From Patescibacteria group bacterium (lineage in GTDB: Bacteria; Patescibacteriota; Saccharimonadia; CAILAD01; BJGX01), in assembly GCA_026397045.1 (NCBI GenBank), contig JAPLVO010000012.1, positions 10,654 to 74,653 on the forward strand: a stretch of 64,000 bases of DNA, in the 5' to 3' direction. Shown here piece after piece: positions 1 through 64,000 of this stretch. How positions within the stretch are numbered: position 1 is the first letter of the stretch; the number at the start of each line of letters is the position of its first letter. The position numbers and the translations under genes were made by a program. The notes below the pieces were generated by a model that had not been told where the DNA came from, made no database searches, and was given only the letters and a program-made list of their open reading frames with translations.

Positions 1-380
1 CTATCTCTGCCTCTATGGGCGGGCCAGGCGAATATTTTATCGGCTTGTCATTCGTTAGCCAGGAGGTTATCCAAAAGATGAACAATAGTTATGCAGGGAA
101 TAATTACCCCACAGATGTTCTTAGCTTCGACTACTCTGATTCCGTCAAAGGTGGGGCAATAGGAGATATAGCTGTCTGTACACAGCTAGCCAAGGCCCAA
201 GCAAAAGAGTATGATACTTCACTCGAAGCCGAATTAAGCCTGTTGGTTGTGCATGGCGCTCTACATATTCTAGGAGAAGACCACCAGACAAATGCCGAAA
301 TCACTAGCCTAGACCAGCTCCAGAGTGATATTATGAGTACTATGAACTATAAATATAGAGATTTCAAATGGTCTCATTAG
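1..380 (+). CDS. ybeY: Endoribonuclease YbeY (rRNA maturation factor). The 5' end is truncated by the window edge.
   Basis: The translation contains the HGALHILGEDH zinc-binding H-x3-H-x5-H motif typical of YbeY. The ORF is open to position 1. Confidence 0.85.
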   Translation, partial: ISASMGGPGEYFIGLSFVSQEVIQKMNNSYAGNNYPTDVLSFDYSDSVKGGAIGDIAVCTQLAKAQAKEYDTSLEAELSLLVVHGALHILGEDHQTNAEITSLDQLQSDIMSTMNYKYRDFKWSH

Positions 381-736
381 CTAGCTTTAAATATGCAGCC
401 AGAGGGCTTAAGGAAGTTATTAGCTCTGAGCGTAATGCCAAGATCCACCTCTTTTTTGCAGTTTTAGCGATTATTCTTTCGATTGTGCTGAGAATAGGCA
501 AACTAGAGTTCTTATTTGTTTTCTTGTCCATAGTACTGGTGTTTTTTGCCGAGATAATTAACACTGCAATGGAGAAGTCATTGGATCTTATTAGCCAAGA
601 GAATAATCACTTGGTTCAACAGACTAAAGACATGATGGCCGCTGCTGTGCTAGTTACAGCGATCGGTTCTTTGGTGGTTGCTGCGGCGGTTTTCGCCCCC
701 TATATCTGGGAATTAATAATCTCGATCAAGAAATGA
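368..736 (+). CDS. dgkA: Diacylglycerol kinase / undecaprenol kinase family membrane protein
   Basis: A 122-aa protein with 3 transmembrane segments and a DgkA-like N-terminus (FKYAARGL...HLFFAVLAI). The ybeY-dgkA adjacency is common. Confidence 0.7.
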   Translation: MVSLASFKYAARGLKEVISSERNAKIHLFFAVLAIILSIVLRIGKLEFLFVFLSIVLVFFAEIINTAMEKSLDLISQENNHLVQQTKDMMAAAVLVTAIGSLVVAAAVFAPYIWELIISIKK

Positions 737-1278
737 AGAAGCTACTTGTGGTAATAGGCTTACCCGGGTCTGGCAAGGATACCCAGATAGCCTTGTTATC
801 TGAAAGGCGCCCCGTTGAAGTTATTAGGGTTGGAGAAATGACCCGATTAGTAGGACAGAAAGATCCTTTAGTTGCCCAGGCTTTAAAAGACGGCGATCTA
901 GCTGATGATGATATCGTGAACTCTTTAATATTGAACCGTATCAGCAATGTAGTAGACGGTGGTTACCTGGTATCGAATGGCTTCCCTCGCAGCATCAGCC
1001 AGGCTAAGTGGCTAGATCAACTTGTCTCTGATCGAGTTTTGCAGATAGATAAAGTAATTCTAATATCCATTAGTGATAATGAGGCGCTTATTAGGCTGCG
1101 TAAACGAGGCAGGGGCGATGACGATGAAAAGACTATCAAGCACAGGGTAGCTGTGTATCATGAATTCACTGATCAAGTACTAGATTACTACAAGTCGGTT
1201 GGCAAGCTAATTATTGTGGATGGCGGCGGAAGCCCAGATGAAGTCTCGAAAATAGTATCTTCGAGGTTAGGTTGGTAG
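733..1278 (+). CDS. adk: Adenylate kinase
   Basis: P-loop GLPGSGKDTQ and a LID region R-x-RGR-x-DD-x-E with C-terminal VYHEFTDQVLDYY. Followed by map, as in the secY-adk-map arrangement. Confidence 0.8.
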   Translation: MKKLLVVIGLPGSGKDTQIALLSERRPVEVIRVGEMTRLVGQKDPLVAQALKDGDLADDDIVNSLILNRISNVVDGGYLVSNGFPRSISQAKWLDQLVSDRVLQIDKVILISISDNEALIRLRKRGRGDDDEKTIKHRVAVYHEFTDQVLDYYKSVGKLIIVDGGGSPDEVSKIVSSRLGW

Positions 1279-2021
1279 TAACTAAGATAAAATCTGCCGA
1301 AGAGGTTGATAATATGAGACAGAGCGGAAAGATACTGACTATGGTTCTAGACAAGCTTGTAGAATCGGCTAGACCAGGTGTGACACCCAAGGACCTAGAT
1401 GCAATCGCCCGTAAAGAAACCAAAAGACTCGGTGGGTTGCCGGCATTTTTAGGCTACCAGGGTTTTCCCGCAACCGTTTGTGTTTCTGTAAACAATGAAA
1501 TAGTCCATGCCATACCCAACCTCCGAGAGCTAAAAATGGGCGACTTAGTTGGGATAGACTATGGGGTTAGCTATCGAGGTATGATCACAGATGCAGCTCG
1601 TACTATCTCTATTGGTAAGCCCAACAAGTATTCTAAGATCCTGATTGCTGGCTGCTATGAGGCCCTCCAAGAAGCAATATCAATATTGCGAAATGGTGTT
1701 AAGGTAGGCGATGTCAGTTCCATTATCGAGAAAACTCTAGCAAAGCATGGTGTTCGCCCAATATATAGCCTTACAGGGCATGGCGTTGGGCACGAATTAC
1801 ATGAAGACCCTGTAATTCCTAATTATGGGACTGAAGGGTCGGGCGAGGTCTTAAAGACCGGCATGACAGTGGCTATAGAGCCAATCGCATCGACCAGCAC
1901 TAATGATCTGTATTTAGCAGATGATGGCTGGACTTACATGACTAGAGACGGCTCCCTTAGTGCTCAATTTGAGAACACTCTCTTGATTACAGACGAAGGT
2001 TGTGAGGTGCTAGCTAGCTAG
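1272..2021 (+). CDS. map: Methionine aminopeptidase type I
   Basis: Motifs GHGVGHELHEDP and AIEP, and an N-terminus aligning to IKTxEEIExMRxAG. TTG start overlaps the adk stop. Confidence 0.9.
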   Translation: MVVTKIKSAEEVDNMRQSGKILTMVLDKLVESARPGVTPKDLDAIARKETKRLGGLPAFLGYQGFPATVCVSVNNEIVHAIPNLRELKMGDLVGIDYGVSYRGMITDAARTISIGKPNKYSKILIAGCYEALQEAISILRNGVKVGDVSSIIEKTLAKHGVRPIYSLTGHGVGHELHEDPVIPNYGTEGSGEVLKTGMTVAIEPIASTSTNDLYLADDGWTYMTRDGSLSAQFENTLLITDEGCEVLAS

Positions 2022-2066
2022 CTATTTGCAACTGAGGCCAATGGCCGAGTATAATAGTAATAGATT

Positions 2067-3302
2067 ATGACAGCAAAAAATGAACAAACCTTCGTAGGCT
2101 TAGATATTGGTTCTAGCAGAGTCATCTGTGTAGTTGGTCTTTACCAGCAGGATTCTCCTACCCCTAGCATTATTGGCCTTGGGGAGTCGCCAACTTCTGG
2201 ATTACGCCGTGGGTTAGTGGTTGATGTTGAGGAGACAGTGAGCTCCATAACTGCCGCCCTAGAGGGAGCAGAGAGAATGAGTGGGATAGCCATCGAGCGA
2301 GCCACGGTATCAATTGACGGACATCATATACGCAGCCTTAACTCTCGAGCAGTTATTGCTGTGTCTAGAGCTGATAGGGAAATTACCAAGGAAGAATTGG
2401 CTCGGGCAGAGCAGTCTGCGACATCGGTTCCCTTAGATGCGAACAGACAAGTACTTCAAGTGCTACCTAGAAGCTACAGTGTTGACGGCCAAAAAGGGGT
2501 TGCAGATCCCGTAGGAATGAACGGGATTAGGCTGGAGGCCGACATGCACATCATTACTGGCTCTACCCCAGCTCTGAAAAATCTTCATAATGCAGTGTTT
2601 CGGTCGGGTATTCAAATCAATAGTCAGTTAATAGTTCCCTTGGCTGCAGCCAAGACGGTGATCACAAAAAAGCAAATGGAACTCGGAGTAGTGTTAATAC
2701 ATATTGGGGCTGAAACTACTGGGGTCGCCGTGTACAAGGAAGGGCAGCTTTTTTACACTGCAATATTTCCATTTGGCTCTAGTAATATTACCAGAGATAT
2801 TGTCTATGGGCTCAGGACAAGTATGGAGATAGCCGAAAAGGTTAAATTAAAATACGCCAAGGCCCACCGGCCTAACCAAAAGCACCAGCATAAAATAGAT
2901 CTCAGTGAATTTGGCGGCAAAGGTATAGTCAACAGTTATGATCTAGATAGAATAGTATATGCTAGGTGCAATGAAATGTTTAATATAATTGCTAATCAGA
3001 TCGACAAGGTAGATGCAAAAAAACAATTAGCTGCAGGGGTAGTTATTTCTGGTGGAGGAGCCAATATGGATGGCATGGTAGATTTTATATCAGAGCAACT
3101 AAAACTCCCCACAGCTATCGGCGTGTCGCATAAGTACACTGGCGTTACTGACAAAATCACTGATCCAGGCTACGCCGCAGCTATAGGGCTGATGCTACAA
3201 GACATGGATAGCCCTATAATCCCAAGTACCAACCCCCTTGAAGGAATAATTGGCAACATAGGTTCTAAGCTAAAATCAATATTTAAAAGTCTCACACCCT
3301 AA
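2067..3302 (+). CDS. ftsA: Cell division protein FtsA
   Basis: Actin-fold N-terminus GLDIGSSRVICVVG and ISGGGANMDG near the C-terminus. Located immediately upstream of ftsZ. Confidence 0.9.
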   Translation: MTAKNEQTFVGLDIGSSRVICVVGLYQQDSPTPSIIGLGESPTSGLRRGLVVDVEETVSSITAALEGAERMSGIAIERATVSIDGHHIRSLNSRAVIAVSRADREITKEELARAEQSATSVPLDANRQVLQVLPRSYSVDGQKGVADPVGMNGIRLEADMHIITGSTPALKNLHNAVFRSGIQINSQLIVPLAAAKTVITKKQMELGVVLIHIGAETTGVAVYKEGQLFYTAIFPFGSSNITRDIVYGLRTSMEIAEKVKLKYAKAHRPNQKHQHKIDLSEFGGKGIVNSYDLDRIVYARCNEMFNIIANQIDKVDAKKQLAAGVVISGGGANMDGMVDFISEQLKLPTAIGVSHKYTGVTDKITDPGYAAAIGLMLQDMDSPIIPSTNPLEGIIGNIGSKLKSIFKSLTP

Positions 3303-3593
3303 TCCTGTAACTCATTTATTAAAATAGCTGGTATGCTTCATCAGACTCTTATTGCTGGTGTAATCCCGGCGCTATATTTTTAGACGAATAAATTATTAAA
3401 TGTAATGAACACATTTTTTACAGGTGTAGTATTCATAAAAAAGTCGAACAAATATGTTGCATAAGCCTGATACTTTAGGTATACTAAATGTATCTTTTGT
3501 GGTGGTACGCAATTGATATGTGGTAAGGCAGAATGTATCTGGAGGGCTCGAGAAGCCTTCCCAAGCAATTATCAAATAGTGAGGATTAATATC

Positions 3594-5036
3594 ATGGCAG
3601 AAATCTTACCCGAAATTGAAACATTTGCACGCATCAAAGTTGTTGGTGTGGGTGGCGGCGGAGGTAACGCCTTGAATAGAATGGTTCAATCCAAATTAAG
3701 AGGCATCGACTTTGTCGGTATTAACACAGACGCCCAAGCACTACATTATTCTCAGGCCAACACCAAAGTCCATATTGGTAAAGAAGCCACAAGAGGCTTG
3801 GGCGCAGGTGCTAATCCTGAGGTTGGTCGTCAGGCTGCAGAAGAGAGTGAAGAGGCTATATATAATTCTCTAAAGCACTCGGAGATGGTGTTTATTACAG
3901 CTGGCTATGGAGGAGGTACTGGTTCGGGTGCAGCCCCCGTAGTGGCCAGGATAGCCAAGGAAATAGGGGCCCTTACTGTAGCGATTGTAACCAAGCCATT
4001 TAGTTTTGAAGGGGATCGTAGGCGAAAGATAGCTGAGGCAGGAATCGAGGAGCTCCGCGACAAAGTCGATACACTTATAATTATCCCTAACGATCGCATC
4101 CTTCAACTAGTTGATCGTAAAACAACTCTGCTTGATGCTTTTGGAACTGTCGATGATGTCTTAAAACAAGGCGTCCAGGGCATAGCAGACCTTATCACCG
4201 TAAACGGCCTCGTGAATCTTGATTTCGCAGATGTTAAATCTATTATGAGCAATGCTGGGTCAGCCTTGATGGGCATCGGACAGGGCTCTGGTGATACCCG
4301 TGCCATAGACGCTGTTAAGTTCGCAATGGACTCTCCGCTGCTTGAGGTTTCTATACAAGGGGCTAAGGGCGTACTGATCAACTTTACCGGTGGCCGCGAT
4401 ATGGGCATGCATGAAATCGAAGAAGCAGCAAAACTAATTCACGATTCTGTCGACCCAGAAGCTAACATTATTTGGGGCACAGTTCTTGATGAAAATATGA
4501 CAGGCGAAATAAGGGTCACTCTAGTTGCGACAGGGTTTGATGCAGATCGTAACTCTCATAGTCCATACATGGTTAAGTCTCATTCATCAGATAATATGGA
4601 TTTAGGTAGTGACACTAGTAGCGATATTTTTGGGACCCCAGAGGCAAATTCCGACGAGGAGCAAGGTATCGGGGCATCATTATCGACGCCTTTTTTAAGA
4701 TCTCACGGTTCTCGCCCCGTATTTCATGACGAACCTGAGCCTATGGTAAAGCCTACTATTGAACCCAAAGACGCTACAGAAACCACTAACGAGCAAAAAC
4801 TTGAAGAAGATCTAATAGGCTTTGATTTCGAAGGTCATGAATTTGAAAAGGAATCGTCTCCTAAGGATTTTCCACAAGAACCAATTATAGAAACAATACC
4901 ATCCAGCTTTGACCAAGACGATATGGACGGTGATGATATGGATCTACCATCATACAAAAGAGATGGGGTGGAGATAGATGAGCCAAAGTCGCCAGATGAC
5001 GACGACATACCAAGCTTCGTAAAGAAGAAGCTCTAG
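3594..5036 (+). CDS. ftsZ: Cell division protein FtsZ, with a long acidic disordered linker and a conserved C-terminal peptide
   Basis: [13 protein letters not shown] and [17 protein letters not shown] tubulin motifs. C-terminal [13 protein letters not shown] resembles the FtsA/ZipA-binding tail. Start chosen at the ATG at 3594 preceded by GTGAGGA; the ORF track begins earlier at 3513. Confidence 0.93.
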
Positions 5037-5043
5037 CAATATA

Positions 5044-5502
5044 ATGAAGTGTCCCGTCTGCATGAAGCAAGCTAGCCGGGTGCTAGAGTCGCGCGATGTT
5101 GAGGAATCTGGTGCTATTCGTCGAAGGAGAGAATGTACAGACTGCCTGCATCGCTTTACGACCTATGAAAGGCTGGAGGTCCCTAACTTAATGATTGTAA
5201 AGAAAAATGGAGATAGAGAGTTATTTGATCGCCATAAGTTATCCAGGGGCATTTATAAGGCGCTTGAAAAGCGCCCAGTCAAATCTGATAAAATTGAGCT
5301 TGTAATATCTGAGATTGAGCGACGCTGCCGTGGCCTCGGTAAGGTCGAGATACCCTCCAGAAAGATAGGGCAAGTTGTCATGGAGGAGCTATTATCAACA
5401 GACGATGTGGCTTATGTGCGCTTTGCCAGTGTGTATAGAAGTTTTACTACTCTTGATAGCTTCGAAAAGGAGTTGGAGAAAATCCGAAAGCTACATAGTT
5501 AG
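5044..5502 (+). CDS. nrdR: Transcriptional repressor NrdR
   Basis: N-terminal zinc ribbon MKCPVC...C..C followed by an ATP-cone. Begins 8 nt after ftsZ, so probably co-transcribed. Confidence 0.9.
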   Translation: MKCPVCMKQASRVLESRDVEESGAIRRRRECTDCLHRFTTYERLEVPNLMIVKKNGDRELFDRHKLSRGIYKALEKRPVKSDKIELVISEIERRCRGLGKVEIPSRKIGQVVMEELLSTDDVAYVRFASVYRSFTTLDSFEKELEKIRKLHS

Positions 5503-5507
5503 TTGTT

Positions 5508-5792
5508 GTGCTAAAATATACAATAATGAAAGTAATATTATTCACTAATGGAAAAATATCTAGCACCAACGACTATAAGCTGCGGCAGCTAGACGCAGTT
5601 TTTAAATCTAGTAAAATATCACTCGAGACCATCGATACCCAGACTAAGTTAGGCGGAGACATGGCTAGCAGCTATGGGATAATGGATTATCCCTCTCTCG
5701 TAATAGTGCGTGAAGATGGCGGGGTACAAGGTTTTTGGCAGGCTGATTTACCCAGCCGAGATCAGCTTAGCCAAGCTATTGGTTATCTGTAG
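5508..5792 (+). CDS. Hypothetical small protein, possibly thioredoxin-like fold without CxxC
   Basis: A 94-aa ORF directly downstream of nrdR. No recognisable catalytic motif. Confidence 0.4.
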   Translation: MLKYTIMKVILFTNGKISSTNDYKLRQLDAVFKSSKISLETIDTQTKLGGDMASSYGIMDYPSLVIVREDGGVQGFWQADLPSRDQLSQAIGYL

Positions 5793-5855
5793 CCAAGTTA
5801 TTATTGAATCAAGCAATCGTCTCTATCCTATTCTACCTGGCAACCAAGACAGATA

Positions 5856-6130
5856 TTGAATATCAGCAGCTATTGAAGTATAATTTAATCGTTGAAATAG
5901 CAATAAAAAGCGTCTTGCCAATTCCACCGGCAATAAAGTGGTTATCAGCCACATAGCTACAGAAAGAACCGCTCAAAACTGTTTTGAAGCCTAGTAGAGT
6001 CTGTCGCAGTCACCTGCGTTGTTAAAGTGAAATTAAGAGCCACACCCTATGGAAGCAGGATGGTACCGTCTCGAGTCATTCGAGATTCCTGCATAGTCTA
6101 TGGGGTTTTGTTATAAATAAGGAGCTCAAA
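5856..6130 (+). promoter_or_regulatory. Promoter plus a long leader upstream of ileS, containing a candidate Ile-specific T-box riboswitch
   Basis: TTGAAT (5856-5861), a 17-nt spacer and TATAAT (5879-5884) are followed by a leader of about 240 nt. An ATC-A triplet at 5944-5947 sits in a loop-like context. A short hairpin CGCAG/CTGCG lies at 6005-6018. An antiterminator-shaped element at 6055-6092 consists of helix GCAGGA/TCCTGC enclosing a 7-nt bulge UGGUACC and an inner helix GUCUCG/CGAGAU. It fits the T-box consensus AGGGUGGNACCGCG in 11 of 14 positions. Confidence 0.4.
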
Positions 6131-9031
6131 ATGAAAAAACTAGCCAGCTATAATCAAAAAAATATCGAGCACAGCATTCTAGATTTCTGGAACAAAAATG
6201 ATATTTTTGAAAAATCACTTGAAAAAACAAAAGGCGGAGAAAGATTTAGCTTTTACGATGGGCCACCTTTTGCAAACGGCCTTCCTCATTTTGGGCATAG
6301 CTTGGTCACTAGTATCAAAGATTCAATAGGTCGCTATCAAACCATGCGTGGTCGTTATGTGGAGCGCCAAAATGGCTGGGATTGTCATGGGCTACCAGTT
6401 GAGTTTGCTATCGAGAAGCAATTTGGAGTATCGGGTAAACAGCAAATTACAGAGCTGGGAATTGAAAAATTCAATCAAGCCTGCCGCGACTCCGTTTTCA
6501 CTTACAAAAAAGACTGGGAACAGTTTTTTGAGCGCATGGGTCGCTGGTCAGACACCAAAAACGCCTATGCCACAATAGACACTAGCTATACCGAATCAGT
6601 ATGGTGGGTGATGTCGCAAATTCACAAAAAAGGCCTACTCTACAAGGGCTACAAGTGTATGCCTTACTGCCCAAGATGCGCCACGCCACTTAGTAATTTT
6701 GAGGTAAATGAGGGCTATAAAGATGATGTAGAAGACCCCAGCCTGTATGTTAAGTTTAAGCTCAAGGGTGAAGATGTCAGTTTGATTGCATGGACAACAA
6801 CCCCATGGAGCCTTCCTGGTAATGCCGCCCTTGCAGTTAACCAAGATGCTGAATATGTAAAGCTTCAGCTTAGTGATGACTCTGGCAATACTGAACAAGT
6901 GATTGTCGCCAAAAACAGAGTAGAAGCCCTCAACAGTGAAAGCTATCAAGTGATAGATCAGTTTTTGGGCAAAGAGCTGGTAGGAAAATCATATTTGCCT
7001 GTTTTTGAGCTTGAAGATTTAGCGCCCTCAGAAAATCTCTACAAGATTTGGTCTGCAGACTTTGTTAGCATAGAAGACGGTACCGGTATTTTGCATGTGG
7101 CTCCAGCTTTTGGTGAAGATGATCTTAGCTTGTCTGTTGAAAAGCAAATACCCGTTCTGCAAACCGTTAGTGCCGAAGGTAAAATAAAACCGGGCACTGG
7201 GCTAGCAGAAGTAGATGGTAAGTTTTTCAAGGGGGCAGATAAGATTATAATAGCCCACCTCACAGAACTTGGGCTAGTTTACGGCGCTGAAACATTTAAG
7301 CATACTTATCCTTTTTGCTATCGTTGTGACACGCCGCTACTATACTACGCAATTGACACTTGGTTTGTGTCGGTTTCAAAAATAAAAGACCAGCTAGCCG
7401 AGTCAGCCAAAGATATTACCTGGCACCCAGATCATATTAAAGACGGCCGATTCGGTAAATGGCTAGAAGGAGCTCGGGATTGGGCAGTGAGCCGTAACCG
7501 ATACTGGGGTGCACCAATGCCAATCTGGGTAAATACCCAAGACGAATCTGACTATCTAGTTATAGAGAGTATTGAGCAGCTCAAATCTCTGGCCGTGGGT
7601 GATCCAAAACTCACTGATTTGCACCGACCCTTCATAGACGATGTAATTATCGAAAAAGAAGGCAAAACTTATAAGCGCATAGAAGAAGTGATAGATTGCT
7701 GGTTTGAATCTGGCTCAATGCCGTACGCCAAAGGCCACTATCCTTTTGAGAATGCTGATCAATTTGGACAGTCATTTGGGGCCGACTACATAGGTGAAGG
7801 CCTAGACCAAACCCGCCTGTGGTTTTATGTCTTGCATGTAATTTCTACGATCGTGTCAGATAAGCCAGCCTACAAAAATGTTTTGGTAAATGGCATGATT
7901 ATGGCAGCAGACGGCAGAAAGTTATCAAAGAGCCTCAAGAACTATCCACCTATTGAAGATGTACTAGATGACGAGGGAGCCGACAGCCTACGCTTTTATC
8001 TGCTCTCTAGCGATCCAGCCATGTCTGGAGACTACATGCGCTTTGATAGGGCTGGGCTTAAGGATGTTCAGCGTAATTTATTTATGACAATCAACAATAG
8101 CGTGTCTTTTTTGGGAATGTACGCAGAAATTGACGGCTGGAAACCAAGCTCACTGGGCACACCGCAAAAACTCACCAACCCTCTAGACATCTGGCTAGTT
8201 GAGATGGTCAAGCAGGCATCTAGTATTGCTACAAAATCTGCCGACAGCTTTGAGATATCTAAGGCCACCTGGCAGGTATATGAGCTAACTCAGGAGCTTT
8301 CTAATTGGTACATTCGCCGCAGCAGAAGGCGCTTCTGGAAAAGTGAAGATGATAGCGATAAGAAAGACGCTTATCGCACTCTACATTGGGCACTGGTAAG
8401 CATTTGCCAAATGTTAGCACCCTGGTCGCCGTTTATTAGCGACTATTACTATAAGTACCTGACAGATGGTATGCAAGACGCCGAAGAGTCGGTGCATTTG
8501 AGTAAATGGCCTAGCTTTGATCAGGCTGATCAGTCAGTACTTGCCAGTATGGTGAGTGTGCGGCAAGCTGTAAACGACGGATTGGCCGAAAGAGCCAAGG
8601 CTGGCATAAAGGTTCGCCAGCCACTTGCTAGCGCAGTAATAAACTCACCAAACAGCATAAGTAAAGACCTTGAGCAAATAATCGCCGAAGAGCTGAACAC
8701 TAAAAAGATTGTTGTAAAAAGCGCTGAGGAACTTTCGGTGGTCTTGGACACAAATATTACTCAAACCCTCAAAAATGAAGGCATTGCTAGGGATATTATT
8801 CGCAACATACAGCAGGCCCGCAAAGATGCAGGCTTACAGATAGAAAATCGTATTAAATTAAGTCTTTTTAGCCCATCTGGAGGACTCAATATGGCTATAA
8901 ATGAGTTCACTAATATCATTTCAAAAGAGACCCTTTCTGTGGAGTTTTATGCCACCCCGAAGGCTTACGGCTATACCAAAACAGCCATAGTAGATGGCCA
9001 GGAATTGATAATTGAACTAGAAGCTAAATGA
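6131..9031 (+). CDS. ileS: Isoleucyl-tRNA synthetase
   Basis: PPFANGLPHFGHSL (HIGH region) and KLSKSLKN (KMSKS), with a CP1 editing domain. 966 aa. Confidence 0.9.
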   Translation: MKKLASYNQKNIEHSILDFWNKNDIFEKSLEKTKGGERFSFYDGPPFANGLPHFGHSLVTSIKDSIGRYQTMRGRYVERQNGWDCHGLPVEFAIEKQFGVSGKQQITELGIEKFNQACRDSVFTYKKDWEQFFERMGRWSDTKNAYATIDTSYTESVWWVMSQIHKKGLLYKGYKCMPYCPRCATPLSNFEVNEGYKDDVEDPSLYVKFKLKGEDVSLIAWTTTPWSLPGNAALAVNQDAEYVKLQLSDDSGNTEQVIVAKNRVEALNSESYQVIDQFLGKELVGKSYLPVFELEDLAPSENLYKIWSADFVSIEDGTGILHVAPAFGEDDLSLSVEKQIPVLQTVSAEGKIKPGTGLAEVDGKFFKGADKIIIAHLTELGLVYGAETFKHTYPFCYRCDTPLLYYAIDTWFVSVSKIKDQLAESAKDITWHPDHIKDGRFGKWLEGARDWAVSRNRYWGAPMPIWVNTQDESDYLVIESIEQLKSLAVGDPKLTDLHRPFIDDVIIEKEGKTYKRIEEVIDCWFESGSMPYAKGHYPFENADQFGQSFGADYIGEGLDQTRLWFYVLHVISTIVSDKPAYKNVLVNGMIMAADGRKLSKSLKNYPPIEDVLDDEGADSLRFYLLSSDPAMSGDYMRFDRAGLKDVQRNLFMTINNSVSFLGMYAEIDGWKPSSLGTPQKLTNPLDIWLVEMVKQASSIATKSADSFEISKATWQVYELTQELSNWYIRRSRRRFWKSEDDSDKKDAYRTLHWALVSICQMLAPWSPFISDYYYKYLTDGMQDAEESVHLSKWPSFDQADQSVLASMVSVRQAVNDGLAERAKAGIKVRQPLASAVINSPNSISKDLEQIIAEELNTKKIVVKSAEELSVVLDTNITQTLKNEGIARDIIRNIQQARKDAGLQIENRIKLSLFSPSGGLNMAINEFTNIISKETLSVEFYATPKAYGYTKTAIVDGQELIIELEAK

Positions 9032-10155
9032 AAAAAAGGCCGATTTGGAAGCTAGGTAGTTACGATAATTTGCTGCTAGCTGCCAGTACGCTACTAGTTA
9101 TATTGGGCCTTATAGTGTTGTATTCACTGGGAGTACGGGCCAAGCAAGTATCAAACCAGTTAGATACGACAAGACAAATTGTTTACGCTCTGGTTGGTCT
9201 GCTATTAATGGTCGTAGCATCCAGGAATGATTATAAGATTCTTAAAAGCTATAGTGGAGTTTTGTATATTTTTATGATAGCTACCTTGCTGGCTGTGGAG
9301 TTTTTTGGCGCAACTCGCCTAGGTGCGACGCGCTGGATCGCGATTGGCCCCTTCCAGTTTCAGCCCTCAGAACTTTCAAAATTAATTCTCATAGTGGTCC
9401 TTGCTAAATTTTATTCACAAAATTACGACTTTACAGACCAACTTAGGAACTTAGTTAAGTCTTTAGTATATACTTTACCAGCTGTATTCCTCGTTCTCGT
9501 CCAGCCGGACTTAGGTACTGCGATCGTACTTGGGTTTATCTGGCTTGCTATGACACTAGCAACAAGAGTAAAAAAGAAATATATCTTAGCGATGATTGTG
9601 GGCATTATTGTCCTTTTCCCAGTTATATATCCGAACCTCAAGACCTACCAAAGACAAAGGGTAAATACATTTCTTCAGCCAGCCTCCGATCCAAGCGGCA
9701 CCGGCTATAATGTCAATCAAGCGATTATAGCTGTAGGCTCAGGTGGCGTATCAGGGCAGGGCTTAGCAAGCGGCGGCCAGACTCAAGGTAATTTCTTGCC
9801 AAGTTCACATACCGACTTTATTTTTGCAGTTTTGGCAGAGAAGTTGGGCTTCGTCGGCGCGCTTGTTTGTATTCTACTATTCGCTGCAGTAATTGCCAGG
9901 ATAGTGATGGACGCTAGCCTTAGCCAGGATAGGTTCGGTAGCTTGCTTTGCATTGGCATCGCGGCGATGTTTATTATTCATGTTTTTGTAAATATCGGTA
10001 TGAACCTCGGTATAATGCCTGTCACTGGGATACCTCTACCTTTTATATCTGCGGGCGGTACTAGCATGATGGCGAGTTTATTTTCAGTAGGTATCGTACA
10101 AAGTGTTTATTCTAGGCGCAGAGGCCGAGAGCTAAAGGATACGGAGTTAGTGTGA
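9028..10155 (+). CDS. SEDS-family peptidoglycan glycosyltransferase (FtsW/RodA)
   Basis: A 375-aa polytopic membrane protein with SEDS-like motifs (PDLGTA, GxxGxxGQG...FIFAV). ATG overlaps the ileS stop. Confidence 0.85.
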   Translation: MKKRPIWKLGSYDNLLLAASTLLVILGLIVLYSLGVRAKQVSNQLDTTRQIVYALVGLLLMVVASRNDYKILKSYSGVLYIFMIATLLAVEFFGATRLGATRWIAIGPFQFQPSELSKLILIVVLAKFYSQNYDFTDQLRNLVKSLVYTLPAVFLVLVQPDLGTAIVLGFIWLAMTLATRVKKKYILAMIVGIIVLFPVIYPNLKTYQRQRVNTFLQPASDPSGTGYNVNQAIIAVGSGGVSGQGLASGGQTQGNFLPSSHTDFIFAVLAEKLGFVGALVCILLFAAVIARIVMDASLSQDRFGSLLCIGIAAMFIIHVFVNIGMNLGIMPVTGIPLPFISAGGTSMMASLFSVGIVQSVYSRRRGRELKDTELV

Positions 10156-10682
10156 AGCACAATAAAAAACTTATCATATTTGGGGCTGGATTGCTGGTGT
10201 TAGGCTGGAGCTTGGCGTTTGGCAGGCCAAATAAGGGCACTGTCGCAGCCCAGGACGAATATGAGGTAAAAAATGTCATAGATGGCGACACATTGGAGAT
10301 AGTAAGATTTGGGAAAAATGAGAAAGTAAGATTTATAGGCATTGATACGCCCGAAACTTTGGACCCAAGAAAGCCAGTTCAATGCTTCGGAGAGCAGGCT
10401 TCCCAAAAGTCAAAGGATCGGCTATCGGGCAAAGTAGTTAGGATTGAGTTTGACCCAGTTGTAGGGGAAAGAGATAAGTATAATAGGCTACTGGCATATG
10501 TCTGGGTAAATGGCACAGAGCTATATAACCTTGAATTGCTTGAGCAAGGTTTTGCTCATGAGTATACCTATAGATCCCAAAGCTATAAGTACCAGAGCGC
10601 ATTTAAGCAAGCTGAAATGTCAGCTAAAAGTTCAGGCTTAGGGCTGTGGAGTAGTGATACCTGTTCGGGTATTACAAAATAG
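10152..10682 (+). CDS. Secreted thermonuclease (staphylococcal-nuclease-like, SNase fold)
   Basis: Signal peptide, then DGDTLEIV...VRFIGIDTPE matching the SNase active-site region. GTG start overlaps the upstream stop. Confidence 0.8.
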   Translation: MKHNKKLIIFGAGLLVLGWSLAFGRPNKGTVAAQDEYEVKNVIDGDTLEIVRFGKNEKVRFIGIDTPETLDPRKPVQCFGEQASQKSKDRLSGKVVRIEFDPVVGERDKYNRLLAYVWVNGTELYNLELLEQGFAHEYTYRSQSYKYQSAFKQAEMSAKSSGLGLWSSDTCSGITK

Positions 10683-10698
10683 CTGTATACTAGTAGTC

Positions 10699-11181
10699 AT
10701 GGAACAAGTTCTAGACCCCGTAAAAAAGCAACGCGAGCGAGACTTAATAGAGCAGTTTATTAGCATCTGTCCTAAGTATTCGGGCTGGGCTTTCGAGTCG
10801 TATTCCGAAAACCCTGATATGATTTACACAAAGGGCTCCAATAGAATCGGCTTTGATAGCGTAATAATATCTGACGACCAGGCATCTGTTCAGTGTGTCT
10901 ATAGTCCAGAGCTATGTCAGATATCGCTGCCTGGCAATATTAGTCGTAGTGAAAGACTAAATAAGATTGAGACATTTTTTGCCAATAAGCTCTTTACTCA
11001 TCTCAGGAAGTATAGTGTGCCGACTGTTTTGGTTTTCACATTAGTCGATACCCAAGAAACTTCATTTGCAGATATAATTAATATAGCCAAGAAGTTCAAA
11101 CTCCCTAAGCTCGAGGTATTCAACATTCAGTCCTACTACCTTTGCGATAATTCGCAGTATGTGAAAATTGCCTCGACCTGA
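10699..11181 (+). CDS. Hypothetical protein
   Basis: The ORF track gives 10654-11181. The ATG at 10699 avoids overlap with the nuclease gene. No recognisable motifs. Confidence 0.4.
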   Translation: MEQVLDPVKKQRERDLIEQFISICPKYSGWAFESYSENPDMIYTKGSNRIGFDSVIISDDQASVQCVYSPELCQISLPGNISRSERLNKIETFFANKLFTHLRKYSVPTVLVFTLVDTQETSFADIINIAKKFKLPKLEVFNIQSYYLCDNSQYVKIAST

Positions 11182-11244
11182 AGTATGGTATATAGTATAG
11201 GCATAAGTACTTTGCAGTAATTAAATAAATATATTAAGGAGACC

Positions 11245-12027
11245 ATGTCTAAGAAAAAAAAGATAACTATTGAGGGCTTAAGGAAATTTAACATTTTCAT
11301 GTTTTTCTTTTTTGCCCTGCAAGCTGGAATATTGTTACTCATTGCCAGCCAAAAAGTAAAATTTCCAATAACTACCAACTATTTAACTTTCGATTTAGCT
11401 ACCGAGACCTTAGTATCATCTAGTAAAACGCTGTTTGACTTGCCCTTGGTTTGGCCAGTCATAGCCTTTGTTCTAATATGTATGTTGTCGCACCTGCTGA
11501 TTTCTACAATATGGTTTAGGGGCTACAAAAAAGACCTTAAGGCTGGCATGAACCGGGCTCGCTGGATAGAATATAGTTTTTCTGCCAGCATAATGATTGT
11601 GGCTATATCTCTGCTTACTGGTATATATGACCTATCAAGCTTAATAATGCTATTTGCGCTGGTTATGGTAATGAACTTGTGTGGCTTAATAATGGAAATA
11701 CACAACCAGACAACAGCAAAAACTAATTGGATTAGCTATATTGTGGGCTGTATTGCCGGCATAGTTCCCTGGGCAGTGATTGCTATTTACTTCTGGGCTA
11801 GTGCCTCTAGTGCCACTGGCGGCGCCCAAATACCGGCCTTTGTTTACTGGATATTTATAACCATCTTTATTTTCTTCAATTGCTTCGCCATAAACATGTT
11901 CTTGCAGTACAAAAAATGGGGGCCCTGGAGCAACTACCTGTATGGCGAGAGAGTGTATATTATTCTTAGCTTGGTAGCCAAAACAGCTCTTGTATGGCAA
12001 GTATTTGCCGGCACCCTTAGACCCTAA
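11245..12027 (+). CDS. Heliorhodopsin (7-TM retinal protein with inverted topology)
   Basis: From memory of heliorhodopsin sequences (48C12, TaHeR), the 260-aa 7-TM protein has RWIEYSFSASIMIV, GCIAGIVPW, WSNYLYGERVYIILSLVAKTALVWQVF. These include the TM7 Schiff-base Lys and the TM3 Glu counterion. Strong SD AAGGAGA 6 nt upstream. Confidence 0.8.
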   Translation: MSKKKKITIEGLRKFNIFMFFFFALQAGILLLIASQKVKFPITTNYLTFDLATETLVSSSKTLFDLPLVWPVIAFVLICMLSHLLISTIWFRGYKKDLKAGMNRARWIEYSFSASIMIVAISLLTGIYDLSSLIMLFALVMVMNLCGLIMEIHNQTTAKTNWISYIVGCIAGIVPWAVIAIYFWASASSATGGAQIPAFVYWIFITIFIFFNCFAINMFLQYKKWGPWSNYLYGERVYIILSLVAKTALVWQVFAGTLRP

Positions 12028-12029
12028 AA

Positions 12030-13247
12030 ATGGCCCGCCGGTACAAGCTTAAGCGTACACTCGGTATATTCTTAGTAACTATTTATGGCCTAGGCAACAT
12101 AGTCGGAGCTGGCATATATGCTTTAGTAGGAAAAGTTGCAGGCGAAGCTGGAACAGCTACTCCATTGGCTTTTTTATTGGCATCTATCGTGGCTGGTTTT
12201 AGTGCATTATCTTTTGCAGAATTATCTAGCAGAAAACCATATAGCGAAGGTGTCTCGGCTTATGTGCATAACGCATTTCGCCGAAAGCCAGTTTCGATAG
12301 CCGTCGGCGCACTAATGGCAATCGCAACGGTTGTCTCGGCTGCCGCACTGGCTAGAGCTTTTGGAGGTTATCTTTACCAGTACACTGGTATATTTATCCC
12401 GCTTGGTGCAGCTCTTATAATTATCACTTTTGGATTGCTTTCGGCTTGGGGCATAGAAGAGTCAGCTAAGTTAGCAGCTGTACTAACGGTTATCGAGGTT
12501 CTTGGTCTGGGTGTTATTATCTGGCTAGGAAGGGGAAGTATAGTCGCTAGCGCTCAGACTCCAGCCAACTTTTTTGATATCAGTAGCGTAGGTATCACCG
12601 GCGTTTTGTCGGCAGTATTTTTGGCCTTTTATGCTTATATTGGCGTAGAGGACATTGTGCATTTGTCTGAAGAAACAAAAAAACCCAGGCTCACGGTTCC
12701 ATTCGCTATTATCGGAGCTGTAACAATAGCTACAGTTCTCTACACTCTGGTTTCAATAGTAGCCATAGATGCCGTTCCACTTGCCGAGCTTAACAAATCG
12801 GCTGCTCCCGTTGGTTTGATCTTTACTACATTATCGAGTACGCCGGGCTGGGCGATCGCTATTATTGCTCTTGCGGCTACAGCCGGAGGGGTGCTGGCAC
12901 ATATCATCAGTGGTTCGCGATTGCTTTTTGGTATGGCTGAGGCTGGTTGGCTTCACAAAAGACTGGCAATTGTACATGAGACACGCAAGACTCCAACCGT
13001 AACAATCGCGGTGGTTGTTGCTGTATCTATAGTTTTATCGACCTTCGCCGAGGTAAAGACTCTAGCGCTGGTTACTAGCTACCTTATACTAATTATATTT
13101 TCGCTGGTCGATACATCGCTTATAATTATCAAAATCAGAGACAAAAACACTAAAAAGCCAATCTTTTCTGTCAGTATGATAGTGCCTATTTTGGGTCTAG
13201 TATCTAGTATTTTACTGCTGGTGGTGCAGACCAGCATTTTGCTTTAG
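12030..13247 (+). CDS. APC-superfamily amino-acid / polyamine permease
   Basis: A 405-aa protein with about 12 TM segments and an APC-like N-terminal GxxxG region. Start is 3 nt after the heliorhodopsin stop, so translationally coupled. Confidence 0.75.
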   Translation: MARRYKLKRTLGIFLVTIYGLGNIVGAGIYALVGKVAGEAGTATPLAFLLASIVAGFSALSFAELSSRKPYSEGVSAYVHNAFRRKPVSIAVGALMAIATVVSAAALARAFGGYLYQYTGIFIPLGAALIIITFGLLSAWGIEESAKLAAVLTVIEVLGLGVIIWLGRGSIVASAQTPANFFDISSVGITGVLSAVFLAFYAYIGVEDIVHLSEETKKPRLTVPFAIIGAVTIATVLYTLVSIVAIDAVPLAELNKSAAPVGLIFTTLSSTPGWAIAIIALAATAGGVLAHIISGSRLLFGMAEAGWLHKRLAIVHETRKTPTVTIAVVVAVSIVLSTFAEVKTLALVTSYLILIIFSLVDTSLIIIKIRDKNTKKPIFSVSMIVPILGLVSSILLLVVQTSILL

Positions 13248-13255
13248 CAAATCCG

Positions 13256-14431
13256 CTAATTACCAATAATATATAGCTCTTGTTCGGCCCTGGTGACCGC
13301 GGTATACAGCCAGCGTTGCCATTCGTCTTGGCTCATTTTTGGAAAGCGTTCCTCAAAAACCAACACCCGCTTGGCCTGCGAGCCTTGAGCCTTATGAACA
13401 GTCAGGCCATAGCCGAAATCAAACAGACCGACAGAGTCCTTCTGAGGCCTTTTAGGCACAGACTTAAGTGTAGTGGGGGCACCAAATTGTTCCCTCGGTG
13501 CAAAGCCCTCAAATTTAATCCCATCAAAATCGGCCGTAATGTCCCACCATAATTCTTCATCATCATGAGCGGCTGGAGTGATTTGTTCGATAAGGCCTAT
13601 TTGCCCGTTGCTGAGGCCTGATTCGCGGCTATTTTTTAGGCAAACAATAATATCATTACGCTGTGGGTCTGGGCCCTCCATCCCTTTAAGTAGCCTCACA
13701 TGGGCATTGAGTTTTTGACGCGTGCTGTTATAGCCACAGAGTATTAGTGTGTCGGTATTGTGACTTTGCAGTATCTCTTCAATCAGATCGCCAGTAAGAG
13801 GGTCGGCATTATCTAGCTTGGCCACTCCTTCACCATAGCTCATTATTGGTATTTGATTGCCATTTCTTGCTAGTGCTGAAATCGCTATAATAGGGCTTTC
13901 AGCAGCTTGTCGCCATATTCTATCTAGCGTTAGATCCGGCTCTAGCATTAGATTAAAGCTGCTGCCAATTGGCGGCAGCTGGCCATGGTCTCCAACTGCC
14001 AGAACTGGCTTGCCAAAACTGAGGAGGTCAGCCCATATCTCCTCGCTGACCATACTAGCCTCATCGACCACCACCAAATCGACTCTCAAGAAATCGCGCT
14101 TTCGCCATTTTGGCGCATCCCCCTTACTGGACTCAGAATAATACATCAGGCCATGCAGTGTAGATATAGAATCGCCAGGCTGCAAGATATTATCAGCCAC
14201 TAATTTGCGTTTTAGCACTAGTGTTGCCTTGCCAGTATAGGCAGCAAAGCCAACCTTCATGCTCGGGATGTTAGTTTGCAAGACTCTACGCAAAGCAGCT
14301 AGCAGAGTGGTTTTGCCAGTACCAGCATAGCCACCTAGGGTAAGGTATTGTTTACCACCGCCCTTGGCGATTTTTAGCCAAGCCCCAATAGCACTTAAAG
14401 CTACGCCCTGCTGATTGGTAAGTTTTTGCAT
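13256..14431 (-). CDS. Compact SF1 helicase (RecD/Pif1/TraA-like, AAA_30 family)
   Basis: Walker A GGYAGTGKTTLL, Walker B VVVDEASMV, motif V/VI LTVHKAQGSQ and YTAVTRAEQELYIIG. Only 391 aa. Confidence 0.7.
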   Translation of the reverse strand: MQKLTNQQGVALSAIGAWLKIAKGGGKQYLTLGGYAGTGKTTLLAALRRVLQTNIPSMKVGFAAYTGKATLVLKRKLVADNILQPGDSISTLHGLMYYSESSKGDAPKWRKRDFLRVDLVVVDEASMVSEEIWADLLSFGKPVLAVGDHGQLPPIGSSFNLMLEPDLTLDRIWRQAAESPIIAISALARNGNQIPIMSYGEGVAKLDNADPLTGDLIEEILQSHNTDTLILCGYNSTRQKLNAHVRLLKGMEGPDPQRNDIIVCLKNSRESGLSNGQIGLIEQITPAAHDDEELWWDITADFDGIKFEGFAPREQFGAPTTLKSVPKRPQKDSVGLFDFGYGLTVHKAQGSQAKRVLVFEERFPKMSQDEWQRWLYTAVTRAEQELYIIGN

Positions 14432-14523
14432 CTACAGTATTGTATCAGTAATTATACTTTAGTATCACTGCAAAAAAGAATTATTATATAATTAACAACA
14501 AAATAGTTTTTATTTGCTATAAT

Positions 14524-15468
14524 ATGGTCAATATGACTAAAGAATTAAAAACTAAAAAATATGATTTGATCATTATTGGTGCTGGCCCTGCGGGCTACAC
14601 TGCCGCCATATACGCAGCTAGGGCTAGTCTTAAAGTACTTATGATTTCAGGTACCACCCCCGGAGGTCAGCTACTACTTACCAGCGAAGTAGAGAACTTT
14701 CCGGGCTTTAAGGACGGCATCAAGGGCCCTGAGCTGATGGATGAAATGAAAGCCCAGGCACTCCGTTTCGGGGCTACGATCGTCCAGGAGATAGCCACAA
14801 AAGTAGAGCTCGGTGGCCAGCCTAAAAAGGTCTGGGTTGGCAAATCTCAATTTCACGCCAAATCCATAATAATTTCTACTGGCGCAAGTGCTAACTGGCT
14901 CGGGCTAGATAACGAGCAGCGCTTGATGGGCAATGGCATATCGTCTTGTGCTACCTGCGATGCGTTCTTTTATCAGGATAAGCATGTAGTGGTGGTTGGC
15001 GGTGGCGATAGCGCAATGGAAGAAGCCCTGACACTAGCAAAATTTGCCAGTAAGGTCACAATAGTGCATCGTCGTAGTGAGTTTCGGGCTAGCAAAATAA
15101 TGCAAGAAAGAGTACTAAGTAATGAAAAGATTACGGTCAAGTGGAATAAAACCGTAGTAGATGTATTGGGCCGAGACAGAGTTGAGGGTGTAAAGCTCAA
15201 GGACCTAGTGACCTCCAAGGAGTCTAGCCTAAAGTGCGATGGTATGTTTGTCGCAATCGGCCATACTCCAGCCACAGAGCTATTCAAGGGCACTCTCGAA
15301 ACCGACTCCAAAGGCTATCTTGCGACCAAGGATAATGTCAAGACAGCTTTGTCTGGAGTATTTGCAGCCGGGGATGTAACAGACCCTCACTATAGGCAGG
15401 CCATAACAGCTGCCGGCGACGGCTGCAGGGCCGCGCTAGAAGCTGAGCGCTATATTGAATCCAGCTAG
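14524..15468 (+). CDS. trxB: Thioredoxin-disulfide reductase
   Basis: FAD site GAGPAGYTAA, redox-active CATCD, NADPH site GGGDSAMEEA. The alternative ATG at 14533 would give a leaderless transcript from the TATAAT at 14518-14523. Confidence 0.9.
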   Translation: MVNMTKELKTKKYDLIIIGAGPAGYTAAIYAARASLKVLMISGTTPGGQLLLTSEVENFPGFKDGIKGPELMDEMKAQALRFGATIVQEIATKVELGGQPKKVWVGKSQFHAKSIIISTGASANWLGLDNEQRLMGNGISSCATCDAFFYQDKHVVVVGGGDSAMEEALTLAKFASKVTIVHRRSEFRASKIMQERVLSNEKITVKWNKTVVDVLGRDRVEGVKLKDLVTSKESSLKCDGMFVAIGHTPATELFKGTLETDSKGYLATKDNVKTALSGVFAAGDVTDPHYRQAITAAGDGCRAALEAERYIESS

Positions 15469-15533
15469 GCCAAGTTCATTAATTCATTCTAAATTTAGCC
15501 TCTCTTATATCAGACTGATGATTACACCTAGCA

Positions 15534-15560
15534 AAAAACGCCCTTGAAGAGGGGCGTTTG
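15534..15560 (-). terminator. Rho-independent terminator downstream of rplU
   Basis: AAACGCCC/GGGCGTTT stem with an 8-nt loop, followed on the minus strand by TTTTTT. Confidence 0.75.
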
Positions 15561-15577
15561 TACTTATATTTACTAGT

Positions 15578-15889
15578 TTACTTAGTGTTTATAGCTGTAA
15601 TCTCTAATATAGTGTGTCGCTGACGGTGGCCAGTGAGAGTTTTTTGACGCTTCTTGGCCTTATATTTTAGGATCTTAACTTTATCGGCCTTAACATCGGC
15701 TTCCACGACCTTAGCTACTACAGTGGCGTTTTCAATAACAGGCTTGCCGACCTGGATATTGTCACCATCTATCAGCAATAGGGCTTGGAACTCAATCACA
15801 TCTTTGTCGGAGTGTAAAAGCTCGGCCTCAATAATGTGGCCTTTTTCTACCATAAACTGCTTTGAACCTGATTCTATTACTGCTATCAT
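15578..15889 (-). CDS. rplU: 50S ribosomal protein L21
   Basis: MIAVIESGSKQFMVEKG...GHRQRHTILEI matches the L21 family. Confidence 0.85.
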   Translation of the reverse strand: MIAVIESGSKQFMVEKGHIIEAELLHSDKDVIEFQALLLIDGDNIQVGKPVIENATVVAKVVEADVKADKVKILKYKAKKRQKTLTGHRQRHTILEITAINTK

Positions 15890-15999
15890 TTTGAGTTTCC
15901 TTTCTATGCCAGTTATTAAAAGACAATTTAAAATTGTAGCACAAAAGTAGCCTATCTGTAAAGAATTAATTTAAGAGCAAATACTGCTATAATATTAAT

Positions 16000-16767
16000 A
16001 TGCACGGAGACAGCAAAATAATAATAGTTGCCAATCAAAAAGGCGGCGTTGGAAAGACTACCACAGCAATTAATTGCGCCGCGTACTTGGCTAAATCTGC
16101 TCGTAATGTCTTACTAGTAGATTTAGACCCCCAGGGCAATAGTACCAGCGGCTTAGCGGTCGATAAGAACAGTCTTAAACATAGCGTTTATGATGTCTTG
16201 ATCAATTCAGTTCCGGCGACCGATTGCATTGTTGCAACAACAGTGCCGAATCTCCATCTTTTACCATCTAATTCAATTTTGGCAGCAGCAGAGGTTGAAC
16301 TCAGTGCTGTTGATGGCAGGGAATACATCCTGGCCAATGCTCTATCCGAACTGAAATATGATGTAATTATCATCGACAGCCCTCCATCTCTGGGGCTACT
16401 AACCCTAAATGGTTTTGTGGCAAGTGATTTTGTGCTAATCCCCGTACAAAGCGAATACTATGCCCTAGAGGGGCTCTCGGAATTATTAAATACTATTAAG
16501 CGTGTCAGGGTTGGGCTTAATAAGCAGCTGCAAATACTTGGTGTGGTTGTTACCATGCACAACAAACGCACCAGCCTAGGCGAACAGGTATTAGCTGAAT
16601 TGCGTAAGCACTTTCCGGAGAAGCTATTTGACACAGTAGTGCCACGCAATATACGCTTAGCAGAAGCTCCCAGCCATGGTCGCCCTATTTACGAATACGA
16701 CCGTTTCAGCAAGGGGGCACTGGCCTATAAGAAGTTATCTAAAGAAATCGAAGGGAGGTTGTTTTAA
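16000..16767 (+). CDS. parA: Chromosome partitioning ATPase ParA/Soj
   Basis: Deviant Walker A NQKGGVGKTTT. TATAAT at 15988-15993 lies 6 nt before the ATG, so likely leaderless. Confidence 0.9.
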   Translation: MHGDSKIIIVANQKGGVGKTTTAINCAAYLAKSARNVLLVDLDPQGNSTSGLAVDKNSLKHSVYDVLINSVPATDCIVATTVPNLHLLPSNSILAAAEVELSAVDGREYILANALSELKYDVIIIDSPPSLGLLTLNGFVASDFVLIPVQSEYYALEGLSELLNTIKRVRVGLNKQLQILGVVVTMHNKRTSLGEQVLAELRKHFPEKLFDTVVPRNIRLAEAPSHGRPIYEYDRFSKGALAYKKLSKEIEGRLF

Positions 16768-17660
16768 TGGCTACTAAGAATAGATTAGGCAGAGGACTAG
16801 ATGCGCTAATCCCTGTTAATATGGATGAGTTTGTGGCCGATAGCTTACCCGACGGTCTTAAGGATAATTCCAACGATGTTGCTACGATCGCTATCGATAA
16901 GATATCCCCCAACCCCCACCAACCTCGCTCTGAATTTTTAGAAAGTGATCTCAAGGATTTAGCTAGTAGTATTAAGCTGCATGGCGTAATTCAGCCCTTG
17001 GTCGTTATTAAAACCAAGCCTGGGTATTTTCAGCTAGTTGCCGGCGAGCGTCGTATGAGGGCATCTAAGCTAGCAGGCCTAAGCACCGTACCAGCAATTG
17101 TGAGAACTTTTAGTGAGCAAGAGCAGCTGGAGTTAGCCGTCATAGAAAACATTCAGAGGGCTGATCTCAAACCACTAGAAGTCGCTATCGCCTACAATAA
17201 ATTAGTCGATCAATTCAACTTAACGCACCTTCAGATCTCTAAGCGAGTCGGTAAGGGTGCCTCGACAGTTTCAAATGCCATAAGGCTGGTTAATTTGCCT
17301 CATCCCGCCAAGTTAGCTCTACAAAAGGGCCAGATATCAGAGGGCCACGCCAGAGCGATACTATCCTTAAACGAAACTGCCGATCAGCTTCAGCTATTAG
17401 AAACAATCATTAAATCTAGGCTGACAGTGCGTGAAGCAGAGGAAGCCGTTCGCCGATATAAAGACGGCAATGTGGATTCTAAGCCGCCTAAAGCCGTAAA
17501 GATTAGATCTGAACATGCGGTACTTATAAATAGTATCGGGAAATATCTTGCGACAAAGGTAACTATCCATAAGACAGCCAAGGGTGGTAGGCTTCAGATA
17601 GAGTACTACTCAGATGAAGAGCTTGAGAGAATAGCCGAACAGATAAAGGGCCAAAACTAG
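16767..17660 (+). CDS. parB: Chromosome partitioning protein ParB/Spo0J
   Basis: ParB box GERRMRAS and an HTH region. Overlaps the parA stop. Confidence 0.85.
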   Translation: MATKNRLGRGLDALIPVNMDEFVADSLPDGLKDNSNDVATIAIDKISPNPHQPRSEFLESDLKDLASSIKLHGVIQPLVVIKTKPGYFQLVAGERRMRASKLAGLSTVPAIVRTFSEQEQLELAVIENIQRADLKPLEVAIAYNKLVDQFNLTHLQISKRVGKGASTVSNAIRLVNLPHPAKLALQKGQISEGHARAILSLNETADQLQLLETIIKSRLTVREAEEAVRRYKDGNVDSKPPKAVKIRSEHAVLINSIGKYLATKVTIHKTAKGGRLQIEYYSDEELERIAEQIKGQN

Positions 17661-17664
17661 CTTA

Positions 17665-18528
17665 TTATTTATATTCCGCTGGCCCTAAAAATCCAATATC
17701 ATTTAAAGGTAGAAGCCTGAAGAAGGCGTTGCCAGATATGTTCTTCTGAGGCAGTTGGCCCCAGAATCTAGAGTCATAGCTACCGCCAGGGGATCTGTTG
17801 TCCCCGACAGTAAAGACATTCCCAGGTGCTATTATTTCGTCAACTTCACCCTCCGAAATGTATGCAGGATCTATGTAGGGCTCTTTTAGTATGAAGCCAT
17901 TAGGGCTTTCTTTATTATATATTTTGAATACACCATTTTTTAATGTGATTCGCTCGCCAGGGAGGGCGATGACTCTTTTAACATAAAACAGCTCAGCGTT
18001 TTCTGGTGGCCTAAAAACTAGTACATCGCCACGCTTAATGTCCATGCCTTTTTTGTTACCCCAAATGGCCGATACATTATTTAGCGAGGATGCTAGCTTA
18101 TTTATTAAAATGTAGTCGCCGTCATTATAGCCGGGGTTCATACTGCTGCCACTAACATAGTAGGCCTGAAAAACAAAAGTATTGATAAATATCACCACTG
18201 CAGCGGCAATTAGAAGGGTTTTGAGAAGCTCCCAGGCAACATGAAGTATGCCTTTTTTTGGTTCAACCTCGGTTTCCTGGTGAGTGCGAGTCTGAGATTC
18301 TGCGAAATCATTAAATTCAACAACATCCCGATTGAGATCATGGGGCTCCTTGGCGGCAGCTGGGCTATTGTTGCCGGCTATTTGATTCTTGGTTGGACTG
18401 TTGGGCGCGATCACGCTACCTGGCTTTAGGAGGTCGGATTCGTCTAGTCTTGCCGTAAGGTCGACCGGTTCGTTATTGTTATTATCCATTATCATAATTA
18501 TAGCAGCTTGAAAGTGGATATTAAGCAC
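17665..18528 (-). CDS. lepB: Signal peptidase I, with an N-terminal disordered extension
   Basis: SGSSMNP (Ser box), GDNRSPGGSYDSRFWG (box E), and an N-terminal TM anchor. Confidence 0.85.
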   Translation of the reverse strand: MLNIHFQAAIIMIMDNNNNEPVDLTARLDESDLLKPGSVIAPNSPTKNQIAGNNSPAAAKEPHDLNRDVVEFNDFAESQTRTHQETEVEPKKGILHVAWELLKTLLIAAAVVIFINTFVFQAYYVSGSSMNPGYNDGDYILINKLASSLNNVSAIWGNKKGMDIKRGDVLVFRPPENAELFYVKRVIALPGERITLKNGVFKIYNKESPNGFILKEPYIDPAYISEGEVDEIIAPGNVFTVGDNRSPGGSYDSRFWGQLPQKNISGNAFFRLLPLNDIGFLGPAEYK

Positions 18529-18582
18529 TTTGCCTATAATTGTTTCCTACTAAGCCCTTATGGCATATAATAGGTTATATAC

Positions 18583-19977
18583 ATGAAGTCCAAAAAACAG
18601 CACAAGGATAGCCAGACTTCTACTATCCAAAAAGATTTGACCAAACCAATAAAGACCAAGAAAAAGTACCGCTGGGGCTTAAGGTTAATTGTTGCGGTTA
18701 TAATTTTAGTTATACTTGCAGTAGGTGCTATAGCCGTAAGATCGTTAACATCTTTAAATAAGGTTCTGCAAAAAAGAACTGGTATCGCCGCCGCCGGCCT
18801 AAAAGGAGACCTAGAGCTAAGTAAACTTAAGGGCGAGGGAGAGGGTAGGGTAAATATTTTATTATTAGGAACTGGTGACGCTGGCCATGCGGGCGAAGGC
18901 TTAACCGATACTATGATTGTAGCTAGCATAGACCCTAAATCGAAGGATGTAGCGATGCTTGGTATTCCTAGGGACTTATATGTCAAGATCCCAGGCTTTG
19001 GCTGGGACAAGGTTAACTCGGCACATGCCCTAGCCGAGCAGGAGAATCCTGGGTCAGGCCCTGAACTAGCCAAGAAGACAATTAGTGAGTTTATTGGCCA
19101 GCCAATACACTACTTTGTTCGACTGGATTTCACTGGCTTGAAATCAGCGGTGGACTCCCTAGGGGGTGTAGATATTTATAATTCCTCATACCTAAGCGAC
19201 ACCGAGTACCCCTGCGACACGAGTGAATCAAAATCTTGCGGGTTCAAGCTAAACTCCGGCTATTACCATATGGATGGAGCCTTGGCCCTAAAGTATGCGA
19301 GATGCCGCAAGGGTACTTGCGGCGATGATTATGGACGCGCAAGGCGACAGCAATCAGTGGTAGTGGGCATGCGAGATCAGGCATTACGGCTTGGTAATAT
19401 CTTGAACCCTGCTAAGGTCGCTGATCTTATCGGAATCGCTGGGGATCACTTGAAGACAGACATAAGTATCGATGAGTTAAAGCGTTTAGCCGATCTAGCC
19501 AGTAAGGTCAACTCCAACAAAATAGCTAATAAGGTGCTTGATTCGGAAAATGAAGGCCTGGTAGTTAACAGTAGTGTCGGTGAAGCCAGTGTTGTCGTGC
19601 CCGCGGCGGGAATCGGCAAATATGGCGGGATAAAGTCTTTCGTAAGAAGTATTTTTATTGATGGCTATGTCAAAAGCGAGTTGGCTAAGGTAGAAATAAA
19701 GAACTCAAATGCTAAGCCAGGAGCAGTGTATGCCCTATCCTCAATATTGAAATCTCTCGGCTATAATGTTATAAATACTTCAGCCGTTCAAGATAAAGGC
19801 AACGGTAACGGTAACACTCAGATCTTAGATTATACTAATGGGTCTAGTCCCTATACTCTAAAGTACCTGGAGAACAGATTGAAGCAGCCAGTTTCGAAAG
19901 CTGAAAAGCCCGCTGGTAGCCAGGCCGATATAGTAATTATTTTAGGAGCAGAATATGAACCTCAAGGCAACATTTAA
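18583..19977 (+). CDS. LytR-CpsA-Psr (LCP) family cell-envelope phosphotransferase
   Basis: TM anchor then the LCP core LLLGTGDAGHAGEGLTDTMIVASID...GIPRDLYVKIPG...KVNSAHA. Confidence 0.85.
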   Translation: MKSKKQHKDSQTSTIQKDLTKPIKTKKKYRWGLRLIVAVIILVILAVGAIAVRSLTSLNKVLQKRTGIAAAGLKGDLELSKLKGEGEGRVNILLLGTGDAGHAGEGLTDTMIVASIDPKSKDVAMLGIPRDLYVKIPGFGWDKVNSAHALAEQENPGSGPELAKKTISEFIGQPIHYFVRLDFTGLKSAVDSLGGVDIYNSSYLSDTEYPCDTSESKSCGFKLNSGYYHMDGALALKYARCRKGTCGDDYGRARRQQSVVVGMRDQALRLGNILNPAKVADLIGIAGDHLKTDISIDELKRLADLASKVNSNKIANKVLDSENEGLVVNSSVGEASVVVPAAGIGKYGGIKSFVRSIFIDGYVKSELAKVEIKNSNAKPGAVYALSSILKSLGYNVINTSAVQDKGNGNGNTQILDYTNGSSPYTLKYLENRLKQPVSKAEKPAGSQADIVIILGAEYEPQGNI

Positions 19978-20764
19978 AAGATTTAATTTGTTTACTCAGG
20001 GCCAGAGGCTGATTGTTATTATTAGCGTCTGCGCGGCTCTTGTGTCGATGATGATTTTATATTACACACCGTCGCCGCTATTGCTGGTGCCAATTATTGT
20101 GGCTCTTAACTATGGGTTATTTAGGCGCCTACTGGTAACTAAAAAAATCAGGATGATAATCGCTAAATCTCTCCGGCCATTTATTTGGCTATCTGTAAGT
20201 TTATTTTATTTTTATAGCATCTATAGCATAAATTCTACCCCGGCGTATATATTTATAATTTGTTTGTCGGGCTGCTCTGCAGTATATGGGCTACTTAGCT
20301 ATATCGAGATCCAGCAAGAAACTAATTTGATGCTTAACAACTCTCTGACGCTAGTATTTATACTTATCACGACATCTCTCTCAAGCCTATTGGTATCTTA
20401 TTGGAACTGGCCTGTGCCACTTGTTATGGTTGGCCTCTGGCTTGTTAACTTCCTGATTGGCCTGTGGTGGTTACTGGACTTTACCAACAAACCACAGCTA
20501 CTAGCCGCACTCTGGGGTTTTGTAGTGGTAGAATTGGCCTGGCTGGCTTCACGCTGGACGGTACTATACCAGATCCCTAATCTGCCGCTGATAGTGTCTC
20601 AATTCTCTGCGATTGTCACTTCGTTGGCATATGGTTGGGGAGGGATATACTTTCACTACAAGCACCGTAGCCTCAAAAAAGCCATAGTATTTGAATATTT
20701 AGGTGTCACGATTGTGGTTTTTGCTGCGTTAATATTATTGAATCGCTGGACTAGTCTCGGCTAA
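19955..20764 (+). CDS. Hypothetical polytopic membrane protein
   Basis: A 269-aa protein with 6 or more hydrophobic segments and no recognisable motif. Confidence 0.45.
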   Translation: MNLKATFKRFNLFTQGQRLIVIISVCAALVSMMILYYTPSPLLLVPIIVALNYGLFRRLLVTKKIRMIIAKSLRPFIWLSVSLFYFYSIYSINSTPAYIFIICLSGCSAVYGLLSYIEIQQETNLMLNNSLTLVFILITTSLSSLLVSYWNWPVPLVMVGLWLVNFLIGLWWLLDFTNKPQLLAALWGFVVVELAWLASRWTVLYQIPNLPLIVSQFSAIVTSLAYGWGGIYFHYKHRSLKKAIVFEYLGVTIVVFAALILLNRWTSLG

Positions 20765-20785
20765 ATAATATTTAAAGGAGGTAAT

Positions 20786-21910
20786 TTGAAAGAAAACAGT
20801 TTAAGGGGAAACGCCAAGATATACATATTGGCGGCCTCACTAGCTTTGTTAGCAGGCTTTCTGGGGTCATTGGTCGGTAATTTCGTAATCCGCAAGCTGC
20901 CTAGCACAGTTATAAACCAAAGTAGACAAGTCGTTATCGATGAGCAGACAGCGGTCGTAAATGTCGCCAAGAAGGTTAGCCCTTCAGTGGTTAGTATTGT
21001 GTCCTCAGCAGCTCAGCAGGACCCCTATACTGGTAGCAGTAGTTTGGCTAAAACTGGAGCTGGCACTGGGATTATTATTAGCGCTGAGGGTTTGATAATA
21101 ACTAATAAGCATGTGGTGGAGGGCAGCGATAGTTTTACAGTTTTTATAAGCGATAACACCGAATACAAAAATGCAAAAGTTATTGCTACAGACCCCTTCA
21201 ATGATATCGCATTTATAAAAGTCGATGCCAAGGGATTAAAGCCGGCCGAGCTGGCTGATTCCGATAAGGTAGAGGTTGGCCAAAGTGTGGTGGCTATCGG
21301 TAATGCGCTGGGGCAGTTTCAGAACACCGTTACCACTGGCGTTATTTCTGGTAAATCTCGACCCATCACAGCTAGCAGCGGTGAAGGCGATTCGGAAAGC
21401 CTAACCAACTTATTCCAAACAGATGCCGCAATCAATCCCGGCAACTCCGGCGGGCCGCTCGTTAATATTGAGGGGCAGGTGATTGGTATAAATACTGCGG
21501 CTGCCGGAAGTGCCGAAAATATCGGCTTTGCAATACCTATAAATGATGCTAAAAGTGCTCTCGAATCCGTTATTAAAACTGGAAAAATAGCCCGCCCCTA
21601 TATTGGTGTCCGCTACATCGCCATTAACGATGGGATTGCAAAAGCCAATAACCTTGCTTCTAACACCGGAGCATTGATTTATGGCAAAGGCACTCAGCCG
21701 GCTGTCCTGCCTGGCAGCCCAGCAGATAAAGCAGGGCTACAAGAGGGCGATATTATTATTAAACTTGATGGCAAGGATATTAACGAATTAACTTCAATAA
21801 GCTCGGTGATTGGTAAGAAGAAGTCAGGCGACAAGATTGAAGTTGTGTATTTGCGAGATGGGAAACAAAATAAAGCTACTTTAGTCCTGGATGAGGCTCC
21901 AGCTAGCTAA
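20786..21910 (+). CDS. htrA: HtrA/DegP-family serine protease with a PDZ domain
   Basis: GNSGGPLVN catalytic Ser, the His/Asp triad context, and a C-terminal PDZ. TTG start 6 nt after AAGGAGG. Confidence 0.9.
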   Translation: MKENSLRGNAKIYILAASLALLAGFLGSLVGNFVIRKLPSTVINQSRQVVIDEQTAVVNVAKKVSPSVVSIVSSAAQQDPYTGSSSLAKTGAGTGIIISAEGLIITNKHVVEGSDSFTVFISDNTEYKNAKVIATDPFNDIAFIKVDAKGLKPAELADSDKVEVGQSVVAIGNALGQFQNTVTTGVISGKSRPITASSGEGDSESLTNLFQTDAAINPGNSGGPLVNIEGQVIGINTAAAGSAENIGFAIPINDAKSALESVIKTGKIARPYIGVRYIAINDGIAKANNLASNTGALIYGKGTQPAVLPGSPADKAGLQEGDIIIKLDGKDINELTSISSVIGKKKSGDKIEVVYLRDGKQNKATLVLDEAPAS

Positions 21911-22731
21911 GCTCCTTTTGAAAAGCCAAGTATTAAGTATTCCTCGAGCAGCAATTTAAGTCCTTGCTTTGAGGCTAGTTTCTTTAAGCCACTGTGCTGC
22001 CAGGGGTCTGATTCGTGATAGACAATACTACCAGGCACTAAATGCTCTGAAATTTCGCTGTAAAATTTACGATACAAATCTAGGCCGTCACCTTTGCCGC
22101 CAAAAAGTGCAATAGATGGCTCTTTTTGAACCTCAGGCTTCATATTTGGCTTGTAGTCTTCTGAGACATACGGAAGATTGGTGACAATTGTTTCAAATTT
22201 ACCTTCAATGCCTTTCCAGACATCAGCCTCGACAAAATTTATTTTATTATGGCTGCCTAGTAGGTTTTTGGCGTTAAGTTTGGCCACTTGCATAGCTAGG
22301 GGAGAAACTTCTGTAGCGGTAATTGTGAGGTCTGGGCGGTGCTTGGCAATGGCTATAGCCAGCGCGCCACTCCCGGTGCCTATATCGATTAGCCTTGAGT
22401 TTCTGGGAGCATTACTAATGGCTTGTTCGGCAATAAGCTCGGTTTCAACTCTTGGGCTCAAGACTCTGTTATCAACAAAAAAGTCTATGCCATAAAACTC
22501 TAGTTTGTTGGTGATATAGCATACTGGCTCGCGGTCCACACGGCGTGCTAATGCCTTATTAAATTCTAATCTACTATCTTCATCTAGCTCGTCATTATCG
22601 TGGGCTATAAGCCACTCTTTGGGCTCGCCAAGAGTATTTGCTAGTAGCAGTTCTGAATCTAGCTTGGGGTTGCTTACATCTGCCTCAATAAGCTGCTCTC
22701 TGGCTTTCTGCAGTGCTACTTTGATGATCAT
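21907..22731 (-). CDS. prmC: Release-factor glutamine N5-methyltransferase
   Basis: SAM site IDIGTGSGALAIA and a variant substrate-binding TNLPY (canonical NPPY). Immediately downstream of prfA. Confidence 0.75.
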   Translation of the reverse strand: MIIKVALQKAREQLIEADVSNPKLDSELLLANTLGEPKEWLIAHDNDELDEDSRLEFNKALARRVDREPVCYITNKLEFYGIDFFVDNRVLSPRVETELIAEQAISNAPRNSRLIDIGTGSGALAIAIAKHRPDLTITATEVSPLAMQVAKLNAKNLLGSHNKINFVEADVWKGIEGKFETIVTNLPYVSEDYKPNMKPEVQKEPSIALFGGKGDGLDLYRKFYSEISEHLVPGSIVYHESDPWQHSGLKKLASKQGLKLLLEEYLILGFSKGA

Positions 22732-23795
22732 GATGAACTAGAGACGGCTTTATCTGTGGCGGCATCTCTTAGTGCTTTAAGTAGTTCTTGGATGCCCCCA
22801 TCCATTACCTTGGCTAGATTATGAGCCGTGTAGCCAATGCGGTGGTCTGTGACACGGTCTTGAGGGTAGTTGTAAGTACGAATTTTTTCACTTCTATCGC
22901 CAGTACCTATTTGCCCTCGGCGAGTATCGCCCATCTCCTGGGCCTCTTTTTGGGCCTGTGCATCTAGCAGCCTAGCTCTAAGCACACCCATAGCCTTAAG
23001 CTTATTTTTGAGTTGCGATTTTTCGTCCTGGCAAGTCACCACAATGCCACTAGGCAAGTGAGTGATTCGAACGGCGCTATCGGTGGTATTTACGCTCTGG
23101 CCACCATTGCCACTAGACCTGTACACATCCACCCTGAGTTCATTTTGGTTAATCTCGATGTCTTGCTGGTCGGCCTCTGGCAGTACTGCTACAGTTGCGG
23201 TAGAAGTGTGGATTCTTCCAGCACTTTCGGTGACAGGCACCCTCTGCACCCTATGCACACCAGATTCATATTTTAGAGTGCCATAAGGAGAATCACCACT
23301 AATTTGGGCAATTACTTCCTTGTAGCCACCTGCTGGGTTGGGGCTCTCACTTAGGAGGCTCAGTTTTAAGCTATTGTCTTCGCAGAACCTCGCATACATT
23401 CGTAGCAAATCGCCTGCAAAAATACTGCTTTCATCGCCACCTGCTCCAGCACGAATTTCAATAATTGCATTTTTGGAATCATTAGGGTCGATCGGTATTA
23501 GAGCTATTCTTATCTCCGACTGTAATGATTCTATTAGAGGCTCTAGCCTGGCTACTTCTTCAGTCGCGAAGTCTTTCATATCTGCATCTGAGAGCATTTC
23601 GGTAGCAGCAACAAGGTCGGCCTCAGCATCACTCACTTGCTGGTACAGACTCAGCCTTTCGCTAAGCTGTCTTTGTCGGTTCACTAATTTGCCCGATTCG
23701 GCACTTGCGTATATTTTAGGATCAGCTAATTTAGCCTCAATTAATTCAAGCTCATGTCTCGTATTGGTAATGGTGGTTTGGTTAATAGTGCTCAT
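22728..23795 (-). CDS. prfA: Peptide chain release factor 1
   Basis: GGQ motif (SSGNGGQSVNTTDSAVRITHLPSG) and the RF1-specific PVT tripeptide. Confidence 0.95.
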   Translation of the reverse strand: MSTINQTTITNTRHELELIEAKLADPKIYASAESGKLVNRQRQLSERLSLYQQVSDAEADLVAATEMLSDADMKDFATEEVARLEPLIESLQSEIRIALIPIDPNDSKNAIIEIRAGAGGDESSIFAGDLLRMYARFCEDNSLKLSLLSESPNPAGGYKEVIAQISGDSPYGTLKYESGVHRVQRVPVTESAGRIHTSTATVAVLPEADQQDIEINQNELRVDVYRSSGNGGQSVNTTDSAVRITHLPSGIVVTCQDEKSQLKNKLKAMGVLRARLLDAQAQKEAQEMGDTRRGQIGTGDRSEKIRTYNYPQDRVTDHRIGYTAHNLAKVMDGGIQELLKALRDAATDKAVSSSS

Positions 23796-23845
23796 ACATA
23801 CAAATAATACCCTAATTATAGGGTATTATCGTGTTTATTTATTAT

Positions 23846-24208
23846 TTATTGTTCGTTTGGCTGCTCTAATGGGCTTGGCTTCTGGTTTAGCTTAGGCTTC
23901 GGCTTAGAGGTGCTTGCGGCTGCTGTGGGCGTGGTTTTGGAAATCTTGGCCTGCTTGCGTTTAGCCTCTTTAATGGCTTTTTTGCCTAGGTCATCTCGGC
24001 GAGATTTGGCAGCCTCAGATCTTGCTCGGAACCTATCGACTCTTCCGGCAGTATCGACTAGCTTTTGTTTGCCAGTATAGAATGGGTGACACTGGCTACA
24101 AACATCTACTGTAATATCATCGACCGTAGAGGTCGATTCAAAGGTAGTGCCGCAGCCCAGGCAGGCAACTTTAGTTTTCTTTATTTCGGGGTGTATACCA
24201 GCTCTCAT
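23846..24208 (-). CDS. rpmE: 50S ribosomal protein L31 with a basic C-terminal extension of about 50 aa
   Basis: [11 protein letters not shown]...CLGCG...[12 protein letters not shown] zinc-ribbon L31 core. 120 aa versus the usual ~70. Confidence 0.85.
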
Positions 24209-24251
24209 AATTTTACAATAATATCAGATTATGCCCCCAAGGTCAAACCTA

Positions 24252-24635
24252 TTAACTTGATGTAGCCTTGCCGAGCTTGGCGGAAAGTAAAAGTTGCCGA
24301 GTATCGCCGGTACCATCCGTTATCTCTGTTTTTTGAGTTTCATCGTAGTAGCTCACTAAGTAGTGGCTCATTATCTCTTGCAGATCCTTCTGTTTGAGTT
24401 TTTCGTCGTCTAAGTCGGCATTGATCTTCTGAAAATCTTTATCAGCCAAAAGTAGCTTTTTAGCTTCTGCCCGCTTGGTGCTAAGCTCTTTTATTTCTTC
24501 CTCTAGCTTACGATATTCATCGTTTTGCTCCATCACATCTTTTAACTGCTCTCTTATTGTTCTTATTTTTTCTTTAGACTCTGTAATCTCTGGCATTAAT
24601 CTGTGTATCGACTCGAGCGGTGTTTTGTCTTCCAT
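24252..24635 (-). CDS. Hypothetical coiled-coil protein
   Basis: A 127-aa, charged, heptad-rich protein. Lies in the rpmE-prfA gene string. Confidence 0.4.
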   Translation of the reverse strand: MEDKTPLESIHRLMPEITESKEKIRTIREQLKDVMEQNDEYRKLEEEIKELSTKRAEAKKLLLADKDFQKINADLDDEKLKQKDLQEIMSHYLVSYYDETQKTEITDGTGDTRQLLLSAKLGKATSS

Positions 24636-24698
24636 ATTTCTCCTTATTCAAATAACTATTATAACGCCTGAGCTTGGATTGCCAAGAGTATTTTTAAA

Positions 24699-25397
24699 TT
24701 ATTTGCGAGCTTGAGCATTACGAGCAATCTGCATAATAGTTTCTTCATCATCTGTAATCGTATATAGGCCCATGTCAGCCGCGTCGATAGTCCCGGTTGG
24801 CAGCATCAGGCTGCGATGCATATGTTCATTTAGAGTCTCCCAGAAATAGGCGCCAACACATACTATTGGTACGCGATTTATCTTGGCTGTTTGCACTAGC
24901 GTCAATATTTCATAAAATTCATCCATGGTGCCAAAGCCACCCGGGAAATAAATATACATTCGGGCTGCAAAAGCCAGTACAACTTTGCGCGTAAAAAAGT
25001 ATTGAAAGGGTATTTCTTGAGTGATGTATTCATTTGTAACCTGTTTGTGCGGGATTTTTATGGTGGCAGCTACAGATTTGCCTCCTGCTTCGAATGCCCC
25101 CCGACTGGCAGCCTCCATGATACCCCCACCGCCACCTGTTACTACGGTGTAGTCAAGCTCTTCGGAGAGCCGCCGGGCAAGCTGGCGAGCCTTAATGTAG
25201 TCGGGGTGGTTTTCATCGAAGCGGGCAGAACCAAAGAAAGTCACCTTTTTGGGGTATCGACTCATCAGTTCAAGGCCCTGAGTTATTTCTTCGTTTATTC
25301 GGCAGACTCGCTGGGCATTGTTATCGCCAGGCTCTGTGACAAGGCAGGCCTTCTGGATCTCTTCTAGCGAAAGCGGTTTTATTTTAGATTCGCTCAT
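24699..25397 (-). CDS. LOG-family (TIGR00730) Rossmann-fold nucleotide-binding protein / cytokinin riboside 5'-monophosphate phosphoribohydrolase-like
   Basis: LOG motifs VTGGGGGIMEAASRGA and PGGFGTMDE. Confidence 0.8.
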   Translation of the reverse strand: MSESKIKPLSLEEIQKACLVTEPGDNNAQRVCRINEEITQGLELMSRYPKKVTFFGSARFDENHPDYIKARQLARRLSEELDYTVVTGGGGGIMEAASRGAFEAGGKSVAATIKIPHKQVTNEYITQEIPFQYFFTRKVVLAFAARMYIYFPGGFGTMDEFYEILTLVQTAKINRVPIVCVGAYFWETLNEHMHRSLMLPTGTIDAADMGLYTITDDEETIMQIARNAQARK

Positions 25398-25594
25398 GCA
25401 TATTATTTTAACTGGTTATGATTAATTAGTCCAAAGTATTTTAGATATATTATCTAAAACCCACTATTATCCCCTTAGTATTTCAGTTTGTTTGCTAGCT
25501 GTTCGTATTATCAGCTATAATACCGATGCCTCTAGCACCTAGTGGGTTTTTGCTAGCACCACATTTAGCGCTTTAAAAAGTATGCCAAACACTA

Positions 25595-25623
25595 TTTACA
25601 AACCAATTATGCTTCGGTAATAT
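25595..25623 (+). promoter_or_regulatory. Sigma70-like promoter for the small peptide ORF
   Basis: TTTACA, a 17-nt spacer, then TAATAT. Confidence 0.45.
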
Positions 25624-25668
25624 AGATATCAGTTGATACATATTTAAACAAACAGGAGGGTTAGTGAT

Positions 25669-25779
25669 ATGCCAGAAAAAGCCAAAACCACAGGCACAAT
25701 TAAAGATGACGACTGGGACAAGCCAATGACCTGCCCAATCGATCCAAAAGAGCTCGCTGAGTGCGAAGCTTGCCAGTAG
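25669..25779 (+). CDS. Small 36-aa Cys-containing peptide (MPEKAKTTGTIKDDDWDKPMTCPIDPKELAECEACQ)
   Basis: Strong SD AGGAGGG 8 nt upstream, the promoter above, and a hairpin terminator below. Absent from the ORF track because it is under 60 aa. Confidence 0.45.
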   Translation: MPEKAKTTGTIKDDDWDKPMTCPIDPKELAECEACQ

Positions 25780-25842
25780 CAAAAGTAGCAAAATTCTAGC
25801 TGCACTCATGTGAGGCTTTTGCATATAAAATTAAATAACACA

Positions 25843-25877
25843 AAACCCCCACTAATAAATAGCGGGGGTTTTGATTT
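25843..25877. terminator. Hairpin terminator between the small peptide gene (+) and the rpf-like gene (-)
   Basis: CCCCC...GGGGG stem with T-runs on both strands. Confidence 0.5.
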
Positions 25878-25902
25878 ATGGCTTGTGCTAGCTAGCTTAG
25901 GC

Positions 25903-26502
25903 TTATAAAAGACCTAATCTACGAGCACATGATGGCCATGGAGACCAGCCACGTCGGGACTGAGTTTCGCGAGCCTTGGCATCCTGAACTTCAGGAGGAG
26001 CAAGGTCGGGGCGGGCATAGCCGCCATAATTGGCCCAAGTACTCATATCGTACTGGTAGGCACCATAGTAGCCGTTACCTGTGTTGGTGTTGTAGTTACC
26101 ACCAGCTTCACAGAATCTAAGCTTGGCAAAGGCGTCATCGCCACCAATTACAAGCTTAGTAGCATTGGCCGCAGGGCCTGCCTTAGCAATAGACTTAAGC
26201 TGTTGTGCCTTTAGGGCAGCTTCAGCGTCAGCCTTGGCCTTGGCTTCCTGTGAGGCCTTAAGGGGCTTTACGACAGCATCGATAAAAGTAGGACGCTTGT
26301 CTTTGACTGAAAGGGACAGGGTGTTTGTGTTAAGGTTCAAATCGTAGTCTTGCTTGGCTGTACTCTCAGCCTGGCTGATAGCCAGTGCTGGCTCGGCGAC
26401 AGTAACTTGTACGGGGTTGATCGCCTGTTGTAGTAGCACCAATACGGTGAATACTGCTATATATAAGTTACGCATAGGTTTGATAGATGGCTTGCTGGGC
26501 AA
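25903..26502 (-). CDS. Secreted Rpf-like (resuscitation-promoting factor) transglycosylase-domain protein
   Basis: Signal peptide. The C-terminal FCEAGGNYNTNTGNGYYGAYQYDMSTWANYGG...GWSPWPSCA matches the Rpf core CESGGNW..NTGNGYYGGLQF..TW..YGG...W..WP.C. TTG start with AGGTGG SD, or alternatively the ATG at 26475. Confidence 0.7.
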   Translation of the reverse strand: MPSKPSIKPMRNLYIAVFTVLVLLQQAINPVQVTVAEPALAISQAESTAKQDYDLNLNTNTLSLSVKDKRPTFIDAVVKPLKASQEAKAKADAEAALKAQQLKSIAKAGPAANATKLVIGGDDAFAKLRFCEAGGNYNTNTGNGYYGAYQYDMSTWANYGGYARPDLAPPEVQDAKARETQSRRGWSPWPSCARRLGLL

Positions 26503-26822
26503 TACCCACCTAGTTAAACTTCCTCGTTTAATGTTGTTTTGCCAAGAACGATTTCGACCTCAAAATATGAGTTCGTTCTTATGTCTACTGCTCAACTGAA
26601 AAGAGACCTTAATTAGGGTCTCTCAATTGAACAGACGATATTATACCAAGCATAAGCGTATTTGTCAAGGGTATTAGTGGCCTGGGCTAATTCCAACAGG
26701 TTAAAACAGCATTTGCGCTCATGCTTGACAGCTATTGGGCAGGACTATTATTGATGCCTATGAGCTATTTACCAAAATAAAAGGATATGGTATAAATAGA
26801 GGCCACCCTAAAAGGAGAAAAT

Positions 26823-27278
26823 ATGGCTATTGCCTATATTGGTATGGGCTTGCCTGGTGCAGGCAAGACTACTTACCTAGTTAAGCTAGCGCAATTGATT
26901 GATGCCCAATATATCTGTGCTGATGAAATAAGGGCAGAGCTTTACGGCTCAGCAGAAATCCAAGGTGATCCCCCAGAAGTATGGAGAATTGTTCACGAAA
27001 GAGCCAGTGCTGCACTTGATAGTGGCAAGGATGTCATTATAGACGGCACCCATGCTAAAAAAGCCGACAGAAGGGCTACGATAGAAAGCTGTAAGACCGC
27101 AATCAAAATCCACTTAATATGGTTTAAGACGCCATACCATGAGTGCTTGAAGCGGAATTCGCTACGAGACAGGGTTGTACCAAAGCAAGATATCGATGAG
27201 ATGAAATGGCAGCTAGAACAACAGCCACCGCTCAATTCGGAAGGTTTTAATGAGCTGGAGATAATATACAGCCGATAA
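26823..27278 (+). CDS. P-loop kinase (AAA_33-like; polynucleotide kinase / zeta-toxin-like fold)
   Basis: Walker A GMGLPGAGKTTY in a 151-aa protein. Confidence 0.5.
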   Translation: MAIAYIGMGLPGAGKTTYLVKLAQLIDAQYICADEIRAELYGSAEIQGDPPEVWRIVHERASAALDSGKDVIIDGTHAKKADRRATIESCKTAIKIHLIWFKTPYHECLKRNSLRDRVVPKQDIDEMKWQLEQQPPLNSEGFNELEIIYSR

Positions 27279-27305
27279 AATGATCTAAAAAAGCACCTTT
27301 TAATT

Positions 27306-27329
27306 AAGCCGCCCCAGTAGGGGCGGCTT
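27306..27329. terminator. GC-rich hairpin between convergent genes (kinase + and typA -)
   Basis: Perfect 10-bp stem AAGCCGCCCC/GGGGCGGCTT with a 4-nt loop. A/T-rich flanks but no immediate U-tract. Confidence 0.5.
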
Positions 27330-27334
27330 AAAAA

Positions 27335-29161
27335 TTACCTGTTATTATTTGATTTCTTTCTTTCATGAGGTGAAAGGTATTTTTTGCGTATTCTTATGGT
27401 CTCTGGAGTCACCTCGAGGAGCTCATCGGCCTCGATAAAGTCGATAGCCTGTTCTAGGCTGAGGTTAGTGAAGGGGGAAAGCTTGGTGGCATCATCCGAA
27501 CCAGATGCCCGTACATTAGTCAGCTTCTTTTCTTTGGCAACATTTATTTCCATATCATCACTACGGGAATTTAAGCCAATAACCATTCCGCCGTATACTT
27601 TTGTGCCAGGACCGATATAGGCTGTGCCTCGAGCCTCGACTGTTTGCAGGCTGTAAGGTGTGGCTGTACCAGTTTCGGCTGCAATCAGAGCACCCTTGCG
27701 AAGCTGCTGGAGCCCAGCAGTAGCCGGTGCATAGCCAATGGAAAGCGAATTCATAATTACCGTACCTTTTGTGGCAGTCAGAAGGATATTGCGTAGTCCT
27801 AGCAATGTTCTGGTGGGAAGTTCATAAATGAGTTCAGTGGTGTTCTTGGTAGTGGCCCTTTGATCCTTAATTAGCGCCTTGCGCTGTCCTAGCTCTCTTT
27901 GAATAGTTCCTGAGTATTCATCAGGTACTTCAACGGTAAGTTCTTCGATTGGCTCCATAGTTTGGCCGTCTTCTTGCTTGGTTATAACCTGCGGTCGTCC
28001 TACTTCTAGTTCAAACCCTTCGCGCCGCATCGTCTCTATGAGCACTGAAAGGTGCAGCTCGCCCCTTCCAGAGACAAGAAACTGCGTATCTCGCTCGTCG
28101 ACTAAAAGCCCGACATTGGTTTCGAGTTCTTTGTGGAGTCTAGCGGCAATCTGTCGAGATGTCGTAAGCGATCCCTCTTGCCCAGCAAATGGTGAAGTAT
28201 TGGGGCCTATGCCAATTTGCAAAGTCGGCGGAGCTATTTCCATAACAGGAAGAGCTTCGGGGTTGGTAGGATCGGCGAGTGTTTCTCCGATAGATGCAGA
28301 ATCTATACCTGTAAAAGAAACAATATCACCCGCTCGGACTTCTGGAACTTCCTTGCGGTCCAGGCCTTCATTAACGAAGACTTTTTCGATCTTAGATTTG
28401 ATATGGTTACCTTTTGCGTCAATCACCACCACGGCTTGGCCTGGCTTAGCACTGCCTCTGCGAATTCGACCGATGCAGTATTTGCCCTGGTAGCTGTCCC
28501 AATCTAGGGCTGTAACAAGCATCTGGAAGGGGGCATCTAGATCGGCCTGAGGAGCCGGAATATGGTTGAGTATAGCCTCAAAGATAGGCGTTAGGTCGGC
28601 AGTAATTGTCATGTCTTCGGGAATTTCACTCCACGAAACGCCATCTCGGCCAATTGCATAATAAATAGGGAAGTCCAGCTGATCCTCTTCAGTTGCAAGG
28701 TCTAAAAATAAGTTACTTATTTCGTCCTCGACATCTTTAATTCGGGCATCACGCTTGTCTATTTTGTTAATTACAACGACCGGCTTTAGCCCTAGCTGGA
28801 GGGCCTTTTGTAGTACAAATTTGGTCTGAGGCATTGGGCCTTCTTGAGCATCAACTATAAGCAAAACACCATCAGCCATATTGAGTGTACGCTCAACTTC
28901 GCCAGAAAAGTCGGCGTGCCCAGGAGTATCGATGATATTTATTTTGGTGTCACCGTACTGAACAGCAGTTTGCTTAGCGGAAATAGTAATACCGCGTTCG
29001 CGCTCTAAATCGCCAGTATCTAAGATAGTAGTTTGGCTCATTTCAGCTTGGTTGTCGCGGAATGAGTTGGATTGCTTTAAAAGACCATCAACCAAGGTGG
29101 TTTTGCCATGGTCTACATGGGCAATGATTGCAATATTTCGGATGTTATCTGGATTTGTCAT
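27335..29161 (-). CDS. typA: Translational GTPase TypA/BipA
   Basis: [20 protein letters not shown]1 motif, 608 aa, EF-G-like domains. Confidence 0.9.
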
Positions 29162-29351
29162 AGTTATAATTAAAAATAAAAAGCCCCACTTAGGGCTTAC
29201 CTAGTAATTGACTTAAGACTATATCATAAAAACTATGCGGTGTCGAGCTATTAAAGACTTCAGCTTAGGCAGTTTTCTTGATCAAGGGCTCAATATGTGT
29301 AATAATTATTACCCAGTTGGTTACCTTTGAAACTATGTACCTAGGGGGGAA

Positions 29352-29513
29352 ATGTACGGTTTAGTAGATGGAGAATGGCAGTTAGCAATCTTTTTAGTGG
29401 TAGCATCCGTGGCGTTACTCGTCATGGCTCACCTTATTCCTGGAAAATCCACAAAATCCGCCCAACAGAGCGAGATTTTACAGAAGGAACGAAGTGCTAA
29501 CAAGCCGGAATAG
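29352..29513 (+). CDS. Possible small single-TM protein (53 aa)
   Basis: An ORF in the 445-bp intergenic region, with a purine-rich stretch upstream and a hairpin at 29527-29560 downstream. Weak. Confidence 0.2.
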   Translation: MYGLVDGEWQLAIFLVVASVALLVMAHLIPGKSTKSAQQSEILQKERSANKPE

Positions 29514-29605
29514 ACTTAATTAAAAGATAACAGGGCTCTCGTTAATTCGAGAGCCCTGAAACATTTTTGTAGTAAAAAGCCTAATAATTGCTACAATAAT
29601 TAAAT

Positions 29606-31390
29606 ATGAAAGAAATTATCAGAATAATTGGTTACTCAGCAAGCCTGTGGCGTTATTACCTCACAATTAGCTTCTTCGTGGTTGTACTTTCGTTATTAAA
29701 TCTAGCATCTCCTTTTATCACCAAAGGCTTAATCGATGGCCTGACGACAAAGTATTCGGGTGGCGCCGTGAGCTTTGGGTATTTTATGGTATTGCTTGGG
29801 CTGATGCTACTAGCTAATATCACCATCACACTACTCTCAAACATAAATGGCTTTATAGGCGATAACATGGCCGTAAAGCTCAATAGCCTATTGTCCCGTA
29901 GGTATTTTGAGCACCTCATGAAGCTACCAATGAGCTATTTTGATAATGAATTAACCGGTAAAATCACCGCCCGATTAGAGCGCTCAATTACTACAATTAG
30001 TATCCTAATGCAAACGCTTGGCAATAATTTCGTGCAGTTCTTCTTGACTACCGCTATAACGCTAATTGTAATTGCATTCTACTCTTGGCAGGTGGCGGTG
30101 CTACTCGTAATAATATTCCCTACATACATATGGATTACTCATCTTTCGAGTAAGTCGTGGCAGAAAACTCAAGAGGGTATCAATAAGGACTTAGATAGCG
30201 CTAACGGCCGCTTTGTCGAGAGTATTGCACAGGTTCGGGTGGTAAAATCATTTGTTAGCGAAAACCGCGAAGTAGGCTTTTTTGGTCTTAAACGAAAATC
30301 TATCGAAGGCCAAACGAAGCTACAGTCCGCGCACTGGCACAAGTATGATGTTATGCGCAGGGTTATTCTAAATATTGTATTTTTTGCCATTTATGTAGTC
30401 ATCATATGGCAAGGCTACCAAGGAGCTTATGGCTTAGGTACGGTGGTGCTTTTAATTACCCTAGTCATCCAGGCCGAGTTCCCGCTATTTGCTAGTAGCT
30501 TTATTATAGATGCCCTGCAAAGGGCCAGCGCTGGTAGCAAGGATTACTTTGAGGTCATGAATACCGAGCCTAGTATTACCGACAAGTCTGATTCTAAAAT
30601 ATTTAAAGTCAAAAAAGGCAAAGTGGAGTATCGAAAGGTTGATTTTGGCTATGAAGGCGGCGCTAGTGTACTAAAGGATGTCAGCTTTACGCTGGAGCCA
30701 GGCAGTAAGCTAGCCTTAGTGGGGGAATCGGGTGAGGGCAAAAGCACCATCGCGAACTTGCTTTTGCGCTTCTATGAAGTAAATGCTGGGTCAATATTTA
30801 TTGATGGTCAGGATGTTAGGGATGTATCGCAAAAAAGCCTCAGGGCTAGTGTCGGGGTGGTATTCCAGGAGCCGTTGCTATTTTCTGGAACAGTCCGAGA
30901 AAACATTGCCTACTCCGAACCAAAGGCTAAATTATCGGTAATTATAGCCGCCGCAAAAGCCGCCAACGCCTATGGTTTTATCAGTAAATTACCCAAGGGC
31001 CTTGATACTGAGATTGGCGAACGAGGAGTAAAGCTAAGTGGCGGTCAAAAGCAACGCATTGCCATAGCTCGGGCAATTGTTAAGGATCCAGCGATATTAA
31101 TTCTCGATGAGGCCACCAGCAGCCTTGATAGTAAAGCCGAGCACGAAGTCCAGCAGGCACTAGAGCGGCTAATGGAAAATCGCACCACGCTTATTATTGC
31201 TCATCGTCTGAGTACGATAGCTAATGTCGATACTATTGTTGGGCTTCGCAAAGGCCGAGTGATAGAACAGGGCTCACCAGCTGAGCTCAAAGATGGTAAT
31301 GGTATCTATGCCGAGCTACTAAAGCTTCAGACTCTCGGCCAAACGGAAGTCGGCCAAGCCAAACTCAAGAAATACGATATTTCGAGCTAA
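29606..31390 (+). CDS. ABC exporter, fused permease-ATPase (MsbA-like)
   Basis: 6-TM N-terminal domain; Walker A GESGEGKST, signature LSGGQKQRIAIARA, Walker B ILILDEATS. Confidence 0.85.
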   Translation: MKEIIRIIGYSASLWRYYLTISFFVVVLSLLNLASPFITKGLIDGLTTKYSGGAVSFGYFMVLLGLMLLANITITLLSNINGFIGDNMAVKLNSLLSRRYFEHLMKLPMSYFDNELTGKITARLERSITTISILMQTLGNNFVQFFLTTAITLIVIAFYSWQVAVLLVIIFPTYIWITHLSSKSWQKTQEGINKDLDSANGRFVESIAQVRVVKSFVSENREVGFFGLKRKSIEGQTKLQSAHWHKYDVMRRVILNIVFFAIYVVIIWQGYQGAYGLGTVVLLITLVIQAEFPLFASSFIIDALQRASAGSKDYFEVMNTEPSITDKSDSKIFKVKKGKVEYRKVDFGYEGGASVLKDVSFTLEPGSKLALVGESGEGKSTIANLLLRFYEVNAGSIFIDGQDVRDVSQKSLRASVGVVFQEPLLFSGTVRENIAYSEPKAKLSVIIAAAKAANAYGFISKLPKGLDTEIGERGVKLSGGQKQRIAIARAIVKDPAILILDEATSSLDSKAEHEVQQALERLMENRTTLIIAHRLSTIANVDTIVGLRKGRVIEQGSPAELKDGNGIYAELLKLQTLGQTEVGQAKLKKYDISS

Positions 31391-31410
31391 GACAGACAAA
31401 TTATCAACTT

Positions 31411-32253
31411 ATGAACACAGCTAAGCCATATAAATTTTATAATCTGATATCTAAAGGCAAGCCCTCGCTGAATCAGCAATTTGAATTTGGCTTTGGCAAA
31501 AAAATAGTATTTCTGCACGGTCTTGGCTCATCTGGTCGTTACTGGTCCGAGACATCACGCCTTTTGGCGGGCCATTACCGCACTTTTAGCTTCGATCTAC
31601 TAGGCTTTGGCGAATCCCCAAAGCCTAACGAACTCGACTACTTTCTATGGCAACAAGCCGATGCTCTTAGGCAGGGTCTGTGGGATAGACGAATATGGGG
31701 TAGGGTTAATATCGTCGGCCATTCACTCGGCGGTTTGGTGGCATTAGAATTTGCCAAGCGTTATCCAAAAAAAGTTTCTTGTTTGGTGCTGTCGAATATA
31801 CCGGTCATATTACAAAGATCAGAACATCAGCGTGTCGAGAAAAACTATGCACTGATTTACGAGCTATTAAAAAATGAGCTACATCGCAAGGGGCTCAAGA
31901 CCGTCCGTAGCTCAAAAGTTATTCAGCATAAGATACTACCGCGCTACGCCAAAACGAAGCTTGCCCAGAAGGTCTTCTCAGACTACGATCTGGATCATAT
32001 CAGCCGATATGCCTACAACCAGTCGATCAAAAACTCAATCGAGAGTCAGCAGACAATGCAGGGTTTAGATAAGATTAAGGCACCAGTCTATATTGTTAGA
32101 GCAAGCAAAGACCGCGCGGTTATAAAAGGCAATGTTTCTAAGCTAGCCAGCCATGTAGCTAATTCGAAAATAATTGATGTTGTGGGTGGACACCAGTATC
32201 CGATTCAGCACGCTGGGGGGTTTGCCAAGATAATCATTGATAATTTGCACTAA
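31411..32253 (+). CDS. Alpha/beta-fold hydrolase
   Basis: Nucleophile elbow GHSLGG; HGLGSSG oxyanion region. Confidence 0.7.
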   Translation: MNTAKPYKFYNLISKGKPSLNQQFEFGFGKKIVFLHGLGSSGRYWSETSRLLAGHYRTFSFDLLGFGESPKPNELDYFLWQQADALRQGLWDRRIWGRVNIVGHSLGGLVALEFAKRYPKKVSCLVLSNIPVILQRSEHQRVEKNYALIYELLKNELHRKGLKTVRSSKVIQHKILPRYAKTKLAQKVFSDYDLDHISRYAYNQSIKNSIESQQTMQGLDKIKAPVYIVRASKDRAVIKGNVSKLASHVANSKIIDVVGGHQYPIQHAGGFAKIIIDNLH

Positions 32254-32371
32254 ACTACATAAATACCAATATCCTAGCTCTAGTTTGCCACATAAAGCTA
32301 TTGACATAGCAGGCTTAAAGATGTAGAGTCTGGCGTATCCGAACCGAACATTACGATTTTTAGGAGGTGTA

Positions 32372-32611
32372 ATGAAACTCGGGTACTTTACCCCCAGCCA
32401 AGCCCTCCAGGAGCTAGAAAGAATTCTAGCCGATGGAAGGGTGGTAGAGGTACAAATGAGGGGCTCAGAAGCCCACCTTTGCTCTTCTGCTCCAAATGCT
32501 GAATTGGCAAAACTCATTTCTGGACATAGCTCTTATGAGTTTTGTTCTGAGGCTACTATCTCCGAAAACGGAGAAAATAAACTAGTCCTAACCATTATCC
32601 CGGTCAATTGA
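32372..32611 (+). CDS. Hypothetical small protein
   Basis: A 79-aa ORF with a TTGACA-17-TAGAGT promoter-like sequence upstream and a GC hairpin (32611-32639) right after the stop. Confidence 0.35.
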   Translation: MKLGYFTPSQALQELERILADGRVVEVQMRGSEAHLCSSAPNAELAKLISGHSSYEFCSEATISENGENKLVLTIIPVN

Positions 32612-32767
32612 TCCCGCCCCTGTAATTTGGGGGCGGGATTAAACTTGAAAAATCAGTTTTGTTCTGCTATTATTATCACGCAAAAGTAATTTAACGAAAC
32701 ATATTGATTATTAGCTCCTCCCGCTTGGGAAAATCAATAGATGCAAATTAAGGAGATTTACACAATT

Positions 32768-33565
32768 ATGGCAAAGACAACACAGGCTGATCCAAAAAAG
32801 CCTATCAAAGAATCTATTAAGGCTGATGATACATTATTGAAACAGCTTCTAGAGGCAGGCGCTCATTTTGGGCACCGGCAGGATCGCTGGAACCCTAAGA
32901 TGAAACCTTATATCTACGGAGCCAGGGGCGGAGTACATATAATTGACCTTACAAAGACCCACGACCAGCTGTTGATAGCCGAGAAGTTCATTGAAGACAC
33001 CACTAAAATAGGCGGCACAATCTTATTTGTTAGCACCAAGCGCCAAGCTCGCCCAATTATTCAAAAGGCCGCCAGCGACACAGCGATGCCCTTCGTAATC
33101 AATCGATGGCTAGGTGGGATGCTGACTAATTTAGAAACAATCCAGACACGAGTTACTAAGCTCAAGAAGCTCCAGGAGGAATCGAGTGAGGGGAGCTTGG
33201 TGGGCACTAAAAAAGAACGCGCTGATCAAGAGCGCGAGATGGAAAAACTAAGTAAGGTGTTCACAGGAATATCCGAGATGCAAAATTTGCCATCGGCAGT
33301 ATTTATCGTGGATATAATGCGCGACGACATCGCTGTTTCTGAGGCCAATAAGCTAGGGATCCCAATTGTTGCAATTTGCGATACCAATACCAATCCCGAA
33401 CTAATAACATACCCCGTAGCTGCTAACGATGATGCCGTAAAGACTATAAGCCTGATCGTTTCAAGAATAACAGCGGCGGCTCTGCGAGGCAGTGAGCTTT
33501 ATAAAGCCAAAACAGCTGAGTCCGCCCAAAAGGAAGCAGCCAAGAATAATCAGGAGGAAAAGTAA
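32768..33565 (+). CDS. rpsB: 30S ribosomal protein S2
   Basis: LEAGAHFGHRQDRWNPKMKPYIYGARGGVHIIDL. The ORF track begins at 32741; the ATG at 32768 follows AAGGAG. Confidence 0.9.
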   Translation: MAKTTQADPKKPIKESIKADDTLLKQLLEAGAHFGHRQDRWNPKMKPYIYGARGGVHIIDLTKTHDQLLIAEKFIEDTTKIGGTILFVSTKRQARPIIQKAASDTAMPFVINRWLGGMLTNLETIQTRVTKLKKLQEESSEGSLVGTKKERADQEREMEKLSKVFTGISEMQNLPSAVFIVDIMRDDIAVSEANKLGIPIVAICDTNTNPELITYPVAANDDAVKTISLIVSRITAAALRGSELYKAKTAESAQKEAAKNNQEEK

Positions 33566-34156
33566 TTGAACATAGACGATATTAAAAAACTGCGTGAATC
33601 TACCGGGGCTGGCATGATGGACGCCAAGTCGGCACTTGAAGAGGCTAAGGGGGATTTTGATAAAGCCGTAGTGGTGTTGCGCAAAAAAGGCCTCGCCAAG
33701 GCTGCTAAGAAAGCCGAGCGTACAGCTGCGGTCGGAGTAGTAGAGAGCTATGTACATAGCGATAAGATTGGCGTTCTGGTGGAGGTTAATTGCGAGACCG
33801 ACTTCGTAGCACGCACCGATGATTTTAAGTTATTTACCAAGGATATTGCCATGCATATTGCTGCCGCCAACCCTACCTATCTCCTGCCCAGTGATATTTC
33901 GCAAAATGATCTAGACAAAGAGAAAGAAATATTCGCAGATGAGCTTAAGGCTAGCGGCAAGCCAGCCGAGCATGCTGAAAAGATTATAGAAGGCAAATTG
34001 GCTAAGTGGTATGAGGATGTCTGCCTTATGAACCAACCTTTCATAAAGGACCCCAGCCAGACTATAGAGCAGCTCAGGCAAGCTCTTGTTGGAAAGCTCG
34101 GCGAGAATATCATAATTCGAAGGTTTAGCCGTATTGAAGTGGGTGGCTTAGAATAG
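33566..34156 (+). CDS. tsf: Elongation factor Ts
   Basis: KLRESTGAGMMDAKSAL...VVVLRKKG. TTG start 8 nt after AGGAGG, abutting the rpsB stop. Confidence 0.9.
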   Translation: MNIDDIKKLRESTGAGMMDAKSALEEAKGDFDKAVVVLRKKGLAKAAKKAERTAAVGVVESYVHSDKIGVLVEVNCETDFVARTDDFKLFTKDIAMHIAAANPTYLLPSDISQNDLDKEKEIFADELKASGKPAEHAEKIIEGKLAKWYEDVCLMNQPFIKDPSQTIEQLRQALVGKLGENIIIRRFSRIEVGGLE

Positions 34157-34179
34157 CCTTCTCGGCTATACTATAACTC

Positions 34180-34740
34180 ATGGAAACTCAACTACTAAAG
34201 TCGGCCGAGGCTAAATTCAAAGCCACCCTAGAACACTTCGAGAGTGAGCTGACGGGTGTAAGGACTGGCCGAGCTAGTGCAGGGTTGGTAGACACTATTC
34301 GAGTCGAAGTTTACGGCCAGTCGATGCCCTTAAAAACAATCGCAACCATCTCAACCCCAGATGCCAAAACCATTCAAATCCAACCCTGGGATCAGTCTAA
34401 TTTATCATTTATCGAAAAGGCTATTAGCGAAAATCCAAATCTCGGCCTCAACCCCAGTAACGACGGTAGAGTAATTCGAATTGCTGTCCCTGCTTTATCT
34501 GAAGAGACCAGAATCCAACTCATTAAGCTAGTCAAGGAAAAGGCCGAATTGGCTAATGTTAGTTTGCGCAACGGTAGGCATGAAGCCCTTAACACAGCCA
34601 AAACCAAAGAAAAAGCTAAAGTGCTTACCCAGGATCAAGTAACTAAGCTCCAAAAGGCGATAGATAGCCTTATTGATACCTACAATAAGAGTGTTCAAGC
34701 TATAGTCGTTAAAAAAGAACAGGAACTGATGTCGGTTTAA
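34180..34740 (+). CDS. frr: Ribosome recycling factor
   Basis: A 186-aa RRF family member. pyrH is not interposed between tsf and frr. Confidence 0.9.
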   Translation: METQLLKSAEAKFKATLEHFESELTGVRTGRASAGLVDTIRVEVYGQSMPLKTIATISTPDAKTIQIQPWDQSNLSFIEKAISENPNLGLNPSNDGRVIRIAVPALSEETRIQLIKLVKEKAELANVSLRNGRHEALNTAKTKEKAKVLTQDQVTKLQKAIDSLIDTYNKSVQAIVVKKEQELMSV

Positions 34741-35447
34741 TGGCCATCCAAGCACACCACAATGCTGGATTACCTCGCCATATTGGGTTTATTTTAGATG
34801 GGAATCGTCGGTGGGCGAAAGAAAAAGGGCTACCCAAACTAGTAGGGCACAAAAAGGGCTATGAGAACCTTAAGACGATATCTCAGGCCTGTTTTGACAA
34901 AGGAATCGAGGTCGTATCAGCCTATATATTTTCCACTGAAAACTGGAATAGGGAGGCCGATGAAGTAGATTATTTGATGGGGCTAGCTCTTAAGCTATTT
35001 AAGACCGACCTAGAAGAGTTGATGCAGAAAAACATCAAGGTGGTAGTTTCTGGTTCTAGGGATAAGCTTGCCGCCAATATCCTGGAGGCCATGGACGAAA
35101 CTATTTCAAAGACCAAAGATAACACCTCGGGTATTATTAATGTCTGTTTCAATTATGGTGGCCAGGCAGATATTGTATCTGCAGTTGCTGCAATTATTAA
35201 AAATAAAGTAGACCCAAGCAAGATAACCCCTCAGCTTATTCGATCTGAGCTGAGCCACCCAGAGCTACCGCCGGTCGATTATATAGTTAGAACTTCTGGC
35301 GAACAGCGACTAAGCAACTTTTTGCTCTGGGATAGTGCCTATGCCGAGCTAGAATTTGTCGATGTCCACTGGCCGGGGTTTAAGCTACAAGACCTCGAAG
35401 CTGTTCTGGACGAATATAAATCCCGTAAAAGGCGATTTGGCAGCTGA
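34740..35447 (+). CDS. uppS: Undecaprenyl-diphosphate synthase (cis-prenyltransferase)
   Basis: GFILDGNRRWA motif; FSTENWNR. Confidence 0.9.
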   Translation: MAIQAHHNAGLPRHIGFILDGNRRWAKEKGLPKLVGHKKGYENLKTISQACFDKGIEVVSAYIFSTENWNREADEVDYLMGLALKLFKTDLEELMQKNIKVVVSGSRDKLAANILEAMDETISKTKDNTSGIINVCFNYGGQADIVSAVAAIIKNKVDPSKITPQLIRSELSHPELPPVDYIVRTSGEQRLSNFLLWDSAYAELEFVDVHWPGFKLQDLEAVLDEYKSRKRRFGS

Positions 35448-36520
35448 TGATTAATATATTATTTATAATTATAATATTTTCATTGCTTGTTATCGCGCAC
35501 GAATTAGGCCATTTTATAGCCGCTAGGCGTAACGGCGTGGCTGTCGATGAATTCGGCATTGGCTTTCCGCCAAAATTATTCGGGCTCAAGAAGCGAGGCA
35601 CGCTTTATAGTATAAATCTGCTACCAATCGGTGGATTTGTTAGGCTCAAGGGAGAAGATGACCAAGTAGTAGGTAAGGATAGCTTTTCGGCTCAACCCTA
35701 TAAGGCCAAGACCAAAATAATATTAGCAGGTGTAGCTGTAAACCTAGCCATCGCGTATGCCATACTGCTAATTTTGATGGTAGCTGGCTTGCCAGCAATA
35801 CTGCCTAATGGCTTTGTTAATGTTGGGCCTATTAAGCCCGCCAGCATCGAAAAATCTGCTCTTTTGACAGTTTCAGTGGCTAAGGGCTCGGCCGCAGAGA
35901 AAGCTGGTTTGAAGCCAGGCACCGAAATTATCCAGCTCAATAGTACTCCGGTTCTTAGCTTTGATCAGCTCAGAGACTTTACTCAAGCCAACGCTGGCCA
36001 AGAGGTTTTGATAACTACTCGTAAAAACGGCGAGACCAAGCAGGTGCAGGTTCAGCTCGGCAATGATCCCGAGGCTGGCTATCTAGGGCTAGTTGCTCAG
36101 CCAATCGAAATTGCACGATATTCTCCCATTACTGCGATTTTTGCCGCTGCCATCGGAGTAGTCCAGCTGGCACTGGCCACCTTAGCTGCCTTCGGAAGTT
36201 TTATAGCTGGGCTATTTACTAAGGCTCAAGTAAGTAGTAGCGTGGCAGGCCCAGTAGGCATAGTGGGCCTATTTACAGGCGTGATGCAATTTGGTTGGCG
36301 TCATGTACTGGCCTTCATCGCTTCAATATCTTTAAGCCTAGCAGTTATCAATAGCCTGCCAATACCAGGCCTGGACGGCGGCAGATTTGCCTTAATAACT
36401 CTAGCTAGGCTAGGCTTTAAAATAACTCCCAAAAACGAGGCCCTGGTTCATTACTTTGGCTTCGGGTTTTTGATTATTTTGATAGTAATTGTAACAATCT
36501 CGGATATATCGCGACTTTAG
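35447..36520 (+). CDS. rseP: Site-2 protease RseP (M50 family with PDZ)
   Basis: HELGHF zinc site, a PDZ segment, and the C-terminal LDGG motif. Confidence 0.85.
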   Translation: MINILFIIIIFSLLVIAHELGHFIAARRNGVAVDEFGIGFPPKLFGLKKRGTLYSINLLPIGGFVRLKGEDDQVVGKDSFSAQPYKAKTKIILAGVAVNLAIAYAILLILMVAGLPAILPNGFVNVGPIKPASIEKSALLTVSVAKGSAAEKAGLKPGTEIIQLNSTPVLSFDQLRDFTQANAGQEVLITTRKNGETKQVQVQLGNDPEAGYLGLVAQPIEIARYSPITAIFAAAIGVVQLALATLAAFGSFIAGLFTKAQVSSSVAGPVGIVGLFTGVMQFGWRHVLAFIASISLSLAVINSLPIPGLDGGRFALITLARLGFKITPKNEALVHYFGFGFLIILIVIVTISDISRL

Positions 36521-36559
36521 CTCTGGTCAGTACTCTACTAGCTTGGTAGACTAGTATCT

Positions 36560-37612
36560 ATGATAGATTCAATTTTGGGTAAATTTTCGCACGATATCGG
36601 CATAGACCTAGGTACTGCCAATACCTTAGTTTATGTCCGCGGGAAAGGCATAGTCGTAAATGAGCCTTCGGTGGTCGCGATTAATACCAAGAACCGCCAG
36701 ATCCTGGCAATAGGCGATGAAGCTAAGCGAATGGTCGGCAAAACCCCAGCCAATATCGTGGCCACAAGGCCTCTTGTAGATGGAGTTGTTAGTGATTTTG
36801 AAATTACAGAACAGATGCTGCGATATTTCATCGAGAAGGTCCATCGTGAAAGCTTCGTACTATTCCCTAGACCTCGAGTAGTAATTGGTATTCCATCGGG
36901 TGTTACTGAAGTCGAACGGCGCGCCGTTGAGGACGCCGCCACCAATGCAGGTGCTAGGCAAGCTTTTTTGATAGAAGAGCCTATGGCCGCCGCGATTGGT
37001 AGCGGGCTATCTATCCATGATGCGGCCGGCAGTATGGTGGTTGATATTGGCGGCGGAACTAGCGAGGTGGCGGTTATTAGCCTCGGGGGGATAGTAGCCA
37101 GCCGATCCATAAGAATTGCAGGTGATGAGCTGACAGAGGATATAATTAGCTATTGCAAAGAGGAGTTTAGCCTCCACATAGGGGAAAGAACAGCCGAGAG
37201 CATTAAAATAAATATTGGCTCAGCGGTGAAGCTTAATAAGATTCTGGAGGCTCCAGTCAGAGGCCGAGACATGGTAACGGGCCTGCCCAAGGAAATAATT
37301 GTAAATTCTAATCAAGTGCGCCAGGCTCTAGCTAAAAGCGTACGATCCATTGTCGATGCTGTTAAATACACTATCGAGGAGACCCCACCCGAACTGCTGG
37401 CCGACATCATGGACAAGGGAGTATACCTGGCTGGCGGCGGCGCACTATTAAGAGGCCTCGATGCCCTGCTTGCCCAGCAAACTAAGATGCCCGTGCACAT
37501 TGCAGCCGATCCTTTAACCTCAGTCGCCAGAGGAACTGGAATGGTCCTGGAGGACCTGGATAGCCTTAAGGATGTGCTGGTCTCAACTCAGTACGAGAAG
37601 GCACCCTACTAG
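36560..37612 (+). CDS. mreB: Rod shape-determining protein MreB
   Basis: DIGIDLGTANTLVYV and the rest of the actin-fold motif set. Confidence 0.95.
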   Translation: MIDSILGKFSHDIGIDLGTANTLVYVRGKGIVVNEPSVVAINTKNRQILAIGDEAKRMVGKTPANIVATRPLVDGVVSDFEITEQMLRYFIEKVHRESFVLFPRPRVVIGIPSGVTEVERRAVEDAATNAGARQAFLIEEPMAAAIGSGLSIHDAAGSMVVDIGGGTSEVAVISLGGIVASRSIRIAGDELTEDIISYCKEEFSLHIGERTAESIKINIGSAVKLNKILEAPVRGRDMVTGLPKEIIVNSNQVRQALAKSVRSIVDAVKYTIEETPPELLADIMDKGVYLAGGGALLRGLDALLAQQTKMPVHIAADPLTSVARGTGMVLEDLDSLKDVLVSTQYEKAPY

Positions 37613-37620
37613 GAGCCCTC

Positions 37621-38418
37621 ATGAAGCAAAGATACTCCGTTACAGTAGTTGTAATATGCCTAGTGGCATTGTTGGTAATAGCCCTACGCTACGCTGGCGG
37701 ATTCTGGCCCTTTAGGATTATTAATGACCAAATCATCAACCCTATTGGGGCCGGGATTAGCCAGGCCGGTCGTGGACTTAGGGATAATATAGAATTAATC
37801 ACCAGGGCATCGGAGCTATCGCAGATTAGTAAAAACCAGGATGCAGAAATATTAGAGCTCAAAAACCAGCTCTCCAGCCTTAAGGAAATCGCTAATGAAA
37901 ACGAACAGCTCCGAGGCCAGCTAAAGTTTAATGAACGATTGTCGTTAAATCTTACGGCCGCGCGAGTAGTGTCTAGCGAAGGCACTAGTCTGCGTAAGTA
38001 CATCACCATAGATCGTGGCAAAAACAGCGGCCTGGCCAGCGGCATGGCGGTGCTTTCGTCGGGCGTGTTAGTAGGTACTATAGATCGAGTTGAGGACTTT
38101 AGCTCGACGGTGTTTCTGACCTCCGATCCAGAGTTTAGGATTAGAGCAATAGGCCAGGATGGCAGAGCCCAGGGGATAGTGCGTGGCCAGCTCGGCCAAG
38201 GCTATCTATTCGAAAAGATCACCCAGGCCGAATCTATAACCATCTCCGAACAAATCGTGTCGTCAGGCTCAGGGCTAGTACCCAAGGGGATCTTGATAGG
38301 TCAAGTGGAGTCTATCTCGAAGAGTGATAATGCCGTATTCCAGTCGGCCCAGCTCAAGCCGCTGGTCGACCTGTCTAGGCTCGAGGTGGTATTTGTAGTA
38401 ACGGGTCTCAAGCAATGA
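37621..38418 (+). CDS. mreC: Rod shape-determining protein MreC
   Basis: N-terminal TM, then a coiled coil and a beta-rich domain, directly after mreB. Confidence 0.75.
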   Translation: MKQRYSVTVVVICLVALLVIALRYAGGFWPFRIINDQIINPIGAGISQAGRGLRDNIELITRASELSQISKNQDAEILELKNQLSSLKEIANENEQLRGQLKFNERLSLNLTAARVVSSEGTSLRKYITIDRGKNSGLASGMAVLSSGVLVGTIDRVEDFSSTVFLTSDPEFRIRAIGQDGRAQGIVRGQLGQGYLFEKITQAESITISEQIVSSGSGLVPKGILIGQVESISKSDNAVFQSAQLKPLVDLSRLEVVFVVTGLKQ

Positions 38419-38921
38419 AGACAGTATTATTAGCCATCGCCCTAGTTATCAGTATTTTGCTACAATTATTTTTCCTACAAAGCTGGCAAGCAGATGGTAT
38501 TTCAGCCAATGTCGTGTTGGCATATTTGGCCATAATTAGTATTTATACCAGCACCGAGCAAATGCTCTGGATGTCGCTCTTTGCCGGGCTATCGAGCGAT
38601 ATTTATTCTTCAGGAGACTTTGGATTCTACTTAGGCTTTTATCTATTAGTAGCAGTTGCTTGTAAGTACTTGTTTAAGTTTGGAAGCCAGGAGCATTCCT
38701 GGTGGAAGCCGATATTTTTTTTAGCTTTCGCGGCTAGCGCCCAGAGCCTAGTGGTTAGCCTGCCTCTTTACAGTTCCAGCCCTGCCTGGCAAGTGACACA
38801 ACAAGCCCTGACCTTCGTTATATTAACTGTAGGGGTGGGGGTTTTGTGGTATTTACTATTAAGCCAACTACTCGAGATGGCAAATAGAATTAAACTGCCA
38901 GGAATATTAAATATCAAATGA
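38415..38921 (+). CDS. mreD: Rod shape-determining protein MreD (probable)
   Basis: Small polytopic membrane protein in the mreBCD position. Confidence 0.6.
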   Translation: MKTVLLAIALVISILLQLFFLQSWQADGISANVVLAYLAIISIYTSTEQMLWMSLFAGLSSDIYSSGDFGFYLGFYLLVAVACKYLFKFGSQEHSWWKPIFFLAFAASAQSLVVSLPLYSSSPAWQVTQQALTFVILTVGVGVLWYLLLSQLLEMANRIKLPGILNIK

Positions 38922-40885
38922 GTATATTCGGAGAATTCTACCAAAAACCCATAAAGTTCAAACGGAACAAAAAAGAACTTATAGTGTCTCAAAGCGAGGA
39001 CTGGAGTGCAGCCATCTTATCTGGGTCAAGCGAACTTACAGCCAGCGAATCGACGGTGCCAAGATATATTTATTTAGGCCTGGCGATAGTTTTAACCTTG
39101 GCCACGAGCCTACTACTGTGGAGACTGTTCTCGATCCAGATCGTGCAGGGCCAGCGAAATACGCTGCTGGCTAATGGCAATAGAATAAGGACCACCACAA
39201 TACCAGCCCCAAGGGGCGCAATATATGATCGAAACGGCACGCTCTTGGCAAGAAATAGCGCCCTCTACGACTTGGTAGCCACACCTTCTCAGCTACCCAA
39301 GGCCGATAGCGATATTTCACAAATAGCGGCAGACTTGGCCGTTGTCTTGGGCTCCAGCCAGACCGAGCTTTATCAGAGCCTCATAAATATACAAAAAAGC
39401 GATCAGCCAGAAGTGGTGTTGGCCGCAAATATCGATCGTGAGAAGTCGCTGCAGGTAGAGGAAAAGAGTCGTCTTTTGCAGGGGCTATCGCTGGAAACAA
39501 CACCTCAAAGGGAGTACCTAGATAAAGGCTTGCTTGCTCATTTTTTAGGTTATATAGGTAGGATCTCGCAGGAAGAATGGAAGGAAAATCCCGAATATCG
39601 ACCTGTTGATGTTATCGGGAAGAGCGGAATAGAGAAGAACTATGAGTCAGAGCTCAGAGGTATTGCAGGTAAAGAGCAAGTTGAGGTCGATGCATCTGGG
39701 CGCCCAATAAGGTTTTTAGCCAGAATCGAACCTGTTGCTGGTAAAAATATCAATCTAAGCATCGATTGGGAGCTCCAGCAGCAGATGTATAATTCCGTTA
39801 AATCGGCAGCCGAAAAAGCTGGTTCTAAAGCTGGGTCGGCTGTTTCGCTGGATCCCCAGACGGGAGAAGTTTTAGCAGCAGTCAATTACCCCACCTATGA
39901 TGGCAATTTGTTCGCCAAAGGCATTAGCCAGGCCGATTATAATAATTTGCTCAATGACGAATCAAAGCCTTTGAATAATCGACTCAGCTCTGGTAGCTAT
40001 CCAATCGGTTCGGTGGTAAAGCCCTTTATATCGGCCGCAGCCTTACAGGAAAATGTAATCAATTCTGGCACCTCGGTGGTCGATAAGGGTAAGCTCGAAG
40101 TACCCAACATCTACAATCCCTCAGTGGTCTACACTTTCAAGGGCTGGAAGCCTGAAGGTCTGGGAACTGTCAATGTCGTAAAAGCAATTCAGATGAGCTC
40201 CGATATATTCTTCTATCAGGTGGGCGGCGGCTTCCAGAGCTTTCAGGGCCTCGGGGAGAAACGATTGCTGGATTGGTATTCTAGGTTTGGATTCGGCTCT
40301 AAGACAGGCATTGATATAGGCGAGGAAAGCTCTGGATCGCTACCAAGCCCTGAGCAGAAGAAAAAACAAACCAACGAAGCCTGGTATGTAGGCGATACCT
40401 ATAATATATCTATTGGCCAAGGCGATATGAGAGCCACGCCGTTACAGGTGGCAGTCGCTAATGCTGCAATCGCCAATGGCGGCAAGATAATCAAGCCACA
40501 TTTGCTCCGTAGTACCTCTCAATATGGAGTAGGGCTAAATAATGTTGGCGTGAGTATTGTAAGGTCGAACTTTGTATCCGAGGCCAACTTGCGGCTTATC
40601 CAGCAGGGCATGGAAGATGCCGTAAATGGGGGAACGGCTTGTTGCAGTATCAAATCAGAGGTACCCGTGCAAGTAGCAGGTAAGACCGGCACAGCAGAAA
40701 CCTCATCTGAGGGCTTTGATGGCAAAAATCCCCGAACCAAGCCCCATGCCTGGTTTAGTTCCTACGCACCAGCCATCAATCCCAGAATAGCCACCGTGGT
40801 GATGATCGAAAACTCAGGCGAAGGATCCGAATTCGCAGTGCCCGCAAGCAAGGATATACTCAAGTGGTACTTCGCTAACAGATGA
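38918..40885 (+). CDS. mrdA: Penicillin-binding protein 2 (class B transpeptidase)
   Basis: SVVKPF (SxxK), SSD-like and KTGTAE motifs, and an N-terminal TM. Confidence 0.85.
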   Translation: MSIFGEFYQKPIKFKRNKKELIVSQSEDWSAAILSGSSELTASESTVPRYIYLGLAIVLTLATSLLLWRLFSIQIVQGQRNTLLANGNRIRTTTIPAPRGAIYDRNGTLLARNSALYDLVATPSQLPKADSDISQIAADLAVVLGSSQTELYQSLINIQKSDQPEVVLAANIDREKSLQVEEKSRLLQGLSLETTPQREYLDKGLLAHFLGYIGRISQEEWKENPEYRPVDVIGKSGIEKNYESELRGIAGKEQVEVDASGRPIRFLARIEPVAGKNINLSIDWELQQQMYNSVKSAAEKAGSKAGSAVSLDPQTGEVLAAVNYPTYDGNLFAKGISQADYNNLLNDESKPLNNRLSSGSYPIGSVVKPFISAAALQENVINSGTSVVDKGKLEVPNIYNPSVVYTFKGWKPEGLGTVNVVKAIQMSSDIFFYQVGGGFQSFQGLGEKRLLDWYSRFGFGSKTGIDIGEESSGSLPSPEQKKKQTNEAWYVGDTYNISIGQGDMRATPLQVAVANAAIANGGKIIKPHLLRSTSQYGVGLNNVGVSIVRSNFVSEANLRLIQQGMEDAVNGGTACCSIKSEVPVQVAGKTGTAETSSEGFDGKNPRTKPHAWFSSYAPAINPRIATVVMIENSGEGSEFAVPASKDILKWYFANR

Positions 40886-40906
40886 AATAATAATAGGTAG
40901 CGAGGT

Positions 40907-41010
40907 TTGACAGCGGGTCTGATATTTGCGATAATAAAAACAAACAACTAAGAATTATGGTTGATTTGCCCTAGATTTAAATCACGCCTCATGGCGAGTT
41001 TTTCTTTTTA
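40907..41010 (+). promoter_or_regulatory. greA leader: promoter followed by a short terminator-like hairpin plus U-tract (GraL-like arrangement)
   Basis: TTGACA (40907-12), 17 nt, GATAAT (40930-35). Then a CGCC/GGCG hairpin at 40985-40996 followed by TTTTTCTTTTT, upstream of the greA ATG at 41045. Confidence 0.35.
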
Positions 41011-41044
41011 GAGGCTAGTATATTTAGAGAGGTACACCAATACA

Positions 41045-41509
41045 ATGTCCAAACAAAATGATTTTTATTTAACTAAAGAAGGCCTTGCAGAGCTTCAGGC
41101 CGAGCTTGATAACCTTAAAACTACCAAGCGCAAAGAAGTTGCTAATGCCCTTAAAGAGGCTAAAGAATTCGGCGACCTCAGCGAAAATACTGATTGGGAT
41201 GATGCCAAATCTCGGCAGCTCTTTATCGAAGGCCGTATTTCGGAGCTTGATAATATTCTAAAGCACGCTAAAGTAATAGAAAAATCTAACACTAGCTCCG
41301 TGGTTGTAGGCTCTACCGTAGAGGTAGAACTCGAAAATGATCACCATACATTCAGGATTGTCGGCTCCACAGAGGCCAATCCAGATAAGGGTAAGATTTC
41401 CGACGAGTCTCCTATCGGTAAGGCCCTTATGGGCAAGAAAATAGGCGAACACGCAGAGGTCCAAATTCCTGCTGGCTCAATCACCTACCGAATACTAGAT
41501 GTCAAATAG
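41045..41509 (+). CDS. greA: Transcription elongation factor GreA
   Basis: N-terminal coiled-coil LTKEGLAELQAELDNL...GDLSENTDWDDAK and a C-terminal FKBP-like domain. Confidence 0.9.
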   Translation: MSKQNDFYLTKEGLAELQAELDNLKTTKRKEVANALKEAKEFGDLSENTDWDDAKSRQLFIEGRISELDNILKHAKVIEKSNTSSVVVGSTVEVELENDHHTFRIVGSTEANPDKGKISDESPIGKALMGKKIGEHAEVQIPAGSITYRILDVK

Positions 41510-41559
41510 GTTCCTGGCGCCTTAGCTTGTTGGCCCATAGTCGGGTATAATTAAAAACT

Positions 41560-43119
41560 ATGAACGATAATAACCAGAGTAACTATTGGCTAGATATATT
41601 AATATCAAGGATAATCACGGCCCACCCAACAGGCGAGCTGATTGTATCTAGTGGTATATCTCCATCGGGTCCGTATCATGTTGGTCATGGCCGAGAGATA
41701 CTCACAGCCGACTCAATTTATCGCGGGTTGCGCGAGGCTGGAAGGCAAGTCCGGCACTTGCACTTCGTGGACGCCCACGATACCCTGCGCAAACGCTACC
41801 CATATCTCCCAGAATCATACGAACAAGAAGCCGGCAAGCCACTATACAAAGTCCCGGCACCAGATGGTAAATCTGAAAATTATGCTAAGCAGTACTTTTC
41901 AGATTATCAAAAGAGCGCTAAAAAGCTGGGGATTGAAATGGAGATAATCTGGACCAACGAACTCTATGAATCTGGTGTATTTTCAGATGCCATTGGGCTT
42001 TGCCTTAGAAAGCGCGACGAAATCGCCAAGATTCTTTTTGATATTAGTGGTCGGGAAGTATCAGAAGATTGGCAGCCTATTCAGATTCTCGATCAATCAA
42101 CAGGCAAGCTCAATACCGCTAAGTTTATAGGTTACGACCATGACACCCAAAAAGCTCATTACTTAGGGGAAGATCAAAATGAATATTTCGCAGATGCCAG
42201 CAAGGGCCAGATTAAGCTGGATTGGCGGCTAGATTGGACAGCTCGCTGGAAACTCTATGGCGTTATGATCGAGGGTTTTGGAAGGGAGCATGCCACTAAA
42301 GGGGGAAGCTATGATACTGGGGTGGTTTTAGCCAAAGAAATATTTGCTATCGATGCGCCAATACCCGTGCCCTATGACACAATCAACCTCAAAGGGGAGT
42401 CTAAAAAGATGAGCTCCTCTCTTGGTAATTTAGTAAGCCTGATAGATTCTCTAGAAATTATTCCGCCAGAGGTGCTCAGATACTTCACTTTCAAGAGCCG
42501 CCCCGAAAAGCAGCTTGGCTTCGACCCCGGGCTGGGCCTCTATACATTAATGGATGAATACGCCAAAACTGAATCAGCCACCTTAGCAGGCGAAGAGCCA
42601 GCTTTTAAGCGAGCCTGGCAGATAGCCAGCTTATCTGGCGATCAGCATGTTGTTAGCACTGTGCCCTTCTCTCATATCGTGACCCTCTACCAGACTGCCA
42701 GAGGAGAAGCTGTTGTTATTCTGGAGATGCTCGAGCGCACTGGCCATAAGGCTGCCGTACAGACCCAATCTGAATCCATACTGCGCGAATTAAAGTATGT
42801 CAAGAATTGGATAGATCGTTATGCCCCGGAAAATATTAAATTTGAAATACAAAAGAAGCTGCCAGAACTTGAAATTAGTAAGGCTCAACATCAGTTCTTG
42901 GCTGGGTTACTCGATAAAATTAAGCCTTCATCCATGCAGGCCGATGAAATCCACAAGGCAGTTTATGACAGCGCTATGGCATCTGATTTGAAGCCAGCTG
43001 AAGCATTTAAGCTTATTTATAGGCTATTTTTAAATAAAGACCAGGGGCCGAAAGTTGGCTTTTTCCTTTCTAGCCTAGACAAAGACTTCGTATTAAATAG
43101 AATTGCACTAAAAGGGTAG
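41560..43119 (+). CDS. lysS: Lysyl-tRNA synthetase, class I (archaeal/spirochaete type)
   Basis: SGISPSGPYHVGHGREI (class-I HIGH region) and KMSSSLGN (KMSKS). About 520 aa, as in class I LysRS. Confidence 0.8.
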   Translation: MNDNNQSNYWLDILISRIITAHPTGELIVSSGISPSGPYHVGHGREILTADSIYRGLREAGRQVRHLHFVDAHDTLRKRYPYLPESYEQEAGKPLYKVPAPDGKSENYAKQYFSDYQKSAKKLGIEMEIIWTNELYESGVFSDAIGLCLRKRDEIAKILFDISGREVSEDWQPIQILDQSTGKLNTAKFIGYDHDTQKAHYLGEDQNEYFADASKGQIKLDWRLDWTARWKLYGVMIEGFGREHATKGGSYDTGVVLAKEIFAIDAPIPVPYDTINLKGESKKMSSSLGNLVSLIDSLEIIPPEVLRYFTFKSRPEKQLGFDPGLGLYTLMDEYAKTESATLAGEEPAFKRAWQIASLSGDQHVVSTVPFSHIVTLYQTARGEAVVILEMLERTGHKAAVQTQSESILRELKYVKNWIDRYAPENIKFEIQKKLPELEISKAQHQFLAGLLDKIKPSSMQADEIHKAVYDSAMASDLKPAEAFKLIYRLFLNKDQGPKVGFFLSSLDKDFVLNRIALKG

Positions 43120-43131
43120 TATAATTAAGCT

Positions 43132-44418
43132 ATGTTAGACATACGATTTATCAGAAAAGATCCAGAGGCCGTTAAGCAAAATGCAATAAATAAGGGCTAC
43201 GAAATCGATATTGCGTCCATCCTTGATTTGGATGAGAACCGTCGAGATCTTATTCTTAAAACCGAAACTCTGCGCGAGCGGCGCAACGACTTGTCTAAAT
43301 CTAAAGACCAAACTTCAGATACAATCTCTGAAGCCAAGGCTATTCGAACAGAATTGGCTGGGTTAGAGAGCGAATTGGCCGTCATCGAGGAAAAATTGAA
43401 CTTAAAGCTCAGAGTAGTACCAAATATGGCGCTCAAAGAAGTCCCTATCGGAAAATCAGAAAACGATAATGTCGTCCTAAAGACAGTCGGGACTAAGCCT
43501 GAATTTGATTTCAAGCCTAAAAGCGATGAAGAGCTTGGCGAATTACACGGCTTTATTGACAAGCAGAGGGCTGCAAAAGTGGCTGGGGCCAGATTCGCCT
43601 ATCTAAAAGGTAAAATTGTTCGGTTGCAGTTTTCCCTCATCGAAATGGTGATGGATATACTAACCGACGAAATAGTCATTAAAGAAATAATCAAAACGCA
43701 GGGCCTTAATATAAAGCCCACTCCATTTGTACCAGTGCTGCCACCATACTTAATAAAAACCGAGCCATATATGGCATCCGGAAGGCTCGATAGCGAAGAA
43801 GTCACCTATAAGCTAGAAAACGACGAACTTTGGCTAAATGCAAGTGCTGAGCATAGCTTGTGTACTATGTATATGAATGAAAAAATCTCTCATAAGGATC
43901 TGCCCATAAGAATGCTTGGCTATTCCACTAGCTTCCGGCGCGAAGCCGGCAGCTATGGTAAAGACAGTGAAGGGCTATTTAGGATGCATCAATTCGATAA
44001 GCTCGAAATGGAAATATTTTCAACAGCTGACACCGGCCAAGAAGAACATAAGCTTCTGGTAGCGCTTCAAGAGTATTTATTGCAGCAATTGGAATTGCCT
44101 TATCAGGTAATACAAAAATGTTCAGCCGATATTGGTAGGCCAAATGCCCAAGGGGTTGATATCGATACCTGGGTCCCTACCCAAAACAAATATCGCGAAA
44201 CTCACACTGCTGACTACATGACAGACTACCAGGCAAGGAGCTTGAATACCAAAGTGAAGCTCGAAAGCGGCGAGTCCGAGTTCGTTCACACCAACGATGC
44301 CACGGCCTTTGCAATGGGCCGGATATTAAAAGCTATCCTGGAGAACTTCCAACAGGCTGATGGTAGAATCAAATTACCAAAAGCCTTGGCGAAGTATTTT
44401 GGAGCCAATGAACTTTAA
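43132..44418 (+). CDS. serS: Seryl-tRNA synthetase
   Basis: N-terminal coiled-coil arm and class II motifs. TATAAT 6 nt upstream of the ATG, so likely leaderless. Confidence 0.9.
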   Translation: MLDIRFIRKDPEAVKQNAINKGYEIDIASILDLDENRRDLILKTETLRERRNDLSKSKDQTSDTISEAKAIRTELAGLESELAVIEEKLNLKLRVVPNMALKEVPIGKSENDNVVLKTVGTKPEFDFKPKSDEELGELHGFIDKQRAAKVAGARFAYLKGKIVRLQFSLIEMVMDILTDEIVIKEIIKTQGLNIKPTPFVPVLPPYLIKTEPYMASGRLDSEEVTYKLENDELWLNASAEHSLCTMYMNEKISHKDLPIRMLGYSTSFRREAGSYGKDSEGLFRMHQFDKLEMEIFSTADTGQEEHKLLVALQEYLLQQLELPYQVIQKCSADIGRPNAQGVDIDTWVPTQNKYRETHTADYMTDYQARSLNTKVKLESGESEFVHTNDATAFAMGRILKAILENFQQADGRIKLPKALAKYFGANEL

Positions 44419-44436
44419 TTAATAAAGGAGGTCCTC

Positions 44437-44793
44437 ATGATAAAGATCCAGCTAACAGGGCGTAAATTTGAGATTGAACCAGAAATCAAGAAGTATGTCG
44501 AGCGAAAGCTCGGAGGATTAGATAAATATTTGCCTCGCGGCCATATCAACCAGGGCATGAGCGTAGAAATATTAAAGGACCCATCAGGCAAGGAAGATAA
44601 TCGCTATAAGGTCATCGCCGTTCTAAAAGTGCAGGGGCCAGATCTAGTGGCCGAGACTGCCACCATAAACCCACATTCGGCCATTGATATCGTGGAACAA
44701 AAGTTAAAAATCCAAATACGGAAGTATAAGGAAAAGCAAAAACCTCGTCGCATCGGCATTAAAGAGCTGTTTGATAAAATCAGATCGCACTAA
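44437..44793 (+). CDS. hpf: Ribosome hibernation promoting factor (short HPF/RaiA)
   Basis: MIKIQLTGRKFEIEPEIKKYVERKL... Confidence 0.85.
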   Translation: MIKIQLTGRKFEIEPEIKKYVERKLGGLDKYLPRGHINQGMSVEILKDPSGKEDNRYKVIAVLKVQGPDLVAETATINPHSAIDIVEQKLKIQIRKYKEKQKPRRIGIKELFDKIRSH

Positions 44794-44820
44794 CCAAGCG
44801 ACTCCTGTATAATATAAATT

Positions 44821-47415
44821 ATGTCATTTATAACCAAAATATTTGGTGACCCAAACGAGCGGGAAATCAAAAAAGATCGATTAATAGTCGATAAGATTAA
44901 TGCCTTAGAAGCTAATACCAAAGCCCTGACTGATAAGCAGCTAACAGCCAAGACGGCTGAGTTTAAAAAGAGGCTTGGCAAACAGGAAACTCTGGATGAT
45001 ATCCTACCAGAAGCCTTTGCTGTAGTTCGTGAGGCTTCAAGGCGCCGGCTAGGCCAAAGACACTTCGATGTACAGCTCATCGGCGGGATTGTTTTGCATG
45101 AAGGTAAAATCGCCGAAATGCGTACTGGAGAGGGCAAGACCTTGGTTGCAACGCTAGCTTTGTATCTAAATGCCCTGGAAGGCAAGGGCGCTCATTTGGT
45201 TACCGTTAACGACTATTTGGCCAGGATCGGTGTAGGCTGGATGGGTGAAATATATCATTCTTTGGGGCTTTCTTCGGCCGTTGTTTTGCCACAGGGAGCA
45301 TTTTTGTTCGATCCAGACTTCAGCGACGAGTCCCACCACGATCCACGCCTATGGCACCTTAGGCCTATCACCAAGCAAGAGGCTTATCGAGCCGATATCA
45401 CTTATGGCACAAATAACGAGTATGGTTTTGATTACTTGCGCGATAATATGGTTTCGGATTTAGATCAATGTTCACAGCGAAAGCTAAACTATGCGATAGT
45501 CGACGAAGTAGATTCTATCTTGATAGATGAAGCCCGTACGCCACTTATTATTTCTCAGCCCGCAGGCAAAAGCACTGAGCGATATCAGTCTTTCGCTAAG
45601 CTCGCTACCAAACTCAAGCGGGATACAGATTACACCGTAGATGAAAAACAGAAGGCCGTGAGCCTAACCCCCAAAGGCATCACCCAGATAGAAGTCGATC
45701 TAGGTGTGGAAAATGTCTACGATGCCGAGCACATCGAATATGTACACCACATCGAGCAGAGTCTTAAGGCCGAGGCTTTATTCGTGAAAGACAAAGATTA
45801 TGTGGTTAGTGAGGGCGAGATAGTTATTGTCGATGAGTTCACCGGTAGGCTATTGGCAGGCCGTCGCTACTCGGAGGGTCTACACCAGGCTATTGAAGCC
45901 AAAGAAGGCGTGATTGTCCAGGCAGAATCCCAGACCTTAGCCACGATCACCTTCCAGAATTACTTCAGGCTTTACGGTAAGCTATCTGGGATGACAGGTA
46001 CTGCCCAGACCGAGGCCGAAGAGTTCGCAAAAATATACAAGCTCGAAGTTACCCGAATTCCTACCCATAGGACCATGATAAGAACCGACCTCAAAGACCG
46101 TATTTATAAATCCGAGGCTACCAAGTTTGCTGCTGTAGTTGAGGAAGTCAGGGTTAGGATCGCTAAAGGTCAGCCCGTACTGCTGGGTACTTCTAGTATT
46201 GAAAAGAACGAAATAATGAGCCAGCTACTATCTAAGGCGGGTATCGCCCATGAGCTACTAAATGCCAAAAACAATGAGAGAGAAGCCGAAATTGTGGCTT
46301 TGGCGGGCCAGCAAAAGTCTGTCACCTTGGCCACCAACATCGCAGGCCGCGGGACCGATATAGTGCTAGGCGAAGGAGTCAAGGAGCTAGGTGGGCTGCA
46401 TGTAATAGGCACAGAGCGCCATGAATCTAGGCGCATTGATAATCAGCTCCGGGGTAGGGCTGGGCGGCAGGGCGATCCAGGATCGAGCCAGTTTTTTGTT
46501 AGTGTTGAGGATGATCTTATGCGAATATTTGGTGGAGAACGAATTGGCTCACTGATGTCAGGCTTGAATTTGCCAGACGACATGCCAATAGAGAATAGTG
46601 TTATATCTAAGTCGCTCGAAACAGCTCAAAAACGAGTTGAGGGCCAGAACTTCGATGCCCGTAAGCATTTGGTGGAATACGATGATGTAATGAACTCCCA
46701 GCGCGAGATCATCTATGCCAAGCGCCGCAAGTACCTGGAGGGCAAGGACCTCAGAGCCGAAGCAGAGTCCATGTACTCGCAGGAGTTTGGCGATATCGTG
46801 AGCGCTAACACCAATCCCAAGACAGGCTCTGTGGATCTGGTTCAAGTTCAGGCATCGGCAGCTATGATTAGCCCCTTGCCAGACGATTGGTCCAGCAAAA
46901 TTGATACCAAAGTCCCGGATCTGATCACCAAAGACCTTGTGGCGAGAGTCGGAAATATCCTCGATCAGCGCGGAAAGGATGTCGGTGAAGATGTCCTGGC
47001 AGTTATCCTTAGGCTAGTTTTTTTAAGAACCATCGACAGTGCTTGGCTCGATCACCTCGAGACAATGGATCATCTGCGCGAGGGAATTGGTTTGCGCGGC
47101 TACGGCCAGCGCGACCCTCTTGTCGAATACAAGGCAGAGGCATTTGGGCTATTTACCAGGCTCCAGGCCTCGATTATTTCTGAAGTAGTTACCACTTTGC
47201 CGAAGGTAGATATACGCAAGCAGCCGGAGCATGCCGAGGCCGTTGATACCGAAATAACCTCAGGAGCCGAGATGGCTAATGCCAACATGGAGAGTTCCAT
47301 TAAAAAACAATCTCAAGCGGGTAATGTCAGGACTCAAATAAAGCGCCCCATCAGGCAGCCCGAATTAAAGCCTATGCGTAAAAAATCTAAAAACAAGAAA
47401 AAAAGGCGTAAATAG
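44821..47415 (+). CDS. secA: Preprotein translocase ATPase SecA; the C-terminus is basic and lacks the usual zinc-finger
   Basis: Full motor domains (DEAD-like NBDs, preprotein cross-linking domain). 864 aa ending in a KKSKNKKKRRK tail. Confidence 0.95.
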   Translation: MSFITKIFGDPNEREIKKDRLIVDKINALEANTKALTDKQLTAKTAEFKKRLGKQETLDDILPEAFAVVREASRRRLGQRHFDVQLIGGIVLHEGKIAEMRTGEGKTLVATLALYLNALEGKGAHLVTVNDYLARIGVGWMGEIYHSLGLSSAVVLPQGAFLFDPDFSDESHHDPRLWHLRPITKQEAYRADITYGTNNEYGFDYLRDNMVSDLDQCSQRKLNYAIVDEVDSILIDEARTPLIISQPAGKSTERYQSFAKLATKLKRDTDYTVDEKQKAVSLTPKGITQIEVDLGVENVYDAEHIEYVHHIEQSLKAEALFVKDKDYVVSEGEIVIVDEFTGRLLAGRRYSEGLHQAIEAKEGVIVQAESQTLATITFQNYFRLYGKLSGMTGTAQTEAEEFAKIYKLEVTRIPTHRTMIRTDLKDRIYKSEATKFAAVVEEVRVRIAKGQPVLLGTSSIEKNEIMSQLLSKAGIAHELLNAKNNEREAEIVALAGQQKSVTLATNIAGRGTDIVLGEGVKELGGLHVIGTERHESRRIDNQLRGRAGRQGDPGSSQFFVSVEDDLMRIFGGERIGSLMSGLNLPDDMPIENSVISKSLETAQKRVEGQNFDARKHLVEYDDVMNSQREIIYAKRRKYLEGKDLRAEAESMYSQEFGDIVSANTNPKTGSVDLVQVQASAAMISPLPDDWSSKIDTKVPDLITKDLVARVGNILDQRGKDVGEDVLAVILRLVFLRTIDSAWLDHLETMDHLREGIGLRGYGQRDPLVEYKAEAFGLFTRLQASIISEVVTTLPKVDIRKQPEHAEAVDTEITSGAEMANANMESSIKKQSQAGNVRTQIKRPIRQPELKPMRKKSKNKKKRRK

Positions 47416-47428
47416 CTCCTGATAGCTA

Positions 47429-47457
47429 TTGATTATTTATAAGGTATTTAGTATTAT
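47429..47457 (+). promoter_or_regulatory. Sigma70-like promoter of the accessory locus
   Basis: TTGATT, a 17-nt spacer, then TATTAT. Followed by SD AAGGAGGG before the 47483 ORF. Confidence 0.5.
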
Positions 47458-47482
47458 AAACATAACTACTTAAGGAGGGTTA

Positions 47483-47809
47483 ATGAAAGATAAAACTAAG
47501 GATAGGGTAAGTTCGGTTCAGCTCGAGATCTTCGCAGAAAACTTACTCGAAGAAAAGCCCCTCTATAATATCGACGAAGAAACTATTGTCCAGATGAGAG
47601 AGGACCTGGTAGATAGACTTGTCCAGGTTACCAATAAAACCATAGTCGAAAACATCCCTGCCGAAAAACTATTTGATTTTGAGAAGCTTATCGATTCCTC
47701 ACCCAAACCTTCCGAAATCCAGGCTTTTATCGAAGATAATGTTCCAGAGTTGGCACCAAAACTCACTGAAGCCTACTTTAATTTCCGTAAAATATACTTA
47801 GGTTTGTAA
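47483..47809 (+). CDS. Small acidic protein (108 aa) immediately upstream of the giant ORF. Chaperone-like by size and charge only.
   Basis: Strong SD and an acidic composition. The stop lies 12 nt before the giant ORF start. Confidence 0.5.
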   Translation: MKDKTKDRVSSVQLEIFAENLLEEKPLYNIDEETIVQMREDLVDRLVQVTNKTIVENIPAEKLFDFEKLIDSSPKPSEIQAFIEDNVPELAPKLTEAYFNFRKIYLGL

Positions 47810-47821
47810 GGTATAAGTATT

Positions 47822-50800
47822 TTGCCTAATAAACTCTCATCCCCCAGCCCCTCATATTCCAGCCCCTTATCTCCAAGTCCTTATGAGGGTCTCACCGGAA
47901 AATCTAAAGTTGGCAGCACGCCTTCACTTGACGGTATTACCCCTACAGCTCTGGGCAATCCCGACGGCAGCGATCTTGCAGGATCAACATCAGAAAAGCG
48001 ACCAGGGAGGCCACGGAAAGAACCAGCGAGGAGTTCTGATATAAAACGAATGCCCGAATGGAAGAATACCAACAAGTCCTCTACAGCCAGCCGTTCTTCT
48101 GCAGACGAACCCACGCCTCAGCGCAGTAAGCCAGAAGCTCCTGCACCTCAACCCAAAAAGCAAGAAGCTCTTGCACCCGAACCTGCCCCTGCACCCAGCC
48201 AGCCAGAAGCTCCCGCCCAGGCCGAACAGTCAGCTTCACCGCAGCTCCAAGCGCTGACGGAGCCAAGCCCAAGGGCTGATGAGACGATAGATGATTATTA
48301 CCAGCGGCTATTCGGCTTGAGTTTTGAAGAGGCCCAGGACCGTAAAGGGGATACAAATCTTTTGAGCCCGCAGCAGAAGGGTGCCTTGACAAGAGAACGC
48401 AACAGGCTCGATAAACATCTCCGCAGCCTAGACTCACAAGACAGCGATCTACCAGCTGCGGAAACCAAAAGGCTGCAAGACCTTAATTTCGTGCTGGAAA
48501 ATGCGCAGCCATTTGAACCTGGGAACAACGATGATCCGAATCTCAGATGGCGACTCCCCAGCCTCGCATCCGATAAAATGACGGTTCCTGATGCAACCTC
48601 CGAAACTAACGCCCCGACGCCAACTATCCTTGATCCGCTTACAGTAGCTGACGCTCTAGAAAGCCCGTATACAAGCCTCATAGAATCACTTAGCTTAGAG
48701 CTCGACAGCAGTGAAACCGTCGTCATTGCGGGCCAATCATACAATAAAGGCGATACCGTGTTCTATACTTCAGGTGCAGGCAATGAGGGTGAATATTTCG
48801 TTTTGACAAATACGATTGCAGACCCCCCAGGGTTGGTTTTGCAAAATGTGGAAACGGAACTTGTTTTTGCAATTTCTGGCGATACGGACCCTGCTATGCT
48901 CCGCCCCGGCTCGATTGCTAGTCCTGCTGTAGCGCCCACAGGCGAACCTGCGCTAAATTTCAGGCCATACGACGAAACCGATCCGGTCCTGGGTGGCGGC
49001 ATGGATTCGGAAACCTATAGATTTGATGATATCAAAGATCCAGCCAAGCCTCCTACTGAGGGCCCCATCGATAATCCTCCACAGGAACCAGTTGAAGAGC
49101 CTGAGCCTCCTTCGCCGTCCCCAGACCAAGGGCCTATCATATTGTACTCATTGGACACCACTGAAACAGACAAGGCCTTGTCCTTATTGAAAGCAGATGA
49201 GCAGGTAGATAAAGAGCTTCAGGAAATTCGAAAGGAACTGTTTGAGCCAAAAAACCCATCAGACAGCAGATTCGCAAGGCTGGTTCAGACAGCAGCAAAA
49301 GGGGTTAGATCGACATTTCGTCATCCAATTAAGGCTTTTAAATATATAGCCAGAAGCACAGTAACCAGAGAAGCCACCCGGCAGAGATACGCGAAAGGGC
49401 ACCTAGAAGCCTCCGAAGGAGTCGATTTCCACGACGCTTTAGCTGGGGATGTGGCTAAGCGATTAGACCTTGGGGAGGACTTCTTGCAAAATGGCGAAAG
49501 ACTGCTCGGCGAAGACAACTCTGAAGTCAGAGCAGTTAAGGACGCTTTGAATGTAGTTTTTCAGCAGGGTATTGAAGGAACTACAGACAGGGATTCCACA
49601 CTCAATGACGCCAGGCGTATATTGGCAGAAGCCCCCTGGCTAAAAGGAGGTTCCGATCAAGAAGTCCACATGCTTAAAAATCTTGAAGAGATGTACGATA
49701 GGATAACCATCGCCGTCGAGCACGAATCTGGGCTTGCCGCTATCGATGCCGCCTATCAGCTTAAAGGTGGCGAAGTCACACTTGGCGTAAACTCCGAAGC
49801 CCACAAGACAGCCACAGATAGAATTATGGAAAAACTCACCAATAGTCGGTTCAAAGCCTTGATAGTAAATGAGGCAACAATAGCTATAGCAGTAGGAGTA
49901 GTTGTTAATACGGCAGGTTACCTGGCTCGTAGCAAAGGATCTAGGTATGTCGCGGGGGCGCTGGTAGGTGGTCCTGTCGGTATCGCCTTAGTTGCAGGCT
50001 CAGCTGGTTTGTTTGCCGCGGCGAGAGAACGCACCACCTTGCGCCAAGAGCGGGCCTTAAGAATGTATCAGATAGCCTCGGGCCAATCCGAAGTAGCCAA
50101 TGACAGCGATACGGCTCCTCGATCTACCGAAGTCGATGCCTCACTCTACGAAATGGTATCTGCCAGAGATGTACTCGATGACTTCTCCAGATTAACACCG
50201 GATGATCCGGCGACCTTATCATCATCCGAGGCCAGAGAAATTCTAGCAAGTTTGGTTGCCCTCAGAACCAATCAGAGTATCGGCGACGAATCTTCGATAG
50301 ATCTAATAAAGTATTCCTCCGAGGACATGATTGAGTCCGAAAAGTCGTTATTGATGGTGGCTAGAGCCGAAGCTGAAATATTACTCAGAAATTACTATTC
50401 CAACCATCCAGATGAATTGCCAAATATTGCAGGCAGAAATTTTGATGAAAAAATCGCTGCACTTACGGAACTATCCAAGGCGGACTTAAGCTCTAATGAG
50501 ATAACCGACAGAGACAAAGTTTTCGGTAAGCTAACCAGGAAGCGGGCATTTATGAGGGGTCTTGCTACTGCTGGCTTCGCAGGTGCTGGTAGCTATATAT
50601 CGGCACAGATGAGCGAGCATTTTAGCCATCAAATTGATGGTAAAACTGTTACAGCAGGCAATCTGGCCAATGACCCCACCACCTATAGTTTTAAGGGGGA
50701 CACAATAAATATGCCTAAAGGGTATACGATACAAGGCACCTCGATTCTGGATGGAAATGGCAAACATATTGTGGACGGGCTAGTGCCGAAGGCCGATGGC

Positions 50801-53029
50801 GGGTTATCGCCAGAAAGTATCGCGCTACTAGATGCTAAGGGAATAGGGGTCGAGCAAACAGTCGTGATGCATGATTTTGTATCTACCAGAGAGGTGTCTT
50901 ACGATGAGTTTGTTAGGCTTAAACCCGAAAGGTTCCAGCAAATTTCAAGAGAAGTATGGAAAAATAACGACACAACTAGATTTGATCTTAATGAGCTTAG
51001 GGGGGATTTCAAACTTTCCGAAAATGGCGATATAGTTGTAGCCACCAACCGGCTCACCGACACGGGCTCGTTTGGCCAGGGCGAAAGCGTGGCGGCACAT
51101 TCCGAGCAGCTAGCGGGGCGGCTTAAAATATTAATGACACCAGATAAGGGCAACCAGAGCTCGGCAGTTGTCCTAGATGTCTCCCCCGATGGTACAACCG
51201 TAATACCTAAGGGTTCGGATCTTTATAACTTATTTAAGGTAGATCCAACTGCCACTGGTATTGGTCAAGTTAAGCTGGATTCGGGGTTTTTAGAAATAGC
51301 AACCCCGGGTGGACCAACCGCCGATGGATCCCAAAGCTTTCAAATACTTGCTACTCAGGTCGGTAATAACCCTCCTGGCACTGTATTAATAACAGAAAAT
51401 ATCAGTACGCCAGTGTACCAAACTACTCTGCTTGTTCCAAAAGAGACCTATATTCCAGGCAGCGACTTCCGAGCGCCTTTTATACCTATCGCAGCGCCAT
51501 TGCCTCGTAGGCCATTAGACGAAGTTATCCCTCGTGGTGTCCATGAACCATATTTGGAGTCTCCATATTTTGGATATCAGTCTGGCGAGTTTAGCCCTGA
51601 AGACGAAGATCGGATACATAGGCGTTTCTCAGAACGGTTACGCAATAATCCCGATGCTGTACTTGATCCTCGAGAGGAGATTGAGGGCTATTTAGCTGGT
51701 ATGGATCCGGAGCGCAGAGAAGCGCTGGAAGATTTAGCCGAGCAGACCGAGGCTATGAGTAATACTTGCGAAATAGCTGTAGCAATCCCGGTTAATGGTG
51801 CTCAGGAAGGTAAGAATATTTACAAAACATTACAATGGTATTCTAAACAACTAGATACAGAAGGTAACCCTCTAGATCCTGGGAAATTTGAGATTGTGTT
51901 GTTTGTAAATAAGCCTACCGACTTAGAGTGGGATGAAACATTAAGCGAAATTGAAAGATTTAAGTCCCAATATCCGAATGTTCCGATCAGGGTGATTCAA
52001 CGAGAGTATCCACCCGAGCAAGCAAGAATAGGTAGAATTAGGAGAGACATGACCGACTTAACACTCTTGCGCCAGAGTAGACGCACGGTCGATCAGGATT
52101 TAGTCGTGGTTAGTAACGATGCTGATTGCAAAGGTTTGGGCGCTTCCTACATAGCAACAATACTAGAACAAACCGAGGTACAGGCCGCCGATGGTCTGTC
52201 GGGGCGCTTAGAATGGGACCCCACTACAAATATAGAGTCCCCGTTGTATCATATGGGCGTTAAGTTCATGCAGATGCTCGATCTTATCGATAGACATCCG
52301 TCGCCAGGCTCGGGGAGGCAGGCTAGGTATCGTTACCCTGGCGCTAACTTCGCATTTAAAGCTTCAATGTATGCTGGCGTTGGTGGATACGATGAGGGTA
52401 GCGTTAAGGCCGAAGATGTCGTGCTTGGGAGGACAATTAAGATGGCCCGCCGTGGCTCTGATAAGTTTACTGGAGTTGGATTTTATGGAGGGGACAATGT
52501 TGTTTATACTGATTCCAGACGAGGTATAACTGTTTTCAACCAGGGATATCCGCCAGCAGCTCAATGGTCGAAGCTCAGCTTTGGACCTAAGGATGCCGCT
52601 CGCGAAGGAGCGGAGATAGAGGATGGTATAAATTACGATCTACTTTTAAGCGAAGAGCCCAGGCTGATTAATAAAACTCGCCAAAAAAGAGCACGAAGGC
52701 TATTTGAAGCTGAGCTATCGAGGTTTATAGAACAAACACTTGAGGAGTATCGCATTATATCCGACAACACCACCTACCATGAAGGCATGCGTATGCCAAC
52801 TGATGTAGAAATAGCTGGTAGGGCGGTGGAGGCCATGCGAATAGATGCGACTATAGAGGTTTCGAACGGTGAAGTAAGAGTTTCAGTTGTTGATGCTTCT
52901 AAGCTATATAGCTACCTCCGCGGTTATCGTAAATCTGGATTGCGCAATTATATGGCCCGAACTGATCTCGGAAGAGTTTTTTCTGGCGGAATCAATGAAG
53001 TCTTCCCCGATCTTGAAGCTGCGGCTTAA
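47822..53029 (+). CDS. Giant (1735 aa) multi-domain protein: disordered Pro/Ser/Ala-rich N-terminus, two central TM helices, C-terminal GT-A-like glycosyltransferase domain
   Basis: Uninterrupted 5.2-kb ORF with a TTG start. The N-terminal ~330 aa are low-complexity (SPSPSYSSPLSPSP, PEAPAPQP repeats, GRPRK). A hydrophobic pair lies at about residues 690-735 (IAIAVGVVVNTAGYL ... ALVGGPVGIALVAGSAGLFAAA). The C-terminal region has a GT-A pattern: IAVAIPVNG ... FEIVLFVNK ... IRVIQRE ... DLVVVSNDADC. Confidence 0.65.
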   Translation: MPNKLSSPSPSYSSPLSPSPYEGLTGKSKVGSTPSLDGITPTALGNPDGSDLAGSTSEKRPGRPRKEPARSSDIKRMPEWKNTNKSSTASRSSADEPTPQRSKPEAPAPQPKKQEALAPEPAPAPSQPEAPAQAEQSASPQLQALTEPSPRADETIDDYYQRLFGLSFEEAQDRKGDTNLLSPQQKGALTRERNRLDKHLRSLDSQDSDLPAAETKRLQDLNFVLENAQPFEPGNNDDPNLRWRLPSLASDKMTVPDATSETNAPTPTILDPLTVADALESPYTSLIESLSLELDSSETVVIAGQSYNKGDTVFYTSGAGNEGEYFVLTNTIADPPGLVLQNVETELVFAISGDTDPAMLRPGSIASPAVAPTGEPALNFRPYDETDPVLGGGMDSETYRFDDIKDPAKPPTEGPIDNPPQEPVEEPEPPSPSPDQGPIILYSLDTTETDKALSLLKADEQVDKELQEIRKELFEPKNPSDSRFARLVQTAAKGVRSTFRHPIKAFKYIARSTVTREATRQRYAKGHLEASEGVDFHDALAGDVAKRLDLGEDFLQNGERLLGEDNSEVRAVKDALNVVFQQGIEGTTDRDSTLNDARRILAEAPWLKGGSDQEVHMLKNLEEMYDRITIAVEHESGLAAIDAAYQLKGGEVTLGVNSEAHKTATDRIMEKLTNSRFKALIVNEATIAIAVGVVVNTAGYLARSKGSRYVAGALVGGPVGIALVAGSAGLFAAARERTTLRQERALRMYQIASGQSEVANDSDTAPRSTEVDASLYEMVSARDVLDDFSRLTPDDPATLSSSEAREILASLVALRTNQSIGDESSIDLIKYSSEDMIESEKSLLMVARAEAEILLRNYYSNHPDELPNIAGRNFDEKIAALTELSKADLSSNEITDRDKVFGKLTRKRAFMRGLATAGFAGAGSYISAQMSEHFSHQIDGKTVTAGNLANDPTTYSFKGDTINMPKGYTIQGTSILDGNGKHIVDGLVPKADGGLSPESIALLDAKGIGVEQTVVMHDFVSTREVSYDEFVRLKPERFQQISREVWKNNDTTRFDLNELRGDFKLSENGDIVVATNRLTDTGSFGQGESVAAHSEQLAGRLKILMTPDKGNQSSAVVLDVSPDGTTVIPKGSDLYNLFKVDPTATGIGQVKLDSGFLEIATPGGPTADGSQSFQILATQVGNNPPGTVLITENISTPVYQTTLLVPKETYIPGSDFRAPFIPIAAPLPRRPLDEVIPRGVHEPYLESPYFGYQSGEFSPEDEDRIHRRFSERLRNNPDAVLDPREEIEGYLAGMDPERREALEDLAEQTEAMSNTCEIAVAIPVNGAQEGKNIYKTLQWYSKQLDTEGNPLDPGKFEIVLFVNKPTDLEWDETLSEIERFKSQYPNVPIRVIQREYPPEQARIGRIRRDMTDLTLLRQSRRTVDQDLVVVSNDADCKGLGASYIATILEQTEVQAADGLSGRLEWDPTTNIESPLYHMGVKFMQMLDLIDRHPSPGSGRQARYRYPGANFAFKASMYAGVGGYDEGSVKAEDVVLGRTIKMARRGSDKFTGVGFYGGDNVVYTDSRRGITVFNQGYPPAAQWSKLSFGPKDAAREGAEIEDGINYDLLLSEEPRLINKTRQKRARRLFEAELSRFIEQTLEEYRIISDNTTYHEGMRMPTDVEIAGRAVEAMRIDATIEVSNGEVRVSVVDASKLYSYLRGYRKSGLRNYMARTDLGRVFSGGINEVFPDLEAAA

Positions 53030-53055
53030 ACACAAGCTTTATCCTAACAAAACTA

Positions 53056-53084
53056 TTGACAAAATGCTTATTTTATAGTATCTT
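53056..53084 (+). promoter_or_regulatory. Sigma70-like promoter at the left edge of the GC-rich island
   Basis: TTGACA, a 17-nt spacer, then TATCTT. Followed by SD AAAGGAGGG. Confidence 0.45.
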
Positions 53085-53141
53085 TGCAAATGATTCCCGT
53101 AAATCGCGGGAGTAGTAGTTTTTTAGAAAGGAGGGCCAGTG

Positions 53142-53729
53142 ATGGCCCGTACGTCAAAAGAAGTCGATGCTCTCCTAGGAGAGCTAGAAGACGCGGCAGC
53201 GCGTCATCATAGTGCACTGCTTGCGCAGTGCGCCGTGGACGACGAGGTTGAAAGGAGGTTCGACCGAGTTTTGAGTCTCTACGAGAGGCTCACCGCTAGG
53301 ATCGGGGGGCTGGCCGACCAGCACGATGCCACCGTACAGCGTGTTAACCGGCTTGAAAAAAGGGTTGACACGCTCAGCAACCCTCTTTTTACGCTGCTGA
53401 TTGGGGTGGCGGCTGTGGCTGGCTGGCTTTTCCTCAGCCTGTGGATCAAGTCCACAGTTGGCAACAACGCCCGGGTGTGGATGGACGGCCAAGAAATTCT
53501 TTGGCGGGACCACCCGCAGTTTGATGCATTAACGGGCAATATCATCGGTGGAGGCGTAGCCTTCATAGTTGGTATGACCGTAGTTTGCTTGATCATCGAT
53601 TTGATGAGTAACAGCAATCCGCAACCAAAACGCCAAAACCCGCCTGCCGTGGCGGTGGAGGAAGAACAGGTTCAACAGCCTGTCCGGGCCTTGCCCAGTC
53701 CGGCCAACGCCGGCCAGCTTAACCCGTGA
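53142..53729 (+). CDS. GC-rich island gene 1: membrane protein with a cytoplasmic coiled-coil N-terminus and two TM helices
   Basis: High-GC codon usage contrasting with its neighbours. An ATG 6 nt after the SD (the ORF track starts at the GTG at 53139). Followed by a GGTGCGTGC/GCACGCACC hairpin at 53737-53771. Confidence 0.55.
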   Translation: MARTSKEVDALLGELEDAAARHHSALLAQCAVDDEVERRFDRVLSLYERLTARIGGLADQHDATVQRVNRLEKRVDTLSNPLFTLLIGVAAVAGWLFLSLWIKSTVGNNARVWMDGQEILWRDHPQFDALTGNIIGGGVAFIVGMTVVCLIIDLMSNSNPQPKRQNPPAVAVEEEQVQQPVRALPSPANAGQLNP

Positions 53730-53888
53730 ACGGCACTGGTGCGTGCAGGGGGATTTATCCCTCCGCACGCACCACAACTTTTTGAACCAACTGCATTGTT
53801 ATCAGGTCTATAGGACAACCTGGTGGCAAGTAGGTGTTTCTAAAACACATTTTCCAATGTCCCCTTGCTCTCGAAAGGAGCTAGTACC

Positions 53889-54893
53889 ATGACATCAAAG
53901 AAGAGAACCCTGTTTGGGGTTATGGGTGGTTTTATCTTCGTTTTGTTTTTCCTGTTGTTCCTTTTAGGGGGCAATGGGCAGGCAACGCCTACAACAACCA
54001 CCACCACAACGGTATTGCCGGGGGAGTGCACCAGCCAGGTGCATTACTTCCGGCACGACTTGCCAGCCGAAGTGAACCATTTCGGCCCGGCTGCGCCGGA
54101 CGGTGATGTCCAGCAGGTCCTTGCGGACCTACACAACCGGATCTGCGTCGATCCGGCGCTGACGATGGCACTCCGTCAGTACTCTGATCGCCAGTATACC
54201 TCTCCGGAGGAACGACTGGCGATCACTGAAGGGCTCGTAGCCAACCGAGAGGCTTGGGCATTAAATGTCCTTGCTATCGAGGGCCGCCAGGCCACGGCCG
54301 TGAAGGTGGAGATTGTGAAGATGAGCGAGCCTTACCGCACGCTCTACATGGTCAACACCCCTATCCCCGGTATCTACCAAGATGCCGTGGACCGGCCGGA
54401 GTATCGTGTGCTTAGATTCACCTACGCCGATGGTTATGTCGATAACTACAAGCTCGATTGCGGGTATCAACCCGTCGAGCCTGTTTTTGCCGGCATTCCA
54501 GGCCCGCCGCCGACAACGGCGCCAGGAAAAGGTGGAAAGGTCACGCCAAGTGGCCCAAACCCACCACCGCCTGGCCCGCCACCGACAACGGCACCGCCGA
54601 CCACGGCACCACCGACCACTTGCCCGCCCACGGTGTGCAAAGGGCCGGATACCGCCCCCGCAGCCTGCATCGACAATGTCGGTGTAAGCTGTACTGGGAT
54701 TCCGGGGTCAGGTGGCTCCCCCGGCAACGGTGGAGCAATCAACCACGGAAATGATGGCTATTCGCCATCAGATCCGCCGCCGCCCACCTGGGTGGCACCG
54801 GCGCCGGTGCCAACTTCGGTGGTGGCTCTGCCATCGACAACGGCACCGCCACCACCGACCCAGAACCTCAGTCCGGGAGATATCCCGGGCTGA
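53889..54893 (+). CDS. GC-rich island gene 2: secreted or anchored Pro/Thr-rich, Cys-containing protein
   Basis: SD AAGGAG 10 nt before the ATG at 53889 (the ORF track starts at 53865). N-terminal hydrophobic segment, a poly-Thr run, PPTTAPPTTAPPTTCPPTVC repeats, and GC-rich third codon positions. Confidence 0.55.
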   Translation: MTSKKRTLFGVMGGFIFVLFFLLFLLGGNGQATPTTTTTTTVLPGECTSQVHYFRHDLPAEVNHFGPAAPDGDVQQVLADLHNRICVDPALTMALRQYSDRQYTSPEERLAITEGLVANREAWALNVLAIEGRQATAVKVEIVKMSEPYRTLYMVNTPIPGIYQDAVDRPEYRVLRFTYADGYVDNYKLDCGYQPVEPVFAGIPGPPPTTAPGKGGKVTPSGPNPPPPGPPPTTAPPTTAPPTTCPPTVCKGPDTAPAACIDNVGVSCTGIPGSGGSPGNGGAINHGNDGYSPSDPPPPTWVAPAPVPTSVVALPSTTAPPPPTQNLSPGDIPG

Positions 54894-54896
54894 GAA

Positions 54897-54928
54897 CCCG
54901 GTGGCTGAGGGGTAAAACCCTCAGCCAC
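54897..54928 (+). terminator. Perfect 12-bp inverted repeat hairpin closing the GC-rich island (I-shaped, no U-tract)
   Basis: GGTGGCTGAGGG-GTAAAA-CCCTCAGCCACC, followed by two further small hairpins. Confidence 0.5.
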
Positions 54929-55016
54929 CAACCCAAATTTCAAACTTGAACTCAGCTTGAGGGCTATCTGAGTTCAGGGTTGAATCCCTGCTAAAAAGCT
55001 AATGGTATAAATAGTA

Positions 55017-55045
55017 TTGACATATCTAACAAAAAGTGGTATTAT
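55017..55045 (+). promoter_or_regulatory. Sigma70-like promoter upstream of the LPXTG protein gene
   Basis: TTGACA, a 17-nt spacer, then TATTAT. Confidence 0.45.
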
Positions 55046-55163
55046 TCATTACCGTACATAGCCTTTGATCATTGAAAGCCAAATATCGCTAGAACTATCA
55101 TTCCTGACAGAACCGTCCCTATAAATATTATTTAATTAATCTTGTTTTAAAAGGAGTAAACTT

Positions 55164-56888
55164 ATGAAACTTAAAGCATTTGCAAAATTGGCAATACTTT
55201 CCGCAGCTATAGTGGCTGCTGTAATTGCGCCAATAACCGCAATAGCTGGATATGAGCCTGCCAACAGGCCCACTAAGACCTACGCTGGTCCTAGTACTCC
55301 AGCTTTTGACTACCCAGTATTTAATTCTTGGGTTAACACACCAAATTATGGTGATGAGCGAGCATTTTTTGACGCTGGCAATCAGACAAGCGGACCTTAT
55401 AAAGATCAGCTTGCTGTAGCTCCGGGCCAAGAAATCACCTTGCGTATGTATATTCACAACGGTGCGGCCCCAGGGCTTAATGGCACCAATTTAAATGGTC
55501 CAGGTGTTGCTAAGAACGCCCGTGTGCAAGTGTTCTTGCCTACTGCGACCTCGACTCAGCTTAGAAGCTTTGGCTATATCGTCGCCGATAATACCAACCC
55601 AGGCTGGGTAGCTGATTCAGTTGATTTCAACTCAGCTGTCCCCGTAAACATGGAATTTGTTAAGGGCTCAGCTCGATTAGCAAATGGCGCCAACCCTAAC
55701 GGTGTTGTGCTTCCAGATAGCATCGTGAATACCAACAACCAATTTAATGCCAACAGCCCTTCGGCTCCAATTGGCTATCAGACCATGAACGGTCTATTCC
55801 CAGGATGTTTCGAATTTGATGCCTTCGTAACCTTGAAGGTTAAGATCAACGGCCCTAGTCTTGCAGTTCAGAAAAAGGTAACCACTCCTGGCTCAACAAA
55901 CTGGCAAGAAAACCTTGATGTTAATTTCAACGATTCGAGTTCTACCCCTACCACTAGTTGGTTGGTGGAGTACAAGAATACCGGAACAACCATGATCACT
56001 AATGGTGTGGTACGAGACACCTTGCCTGCTAATTTGAAATTAGTTCCAGGCTCAGTGATGAACTTCGATGGTAACCACCCGCAAGGTATTGCAGTCGCCG
56101 ATAATGGCCTGTTTGCAGGCGGTGTGGGCGTGGGTAATATCGCTGCAGGCTCTAACGGCTTCTTCCGATTTAGAACAACCGTAGCAACCCCTTTTACCCC
56201 GAAAGAATGTGGAACCAAGAAGATAGTAAACACTGCACAGGCCGAAGCATCGGGTGTGGCAGTTATAAATGACACTGCTAGCGTAACAGCCACTAAAGAT
56301 ACTAACTGCGAAGTGCCTTCGGGCTTAATTTGTAAGAATCTTGATGTGACACTTTCGCCAGCAGATGCGATACTACCAAATAAGCCTACTTTTGTAGGCA
56401 CATCCGAGAAATCTGGTGCCGGTGCAATCAGCCCTTCAAAATATGAATATCATATTTCTAAGGTTACTGGCGAAACTGCAGTACCAATGCCTAATAGCCC
56501 AGTAGTGAGTGAATCTACCGAATTGACAAACACTGTCAAGGAAGCATATACATTCACTGAGGCTGGCGACTATAGGGTAGAGCTGAAGGTATTTGACAAG
56601 GAAGGTAAGCAGATCCAATCTGCCCCAGCTTGTAGCAAGAACTTTACATTAAGTGATGTTCCAGTACCTCCAGTACCTCCAGTACCTCCAGAACCACCAG
56701 TTCCTCCAGTTCCTCCAGTACCTTCAGTGAATCCGACTACTCCTGCTGTGGCTACTTTGCCAGAGACAGGTGTCGAGGCCGGTCTTGTAGGTGTGATAGG
56801 TTCTAGCGCGATGGCTATCGGTGCTCTAAAGTATCGAAAAAGCAGGAAGGATGTCATTGACGCCCTTTCCAAGGCTAGTAAACGCTAA
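55164..56888 (+). CDS. LPXTG-anchored cell-wall surface protein with DUF11-type repeat domains and a (PVP)n stalk
   Basis: N-terminal signal peptide; DUF11-like segments (V..DTLPANLKLVPGSV, LVEYKNTGTT); a C-terminal PVPPVPPVPPEPPVPPVPPVPS stalk; then LPETG, a hydrophobic stretch and a KYRKSRK sorting signal. Confidence 0.8.
   Translation: MKLKAFAKLAILSAAIVAAVIAPITAIAGYEPANRPTKTYAGPSTPAFDYPVFNSWVNTPNYGDERAFFDAGNQTSGPYKDQLAVAPGQEITLRMYIHNGAAPGLNGTNLNGPGVAKNARVQVFLPTATSTQLRSFGYIVADNTNPGWVADSVDFNSAVPVNMEFVKGSARLANGANPNGVVLPDSIVNTNNQFNANSPSAPIGYQTMNGLFPGCFEFDAFVTLKVKINGPSLAVQKKVTTPGSTNWQENLDVNFNDSSSTPTTSWLVEYKNTGTTMITNGVVRDTLPANLKLVPGSVMNFDGNHPQGIAVADNGLFAGGVGVGNIAAGSNGFFRFRTTVATPFTPKECGTKKIVNTAQAEASGVAVINDTASVTATKDTNCEVPSGLICKNLDVTLSPADAILPNKPTFVGTSEKSGAGAISPSKYEYHISKVTGETAVPMPNSPVVSESTELTNTVKEAYTFTEAGDYRVELKVFDKEGKQIQSAPACSKNFTLSDVPVPPVPPVPPEPPVPPVPPVPSVNPTTPAVATLPETGVEAGLVGVIGSSAMAIGALKYRKSRKDVIDALSKASKR
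56661..56723 (+). repeat. Seven tandem copies of a 9-bp unit (CCAGTACCT and variants) encoding the (PVP)n stalk
   Basis: Direct tandem repeat visible in the sequence, inside the LPXTG protein gene. Confidence 0.8.
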
Positions 56889-56900
56889 AAACTAAATAAT

Positions 56901-56930
56901 AAAAAAGACCTCTCAGGAGGTCTTTTTTAT
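56901..56930 (+). terminator. Rho-independent terminator after the LPXTG gene
   Basis: AGACCTC-TCAG-GAGGTCT stem-loop followed by TTTTTT. Confidence 0.85.
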
Positions 56931-56959
56931 TATCTGGCAATAAAGGCTATAATAGAATA

Positions 56960-58045
56960 ATGAAACAAATCTACGAACAATTATTAGAGCTGCAAAGCAA
57001 AATCGATGAAGCAATTAGCAAGCTTGGCTTGGATCAAGATAGGCTTAAGCTAGCTGAATTAGAAAAAGATATGTCTGATCCGAATCTGTGGAATGATCAA
57101 TCTAGGGCCGAAACTATAACCAAACAATCGGCTGGGCTAAAGCAGTATTTGGCTAGCTGGGATGATATCAGTAGTGATATCAAAACCACCATTGAATTGC
57201 TGGAGGTCTCAGACGATAGCGAGCAGGCCGAATACCAGGCCATAGCAGACGATATATCAAGACGAGCCGAAAAGCTACTTATCACAGTAAAGCTAAGCGG
57301 AAAGCACGATAAGTATCCTGCCATCATGCAGCTCTCGGCTGGGGTTGGAGGAACAGATGCCGCCGACTGGACAGCGATGCTAGAGCGAATGTACTTGAGA
57401 TTCGCTGAAGTATCTGGGCTGAGTGCCGAATTACTAGACGAAAGCGTGGGGGATGAGGCTGGCATAAAAAGCGCTACTATTCGCTTTAGTGGGCCGTTTG
57501 CTTATGGTAAGTTGCGATCCGAGAAGGGCGTTCACCGGCTAGTTAGGCTAAGTCCGTTTAATTCGGGCAACTTGCGTCAGACTTCCTTTGCTTTGGTTGA
57601 TGTAATACCCGAGCTTGCCGAATCAGAAGTTAAAATCGCAGATAAAGACCTCAAGATTGATACCTACCGTAGTAGCGGGAATGGCGGCCAGAGTGTTAAC
57701 ACCACCGATAGTGCGGTGCGCATAACGCACATTCCCACAGGCACTGTGGTGGCGATTCAAAACGAGCGTTCGCAATTAAAAAACAAACAGCGGGCCATGA
57801 GTATTTTGGCTAGTCGTCTGGCCGAGCTAGCCCGCGTACAACGGCTTGATGACATTAGCCTGCTGAAGGGCTCAAACAAGTCGGCCGATTGGGGTAGCCA
57901 GATCCGATCCTATGTATTGCACCCTTATCAGAAGGTCAAAGACCATCGCAGCGGCTACGAGACCAGCGATACCCAATCGGTGCTGGACGGTAATATTGAG
58001 GCATTGATAGAAGCATATTTGGTTAGCCAGGTAGGTAAGGATTAG
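56960..58045 (+). CDS. prfB: Peptide chain release factor 2, encoded in a single frame with no programmed +1 frameshift
   Basis: SPF tripeptide and the GGQ motif. The region homologous to the E. coli frameshift site (KLGLDQD) is in frame with no UGA. TATAAT 10 nt before the ATG. Confidence 0.9.
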   Translation: MKQIYEQLLELQSKIDEAISKLGLDQDRLKLAELEKDMSDPNLWNDQSRAETITKQSAGLKQYLASWDDISSDIKTTIELLEVSDDSEQAEYQAIADDISRRAEKLLITVKLSGKHDKYPAIMQLSAGVGGTDAADWTAMLERMYLRFAEVSGLSAELLDESVGDEAGIKSATIRFSGPFAYGKLRSEKGVHRLVRLSPFNSGNLRQTSFALVDVIPELAESEVKIADKDLKIDTYRSSGNGGQSVNTTDSAVRITHIPTGTVVAIQNERSQLKNKQRAMSILASRLAELARVQRLDDISLLKGSNKSADWGSQIRSYVLHPYQKVKDHRSGYETSDTQSVLDGNIEALIEAYLVSQVGKD

Positions 58046-58084
58046 CTTTATTAATGTTAGTTTTTTTGTTATTATAGATATTAT

Positions 58085-58765
58085 ATGATTTTACTCGACC
58101 GAGTTACCGTCATCTATCCAAATAAAACGGTGGCGCTGTCAGGCGCTTCACTACACATTCAGCCAAAAGAATTTGTTACTATCGTTGGGCCATCAGGTGC
58201 TGGCAAAAGCACGCTTATAAGGCTCCTCATCAAAGAGGAAGTGCCAACTTCTGGCAAGATAATTGTTGGTAGTATTGATTACGACACCATAGATAGATCC
58301 AATATTCCTCATTTGCGTCGTCGCATCGGAGTTGTGTTCCAGGATTTTAAGTTATTGCCCAATCTTACTGTTTATGAAAATGTATCGTTCGCGCTAGAGG
58401 TGTCGGGAGTGCGTAGCAGCGAGATAAAACGCGCTGTGCCAAAGATCCTACAGCTGGTCGGCTTGAGTGAAAAAGCCCATCACTACCCAGGCGAGATTTC
58501 TGGGGGCGAGAAACAGCGAACTGCAATTGCTCGTGCCTTGGTGCGCAATCCCAAGATTCTAATCGCCGATGAGCCGACAGGCAATCTTGATCCCAAAAAC
58601 TCCTGGGATATCATAGAGCTTTTGCTGAAGATCAATCGATTCGGTACGACCGTAGTTTTGACAACTCATAACAAAGAAATAGTCGACGCCCTTAAAAAAC
58701 GAGTCATAACCATCAATAGGGGCCGAGTGGTTAAGGATGAAAAAGTTGGGAAGTACAGCTTATGA
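58085..58765 (+). CDS. ftsE: Cell-division ABC ATPase FtsE
   Basis: Walker A GPSGAGKST, signature ISGGEKQRTAIARA, Walker B ILIADEPT. Adjacent to ftsX. Confidence 0.9.
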   Translation: MILLDRVTVIYPNKTVALSGASLHIQPKEFVTIVGPSGAGKSTLIRLLIKEEVPTSGKIIVGSIDYDTIDRSNIPHLRRRIGVVFQDFKLLPNLTVYENVSFALEVSGVRSSEIKRAVPKILQLVGLSEKAHHYPGEISGGEKQRTAIARALVRNPKILIADEPTGNLDPKNSWDIIELLLKINRFGTTVVLTTHNKEIVDALKKRVITINRGRVVKDEKVGKYSL

Positions 58766-59676
58766 TTACATTTTGGAGGGTATTAAAGAGCGGTTTTAGA
58801 AACACTTTCAGAAATGCCTGGCTAAGTAGCGCAGCCACATTGGTGATGGCAGTAACCCTGCTTATCATGATCTTCTTCACATTTTCCATATTTTTTGTGC
58901 AAACTCAGCTCAAGGAGGTTCGCCAAAAAATCGACCTAACTCTATTTATAGCCGATGAAGCCAACGAGGATCAGATCCTATCCCTGCAGAATAAAGTTCT
59001 TCAGACCCAAGGCGTTAGCTCTGTCGAGTTTGTATCTAAAGCCGATGCCCTCAAAAAGCTCGAAAACAGCAGTGAGGAAGGTAAGAAACTCGCCAAGTCG
59101 GCTCTCGAGATAGGCAATCCCTTGCCTTCTTCCCTGGAAGTCAAATTGAATCAGCTCGATAACATCGCCGAAGTCAATAAAACAATTCGCAGCCTTCCCG
59201 AGGCCAAGATAATTAGCGAAACCAGCCTCGATAGCAGGGACGAGAATCGCCAGGGAGTGATAGAGAGTGTAATCCGTATCAGCAACGGGGTTACGCGTGT
59301 CGGCGCAGTGCTTAGTGCCGTGTTTTTACTAATCGCCTTAATGATAATATTTAACACCGTCAGAATGGCCATATTCACTCGTAGAGAAGAAATCGAAATT
59401 ATGAAGTTGGTTGGTGCCACCAAGTGGTTTATTAGGGGTCCATTTATTGTTGAGGGTTCGATGTATGGGGTGTTTGGGGCAACAGTAGCAGCTATTTCCA
59501 TTATCCCCATCAGCCGAGCAGCATCGCAGTTCTTAGTGGAAAAGTTCAACGCCGCCTCGACAGTAACATATTTTGGCAATAACTTCCTCTTAATTATTCT
59601 AGCAATGTACGGCCTCGGCATACTAATAGGGGCAATATCTAGCTGGCTGGCAATATCGAGGCATCTGAAACTCTAA
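58762..59676 (+). CDS. ftsX: Cell-division permease FtsX
   Basis: 4-TM topology with a large first extracellular loop and a C-terminal FtsX domain. Overlaps the ftsE stop. Confidence 0.85.
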   Translation: MITFWRVLKSGFRNTFRNAWLSSAATLVMAVTLLIMIFFTFSIFFVQTQLKEVRQKIDLTLFIADEANEDQILSLQNKVLQTQGVSSVEFVSKADALKKLENSSEEGKKLAKSALEIGNPLPSSLEVKLNQLDNIAEVNKTIRSLPEAKIISETSLDSRDENRQGVIESVIRISNGVTRVGAVLSAVFLLIALMIIFNTVRMAIFTRREEIEIMKLVGATKWFIRGPFIVEGSMYGVFGATVAAISIIPISRAASQFLVEKFNAASTVTYFGNNFLLIILAMYGLGILIGAISSWLAISRHLKL

Positions 59677-59732
59677 AAGCTCTCGTATTTTTCAATATTA
59701 TGTGCTATAATAGTTATGTTTTAAGGAGGGTG

Positions 59733-60836
59733 ATGAAAGCAAATAAAATCAAAATAAGTATTGGTGCCTGTCTCACAATTTTTGCCTTTATGGCCTCATC
59801 ATTTGTGATACTTTCGCCACTAGTCGCCAAGGCTAGTCCTATAGATGAACAAATCGCAGCCCTCAATAAAAAGGTCCAAGAAGCCTCTGCCGTCGCGGAC
59901 AGTAAAAAATCCGAAGCCGACACCTTAAAAGGCAAGCTAGCTAGTATTGAAGCCGAAATCAGCGCGGCCCAGGAGCAGCTTAATTTGACTGCTCTGGAAA
60001 TAAAGCGCACCCAAGCCAATATCGATGAGTCTAATCGCGAAATGGAAAAGCAAAAACTTATCCTCCGCGATAATCTTAGAATGATCTACAAGAGCGGCAG
60101 TATATCGCCGATCGAAGTGGTGGCTTCCAGCAAAAACCTCAGCGACTTCGTGGCACAGCAGCAGTATTTGGACGCCATAAAGCGCAAAGTTGATGACAAC
60201 CTAAACAAAATAGAGCAACTTAAAAAAGATCTAGATGCCAAAAAGGGCCAGCTCACTGCTCAGTCTAGCGAGCAAGAGCGGACTGTAGCTGGGATTGCAG
60301 CAAAGCGATCTGAGCAACAGAGCTTGCTGGATAGGACCCAAGGCGAGGAGTCTAACTTCCGTAAAGTTATCGCCGAGGATACCGAAAAGATCAAGGGCTT
60401 AAGGCGCCAGCAGGCCGCCATAATATCCTCGTATTCGACCAATGTCCGCTATGGTGGCACTGGCGACTACAAATGGGCAAATGCGCCTTGGCCTAATGAA
60501 ACTGCTGACGACTATGGTATGTTTCGTCGCCAATGTGTTAGCTACACAGCCTGGAAGGTAGATAACTCCGGAAGCAATATGCCCAGATGGGGTGGCAGGG
60601 GCAATGCAAATCAGTGGGATGATAACGCCCGCGCAGCTGGAATACCAGTCGATGGTAATCCTAGGGTTGGCGATGTGGCCATTAATGACTCTGGGTACTA
60701 TGGGCATGCCATGTATGTCGAAGCTATTCTGGGCAATGGTAAAGTGCGAGTTAGCCAATATAATGCTGGCAACGACGGAAATTATAGCGAAAGCGATGTC
60801 GGTATTAGCAACCTACAGTTTATACACTTTCCGTAA
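59733..60836 (+). CDS. Secreted coiled-coil plus CHAP-domain peptidoglycan hydrolase (PcsB-like, FtsEX-associated)
   Basis: Signal peptide, a coiled coil of about 200 aa, and a C-terminal CHAP with catalytic Cys (RRQCVSYTAWKV) and His (GHAMYVE). Start chosen at the ATG after SD AAGGAGGG (the ORF track starts at 59700). Confidence 0.75.
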   Translation: MKANKIKISIGACLTIFAFMASSFVILSPLVAKASPIDEQIAALNKKVQEASAVADSKKSEADTLKGKLASIEAEISAAQEQLNLTALEIKRTQANIDESNREMEKQKLILRDNLRMIYKSGSISPIEVVASSKNLSDFVAQQQYLDAIKRKVDDNLNKIEQLKKDLDAKKGQLTAQSSEQERTVAGIAAKRSEQQSLLDRTQGEESNFRKVIAEDTEKIKGLRRQQAAIISSYSTNVRYGGTGDYKWANAPWPNETADDYGMFRRQCVSYTAWKVDNSGSNMPRWGGRGNANQWDDNARAAGIPVDGNPRVGDVAINDSGYYGHAMYVEAILGNGKVRVSQYNAGNDGNYSESDVGISNLQFIHFP

Positions 60837-60855
60837 TTGAATTAGGTAATATAAG

Positions 60856-62097
60856 ATGATAAAAAAAACTCACCCAAAACCCAACTCAGGCTCTGATAAA
60901 AAAAATGCACCTAAAATTAGCAAGCGACTAATCGCAACGGCCTTAATTAGCTTTGGGCTGGGTGCGGTCGTTTTCTGGGGTGGTAGTCAAATACTGTCCA
61001 GAACTCCTATAGGCAAATCCCAGCTTGATACATCGTTGCTTTTTAAAGTAGAGTCGATACTTAGGCAAAAATATAATGGCGATATTGATTATCAGAAGCA
61101 GTCCGAAGGGGCTGCTGCCGGGGCAGTGGCTGCCTTGGGGGATCCCTACACTGTGTTTCTAGACAAGGAATCCAACAAGGAGCTATCAAACGACCTAAAG
61201 GGGGAGCTGTCTGGTATTGGCGTAGAGGTTGGCCAAAAAAACAATCGGCTTACTATTATTGCGCCCTTTGATGGCACTCCTGCAGATGCAGCTGGGCTGA
61301 GATCCGGCGATATTATAATTGGGATTAACGACGAAGACACCGCCAACCTTGCAGTGGATCAGGCTGTTTCGAAAATCCGAGGTGAAGCGGGTACCAAGGT
61401 AAAGCTTACTATCCTGCGCGGTAACGAGCCCCCCAAAGATTTTGAAATTACTAGAGAGCTAATTAATATTCCCAGCGTCACAAGTGAGATGAAAGATAAT
61501 AATATAGGCTATATCAAAATTAGACGCTTTGGCGAGGATACCTCAGAACAAGTTAAGATCGCAGGCAATAATCTTAAGGCTCAGGGCGCAAAAGTAATAG
61601 TCCTAGATGTTAGGGATAACCCTGGTGGCTACCTGCAATCATCTGTCGAGGTAGCTTCAGAATTTTATAGCGATGGAGTGGTTGTGGAGGAAAGATCCCG
61701 CAACTCCAAGCCCAAGATAGATAGTGCCCTGCCTGGCGGCACGCTAACCAAACTTCCCGTCATAGTACTCATTAACGGCGGGAGTGCCTCGGCTTCCGAA
61801 ATTCTTGCTGGCGCTCTAAATGATAATGACAGAGCGACTTTAGTAGGGGAAAAGACTTATGGCAAAGGTAGTGTACAGGAGGTTATTTGCCTGAATAGTC
61901 TGTTTTTATCCAGCGATTGTGATGGCCCATCACTTAAGGTCACGGTTGCCAACTGGTTCACACCAGCAGGAATTAATATCAGCAAGGAAGGGATTAAGCC
62001 CGAAGTGGAAGTCAAGCTCACCAGCGAAGACGCTAATGCAGGCCGCGATCCCCAGCTTCAAAAAGCACTAGAGCTAGCCAAACAAGCCCTAAATTAA
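60856..62097 (+). CDS. ctpA: C-terminal processing (S41) peptidase with a PDZ domain
   Basis: PDZ segment plus the S41 core (VLDVRDNPGGYL, GSASASEILAGAL, KTYGKGSVQ). Confidence 0.85.
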   Translation: MIKKTHPKPNSGSDKKNAPKISKRLIATALISFGLGAVVFWGGSQILSRTPIGKSQLDTSLLFKVESILRQKYNGDIDYQKQSEGAAAGAVAALGDPYTVFLDKESNKELSNDLKGELSGIGVEVGQKNNRLTIIAPFDGTPADAAGLRSGDIIIGINDEDTANLAVDQAVSKIRGEAGTKVKLTILRGNEPPKDFEITRELINIPSVTSEMKDNNIGYIKIRRFGEDTSEQVKIAGNNLKAQGAKVIVLDVRDNPGGYLQSSVEVASEFYSDGVVVEERSRNSKPKIDSALPGGTLTKLPVIVLINGGSASASEILAGALNDNDRATLVGEKTYGKGSVQEVICLNSLFLSSDCDGPSLKVTVANWFTPAGINISKEGIKPEVEVKLTSEDANAGRDPQLQKALELAKQALN

Positions 62098-62169
62098 AAA
62101 TTATTATTGACCCCACAATAGCGTAGGCGGTATGATAGTAGTAAGAATCTAATGTGAGGGGGTTATTTT

Positions 62170-63807
62170 ATGAAAACAAAACCTAAAACAAAGTATATAT
62201 TTGTTACAGGCGGCGTTATATCGGGGTTGGGTAAAGGTATTACTGCTGCATCTCTAGGCAAGTTACTCACGGCTCGGGGTCTAAAAGTAACTATGCAGAA
62301 GTGTGATCCTTATTTGAATATGGACGCCGGCACGCTAAACCCAGCAGAACATGGCGAGGTTTTCGTAACCAGCGACGGAGGAGAAACAGACCTAGATTTG
62401 GGTCACTACGAAAGATTTATCGATAGAGAATTAACTCGAAAATCCTCCACAATGAGCGGTAGGGTGTATTCTAAGGTGATAGCCGATGAGCGCAAGGGTA
62501 TGTTTTTGGGTAAAACTATTCAGATTATCCCCCATATAACTAACGAAATCATGAACCAAATAATATCATCTGGCGAGGGCAGTGATGTTCATATTGCCGA
62601 GGTTGGTGGCACGGTAGGAGATTACGAGGCGATGGCTTGGATTGAGTCGATCAGGCAGATGAAGCGTCGAGTAGGAGAAAAAAATGTTTTATATGCCCAT
62701 GTGGTGTATGTACCGTATTTGGCTGTCAGCCATGAGTTCAAGACGAAGCCAGCTCAAAACTCCGTCAGAGATCTTCGCGAGGCCGGCGTTCAGCCAGACA
62801 TTCTTTGTATACGGTCCGACGAGCCTATTAATGCAGAGGCTTTTGAAAAGATGAGCCTATATTGCGATGTCGATAAAGACGCCATAGTGGCCCTTCCAAA
62901 CGCCAAGACAGTATACGAAGTGCCACTGCGCATGGAGGAGACCGGAATTGGTAATTATATTTGCTCCCGGCTATTACTGAGCTGCATCAAGCCCAACCTT
63001 AAGGATTGGCATAAGCTGGTAGATAAAATTAAATCAAAAAAGCCACATATAAATATTGGTGTGGTCGCAAAGTACATGACCAATGAGGATACTTATCTAA
63101 GTGTATTTGAGGCAGTTCGTTCGGCAGGCTGGCACCATAACTTGGATGTAAATATTATATGGGTCGACGCCGAAAAGCTAACAGCCAGCACCAAGCCATT
63201 GGACGGTCTCGATGGTATTGTTGTGCCTGGGGGTTTTGGGAGTCGAGGGGTAGAGGGTAAAATTGCCGCCGCTCGATACGCTCGTGTTAATAGCGTGCCT
63301 TATTTGGGCCTCTGCCTTGGGATGCAAGTAGCTGTAATTGAGTTTGCAAGGCAAGTGCTAGAGGACGAGGCGGCCAACAGTAGCGAGATAGATCCAAATG
63401 CCACAAACCAAGTTATCCATATCATGCCCAACCAAGTTGGTGTTGAGCTAGGCGGCACAATGAGGCTAGGAGATTACCAGGCCAGAATCGATAAAAACTC
63501 ACGCTCTTTCTTGGCCTATGGTACCAATATTATTACCGAGCGACATCGGCATCGCTATGAGTTTAACAATCAATATTCCGACCAGCTTAAAAAGGCTGGC
63601 CTAGTTATTGCCGCGACATCCCCAGATGGCAAGCTGGTAGAAATAATAGAGCATCAAAACCATCCATTTTTTGTGGCTTCGCAGTTTCACCCAGAATATA
63701 AATCTCGACCAAATCGCCCCCATCCACTATTTAGAGACTTCGTTCAAGCTATCAAACACAATAATGCTAATAAATTAAACTTAAGCTATGCCAATAAAAA
63801 AGCCTAG
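62170..63807 (+). CDS. pyrG: CTP synthase
   Basis: YIFVTGGVISGLGKGITAASLG and the C-terminal glutamine amidotransferase GLCLGMQ. Confidence 0.95.
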   Translation: MKTKPKTKYIFVTGGVISGLGKGITAASLGKLLTARGLKVTMQKCDPYLNMDAGTLNPAEHGEVFVTSDGGETDLDLGHYERFIDRELTRKSSTMSGRVYSKVIADERKGMFLGKTIQIIPHITNEIMNQIISSGEGSDVHIAEVGGTVGDYEAMAWIESIRQMKRRVGEKNVLYAHVVYVPYLAVSHEFKTKPAQNSVRDLREAGVQPDILCIRSDEPINAEAFEKMSLYCDVDKDAIVALPNAKTVYEVPLRMEETGIGNYICSRLLLSCIKPNLKDWHKLVDKIKSKKPHINIGVVAKYMTNEDTYLSVFEAVRSAGWHHNLDVNIIWVDAEKLTASTKPLDGLDGIVVPGGFGSRGVEGKIAAARYARVNSVPYLGLCLGMQVAVIEFARQVLEDEAANSSEIDPNATNQVIHIMPNQVGVELGGTMRLGDYQARIDKNSRSFLAYGTNIITERHRHRYEFNNQYSDQLKKAGLVIAATSPDGKLVEIIEHQNHPFFVASQFHPEYKSRPNRPHPLFRDFVQAIKHNNANKLNLSYANKKA

Positions 63808-64000
63808 AGTCGCTATTGTTGATGGCCACCACGAACTATCGCTAGCCTATAAAAGTAGGCTAGCGATAGAGGGGTACGACTCAATTATTTTCAATACTGG
63901 CGAAAGCGCCCTAAGCTATGTCCGAGATGTACCAGTCGAGCTAGTGTTAATGGAGATAGATCTGGTTGATATGTCTGGCCTGGATGTTATAGATATATTC
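63788..64000 (+). CDS. Response-regulator receiver domain protein. The 3' end is truncated by the window edge.
   Basis: VAIVDG...ELVLMEIDLVDMSGLDVI receiver-domain pattern. Start overlaps the pyrG stop. Confidence 0.6.
   Translation, partial: MPIKKPRVAIVDGHHELSLAYKSRLAIEGYDSIIFNTGESALSYVRDVPVELVLMEIDLVDMSGLDVIDIF

Follow-up and report, generated by a model that had tools for sequence, protein, structure and literature searches.

Does the ileS leader of an uncultivated Saccharibacterium sense the charging of tRNA-Ile, and if so, at which step of gene expression would it act? The question is raised by a 64,000-nt stretch of contig JAPLVO010000012.1 from a Patescibacteria group bacterium (GCA_026397045.1; hereafter the window), in which a first-pass annotation had proposed an isoleucine T-box riboswitch. 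The host lineage (Saccharibacteria/Patescibacteria) is unusual for T-boxes, a remark of that annotation with which we agree. The downstream gene encodes a 966-residue isoleucyl-tRNA synthetase (6131–9031; this and all features below lie on the forward strand) with the Pfam domains tRNA-synt_1, Anticodon_1 and DUF5915, and its product is 92% identical to a Saccharibacteria MAG protein. Upstream is a sigma-70-type promoter (5856–5884) composed of TTGAAT (5856–5861), a 17-nt spacer and TATAAT (5879–5884), which matches 10 of 12 consensus positions and has a predicted transcript start near 5891. From the end of its −10 box to the ileS ATG at 6131 we measured 247 nt, compared with about 245 nt in the first annotation. 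TATAAT or TAAAAT boxes lie at a similar distance upstream of the stem I base in relatives. The window shows no general excess of promoter-like sites (45 observed versus 40 expected), so we infer promoter function from position. The leader ends with a Shine-Dalgarno (SD) sequence, AAGGAG (6119–6124), and the start codon (6131–6133); this segment (6119–6133) lies outside the predicted terminator described below.

Searches with Rfam at the gathering score gave no hits in the whole window, tRNAs included, and a whole-window E-value scan did not list a T-box. The cmsearch with RF00230 that had been suggested as a check was therefore negative at this threshold; a match of 20.2 bits (E = 0.019, compared with a gathering score of 93) appeared only in a focused 451-nt search of the leader. 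None of 12 Saccharibacteria loci matched RF00230 at the gathering score, while Firmicutes ileS leaders scored 94–125 bits. The alignment to the window covers the full model (positions 1–219), with 76 distal stem I positions replaced by 7 nt, and both this alignment and the family comparison indicate that the window has neither a long stem I containing an internal specifier loop nor a distal platform for the tRNA elbow. Since these tests presume a class I T-box and the stem I design here is ultrashort, the T-box interpretation survives their failure.

Comparison with the ileS leaders of related genomes, also suggested at that stage, bore the proposal out: of the roughly 35 Saccharimonadia ileS loci, 30 have a UGGUACC bulge with covarying flanks together with a hairpin carrying an NNAUCRN loop, and a strict pattern scan placed the bulge-and-helix geometry once per locus, a recurrence that, on this count, is far beyond chance. 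The architecture is common to 48 related leaders from genomes and metagenomes, most of them belonging to Saccharibacteria ileS genes. Applied to a plain MAFFT alignment, RNAalifold predicted stem I, stem II and helices A1 and A2 unaided, with compensatory changes at 23 of 25 pairs; 95.2% of cells were paired, compared with 32–44% after sliding the partners by 1–3 columns, and the covariation score of 0.789 (0.29 when shuffled) was matched by none of 500 shuffles. Across 49 sequences (the window and its 48 relatives), 95.0% of cells were paired and 24 of 25 pairs were compensatory. A covariance model (R1) built from 26 leaders identified exactly one site in the window, at 141.9 bits, and also recovered six non-seed genome leaders (75–134 bits) and 16 metagenomic leaders (66–138 bits). 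There is little mutual recognition between this model and RF00230, with scores of 12 bits for Firmicutes class I leaders and 20 bits for the window, respectively. Invariant columns correspond exactly to the functional nucleotides of a T-box (AUC, the AGA/UAGA of the S-turn, AAG and UGG.ACC), in leaders whose IleS proteins are down to 50–60% identical. Judging from the family-wide architecture, the covariation and the invariant AUC, the ileS leader is an isoleucine T-box riboswitch, as first proposed, and one in an abbreviated form that escapes standard models.

The decoding module opens with a 3-bp stem I base helix, formed by AGC (5909–5911) and GCU (5956–5958), the latter being the counterpart of the RF00230 consensus GGAGCU on the 3' side of the stem I base. 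By inspection, this helix covaries among leaders (AGC/GCU, UGC/GCA, GGC/GUC and UCC/GGA), with longer variants in L021 (AUCC/GGAU), L027 (UACG/CGUA), L025 (GACCU/AGGUC) and L005 (AGUGC/GCACU). An additional hairpin, P0 (5915–5933; UUGCC at 5915–5919, loop AAUUCCACC and GGCAA at 5929–5933), sits between the base helix and stem I and turns the stem I base into a three-way junction. About 28 of 32 Saccharimonadia leaders have a hairpin at the same site, each with an unrelated sequence, and P0 is absent from L088, L114 and L094, the last being an actinobacterial-like comparator that came from the metagenome scan. Covariation of the base helix was judged by eye, the 5' strand being out of register in the MAFFT and covariance-model alignments at this helix and at P0.

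Stem I itself is a 4-bp hairpin (5938–5952) with GUGG (5938–5941) and CCAC (5949–5952) closing the 7-nt loop UUAUCAG, which presents the isoleucine triplet AUC (5944–5946) followed by the purine A5947. Of the stem I with a K-turn and specifier loop that the first-pass annotation required around AUC, the long form with an internal loop is missing, but an ultrashort hairpin does fold there, and AUC-A, which had been picked out as a putative specifier, is present at 5944–5947. AUC never varies, either in the 26-sequence alignment or in the 31 Saccharimonadia leaders that were inspected directly (the window and 30 relatives); the base after it is a purine in most leaders and U or C in L123 and L151. 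Every family member has stem I as a 4-bp hairpin, with compensatory changes at all four pairs and 99.5% of cells paired among the 49 sequences. In the window the hairpin is flanked by UAAA...AUA, a degenerate K-turn, and in about half of the relatives by UGA...GA; the K-turn bulge position is occupied by P0.

Stem II (5959–6004) consists of a lower helix (ACAGA 5959–5963 with UCUGU 6000–6004), two strands of an S-turn (AAGAAC 5964–5969 and UAGUAGAG 5992–5999) that align to the GAA.../AGUA S-turn of RF00230, and an upper helix with its loop (5970–5991). AGA (5965–5967) and UAGA (5995–5998) are invariant in the 26-sequence alignment, and covariation extends to all five lower-helix and all four upper-helix pairs. 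The hairpin that follows (6005–6018; CGCAG-UCAC-CUGCG) had been labeled stem III-like; it is real, and both the Rfam and the family alignments assign it to stem IIA, on the stem IIA/B part of RF00230. It is kept in relatives with varying stems (CGU/ACG, CGG/CCG, CGUC/GACG and CGGG/CCCG). In the linker, GUGA (6027–6030) is a candidate to pair with the loop UCAC (6010–6013) as a pseudoknot (stem IIB). Most leaders have 3–7 bp of loop–linker complementarity, with at least 4 bp in 21 of 32, and the mean of 3.97 bp compared with 3.37 bp in shuffled linkers does not separate the pseudoknot from chance.

The sensing module begins with the 5' part of the discriminator (6035–6054), which comprises AAGAG (6035–6039), stem III (6040–6052; CCAC-ACCCU-AUGG) and AA (6053–6054). 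Directly upstream of A1, the window thus carries the RRRxG–stem III–AA motif described for T-boxes (5'-RRRxG ... AA-3'; PMC7583486). AAG (6035–6037) and A6054 are invariant in the 26-sequence alignment, and the sequence of stem III is highly variable between leaders. The T-box core at 6055–6092, where an element with antiterminator geometry had been described, is present as stated and recurs upstream of the ileS genes of relatives: A1 is GCAGGA (6055–6060) paired with UCCUGC (6087–6092), the bulge is UGGUACC (6061–6067), and A2 is GUCUCGA (6068–6074) paired with UCGAGAU (6080–6086), closed on the bulge side by the wobble G6068–U6086. Among the 49 sequences, this closing pair is G–U in 23 and G–C in 20. 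Compensatory changes occur at five of six A1 pairs (99.3% of cells paired) and six of six A2 pairs, giving 11 of 12 for the two helices with 95–99% of cells paired, and UGG.ACC is invariant in the 26-sequence alignment. Bacterial tRNA-Ile(GAU) has A73, which would fit UGGU. A tRNA-Ile gene was found neither in the window nor in the 48 related loci.

What lies between this module and the SD bears on the step at which the riboswitch acts. The first-pass annotation had seen no clear canonical terminator or SD-sequestrator. That observation stands for canonical forms, as none is built from the 3' strands of A1 and A2 in the window, but a predicted terminator of non-canonical design is present. In minimum free energy (MFE) folds, UCUAUGGGG (6097–6105), which is followed by the U-run UUUUGUU (6106–6112), pairs with CCCUAUGGA (6045–6053), a strand made of the stem III loop, the stem III 3' strand and the first linker A. 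This duplex has a predicted energy of −13.0 kcal/mol, compared with just −4.1 kcal/mol when 6097–6105 is set against the 3' strands of A2 and A1. The U-run begins only 13 nt after the 3' end of A1, and the SD begins 13 nt past the U-run start. A simple scanner, with its loop limit of 8 nt, misses this terminator. The minus-strand terminator that it reported at 5933–5915 is the reverse complement of P0 and was rejected as an artefact. Terminator-like sites in the genome are only mildly enriched (28 found versus 17.3 ± 4.8 expected).

The arrangement recurs across the family. A hairpin followed by a U-run is present in 31 of 31 genome leaders analysed (the window and 30 others), and in the 30 genome leaders with an SD found, the SD starts 9–26 nt past the start of the U-run. 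For 18 genome leaders including the window, the gap between A1 and the U-run is 9–16 nt, and pairing of the gap segment with the stem III region averages −11.9 kcal/mol, compared with −6.0 ± 0.44 for shuffled and −6.3 kcal/mol for leader-swapped controls. All 18 MFE folds keep six of six A1 pairs and pair the pre-U-run nucleotides with the stem III region, and the terminator fold gains a mean of −8.8 kcal/mol over the ON fold. The same stem III-capturing pattern was found in 13 further leaders (12 metagenomic and L023), for a total of the window and 30 others that are certain and one more, L120, that is ambiguous. Its lower stem shows compensatory changes (UCCAUC/GAUGGA; UCCAGC/GCUGGA in L151; UCCAC/GUGGA in L095, L120 and L025; CUUCUGG/CCAGAAG in L016 versus CUUUUGG/CCAAAAG in L035), and pairing is kept by one-sided changes in L001, L002 and L024 (CUAUAGGG and CUGUAGGG). 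As a positive control for the terminator classifier, the same script called L088 and L114 canonical, and the Firmicutes ileS T-boxes L041, L042 and L055 in the same data set have textbook terminators. A second platform (type 2), found in 13 genome leaders and metagenomic L084, is a separate hairpin, ACACCGC...GCGGUGU, which shares just 1–3 nt with A1 and may not be mutually exclusive with the antiterminator.

We therefore favor, with a probability of roughly 70%, the reading that 5909–6112 is a T-box riboswitch that senses tRNA-Ile charging and controls ileS, with transcription termination as its apparent output. The hairpin and U-run before the SD, together with the pairing with stem III, point to tRNA-Ile-dependent transcription attenuation; tRNA binding, termination and competition for stem III are what we infer from sequence. 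The anticodon GAU of tRNA-Ile would pair with AUC in the stem I loop, with decoding supported by the S-turn of stem II and by stem IIA, and the 3' end ACCA would pair with UGGU (6061–6064) in the bulge between A1 and A2, in a discriminator completed by stem III together with the purines on either side of it, AAGAG and AA. Uncharged tRNA-Ile would hold both stem III and the string of purines fast on the stack of tRNA, A1 and A2, so that the incoming 3' strand could not capture stem III and RNA polymerase would read into ileS. With charged tRNA or none, stem III would be free and the more stable lower stem could form; in this predicted OFF fold, 6097–6105 pairs with 6045–6053 to make a long hairpin with intact A1 and A2 at the top and UUUUGUU at its end, and transcription would stop. 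Because stem III has just 3–4 bp in the window and no stem III hairpin is found in three relatives (L021, L025 and L030), stem III competition cannot be the whole story.

Of the other explanations, a translational T-box survives best, although we consider it unlikely. It would have GAGAUUCCU (6081–6089) block the SD region AGGAGCUC when uncharged tRNA-Ile is lacking, with the hairpin and U-run being incidental. The stem I design is that of a class described as translational, the actinobacterial-like L094 has a clear sequestrator of the same kind, and the A2/A1 3' strand could pair with the SD region at −8.4 kcal/mol in the window and −10.5 kcal/mol in L001, compared with about −3.5 to −3.9 for shuffled sequences. 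Over the whole family, however, SD complementarity to this strand is weak, averaging −5.1 kcal/mol, and in large part to be expected of any A1 strand containing CCU, and A1 is paired in the predicted OFF fold, leaving it unavailable to the SD. Every Saccharibacteria-type leader examined has a hairpin and U-run between the discriminator and the SD, with a lower stem that covaries, whereas L094 has no U-run. Transcription attenuation thus remains our preferred reading, and a secondary translational effect may act on readthrough transcripts.

We regard it as very improbable that the element is a decayed or non-regulatory T-box relic whose hairpin and U-run serve as a constitutive attenuator or stabiliser. 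The terminator barely overlaps the antiterminator in the 13 type 2 genome leaders, and some leaders have a very small stem III or none, as a relic might predict. Yet the tRNA-contacting nucleotides are all invariant and nearly every helix shows compensatory changes over IleS proteins down to 50–60% identical, which marks the whole fold as still under selection, and a strong constitutive terminator would be harmful in front of a synthetase gene that is essential and single-copy. Least credible of all is a canonical class I transcriptional T-box with an unrecognised terminator whose 5' half would be the A1/A2 3' strands: RF00230 does align at full length, and the closest IleS relatives outside the Candidate Phyla Radiation (CPR) are from Clostridia, whose ileS genes are under class I T-boxes, but the distal stem I positions of that model shrink to 7 nt, no complement of CGAGAUUCCUGC occurs downstream of 6092, the pre-U-run strand prefers the stem III region by the energies given above, and the family model and RF00230 give each other's members only 12 and 20 bits.

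The leader places a predicted tRNA-sensing riboswitch in the CPR, a group of episymbionts with tiny genomes for which, to our knowledge, almost no regulatory RNA has been described. It would imply that these cells monitor tRNA-Ile charging, probably as a readout of host-derived isoleucine. If the attenuation reading is correct, it would also break the textbook pairing of short stem I with translational and long stem I with transcriptional control, a correlation that underlies current kinetic arguments for the tRNA-elbow contact. A terminator that encloses A1 and A2 and competes with stem III would allow a natural test of the idea, put forward recently on structural grounds, that the discriminator is latched by stem III and its purines. 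Such leaders have gone unannotated because RF00230 gives them, like the other short-stem-I leaders tested, only 20–32 bits, and because the class II model of TBDB has reportedly been searched only in Actinobacteria; the covariance model from 26 leaders finds them cleanly. Our search of the literature found no published description of a terminator-bearing leader of the Saccharibacteria type. More tentatively, and at somewhat less than even odds, we propose an undescribed T-box branch, present in Saccharibacteria and in one or more further uncultured lineages, which would combine an ultrashort stem I with co-transcriptional control and so contradict the idea that transcriptional T-boxes need a long stem I to capture tRNA quickly. 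In the type to which the window belongs, the decision would lie in whether the stem III/purine module is locked by uncharged tRNA or captured downstream, with A1/A2 not melted, and P0 may replace the contact that the distal stem I makes in tRNA binding or folding.

The nearest known relatives in design are the ultrashort-stem-I (US, or class II) ileS T-boxes of Actinobacteria, for which work by Sherwood, Grundy and Henkin from 2015 is said to be the source. Examples come from Mycobacterium smegmatis and M. tuberculosis, with structure 6UFG, and in this class a short stem I helix carries the specifier in its terminal loop and ileS is regulated (PMC7583486; bioRxiv 10.1101/2023.02.28.530422). 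The class has been described only as translational, with the SD of actinobacterial ileS sequestered by the A1 3' strand (PMC7583486; bioRxiv 10.1101/2023.02.28.530422). The window shares with it the ileS target (the only T-box-regulated gene seen in either lineage), the AUC specifier, a short stem I with the specifier in the terminal loop and no distal elbow platform, stem II with an S-turn, stem IIA, RRRxG–stem III–AA and a UGGN ACC bulge between A1 and A2. In keeping with this, the Saccharibacteria model scores L094 at 36 bits versus 12 bits for Firmicutes class I leaders. Unlike L094, in which the SD is sequestered and no U-run is present, the window and its relatives have a hairpin, a U-run and a free SD; the alternative helix of the window captures stem III rather than the 3' strands of A1/A2; P0 is present in the window and absent in L094; and the host belongs to the Patescibacteria.

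With class I T-boxes (RF00230; Bacillus subtilis tyrS and the Firmicutes ileS leaders L041, L042 and L055), the window shares transcription attenuation as its likely output, the T-box bulge, A1/A2, the stem III purines, the stem II S-turn, the AGC/GCU base helix and a terminator more stable than the ON fold (here by the mean of 8.8 kcal/mol given above). It differs in lacking the long stem I, the internal specifier loop and the distal double T-loop platform, and in the fate of the antiterminator: class I terminators take their 5' strand from the 3' strands of A1 and A2 (PMC7583486), whereas in the window A1/A2 are predicted to stay paired inside it.

The metagenomic leaders L088 and L114 have an ultrashort stem I (GGAG-UGAUCAG-CUCU) that displays AUC, a stem II S-turn, the same discriminator and a hairpin with a U-run, all of which are features of the window too. 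In contrast to the window, their terminator is canonical (AGUUCCAAU × AUUGGAGCU), A1 is lost in the OFF fold, P0 is absent, and the downstream genes encode two NUDIX hydrolases, an inositol monophosphatase and a GNAT family protein instead of ileS. On these predicted structures, L088 and L114 are a second case in which a short stem I is joined to a transcription terminator.

The leader precedes ileS (6131-9031, + strand), a 966-aa ORF in the order ftsA, ftsZ, nrdR, a 94-aa ORF, leader, ileS, ftsW/rodA and an SNase-like gene. The encoded protein carries a DUF5915 C-terminal domain; it shares 92% identity with its counterpart in a Candidatus Saccharibacteria MAG and 51-74% with about 35 further Saccharimonadia/Patescibacteria entries. 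Outside the CPR, the next-best matches came from Clostridia and Bacilli (39-43% identity), with Clostridia and Anaerostipes nearest (41-43%); class I T-boxes precede ileS in these nearest non-CPR relatives, and an old transfer of the synthetase gene is conceivable. A promoter-like pair (TTGAAT 5856-5861, 17-nt spacer, TATAAT 5879-5884; + strand) matched 10 of 12 consensus positions and lies at 5856-5884, where the first-pass annotation had placed it. That annotation had also read the leader as a candidate isoleucine T-box, which the comparisons below support through a conserved, covarying family with an invariant Ile codon; we put the probability that the leader is a T-box at about 95%.

We resolved the predicted RNA, all on the + strand, from stem I to the antiterminator-like element. 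The stem I base helix (AGC 5909-5911 with GCU 5956-5958) covaried by inspection among leaders (AGC/GCU, UGC/GCA, GGC/GUC, UCC/GGA, AUCC/GGAU, UACG/CGUA and GACCU/AGGUC), judged by eye as length variation in P0, an extra hairpin inserted at this base (5915-5933), shifts the 5' strand out of register. A terminator scanner also reported a minus-strand 'terminator' at 5933-5915 (TTGCCGGTGGAATTGGCAA plus a T-rich tail), which we rejected: it is the reverse complement of P0 plus the complement of AAAAAGC, and no converging gene ends there. Stem I (5938-5952) presents the putative specifier AUC (5944-5946) within the previously noted AUC-A triplet (5944-5947); the base 3' of the specifier is not always a purine among relatives (AUC-U in L123, AUC-C in L151), and AUC-G occurs in the stem I loops of L140 and L021. 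Stem II (5959-6004) contains S-turn strands at 5964-5969 and 5992-5999. The following hairpin (CGCAG-UCAC-CUGCG, 6005-6018) exists as first described, but it is stem IIA rather than stem III, and its UCAC loop is complementary to GUGA at 6027-6030, a candidate pairing. Then come a purine string (AAGAG, 6035-6039), stem III itself (6040-6052, only 3-4 bp in the window) and an AA linker (6053-6054). The element at 6055-6092 is as originally described, with helix A1 (GCAGGA 6055-6060 with UCCUGC 6087-6092), the 7-nt bulge UGGUACC (6061-6067) and helix A2 (GUCUCGA 6068-6074 with UCGAGAU 6080-6086), closed by a G-U wobble. Of 49 sequences, 23 had G-U and 20 had G-C at this closing pair; structural work ascribes aminoacylation sensing to the G-U closure together with the RRRxG-stem III-AA motif (PMC7583486). 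Stem III very often reads (Y)CCA...UGG(A), in the window and most relatives, resembling a tRNA 3' end paired to UGG, and the CCA is kept in L021, L025 and L030 despite their having no stem III hairpin; the arrangement may mimic the tRNA/T-box contact in a self-inhibitory way or just reflect common ancestry.

Comparison with related ileS leaders revealed UGGUACC with covarying flanks upstream of ileS in 30 of about 35 Saccharimonadia loci, with a UGGCACC variant once. A1 varied while keeping complementarity (GCAGGA/UCCUGC, GUCAGG/CCUGAC, GCCGGA/UCCGGC, UCUGGA/UCCAGA, GUUGGA/UCCAAC, ACCGGA/UCCGGU and GCAGGG/CCCUGC), and each of these loci carried, approximately 100-185 nt 5' of the bulge, a hairpin of 4 bp closing a 7-nt NNAUCRN loop, its stem again varying (GUGG/CCAC, CUGG/CCAG, UCGG/CCGA, ACGG/CCGU, GCGG/CCGC, GUAG/CUAC and GCAG/CUGC). 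Applied to 26 leaders in a plain MAFFT alignment, RNAalifold recovered stem I, two stem II helices, A1 and A2 unaided, with compensatory changes at 23 of 25 pairs. In this structure 95.2% of cells were paired, a share that fell to 32-44% once partners were slid by 1-3 columns, and covariation scored 0.789 versus 0.29 in column shuffles (0 of 500 reached 0.789). Invariant columns in this alignment comprised AUC, the stem II S-turn AGA and UAGA, the CG opening stem IIA, the purine-string AAG, the A before A1 and UGG.ACC, and these correspond to the nucleotides that matter in a T-box. R1, a covariance model built from these 26 Saccharibacteria-type leaders, found exactly one site in the window (141.9 bits) and recovered six non-seed leaders (75-134 bits); a further 16 (66-138 bits) came from scanning metagenomes for the pattern and then applying R1. 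In a set of 49 sequences, pairing held in 95.0% of cells and compensatory changes occurred at 24 of 25 pairs. Together, these comparisons show that the RNA is conserved and covaries, that it bears all the sequence hallmarks of a T-box discriminator and of a short-stem-I decoding module, and that an invariant Ile codon lies upstream of ileS. We found no T-box in the ~400 nt upstream of ileS in three Saccharibacteria/CPR-labelled loci (L010, L022 and L060) and one labelled Bdellovibrionales (L034), so the element is widespread, not universal, in the group. ORFs separate the T-box from ileS in L023 (AAA_33 kinase-like, 176 aa, 2469-2999), L140 (OmdA/YdeI-like) and L121 (membrane-like, ~55 aa), so a small operon can be under the leader's control.

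A search with the Rfam T-box model RF00230, which the first-pass annotation had proposed, returned a full-length alignment (model positions 1-219 to 5924-6093) of 20.2 bits (E = 0.019 in a 451-nt search) against a gathering threshold of 93. The leader is therefore not an RF00230 member by the curated criterion, which describes class I T-boxes; the score is low because the window has 7 nt where the model has 76 positions of distal stem I. None of 12 Saccharibacteria loci passed the gathering score, compared with 94-125 bits for control Firmicutes ileS leaders; three Firmicutes ileS loci matched and the Anaerostipes hominis locus (L037) did not. Conversely, R1 gave only 12 bits on Firmicutes class I T-boxes, from the T-box core alone. 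RF00230 was absent from the whole-window E-value scan, whose sub-threshold Rfam matches look like chance; no Rfam family reached gathering score across positions 1-64000, and no tRNA genes were found in the 64-kb window.

A hairpin leading straight into a U-run was present in every Saccharibacteria-type leader; a Shine-Dalgarno (SD) sequence was identified in 30 of 31 leaders, and in these it began 9-26 nt past the U-run start. The first-pass annotation had not clearly identified a canonical terminator or SD sequestrator; the window has a predicted terminator, though not in the textbook A2/A1 arrangement. We distinguished two designs of this expression platform. In type 1 (the window and 17 genome leaders), the 9-16 nt between the A1 3' end and the U-run are too few for a separate hairpin; the partner of this segment is the sequence immediately 5' of A1, namely the loop and one strand of stem III, often with the first linker A. 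In the window, CCCUAUGGA (6045-6053) would pair with UCUAUGGGG (6097-6105) as the lower stem, followed by UUUUGUU (6106-6112; all + strand). Type 1 duplexes averaged -11.9 kcal/mol, versus -6.0 +/- 0.44 for shuffled 3' strands and -6.3 for strands swapped between leaders, with strong cross-pairs among close relatives only. MFE folds up to the U-run kept six of six A1 pairs and paired the last nt with the stem III region in all 18 type 1 leaders, and adding the 3' strand gained a mean of 8.8 kcal/mol. Lower-stem sequences differed wholly among sub-lineages and changed in compensatory fashion within them (UCCAUC/GAUGGA, UCCAGC/GCUGGA, UCCAC/GUGGA, and CUUCUGG/CCAGAAG versus CUUUUGG/CCAAAAG). Another 13 leaders, 12 of them metagenomic and the other L023, folded like type 1, with L120 ambiguous. 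As controls, Firmicutes ileS leaders showed the textbook design, with the A2/A1 3' strands as terminator 5' strand, and our script called two metagenomic leaders (L088 and L114) canonical, with zero of six A1 pairs in the terminated fold. In type 2 (13 genome leaders, L003-L009, L011, L013, L026, L029, L031 and L032, plus metagenomic L084), a nearly invariant stand-alone hairpin (CCUGAC-ACCGC...GCGGUGU-UUUU) adjoins A1, overlapping by only 1-3 nt, with one compensatory change at the overlap (GGC...GCC in L008 and L013). Some type 2 MFE folds instead pair CCAC, the 5' strand of stem III, with GUGG of the T-box bulge. These patterns show a conserved, predicted intrinsic-terminator-like hairpin and U-run with the stem III region as 5' partner.

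We propose that the tRNA-Ile(GAU) anticodon pairs with AUC and the tRNA ACCA end with UGGU. Uncharged tRNA would stabilise a compact discriminator in which, as in published T-box structures, stem III and the purine string dock on the tRNA/A1/A2 stack, and docked stem III would escape capture by the downstream strand until polymerase clears the U-run. With charged or no tRNA, the module would be unlatched, the more stable lower stem would form and transcription would end. Transcription termination is the probable output; the stem III-capture logic is only slightly favoured. Caveats are the missing stem III hairpin in three relatives, the shortness of stem III in the window (3-4 bp) and the type 2 design, which this scheme does not explain. 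Pairing of the window A2/A1 3' strand with the SD is also feasible (-8.4 kcal/mol), making a secondary translational effect possible.

Judged by all testable criteria of sequence and structure other than those specific to class I, the predicted RNA belongs to the T-box superfamily. TBDB lists Firmicutes, Actinobacteria, Chloroflexi and Deinococcus-Thermus as core T-box phyla, and its class II model was searched in Actinobacteria only. Full-text searches returned no paper on T-boxes with Saccharibacteria, Patescibacteria, candidate phyla radiation or TM7, which is weak evidence of novelty because most subscription papers, including Sherwood 2015, lie outside the search coverage. In L088 (4308-4491, - strand; RF00230, 29.2 bits) and L114 (878-1060, - strand), a short stem I with AUC in its terminal loop (GGAG-UGAUCAG-CUCU) is joined to a canonical terminator, a third arrangement; two NUDIX hydrolases, an inositol monophosphatase and a GNAT gene follow rather than ileS, unlike the published generalisation that ultrashort T-boxes all regulate ileS. 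The metagenomic leader L094, of high GC content (its IleS 40% identical to that of the window; R1, 36 bits; RF00230, 31.8 bits), has the described actinobacterial design, with CCGG-CCAUCA-CCGG, an A1 3' strand that pairs with the SD, no U-run and no P0. The window's decoding module matches the ultrashort class, and the leader is closest to the actinobacterial ultrashort ileS T-boxes. It would fit neither half of the textbook association of short stem I with translational and long stem I with transcriptional control, and differs from the actinobacterial form in having a predicted terminator rather than an SD sequestrator, in a switch topology that would capture stem III while keeping A1/A2, in its inserted hairpin and in its phylum.

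Follow-up and report, generated by a model that had tools for sequence, protein, structure and literature searches.

A heliorhodopsin gene and an APC-family permease gene

The window (the whole 64-kb stretch of Patescibacteria DNA that was analyzed) carries two adjacent forward-strand genes, at positions 11245..12027 and 12030..13247. These coordinates agree with an earlier note on this DNA, as does the spacing, with the second start codon opening at the third nucleotide past the first stop codon. By profile search and alignment, the first ORF is a bona fide heliorhodopsin (HeR) of 260 residues with seven transmembrane (TM) segments. Specifically, it covers the entire Pfam heliorhodopsin profile PF18761 (positions 1–242 of 242, E=3.6e-90, 302 bits, cutoff 26.7) as well as the NCBIfam HeR equivalog NF038020 (positions 1–244 of 244, 317.8 bits, cutoff 100), which bears out the identity that the earlier note had proposed from sequence motifs. 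The protein is identical to GenBank entry MCX6804821.1, annotated as 'heliorhodopsin HeR' from a Patescibacteria group bacterium.

The HeR aligns over its full length with two structurally characterized heliorhodopsins, TaHeR from a Thermoplasmatales archaeon (PDB 6IS6, E=1e-73) and HeR 48C12 (6SU3, E=2e-48), with which it shares the seven TM segments, the counterion Glu, the Lys of the SxxxK motif and a His equivalent to TaHeR H82. All three of the motifs singled out in the earlier note are present, namely RWIEYSFS at residues 106–113, GCIAGIVPW at 168–176 and WSNYLYGERVYIILSLVAKTALVWQ at 228–252, and the two residues on which its assignment hinged fall where they should. E109 (codon 11569–11571) aligns with the TaHeR counterion E108, and K246 (codon 11980–11982, in SLVAK) aligns with the TaHeR Schiff-base Lys K238; all 30 of the relatives compared keep these two residues as well as S242, the SxxxK Ser corresponding to TaHeR S234. 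The residue aligned with TaHeR H82 is H83. The protein is a putative binder of all-trans-retinal, and a slow photocycle without ion pumping would be the family behavior to expect of it. A difference is seen at position 23, where the His of TaHeR and 48C12 is replaced by Phe (F23) in the window HeR and its close relatives; in a 30-sequence alignment, this position is Phe in 11 and His in 19. Seven hydropathy peaks match the seven TM segments, and 16 of the 20 Lys and Arg residues lie on the N-terminal side versus four on the other. An inverted topology with a cytoplasmic N-terminus, as in TaHeR and 48C12, is thus predicted from the hydropathy peaks and the distribution of positive charge. Whereas TaHeR comes from an archaeon, the window HeR is bacterial.

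The second ORF (12030..13247, + strand) encodes a 405-residue protein that, judged by its profile matches, is an APC/SLC7-like permease (AA_permease_2, SLC7/CAT-like), in agreement with the family named in the earlier note. It matches PF13520 (AA_permease_2) at E=3.7e-43 and 148.5 bits (cutoff 27) over profile positions 2–403 of 427, and PF00324 at 78 bits (cutoff 24.6). The closest solved structure is that of GkApcT from Geobacillus kaustophilus (6F34/5OQT, E=5e-27, aligned over residues 5–391), a member of the same AA_permease_2 family that is somewhat longer, at about 460–470 residues. A crude hydropathy scan yielded 11 clear peaks and a possible 12th between residues 282 and 323, and the protein contains IVGAGIY and YIGVED, putative counterparts of the unwound TM1 (G-x-G) and TM6 motifs of a LeuT-type 12-TM core. 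With respect to substrate, all 20 matches in an NCBIfam subfamily and equivalog search fell below cutoff, the top scores being TIGR00909 (204 bits, cutoff 557) and BcaP (155 bits, cutoff 690); since every equivalog score is under its cutoff, we rejected any substrate assignment. The protein is identical to MCX6804822.1 ('APC family permease') in GenBank, and close homologs carry the putative JGI label 'APA family basic amino acid/polyamine antiporter'.

The pair is flanked upstream by a gene for a hypothetical soluble protein of 175 (or 160) residues (10654..11181, + strand), for which no Pfam or NCBIfam match was found. This is a conserved neighbor, in that a homolog lies directly upstream of HeR in every locus sharing the gene-order backbone described below, including L008. 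Downstream, a convergent gene for a RecD/PIF1-like SF1 helicase with AAA_30 and UvrD_C_2 domains (13256..14431, − strand) lies 8 nt from the permease stop. In the wider window, an Rfam scan returned zero matches and so gave no riboswitch or other known RNA at the locus. Pfam scans of essentially all ORFs of at least 110 residues detected no retinal or carotenoid biosynthesis genes in the 64 kb, as the earlier note had supposed for the vicinity of the pair. A retinal pathway is apparently absent from this organism, as has been reported for the host of TaHeR. The metagenome-assembled genome to which the window belongs may itself carry a second HeR.

The junction and its expression signals

The HeR stop codon TAA (12025–12027) is separated from the permease ATG at 12030 by a 2-nt spacer, giving the junction TAA-AA-ATG (12025..12032, + strand). 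Inspection of the junction revealed neither a Shine–Dalgarno (SD) sequence nor a −10 box upstream of the permease start. The HeR gene, in turn, is preceded by the SD sequence AAGGAG (11236..11241, + strand), which ends 3 nt before its ATG; a GGAG/GAGG core occurs in only 16 of 56 window genes. Because the permease gene lacks both an SD and a promoter, the two genes are likely co-expressed from a common transcript, as the earlier note had implied, and translation of the permease is probably coupled to that of HeR. The length of the gap is itself ordinary, as 16 of the 45 same-strand gene pairs in the window (36%) are separated by 5 nt or less, among them the unrelated pairs IleRS–FtsW and FtsW–SNase.

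Consensus scans for promoters and terminators did not rise above the counts for shuffled sequence and served only as weak anatomy of the locus. A promoter-like sequence, TTGCCT-17-TATAGT (11168..11196, + strand), in the 63-nt intergenic gap before HeR is a candidate promoter for the HeR–APC transcript; it counts as weak evidence, since the six such sites found in the region do not exceed the 10.1 expected from shuffled sequence. A terminator-like hairpin with a T-rich tail (13216..13246, + strand), which overlaps the last permease codons, is a candidate transcript end, and was likewise judged weak evidence (eight such sites against 4.1±2.4 expected).

Gene order in related lineages

The two genes sit within a backbone of conserved order, IleRS–FtsW/RodA–SNase–hypothetical–HeR–APC–TrxB, that defines a syntenic clade of approximately 14 lineages. 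A first survey of a genome collection had pointed to the window species as the sole carrier of the HeR–APC adjacency, a view overturned by closer metagenomic relatives. Direct adjacency is in fact found in five to six of the clade lineages, namely the window species, L095, L096, L141/142, L100 and L143/144, with similar junctions (2–11 nt, opening on ATG or GTG) in L095, L096, L141, L100 and L143. IleRS is just 66–73% identical between lineages that have retained both the direct adjacency and the tight junction.

Elsewhere in the clade the pair is broken. An RND gene on the opposite strand lies between HeR and APC in four lineages (L090/91, L098, L101 and L147), and a same-strand gene for a 392-residue hypothetical protein does so in L145. 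A permease that has been parted from HeR carries its own extended −10/TATAAT box near the start codon, as in L090 and L148. In L007, which is approximately 91–93% identical to L095 at the nucleotide level, a deletion of about 1.15 kb has left a 14-codon permease stub beside an intact HeR gene. Conversely, L146 retains the hypothetical upstream gene and the APC–TrxB segment, but a search at E<=1e-3 revealed no HeR there. Partner loss at the locus leaves room for a second copy that may lie elsewhere in the L007 and L146 genomes. The helicase gene between APC and TrxB is confined to the window lineage and L095/L007, APC and TrxB being directly adjacent in the other backbone lineages; from this gene order, it is a lineage-specific insertion that marks the downstream boundary of the HeR–APC operon.

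In a survey reaching beyond the clade, 129 Pfam families were represented among 109 non-redundant downstream neighbors of HeR. An AA_permease occurred five times, four of them within the clade and the fifth in L059, the only case of HeR followed by APC in approximately 95 non-redundant HeR lineages from elsewhere. We considered L059 as an independent coupled operon and rejected this, as its permease shows only 26% identity and is preceded by a 31-nt spacer with a separate TATAAT box, and its HeR gene overlaps an SDR-like gene instead. Transporters of any kind (APC, MFS, RND or ABC) make up roughly 17 of the 109 downstream neighbors as a raw proportion, so that membrane transporters might be enriched at this position.

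Taken together, the comparison of related genomes extends the direct adjacency to five or six lineages and does not bear out, in that form, the conserved heliorhodopsin–transporter operon raised in the earlier note. A recurrent association across lineages was not found, direct pairing being limited to one clade. As read from gene order, the pairing is conserved only by descent within a single genus- or family-level syntenic clade, where it has been repeatedly broken by RND or hypothetical-gene insertion, by the L007 deletion and by the absence of HeR from L146.

Separate histories of the two genes

Sequence divergence at the locus indicates that HeR and the permease were exchanged separately and have distinct recent histories. 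Between the window and L095, the permease genes show dS=0.51 and dN=0.05, while dS is saturated for all of the flanking backbone genes. The 90% identity of the two permeases was initially considered a sign of strong constraint, a reading that we rejected in view of this difference in dS. For HeR, the nearest allele to that of the window (95–96% amino acid identity, dS=0.66) resides in a permease-free locus of the order SOUL–lipase–HeR–MFS–DUF2779, where the resemblance does not extend beyond the ORF. Purifying selection is strong on both genes, with dN/dS of approximately 0.10 for APC and 0.05 for HeR.

Relation to known heliorhodopsin systems

Several elements of this locus were already known, including the GenBank annotation of both genes, the existence of Saccharimonadia heliorhodopsins and the idea of host-derived retinal. 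Heliorhodopsins of Saccharimonadia and other CPR bacteria were described by Chiriac et al. 2022 (PMC9166423), where a role in oxidative-stress mitigation is proposed for them; they share with the window HeR the phylum-level group, the SLVAK motif and an origin in freshwater metagenomes. The rhodopsin-roles section of that paper makes no mention of a permease pairing, and our literature search found no report of HeR paired with an APC permease. Rhodopsin-bearing Saccharibacteria lacking blh have been described, and acquisition of retinal from their hosts has been proposed, for HeRs as well (PMC9296517).

With respect to operon partners, OcHeR binds and light-regulates the product of its adjacent operon gene, the ABC exporter OmrDE (PMC11109279), and AbHeR binds and modulates its neighbor, glutamine synthetase (GS; PMC9529153). 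The window pair shares the arrangement of these partner operons, with both genes on the same strand and no promoter between helR and its neighbor, and, as in OcHeR–OmrDE, the partner is a membrane transporter. Here, however, that partner is a secondary APC/SLC7-type permease, a class missing from the ten recurrent HeR partners cataloged in PMC11109279 (GS, NAD synthetase, photolyase, MerR, TerC, ABC, SDR, alpha/beta hydrolase, DUF2177 and DUF2238). The window pairing, a putative counterpart of the OcHeR and AbHeR systems, differs from them in being confined to one clade, within which it has been repeatedly broken.

Interpretation

Overall, our results are best accommodated by an inherited two-gene unit maintained through gene-order inertia, in which HeR and the permease share light-independent co-expression only, a reading to which we assign a probability of roughly 0.6. 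HeR and APC would then constitute a two-gene transcription unit in the genome of a tiny, symbiotic-type freshwater member of the Saccharibacteria/Patescibacteria. The HeR gene would encode a retinal-binding photosensor expressed from its own promoter-like site and strong SD, and the permease, its gene having neither signal, would depend on the HeR transcript for its synthesis, probably through termination–reinitiation. The arrangement would have been inherited from the ancestor of the syntenic clade and would persist in a very compact genome with neither protein needing the other, consistent with the retention of each gene without its partner in some relatives. Insertions, deletions and allele replacements recur both between the two genes and at their flanks, which makes this slot a hot spot for such changes. 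HeR itself would most likely function as a generalist light sensor, promiscuous in its partners and supplied with exogenous retinal, and the permease most likely a general importer of a nutrient (amino acid or polyamine) for an auxotrophic cell. What the sequence comparisons show directly is the identity of the genes, their key residues, the anatomy of the junction and how the adjacency is distributed and arose; co-transcription, translational coupling, a lack of direct regulation and an outside source of retinal are inferred.

Some observations run against gene-order inertia and lend a degree of support to a regulatory partnership, in which HeR would tune amino acid or polyamine import by light. 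The survival of adjacency and a tight junction across lineages with only 66–73% IleRS identity is compatible with selection for co-expression, and five to six deeply diverged lineages keep same-strand junctions of 2–11 nt that lack separate expression signals. L059 provides a second, independent same-strand HeR–APC adjacency. The possible enrichment of membrane transporters among downstream neighbors, and the room for second copies elsewhere in the genomes, also weigh against inertia. Mechanistically, HeR could contact the permease after co-translation, through its positive cytoplasmic loops or a TM surface, and a long-lived HeR photo-intermediate could alter uptake from the host or the environment. 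The cytoplasmic loops of HeR are rich in Lys and Arg (16 of 20 on the N-terminal side), and accessory membrane proteins are known partners of SLC7/APC transporters, examples being MgtS for GkApcT and the SLC3 heavy chains for the LATs. By analogy, the published binding and modulation of adjacent gene products by HeRs, a transporter among them, would fit as well (PMC11109279, PMC9529153). Against this, a gene on the opposite strand separates HeR from the permease in four lineages, either partner can be lost alone (permease deleted and HeR retained in L007, HeR absent and permease retained in L146) and the pairing is missing from about 95 other HeR lineages. APC permeases also stand outside the ten recurrent partner groups and have no reported pairing with HeR in the literature searched. 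Moreover, a 95–96% identical HeR in a locus without a permease, together with the independent swap of the permease allele, argues that HeR and APC are not a co-adapted pair. On balance, we treat regulatory partnership as a tentative possibility. Its more specific form, in which an SLC7-type permease has HeR as its light-switched accessory subunit and nutrient uptake is gated by light in an auxotrophic episymbiont unable to make retinal, we consider unlikely.

Two further explanations carry much less weight. The permease might supply HeR with its retinal chromophore or a precursor, as the window contains no retinal or carotenoid genes and host retinal has been proposed for Saccharibacteria that lack blh (PMC9296517). 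The protein is nonetheless a typical AA_permease_2/SLC7-like transporter, the relatives of which carry amino acids and polyamines, and the reciprocal losses in L007 and L146 also speak against such a supply. Moreover, retinal is hydrophobic, and it reportedly enters HeR from the membrane via a lateral opening (Shihoya 2019, cited in PMC9296517), all of which makes this explanation very improbable. We give next to no credence to an assembly or binning artifact, or to one of the ORFs being a decaying pseudogene. Separate metagenome samples have yielded the identical HeR on at least 23 contigs, the permease adjoins it on each of the six examined, and protein identity is 98–100% across contigs with the same arrangement. 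In addition, both ORFs are intact, full-length relative to their profiles and under the strong purifying selection noted above.

The function of heliorhodopsins is being worked out partner by partner, and every recurrent operon neighbor has so far proved to be a regulated target, namely glutamine synthetase, photolyase and an ABC exporter. The HeR–APC pairing is limited to one clade, either partner can be lost, and the two genes have separate recent histories; we therefore regard it as a candidate for binding and transport assays and not as a demonstration that uptake is light-gated. Natural variants seen among the relatives would serve as ready-made controls, comprising direct junctions, RND-interrupted loci, a permease-deleted locus, a HeR-less locus and an unlinked HeR of 95% identity. 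If the light-switched accessory-subunit reading were true, it would represent the first rhodopsin-regulated secondary transporter and a defined role for HeR in CPR bacteria. An APC permease would add a new class of HeR partner, in CPR/Saccharibacteria that depend on amino acid import.

Identity of the two proteins

Overall, the identification of a heliorhodopsin (HeR) gene followed by a permease gene is right, and the earlier note placed both ORFs at exact coordinates. Specifically, the 260-aa ORF at 11245-12027 (+) contains all three of the motifs quoted there, and an HMM search gave an end-to-end match to PF18761 (E=3.6e-90) as well as 317.8 bits against the NCBIfam HeR equivalog (cutoff 100). 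Its best solved relative is the Thermoplasmatales archaeon heliorhodopsin TaHeR (6is6, E=1.1e-73), followed by HeR 48C12. Residues were mapped on the TaHeR alignment and on a clade alignment, and the Glu and Lys proposed as counterion and Schiff-base residues do occupy those sites: E109 aligns with the TM3 counterion Glu of TaHeR (E108) and K246 with its TM7 Schiff-base Lys (K238). S113 and H83 are the counterparts of TaHeR S112 and H82, and S242 supplies the Ser of SxxxK (here SLVAK). All 30 aligned relatives share E109, S242, K246 and H83. Position 23 differs: the His that TaHeR and HeR 48C12 carry there, a residue that has been implicated in the proton-accepting group of HeRs, is replaced by Phe in the window protein (codon 11311-11313) and its close relatives; across the same 30 sequences, 19 carry His and 11 Phe. 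A hydropathy scan revealed seven TM peaks, and the distribution of K+R (16 on the N-terminal side vs 4 opposite) predicts that the N-terminus lies inside, in the inverted orientation typical of heliorhodopsins.

The adjoining 405-aa ORF at 12030-13247 (+) is an APC-family protein, as proposed (PF13520, E=3.7e-43), and the closest protein of solved structure is GkApcT, of the CAT/SLC7 type (E about 5e-27). No substrate can be named for this permease, since all substrate-specific NCBIfam models scored far under their cutoffs.

Genomic setting and retinal supply

GenBank already lists both exact proteins with consecutive accession numbers, MCX6804821.1 ('heliorhodopsin HeR') and MCX6804822.1 ('APC family permease'), and assigns them to a Patescibacteria group bacterium. 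At least 23 contigs, drawn from separate 'GROS21-1' metagenome samples, carry the identical HeR, and gene order is the same on all six contigs among the matches listed, so the locus is no assembly artefact. Relatives bearing names are overwhelmingly Candidatus Saccharibacteria/Saccharimonadales, and the remaining window genes are typical CPR housekeeping. The window also encodes a lysyl-tRNA synthetase of the class I type (41560-43119 (+); PF01921, E=3.6e-93), which is uncommon among bacteria, and four consecutive ORFs (1735, 196, 342 and 574 aa) lacking a Pfam match at 47822-56888 (+), where G+C is raised (0.50-0.52 vs about 0.44); the 1735-aa product may be a large CPR surface protein.

With respect to the chromophore, the reported lack of nearby retinal-biosynthesis genes extends across the 64-kb window, in which no blh/BCD, crtI, crtB or crtY-type gene was found and the sole isoprenoid enzyme is undecaprenyl-diphosphate synthase. 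Rhodopsin-bearing Saccharibacteria are reported to lack blh, and the same study proposes Actinobacteria hosts as the retinal source and notes quick retinal uptake by HeR via a lateral opening (PMC9296517). A separate study records 80 occurrences of Saccharimonadia HeRs, with the SLVAK motif (PMC9166423).

The HeR–permease junction

Two bases, AA, separate the HeR stop codon TAA (12025-12027) from the permease ATG. HeR is preceded by a Shine-Dalgarno sequence, AAGGAG (11236-11241, +), and by a promoter-like TTGCCT-17-TATAGT (11168-11196, +) that a consensus scan located in the 63-nt upstream spacer; neither an SD nor a -10 box was found in front of the permease. Given these signals, co-transcription is the natural reading, and permease translation probably depends on ribosomes terminating on HeR. 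The suggested co-expression is reasonable from anatomy, with the consensus scans themselves not above shuffle expectation. So short a spacer is ordinary here: of the 45 pairs of neighbouring same-strand genes in the window, 16 overlap or lie no more than 5 nt apart, among them the functionally unrelated IleRS-FtsW/RodA and FtsW-SNase. Many window genes lack a Shine-Dalgarno and have a TATAAT-like box whose end lies only about 5-10 nt ahead of the ATG (upstream of 14524, 16000, 29606, 41560, 43132, 44821, 56960 and 13256(-), for example), and a GGAG/GAGG core precedes only 16 of 56 genes, which suggests widespread leaderless mRNAs in this genome.

Distribution of the adjacency

Homologs of the window proteins were located in 149 loci, of which 80 came from species-representative genomes, 47 from JGI metagenomes and the remainder from exact-protein look-ups. 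As the genome scan took the best 80 of at least 590 confirmed HeRs by query similarity, this census is valid for HeRs of about 49-80% identity rather than for all HeRs. One syntenic clade is united by a common backbone, IleRS-FtsW/RodA-SNase-hyp-HeR-...-TrxB-(L21)-ParA-ParB, with IleRS only 66-73% identical between lineages. The permease directly follows HeR in the window species and in the comparison loci L095, L096, L141/L142, L100 and L143/L144 (2-11 nt apart, the permease starting with ATG or GTG and lacking an SD), an arrangement that is probably ancestral to the clade. An opposite-strand RND/SecDF-type gene of ~880 aa separates the two in L090/L091, L098, L101 and L147, and a same-strand 392-aa hypothetical membrane protein does so in L145. 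The more distant syntenic relative L008 has no permease within 6 kb downstream of HeR.

Each gene is also kept somewhere without the other, and few positions in the block are as unstable as the HeR–permease slot. L007 matches L095 at about 91-93% nt identity with the same flanking genes, and a clean deletion of ~1.15 kb (L007:6775-6870 vs L095:6775-8007) has taken out the permease, leaving a decayed 14-codon stub (ATG TCT CAC CAG CAT AAG ... TAA) directly after the stop of an intact HeR. L146 retains the backbone and permease (hyp-107-aa ORF-404-aa hyp-APC-TrxB), with HeR not detected at E≤1e-3; its place, at L146:2242-3818, is taken by an acidic 107-aa ORF that is unrelated to it and a 404-aa hypothetical membrane protein, the latter homologous to the L145 insert and showing only faint DUF3137/DUF2207_C matches. 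The most constant HeR neighbour in the clade, above the permease, is hyp, which persists in HeR-less L146; in the window it is a soluble protein with no family match (10654-11181 (+)). Convergent with the permease, with 8 nt between stop codons, lies a RecD/PIF1-like SF1 helicase gene (13256-14431 (-)) that looks like a lineage-specific insertion, being confined to the lineages of the window and of L095/L007; other relatives have APC-TrxB directly.

When the immediate downstream neighbour of HeR was scored in 109 non-redundant loci, 129 Pfam families were represented, most commonly tRNA U5-methyltransferase (9) and MFS (6). AA_permease appeared five times, four in the clade and once in L059, a distant lineage whose permease is a different APC (26% identity), preceded by a 31-nt spacer that contains a separate TATAAT box. 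At L059:5367-8122, HeR shares 8 nt with the SDR-like NAD(P)-binding gene upstream of it, SDRs being a partner class already catalogued for HeR operons (PMC11109279). Remoter homologs of the window permease, at 60% and 53% identity, have unrelated gene neighbourhoods with no HeR. Conservation of the pair, which the earlier note had proposed checking in relatives, thus holds as direct adjacency in several clade lineages, and fails where the genes are split or one is lost; outside the clade, among the loci surveyed, an APC permease follows HeR only in L059, where it is the different one described above.

Separate histories and the meaning of the pairing

Synonymous divergence between the window and L095 is saturated throughout the backbone, with protein identities of 67% (IleRS), 78% (FtsW), 61% (SNase), 65% (hyp), 80% (HeR), 77% (RecD-like) and 74% (TrxB). 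The permease (12030-13247 vs L095:6778-8007) is 90% identical, with dS=0.51, dN=0.05 and uniform nt identity along the gene; in all other lineage pairs no gene of the block is less conserved than the permease (56-67%). Such a low dS amid saturated flanks points to a permease allele exchanged recently and on its own, and indicates gene-specific horizontal replacement in the same chromosomal slot.

The closest alleles of the window HeR (95-96% protein and 88% nt identity, dS=0.66, dN=0.03) lie in a permease-free locus, DUF6790-SOUL-lipase-HeR-<MFS-DUF2779, and nt similarity is confined to the HeR ORF (L087:3928-4716 and L094:6001-6777 vs window 11251-12026). One 262-aa HeR of this type (P0246, MCX6805396.1) has an accession only 575 from that of the window HeR and, by this proximity, may be another HeR copy within the window's own MAG; if one MAG does carry both, this would suggest either paralogs subject to gene conversion or lineages living together that exchanged alleles.

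In terms of function, HeR binds and light-regulates the adjacent operon product in two published cases, glutamine synthetase (PMC9529153) and the ABC exporter OmrDE (PMC11109279). APC permeases are absent from the ten recurrent partners catalogued in the latter study, as are Patescibacteria from the taxa it names, and full-text literature searches that combined heliorhodopsin with amino acid permeases or transporters found no publication on such a gene pair. With partner operons known and APC unlisted, HeR-APC is a fresh instance of a known arrangement, not a new type of system. A near-identical HeR works without an adjoining permease, which argues against a co-adapted pair. The adjacency is best explained (probability about 0.6) as gene order inherited within a compact genome, the two genes having no obligate functional link. 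Direct light-regulation of the permease by HeR, on the pattern of those two cases, is the less likely reading but a real possibility that can be cleanly tested, and the natural variants of the locus would be usable controls.

Follow-up and report, generated by a model that had tools for sequence, protein, structure and literature searches.

The five genes which separate secA from prfB in this Saccharimonadia genome contain a core of about 3.5 kb that is swapped between strains whose DNA is otherwise nearly identical. The gene content and synteny of related genomes indicate that the cluster is common to this group of Saccharimonadia and was not recently inserted. We propose that it is a conserved cell-envelope cluster with a hypervariable core driven by recombination, which would give rise to variable surface glycans and proteins. 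In our judgement, this explanation has about an even chance of being correct.

The window is the whole stretch of 64,000 nt that we have analyzed. The organism is a freshwater member of the Saccharimonadia (Patescibacteria), which are very small episymbionts, and the relatives of its secA are found in Saccharimonadia and Patescibacteria MAGs.

Layout of the secA–prfB interval

The features of the interval are collected in Table 1. Our ORF and Pfam checks agree with the initial annotation on its limits (secA ends at 47415, prfB starts at 56960) and on the presence of five ORFs, all of them in the + strand: a small acidic ORF, a 1735 aa giant, two GC3-rich genes and an LPETG/DUF11 protein. The two flanking genes are indeed neighbours elsewhere: In 11 of 80 secA loci, from several phyla, prfB starts about 150–450 bp past the end of the secA match. 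The position of prfB is kept in all related lineages (synteny in L088, L091, L094, L096 and L154), and downstream of it are ftsE and ftsX. The terminator described at the right edge of the block is also present, as a perfect hairpin of 17 bp with a U-run 3' of it. A promoter for each unit had also been suggested. Promoter-like matches are present, but their number (26, versus 18.9 ± 4.2 in shuffled sequences) gives them little weight; the best of them lies 119 nt 5' of the LPXTG gene.

Scans of the five proteins against Pfam, NCBIfam and PHROG give nothing except a TIGR01451 match in the LPXTG protein. We have found no description in the literature of the secA–prfB locus, DUF5663 or the giant family.

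Table 1. Features of the secA–prfB interval and its flanks, with positions in the window.
Feature	Position	Strand	Characteristics
secA, left flank	44821–47415	+	Pfam SecA_DEAD 2e-121; 99% aa identity to L081, L154
Promoter-like site	47429–47457	.	consensus scan
orf108	47483–47809	+	108 aa, acidic: 22 D+E vs 14 K+R
Giant protein	47822–53029	+	1735 aa, TTG start, locus tag NT111_02490, hypothetical in the NCBI annotation
Giant, N-terminal Pro/Ser/Ala-rich low-complexity region	47822–49138	+	residues 1–439; from sequence; RPGRPRK at residues 60–66
Giant, two adjacent hydrophobic helices	49850–50023	+	residues 677–734; hydropathy; inside helical region ~440–935
Giant, beta-rich domain	50678–51433	+	residues ~953–1204; AF2, pLDDT 70–87
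Giant, family-wide linker motif PFIPIAAPLPRRPL	51476–51517	+	residues 1219–1232; consensus of alignments A1 and A3
Hypervariable core	51520–~55000	+	swapped between ~99% identical strains; right limit between 54740 and 55110
Giant, GT-A fold, GT2-like domain	51596–52678	+	residues ~1259–1619; AF2 pLDDT 80.8
Promoter-like site	53056–53084	+	consensus scan; just 5' of hairpin 53093–53113
Terminator-like hairpin 3' of giant gene	53093–53113	+	consensus scan only
orf196	53139–53729	+	two transmembrane helices (hydropathy); GC3 0.63
orf342	53865–54893	+	N-terminal membrane anchor; GC3 0.64; gene callers use a later start (334 aa)
Top promoter-like site of region	55017–55045	+	TTGACA-17-TATTAT with upstream TG; 11/12 consensus matches
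LPXTG surface protein	55164–56888	+	574 aa; TIGR01451 match; LPETG
Intrinsic terminator	56894–56935	.	symmetric, works for either strand; −23.3 kcal/mol, z = −9.3
prfB (RF2), right flank	56960–58045	+	PCRF and RF-1 domains (Pfam); SPF and GGQ motifs

Recombination in the core

The core covers the glycosyltransferase (GT) domain and C-terminal tail of the giant, orf196 and orf342. Between conspecific strains, the flanks are 98.9% identical, as against 44–46% (amino acids) for the GT domain, 43–53% for orf196 and about 82% for orf342. At the DNA level, identity is 97–100% up to 51.5 kb, drops to 40–64% over 51.55–52.9 kb, lies at 44–71% in orf196 and 80–96% in orf342, and is again 99–100% from position 55110; the LPXTG protein is 99% and prfB 100% identical between strains. 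The left breakpoint is sharp: The block of high identity found by BLAST ends at 51519, and an alignment at the residue level also places the breakpoint at the end of the linker motif PFIPxxxPLPRRPL. This motif, found just before the variable tip, may simply be a linker which gives recombination a foothold.

The core is present as two haplotypes, which come from independent assemblies: one in L084/L085 and the NCBI MAG, the other in L081, L082 and L154. These are the only two that we find within the species, so the term hypervariable rests on two populations and on the sharing of alleles across species. GT and orf196 alleles cross species boundaries. In L099 and L101, secA is 62–78% and the middle region of the giant 40–56% identical to ours, but the GT domain is 67–72% identical, while the conspecific one reaches only 44%. 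The transmembrane region of orf196 is nearer to L088 and L091 than to its conspecific versions in L081 and L082. Conspecific contigs contain this gene in three or more mosaic forms. L081 and L082 have one GT allele in common, and the N-terminal third of orf196 differs between them.

Chance alone might explain this pattern: a single recombination with a divergent relative, in genes with ordinary housekeeping functions in the envelope and without diversifying selection. This possibility deserves serious consideration, but we believe it to be unlikely. It fits the recovery of only two haplotypes within the species, the conservation of the catalytic residues of the GT domain in both of them, and the location of the breakpoints, which are found where conserved sequence permits recombination anyway. 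It fits poorly with a divergence which is limited to surface and catalytic parts in surroundings that are about 99% identical, with the several forms of orf196 and with allele types that cross species boundaries. Two observations described below also count against it: The junction varies by lineage (L088 and L091 have additional genes, and L094 has lost the giant), and the GC3 anomaly is found in every lineage examined.

The giant protein and its partner

The pair formed by orf108 and the giant gene is widespread in Patescibacteria. In 34 of 44 metagenome loci, the giant is directly preceded by an ORF similar to orf108, and L083 and L146/L147 contain several small ORFs of this type (two or three). 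The orf108 protein is weakly similar to DUF5663 (Pfam PF18908, E 0.084, flagged as weak); its identity is 100% in L081 and 63–65% in L091, L099 and L101. The giant has no Pfam, NCBIfam or PHROG match at E ≤ 0.01, and an identical copy is found in an NCBI Patescibacteria MAG. The L154 copy appears split in two (246 + 1453 aa); it is not a pseudogene, as the split results from a run of N where the scaffold has a gap.

An exhaustive search with the C-terminal domain gives 1067 representatives at E ≤ 1e-3, all of them found through the GT domain as query and nearly all with a length of 1000–2900 aa. One of these clusters bears the name Candidatus Sungbacteria. A word-indexed search with the full giant gives 4 proteins; its low-complexity N-terminus probably filled the candidate list. 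Conservation across the family extends to the middle region of the protein, including the hairpin region. Some members have a further enzymatic domain, such as the Ser/Thr kinase of P0094.

The N-terminal region has an in-frame 255-bp indel between strains, around 48637–48886, and is only about 38% identical to L088 and L091 over 125–156 aa. Residues 677–734 are read as a membrane hairpin from their hydropathy. The AF2 model of residues 440–1240 (pLDDT 65, pTM 0.33) is helical, with low confidence, around this hairpin, and the beta-rich domain which follows has conserved motifs such as WYDNDT..FDKNEL (alignment A3). A Foldseek comparison of this model with the PDB gives no match with E < 0.05: About 800 residues are without a recognisable fold. 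Neither a signal peptide (hydropathy) nor a known trafficking domain (Pfam, NCBIfam) is found in the giant.

The C-terminal domain is predicted to be a GT2-like glycosyltransferase with an intact DxD. Its predicted structure has the Rossmann-like GT-A fold. The DxD corresponds to D1433/D1435 in SNDADC, and both aspartates are invariant in 23 sequences with 31–73% identity. The ED pair is E1531/D1532, and the alignment positions E/D317–318 are nearly invariant. By its sequence, the domain forms a separate family: The curated Pfam GT2 models are far below their thresholds (PF13641, Glyco_tranf_2_3, gives 12.4 bits with a cut-off of 27), and a profile of the GT domain has no significant match among PDB sequences (E 0.31 to 6yv7). 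The block contains no genes for sugar-nucleotide synthesis, flippases or wall polymers, and none were identified in the 64-kb window.

A speculative view, which we rate as improbable, gives this pair a larger role. In that case, orf108 and the giant would form an undescribed host-interaction device, common to all Patescibacteria and either membrane-anchored or delivered, with a GT cassette that lineages exchange at a linker motif dedicated to this purpose. Either the host cell would be the target of the device, or the device would produce a glycan code, specific for each strain, on which the access of a given host or phage to the epibiont depends. The neighbouring GC3-rich genes, under the influence of biased gene conversion, would form a hot spot of recombination.

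The giant might also be a polymorphic effector or toxin delivered to hosts or competitors, with the GT domain as the toxic tip, orf108 as secretion adaptor or chaperone and orf196 as immunity protein. An epibiotic lifestyle makes effector delivery plausible, and the architecture is suggestive: a C-terminal domain swapped right behind a family-wide motif, a gene directly 3' of it (orf196) which also diversifies, a small helical acidic ORF almost always found 5' of the giant, in two or three copies in L083 and L146/L147, and an additional enzymatic domain in some members, such as the kinase of P0094. Polymorphic toxins, however, bear unrelated tips. Here, more than 1000 representatives all have the same GT domain in this place, and their middle region is conserved along with it. 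The absence of a signal peptide and of any known trafficking domain is a further difficulty. As for the immunity protein, orf196 is a membrane protein with two transmembrane helices which is not conserved 3' of the giant in the wider family, and its N-terminal third differs between L081 and L082 in spite of their common GT allele; orphan tip/immunity cassettes are absent. We consider this explanation quite improbable.

Membrane and surface proteins

The orf196 product has a coiled-coil-like N-terminal segment, followed by the two helices and a Pro/Gln-rich tail; its identity of 43–53% given above refers to the versions found in the conspecific L081 and L082. The orf342 product consists of an N-terminal anchor, a Thr run, a globular part which contains cysteines and a Pro/Thr-rich tail. 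It is 82% identical in conspecific strains and 54–58% in L088 and L091; none of its 35 homologues is annotated. Comparison of orf342 and of a profile of the middle region of the giant with PDB sequences gives no significant match.

The initial annotation described these two genes as compositionally foreign. Their composition is indeed anomalous: GC3 is 0.629 in orf196 and 0.636 in orf342 (z = +5.2 and +5.3), as compared with a mean of 0.452 (sd 0.034) in the 46 other genes of the window. The anomaly is found at the codon level and is not limited to amino acid content. All related lineages that we have examined have the same GC3 excess in the pair, so it is an old feature of both genes rather than the result of a fresh import. 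An origin of the pair in a GC-rich host has also been rejected: The matches of orf342 are metagenome and MAG proteins of 193–371 aa, none of them actinobacterial.

The 574 aa protein is, from its sequence, probably a surface protein of the sortase type. Its hydrophobic N-terminus, MKLKAFAKLAILSAAIVAAV..., has the properties of a signal peptide, and its C-terminus is LPETG-VEAGLVGVIGSSAMAIGAL-KYRKSRK, with LPETG at 56757–56771. The NCBIfam model TIGR01451 (DUF11 type repeat) gives 29.5 bits with a cut-off of 24, while the Pfam scores are below their thresholds (DUF11 15.5 vs 24.6, Gram_pos_anchor 14.6 vs 20). Many of its 64 homologues have PF01345, and its sequence has no significant match among PDB sequences. 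It also has a (PVP)n stalk, a 9-nt tandem repeat at 56652–56745, and an extra PKD-like segment (about residues 386–515) which is absent from relatives of 447–459 aa. Its counterpart in L093, the other strain, is 99% identical to it. No sortase gene is found in the 64-kb window; sortase genes adjoin the giant-family loci L083, L108 and L140.

The junction in related genomes

The interval between secA and prfB is differently filled in different Saccharibacteria. In more distant ones, only an M16-like peptidase gene is found between secA and prfB; L002, L011 and L015, for example, have this single gene in an interval of 1.4 kb. The interval measures 3.3 kb in L061, 4.2 kb in L094, 8.4 kb in L008 and 9.5 kb in our genome. 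We searched the 64-kb window for the M16-like gene and for the FKBP gene which flanks the block in L091; neither was found.

L088 and L091, whose prfB is about 69% identical to ours, have all five genes in identical order 5' of prfB-ftsEX, together with additional genes. L099 and L101 have the arrangement secA-orf108-giant. In L094 (secA-182-218-305-LPXTG-prfB), the three distal genes are kept, and the small ORF and the giant are absent. All conspecific assemblies contain the block, at the same position in L081, L154 and L084. This comparison bears out the initial annotation in part: The content of the junction does differ across Saccharibacteria, but the supposed inserted accessory block has the same five genes and order in related species. 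Likewise, a hypervariable locus which encodes envelope proteins is present, although it is neither strain-specific nor recently inserted.

The earlier view of a recent genomic island or mobile element is largely refuted and extremely unlikely: The adjacency of secA and prfB in many phyla, the lack of housekeeping genes in the block, the atypical GC3 of two of its genes and its absence from distant Saccharibacteria would agree with it, but all conspecific assemblies contain the five genes, whose order is kept even in species where prfB is about 69% identical, the GC3 anomaly is old and common to related lineages, secA and prfB of Saccharibacteria are normally split by at least the M16-like gene, and the block has no integrase, transposase, tRNA, flanking repeats or viral relative (none in IMG/VR).

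Proposed function of the cluster

We return to our preferred explanation, a conserved envelope cluster with a recombining core. The cluster may be divided in two modules: orf108 and the giant (module A), and the membrane and wall-anchored surface proteins encoded 5' of prfB, which are orf196, orf342 and the LPETG/DUF11 protein (module B). The genes 3' of the giant are not conserved across its wider family, so a functional link between both modules is at most putative. Other points which count against our explanation are the low Pfam GT2 scores, the lack of sugar-nucleotide, flippase, wall-polymer and sortase genes noted above, the low confidence of the modelled hairpin and the finding of only two haplotypes within the species. 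We infer from hydropathy alone that the GT domain would lie on the cytoplasmic face of the membrane. There, it might use a nucleotide sugar as donor to glycosylate an envelope precursor; the acceptor could be a wall glycopolymer, a lipid-linked intermediate or a Thr/Pro-rich surface protein. Homologous recombination within the species would have exchanged about 3.5 kb for a deeply divergent allele, anchored in the DNA of the PFIP...PRRPL linker on the left and, on the right, in the region 5' of the LPXTG gene. The exchanged piece contains the catalytic domain as well as orf196 and orf342, and strains would probably differ in the glycans and proteins shown on their surface.

Saccharibacteria and other Patescibacteria live on host bacteria. 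To our knowledge, very little is known about the surface molecules which set their host range, their phage sensitivity and their evasion of defences. The locus is a testable candidate, a conserved envelope cluster in which otherwise identical strains differ solely in the enzymatic tip and the membrane proteins. The variants might be maintained by phage pressure and by an arms race with the host bacterium. Hosts defend themselves specifically against Saccharibacteria, and evasion would thereby be favoured (PMC13622651).

Our results also define a large unannotated family of giant GT2-like proteins, each encoded with a small partner gene. It has more than 1000 cluster representatives, and both Saccharimonadia and Sungbacteria have members of it. 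It could be given priority in the few Saccharibacteria which are genetically tractable. The GC3-rich pair, inherited across species, offers a clean bacterial test case for biased gene conversion.

Comparison with known systems

Strain-variable glycosyltransferases of wall teichoic acid are known, for example TarS and TarP in S. aureus and RmlT in Listeria. These are soluble proteins of 300–600 aa which vary by presence or absence of the whole gene, and TarP is carried by a prophage. In our case, the catalytic domain is a cassette in a membrane-anchored protein of 1735 aa, which has about 1200 further residues and a dedicated small partner gene.

O-antigen and capsule loci and the flexible genomic islands of aquatic bacteria also have a variable segment with glycosyltransferases and surface proteins between core genes, deeply divergent alleles in near-identical strains and an atypical composition. 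The cluster described here differs from such surface-glycan islands in several features: It lacks genes for nucleotide-sugar synthesis, flippase or polymerase, its variable unit is a protein domain with two membrane-protein genes, and its composition is shifted upward in GC3 and inherited across species.

The likeness to CdiA-CT/CdiI, Rhs and LXG toxins is found in the C-terminal domain swapped after a possible demarcation motif, the variable 3' gene and the small helical 5' ORFs. The giant family, however, has a tip from one domain family throughout and no trafficking domain, its fold matches biosynthetic GT2 enzymes, and the variants of orf196 do not strictly follow those of the tip. Finally, the 574 aa protein resembles the LPXTG proteins of monoderm bacteria with DUF11/TIGR01451 repeats in its signal peptide, its repeat above the NCBIfam cut-off and its LPETG sorting signal, and differs from them in its scores below the Pfam DUF11 and Gram_pos_anchor thresholds and in its extra PKD-like segment.

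Organization of the region

Five ORFs, all on the plus strand, lie between secA and prfB (see the table). The first two, orf108 and the giant protein, are called module A; orf196, orf342 and the LPXTG protein form module B. A perfectly paired 17-bp hairpin followed by a U-run (-23.3 kcal/mol, z = -9.3) closes the block, in agreement with the terminator annotated at its right edge. The initial annotation also gave each unit a promoter-like element. A scan places promoter-like sites upstream of orf108, of orf196 and of the LPXTG gene, but they are weak evidence, because the region contains 26 such sites and its shuffles 18.9 +/- 4.2. A programmed +1 frameshift site is common to the prfB of many bacteria; the prfB found here is one unbroken 361-aa ORF with no such site.

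Features of the window, with identity to conspecific strains
Feature	Position	Strand	Description	DNA identity	Protein identity
ORF	37621-38418		GC3 0.549 (z = 2.8), the highest of any ORF not in the block		
secA	44821-47415	+	left flank		
orf108	47483-47809	+	acidic ORF		
Giant	47822-53029	+	1735 aa, TTG start		
AT-hook-like motif	47999-48019		RPGRPRK, giant residues 60-66		
Indel	48637-48886		in-frame, 255 bp (85 codons), giant low-complexity N-terminal region; present here, absent from conspecific L081		
Segment	up to 51519			97-100%	
GT domain	51550-52900			40-64%	44-46%
Segment	~53050			85-92%	
orf196	53139-53729	+	ORF	44-71%	43-53%
Inverted repeat	53737-53774		GC-rich, 18 bp, 8 nt past orf196 stop, no clear U-run; could be a terminator or regulatory hairpin within the variable core		
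orf342	53865-54893	+	ORF	80-96%	82%
Segment	from 55110			99-100%	LPXTG gene 99%, prfB 100%
LPXTG protein	55164-56888	+	574 aa		
Tandem repeat	56652-56745		9-nt repeat coding for the (PVP)n stalk		
prfB	56960-58045		right flank; RF2 SPF motif (residue 198) and GGQ (residue 242)		
Downstream genes	58085-60836		ftsE-ftsX, CHAP/PcsB-like coiled-coil gene, S41 peptidase		

Variation between strains and species

Another sampling project supplied three independent contigs of the same species as the window (L081, L082 and L154). Identity to our greA, lysS, serS, hpf, secA and orf108 is 99-100%, and DNA identity over 40823-48636 is 98.9%. The stretch from 51519 to 55110 has diverged between strains while its flanks are 97-100% identical, in line with the hypervariable locus suspected at the outset. 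The left breakpoint lies at most 2 nt from the end of the PFIP...PRRPL motif. Each haplotype is seen again in independent assemblies, which rules out chimeras. L081 and L082 have the GT allele in common and differ in the N-terminus of orf196.

Allele types are shared across species boundaries. Loci L099 and L101, with the order secA-orf108-giant, match the window at 62-78% in secA, 40-56% in the middle region and 67-72% in the GT domain, where conspecific strains reach only 44%. The TM region of orf196 is closer to L088 and L091, from related lineages, than to the conspecific versions.

The encoded proteins

The N-terminus of the giant is of low complexity. Its other parts are a helical region that contains a single hydrophobic hairpin (residues 677-734), a beta-rich domain without recognisable fold and a conserved Pro-rich linker, PFIPxxxPLPRRPLE, disordered in the AF2 model. 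The greater part of the protein has no recognisable fold. For the C-terminal domain, AF2 predicts a GT-A fold from a 23-sequence alignment (pLDDT 80.8, pTM 0.82). The NDAD Asp pair (D1433, D1435) is invariant and the E-D pair (1531-1532) nearly so; curated sequence models score below threshold against this domain. Its best 60 matches include no glycosylating toxin.

An exhaustive search with residues 1200-1735 gave 1067 cluster representatives at E<=1e-3 (231 at E<=1e-30), nearly all of 1000-2900 aa; one cluster bears the name Candidatus Sungbacteria. Homology across the family extends to residues 440-1240. Among 56 loci from a JGI metagenome scan, an orf108-like ORF is directly upstream of the giant in 34 of the 44 with a visible 5' end, and no family-wide conservation of the genes downstream is found in the metagenome loci. 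Sortase genes are near the giant in three loci. In one family member, P0094 (1737 aa), the GT domain has a Ser/Thr protein kinase domain (Pfam, 1.9e-20) on its C-terminal side, so some members combine two enzymatic modules.

In module B, the N-terminus of orf196 is coiled-coil-like and the protein has two TM helices; orf342 combines an N-terminal anchor with a run of Thr, a globular part that contains Cys and a tail rich in Pro and Thr. The 574-aa protein presents a signal peptide, a (PVP)n stalk, LPETG and a DUF11-type repeat (TIGR01451, 29.5 bits, cut-off 24); many of its 64 homologues are annotated as DUF11/LPXTG. Its length in another strain (L093) is 571 aa, consistent with a change in stalk repeat copy number.

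The junction in related genomes

The nearest relatives of secA come from MAGs of Saccharimonadia and Patescibacteria (the best, from Lake Mendota, at 86%), and an NCBI MAG labelled "Patescibacteria group bacterium" encodes an identical copy of the giant, annotated as hypothetical. The adjacency of secA and prfB assumed initially holds in several phyla (11 of 80 fetched loci), but in Saccharibacteria they are syntenic, not adjacent. Three loci (L002, L011, L015) have serS-hpf-secA, a 430-aa M16-like gene and prfB-ftsEX, with 1.4 kb between secA and prfB; in L008 about 7 kb of other genes accompany the M16-like gene, and L061 has 3.3 kb of metabolic genes. The junction is differently filled in these loci. 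All five block genes recur upstream of prfB in L088 and L091: an orf108-like gene, a giant (1822 aa), between one and three additional genes, orf196-like and orf342-like genes and the LPXTG protein, followed by prfB-ftsE-ftsX (prfB 69%, ftsE 94-95% identical to the window). In L091 the gene on the left is an FKBP gene and not secA. L094, on a 651-kb contig with about 77% housekeeping identity, reads greA-lysS-serS-hpf-secA-182-218-305-LPXTG-prfB (numbers in aa), and both orf108 and the giant are absent from this junction. It follows that the block is an old one, conserved in the clade; its link to prfB is firmer than that to secA, and its contents differ between lineages.

The extra genes between giant and orf196-like gene are acidic and of low complexity (193, 119 and 284 aa at L088 5695-7575; 325 aa at L091 6439-7416). 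They are GC3-rich (0.55-0.63) except the 193-aa gene (0.43), and the 284-aa and 325-aa proteins are 46% identical. The S/P-rich 182-aa ORF directly after secA in L094 (7287-7835) carries RRRGRPK and may be a remnant of the giant N-terminus, with very weak similarity (E 0.004-0.7).

The serS gene of the closest MAG, L001 (2533-3771), is only 34% identical to that of the window (43132-44418), while its secA is 86% and its greA, lysS and hpf are 77-80% identical. Identity is also low in L015 (34%) and L006 (40%). It seems that serS genes of two types are in circulation among Saccharimonadia, suggestive of gene displacement.

Base composition

The anomaly reported for orf196 and orf342 is real (GC3 0.63-0.64, z about +5), but their counterparts in L081, L082, L088, L091 and L094 have the same excess (0.60-0.69, flanks 0.32-0.52), so a recent foreign origin is unlikely. 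This excess might come from biased gene conversion, if the genes are a hot spot of recombination, or from an allele pool richer in GC that has been drawn on repeatedly.

Interpretation

Our results fit an envelope locus that is conserved but has a variable core driven by recombination. The giant would be a GT2-like enzyme anchored in the membrane and facing the cytoplasm; its specificity-bearing GT domain would be swapped between lineages along with two membrane proteins, and such exchanges could alter the cell surface. According to recent work, hosts sense and fight Saccharibacteria (PMC13622651), so host defence is a plausible selective agent, alongside phages.

A toxin/immunity system, in which the giant has a variable tip and partner genes, has some appeal: the breakpoint sits at a motif, there is a small partner ORF and the downstream gene is variable. 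Nevertheless, this reading fails several defining tests. With only two haplotypes in our within-species sample of the variable core, a neutral, one-off import of divergent DNA keeps a low but appreciable probability. That the block is a recent island between secA and prfB, a reading close to the insertion proposed in the initial annotation, is largely refuted. The block contains no tRNA, Rfam match, integrase or transposase, and no flanking repeat.

To the right of this envelope locus, the order ftsE-ftsX, CHAP/PcsB-like gene and S41 peptidase is kept in all related loci; it resembles the FtsEX-PcsB arrangement of streptococci.
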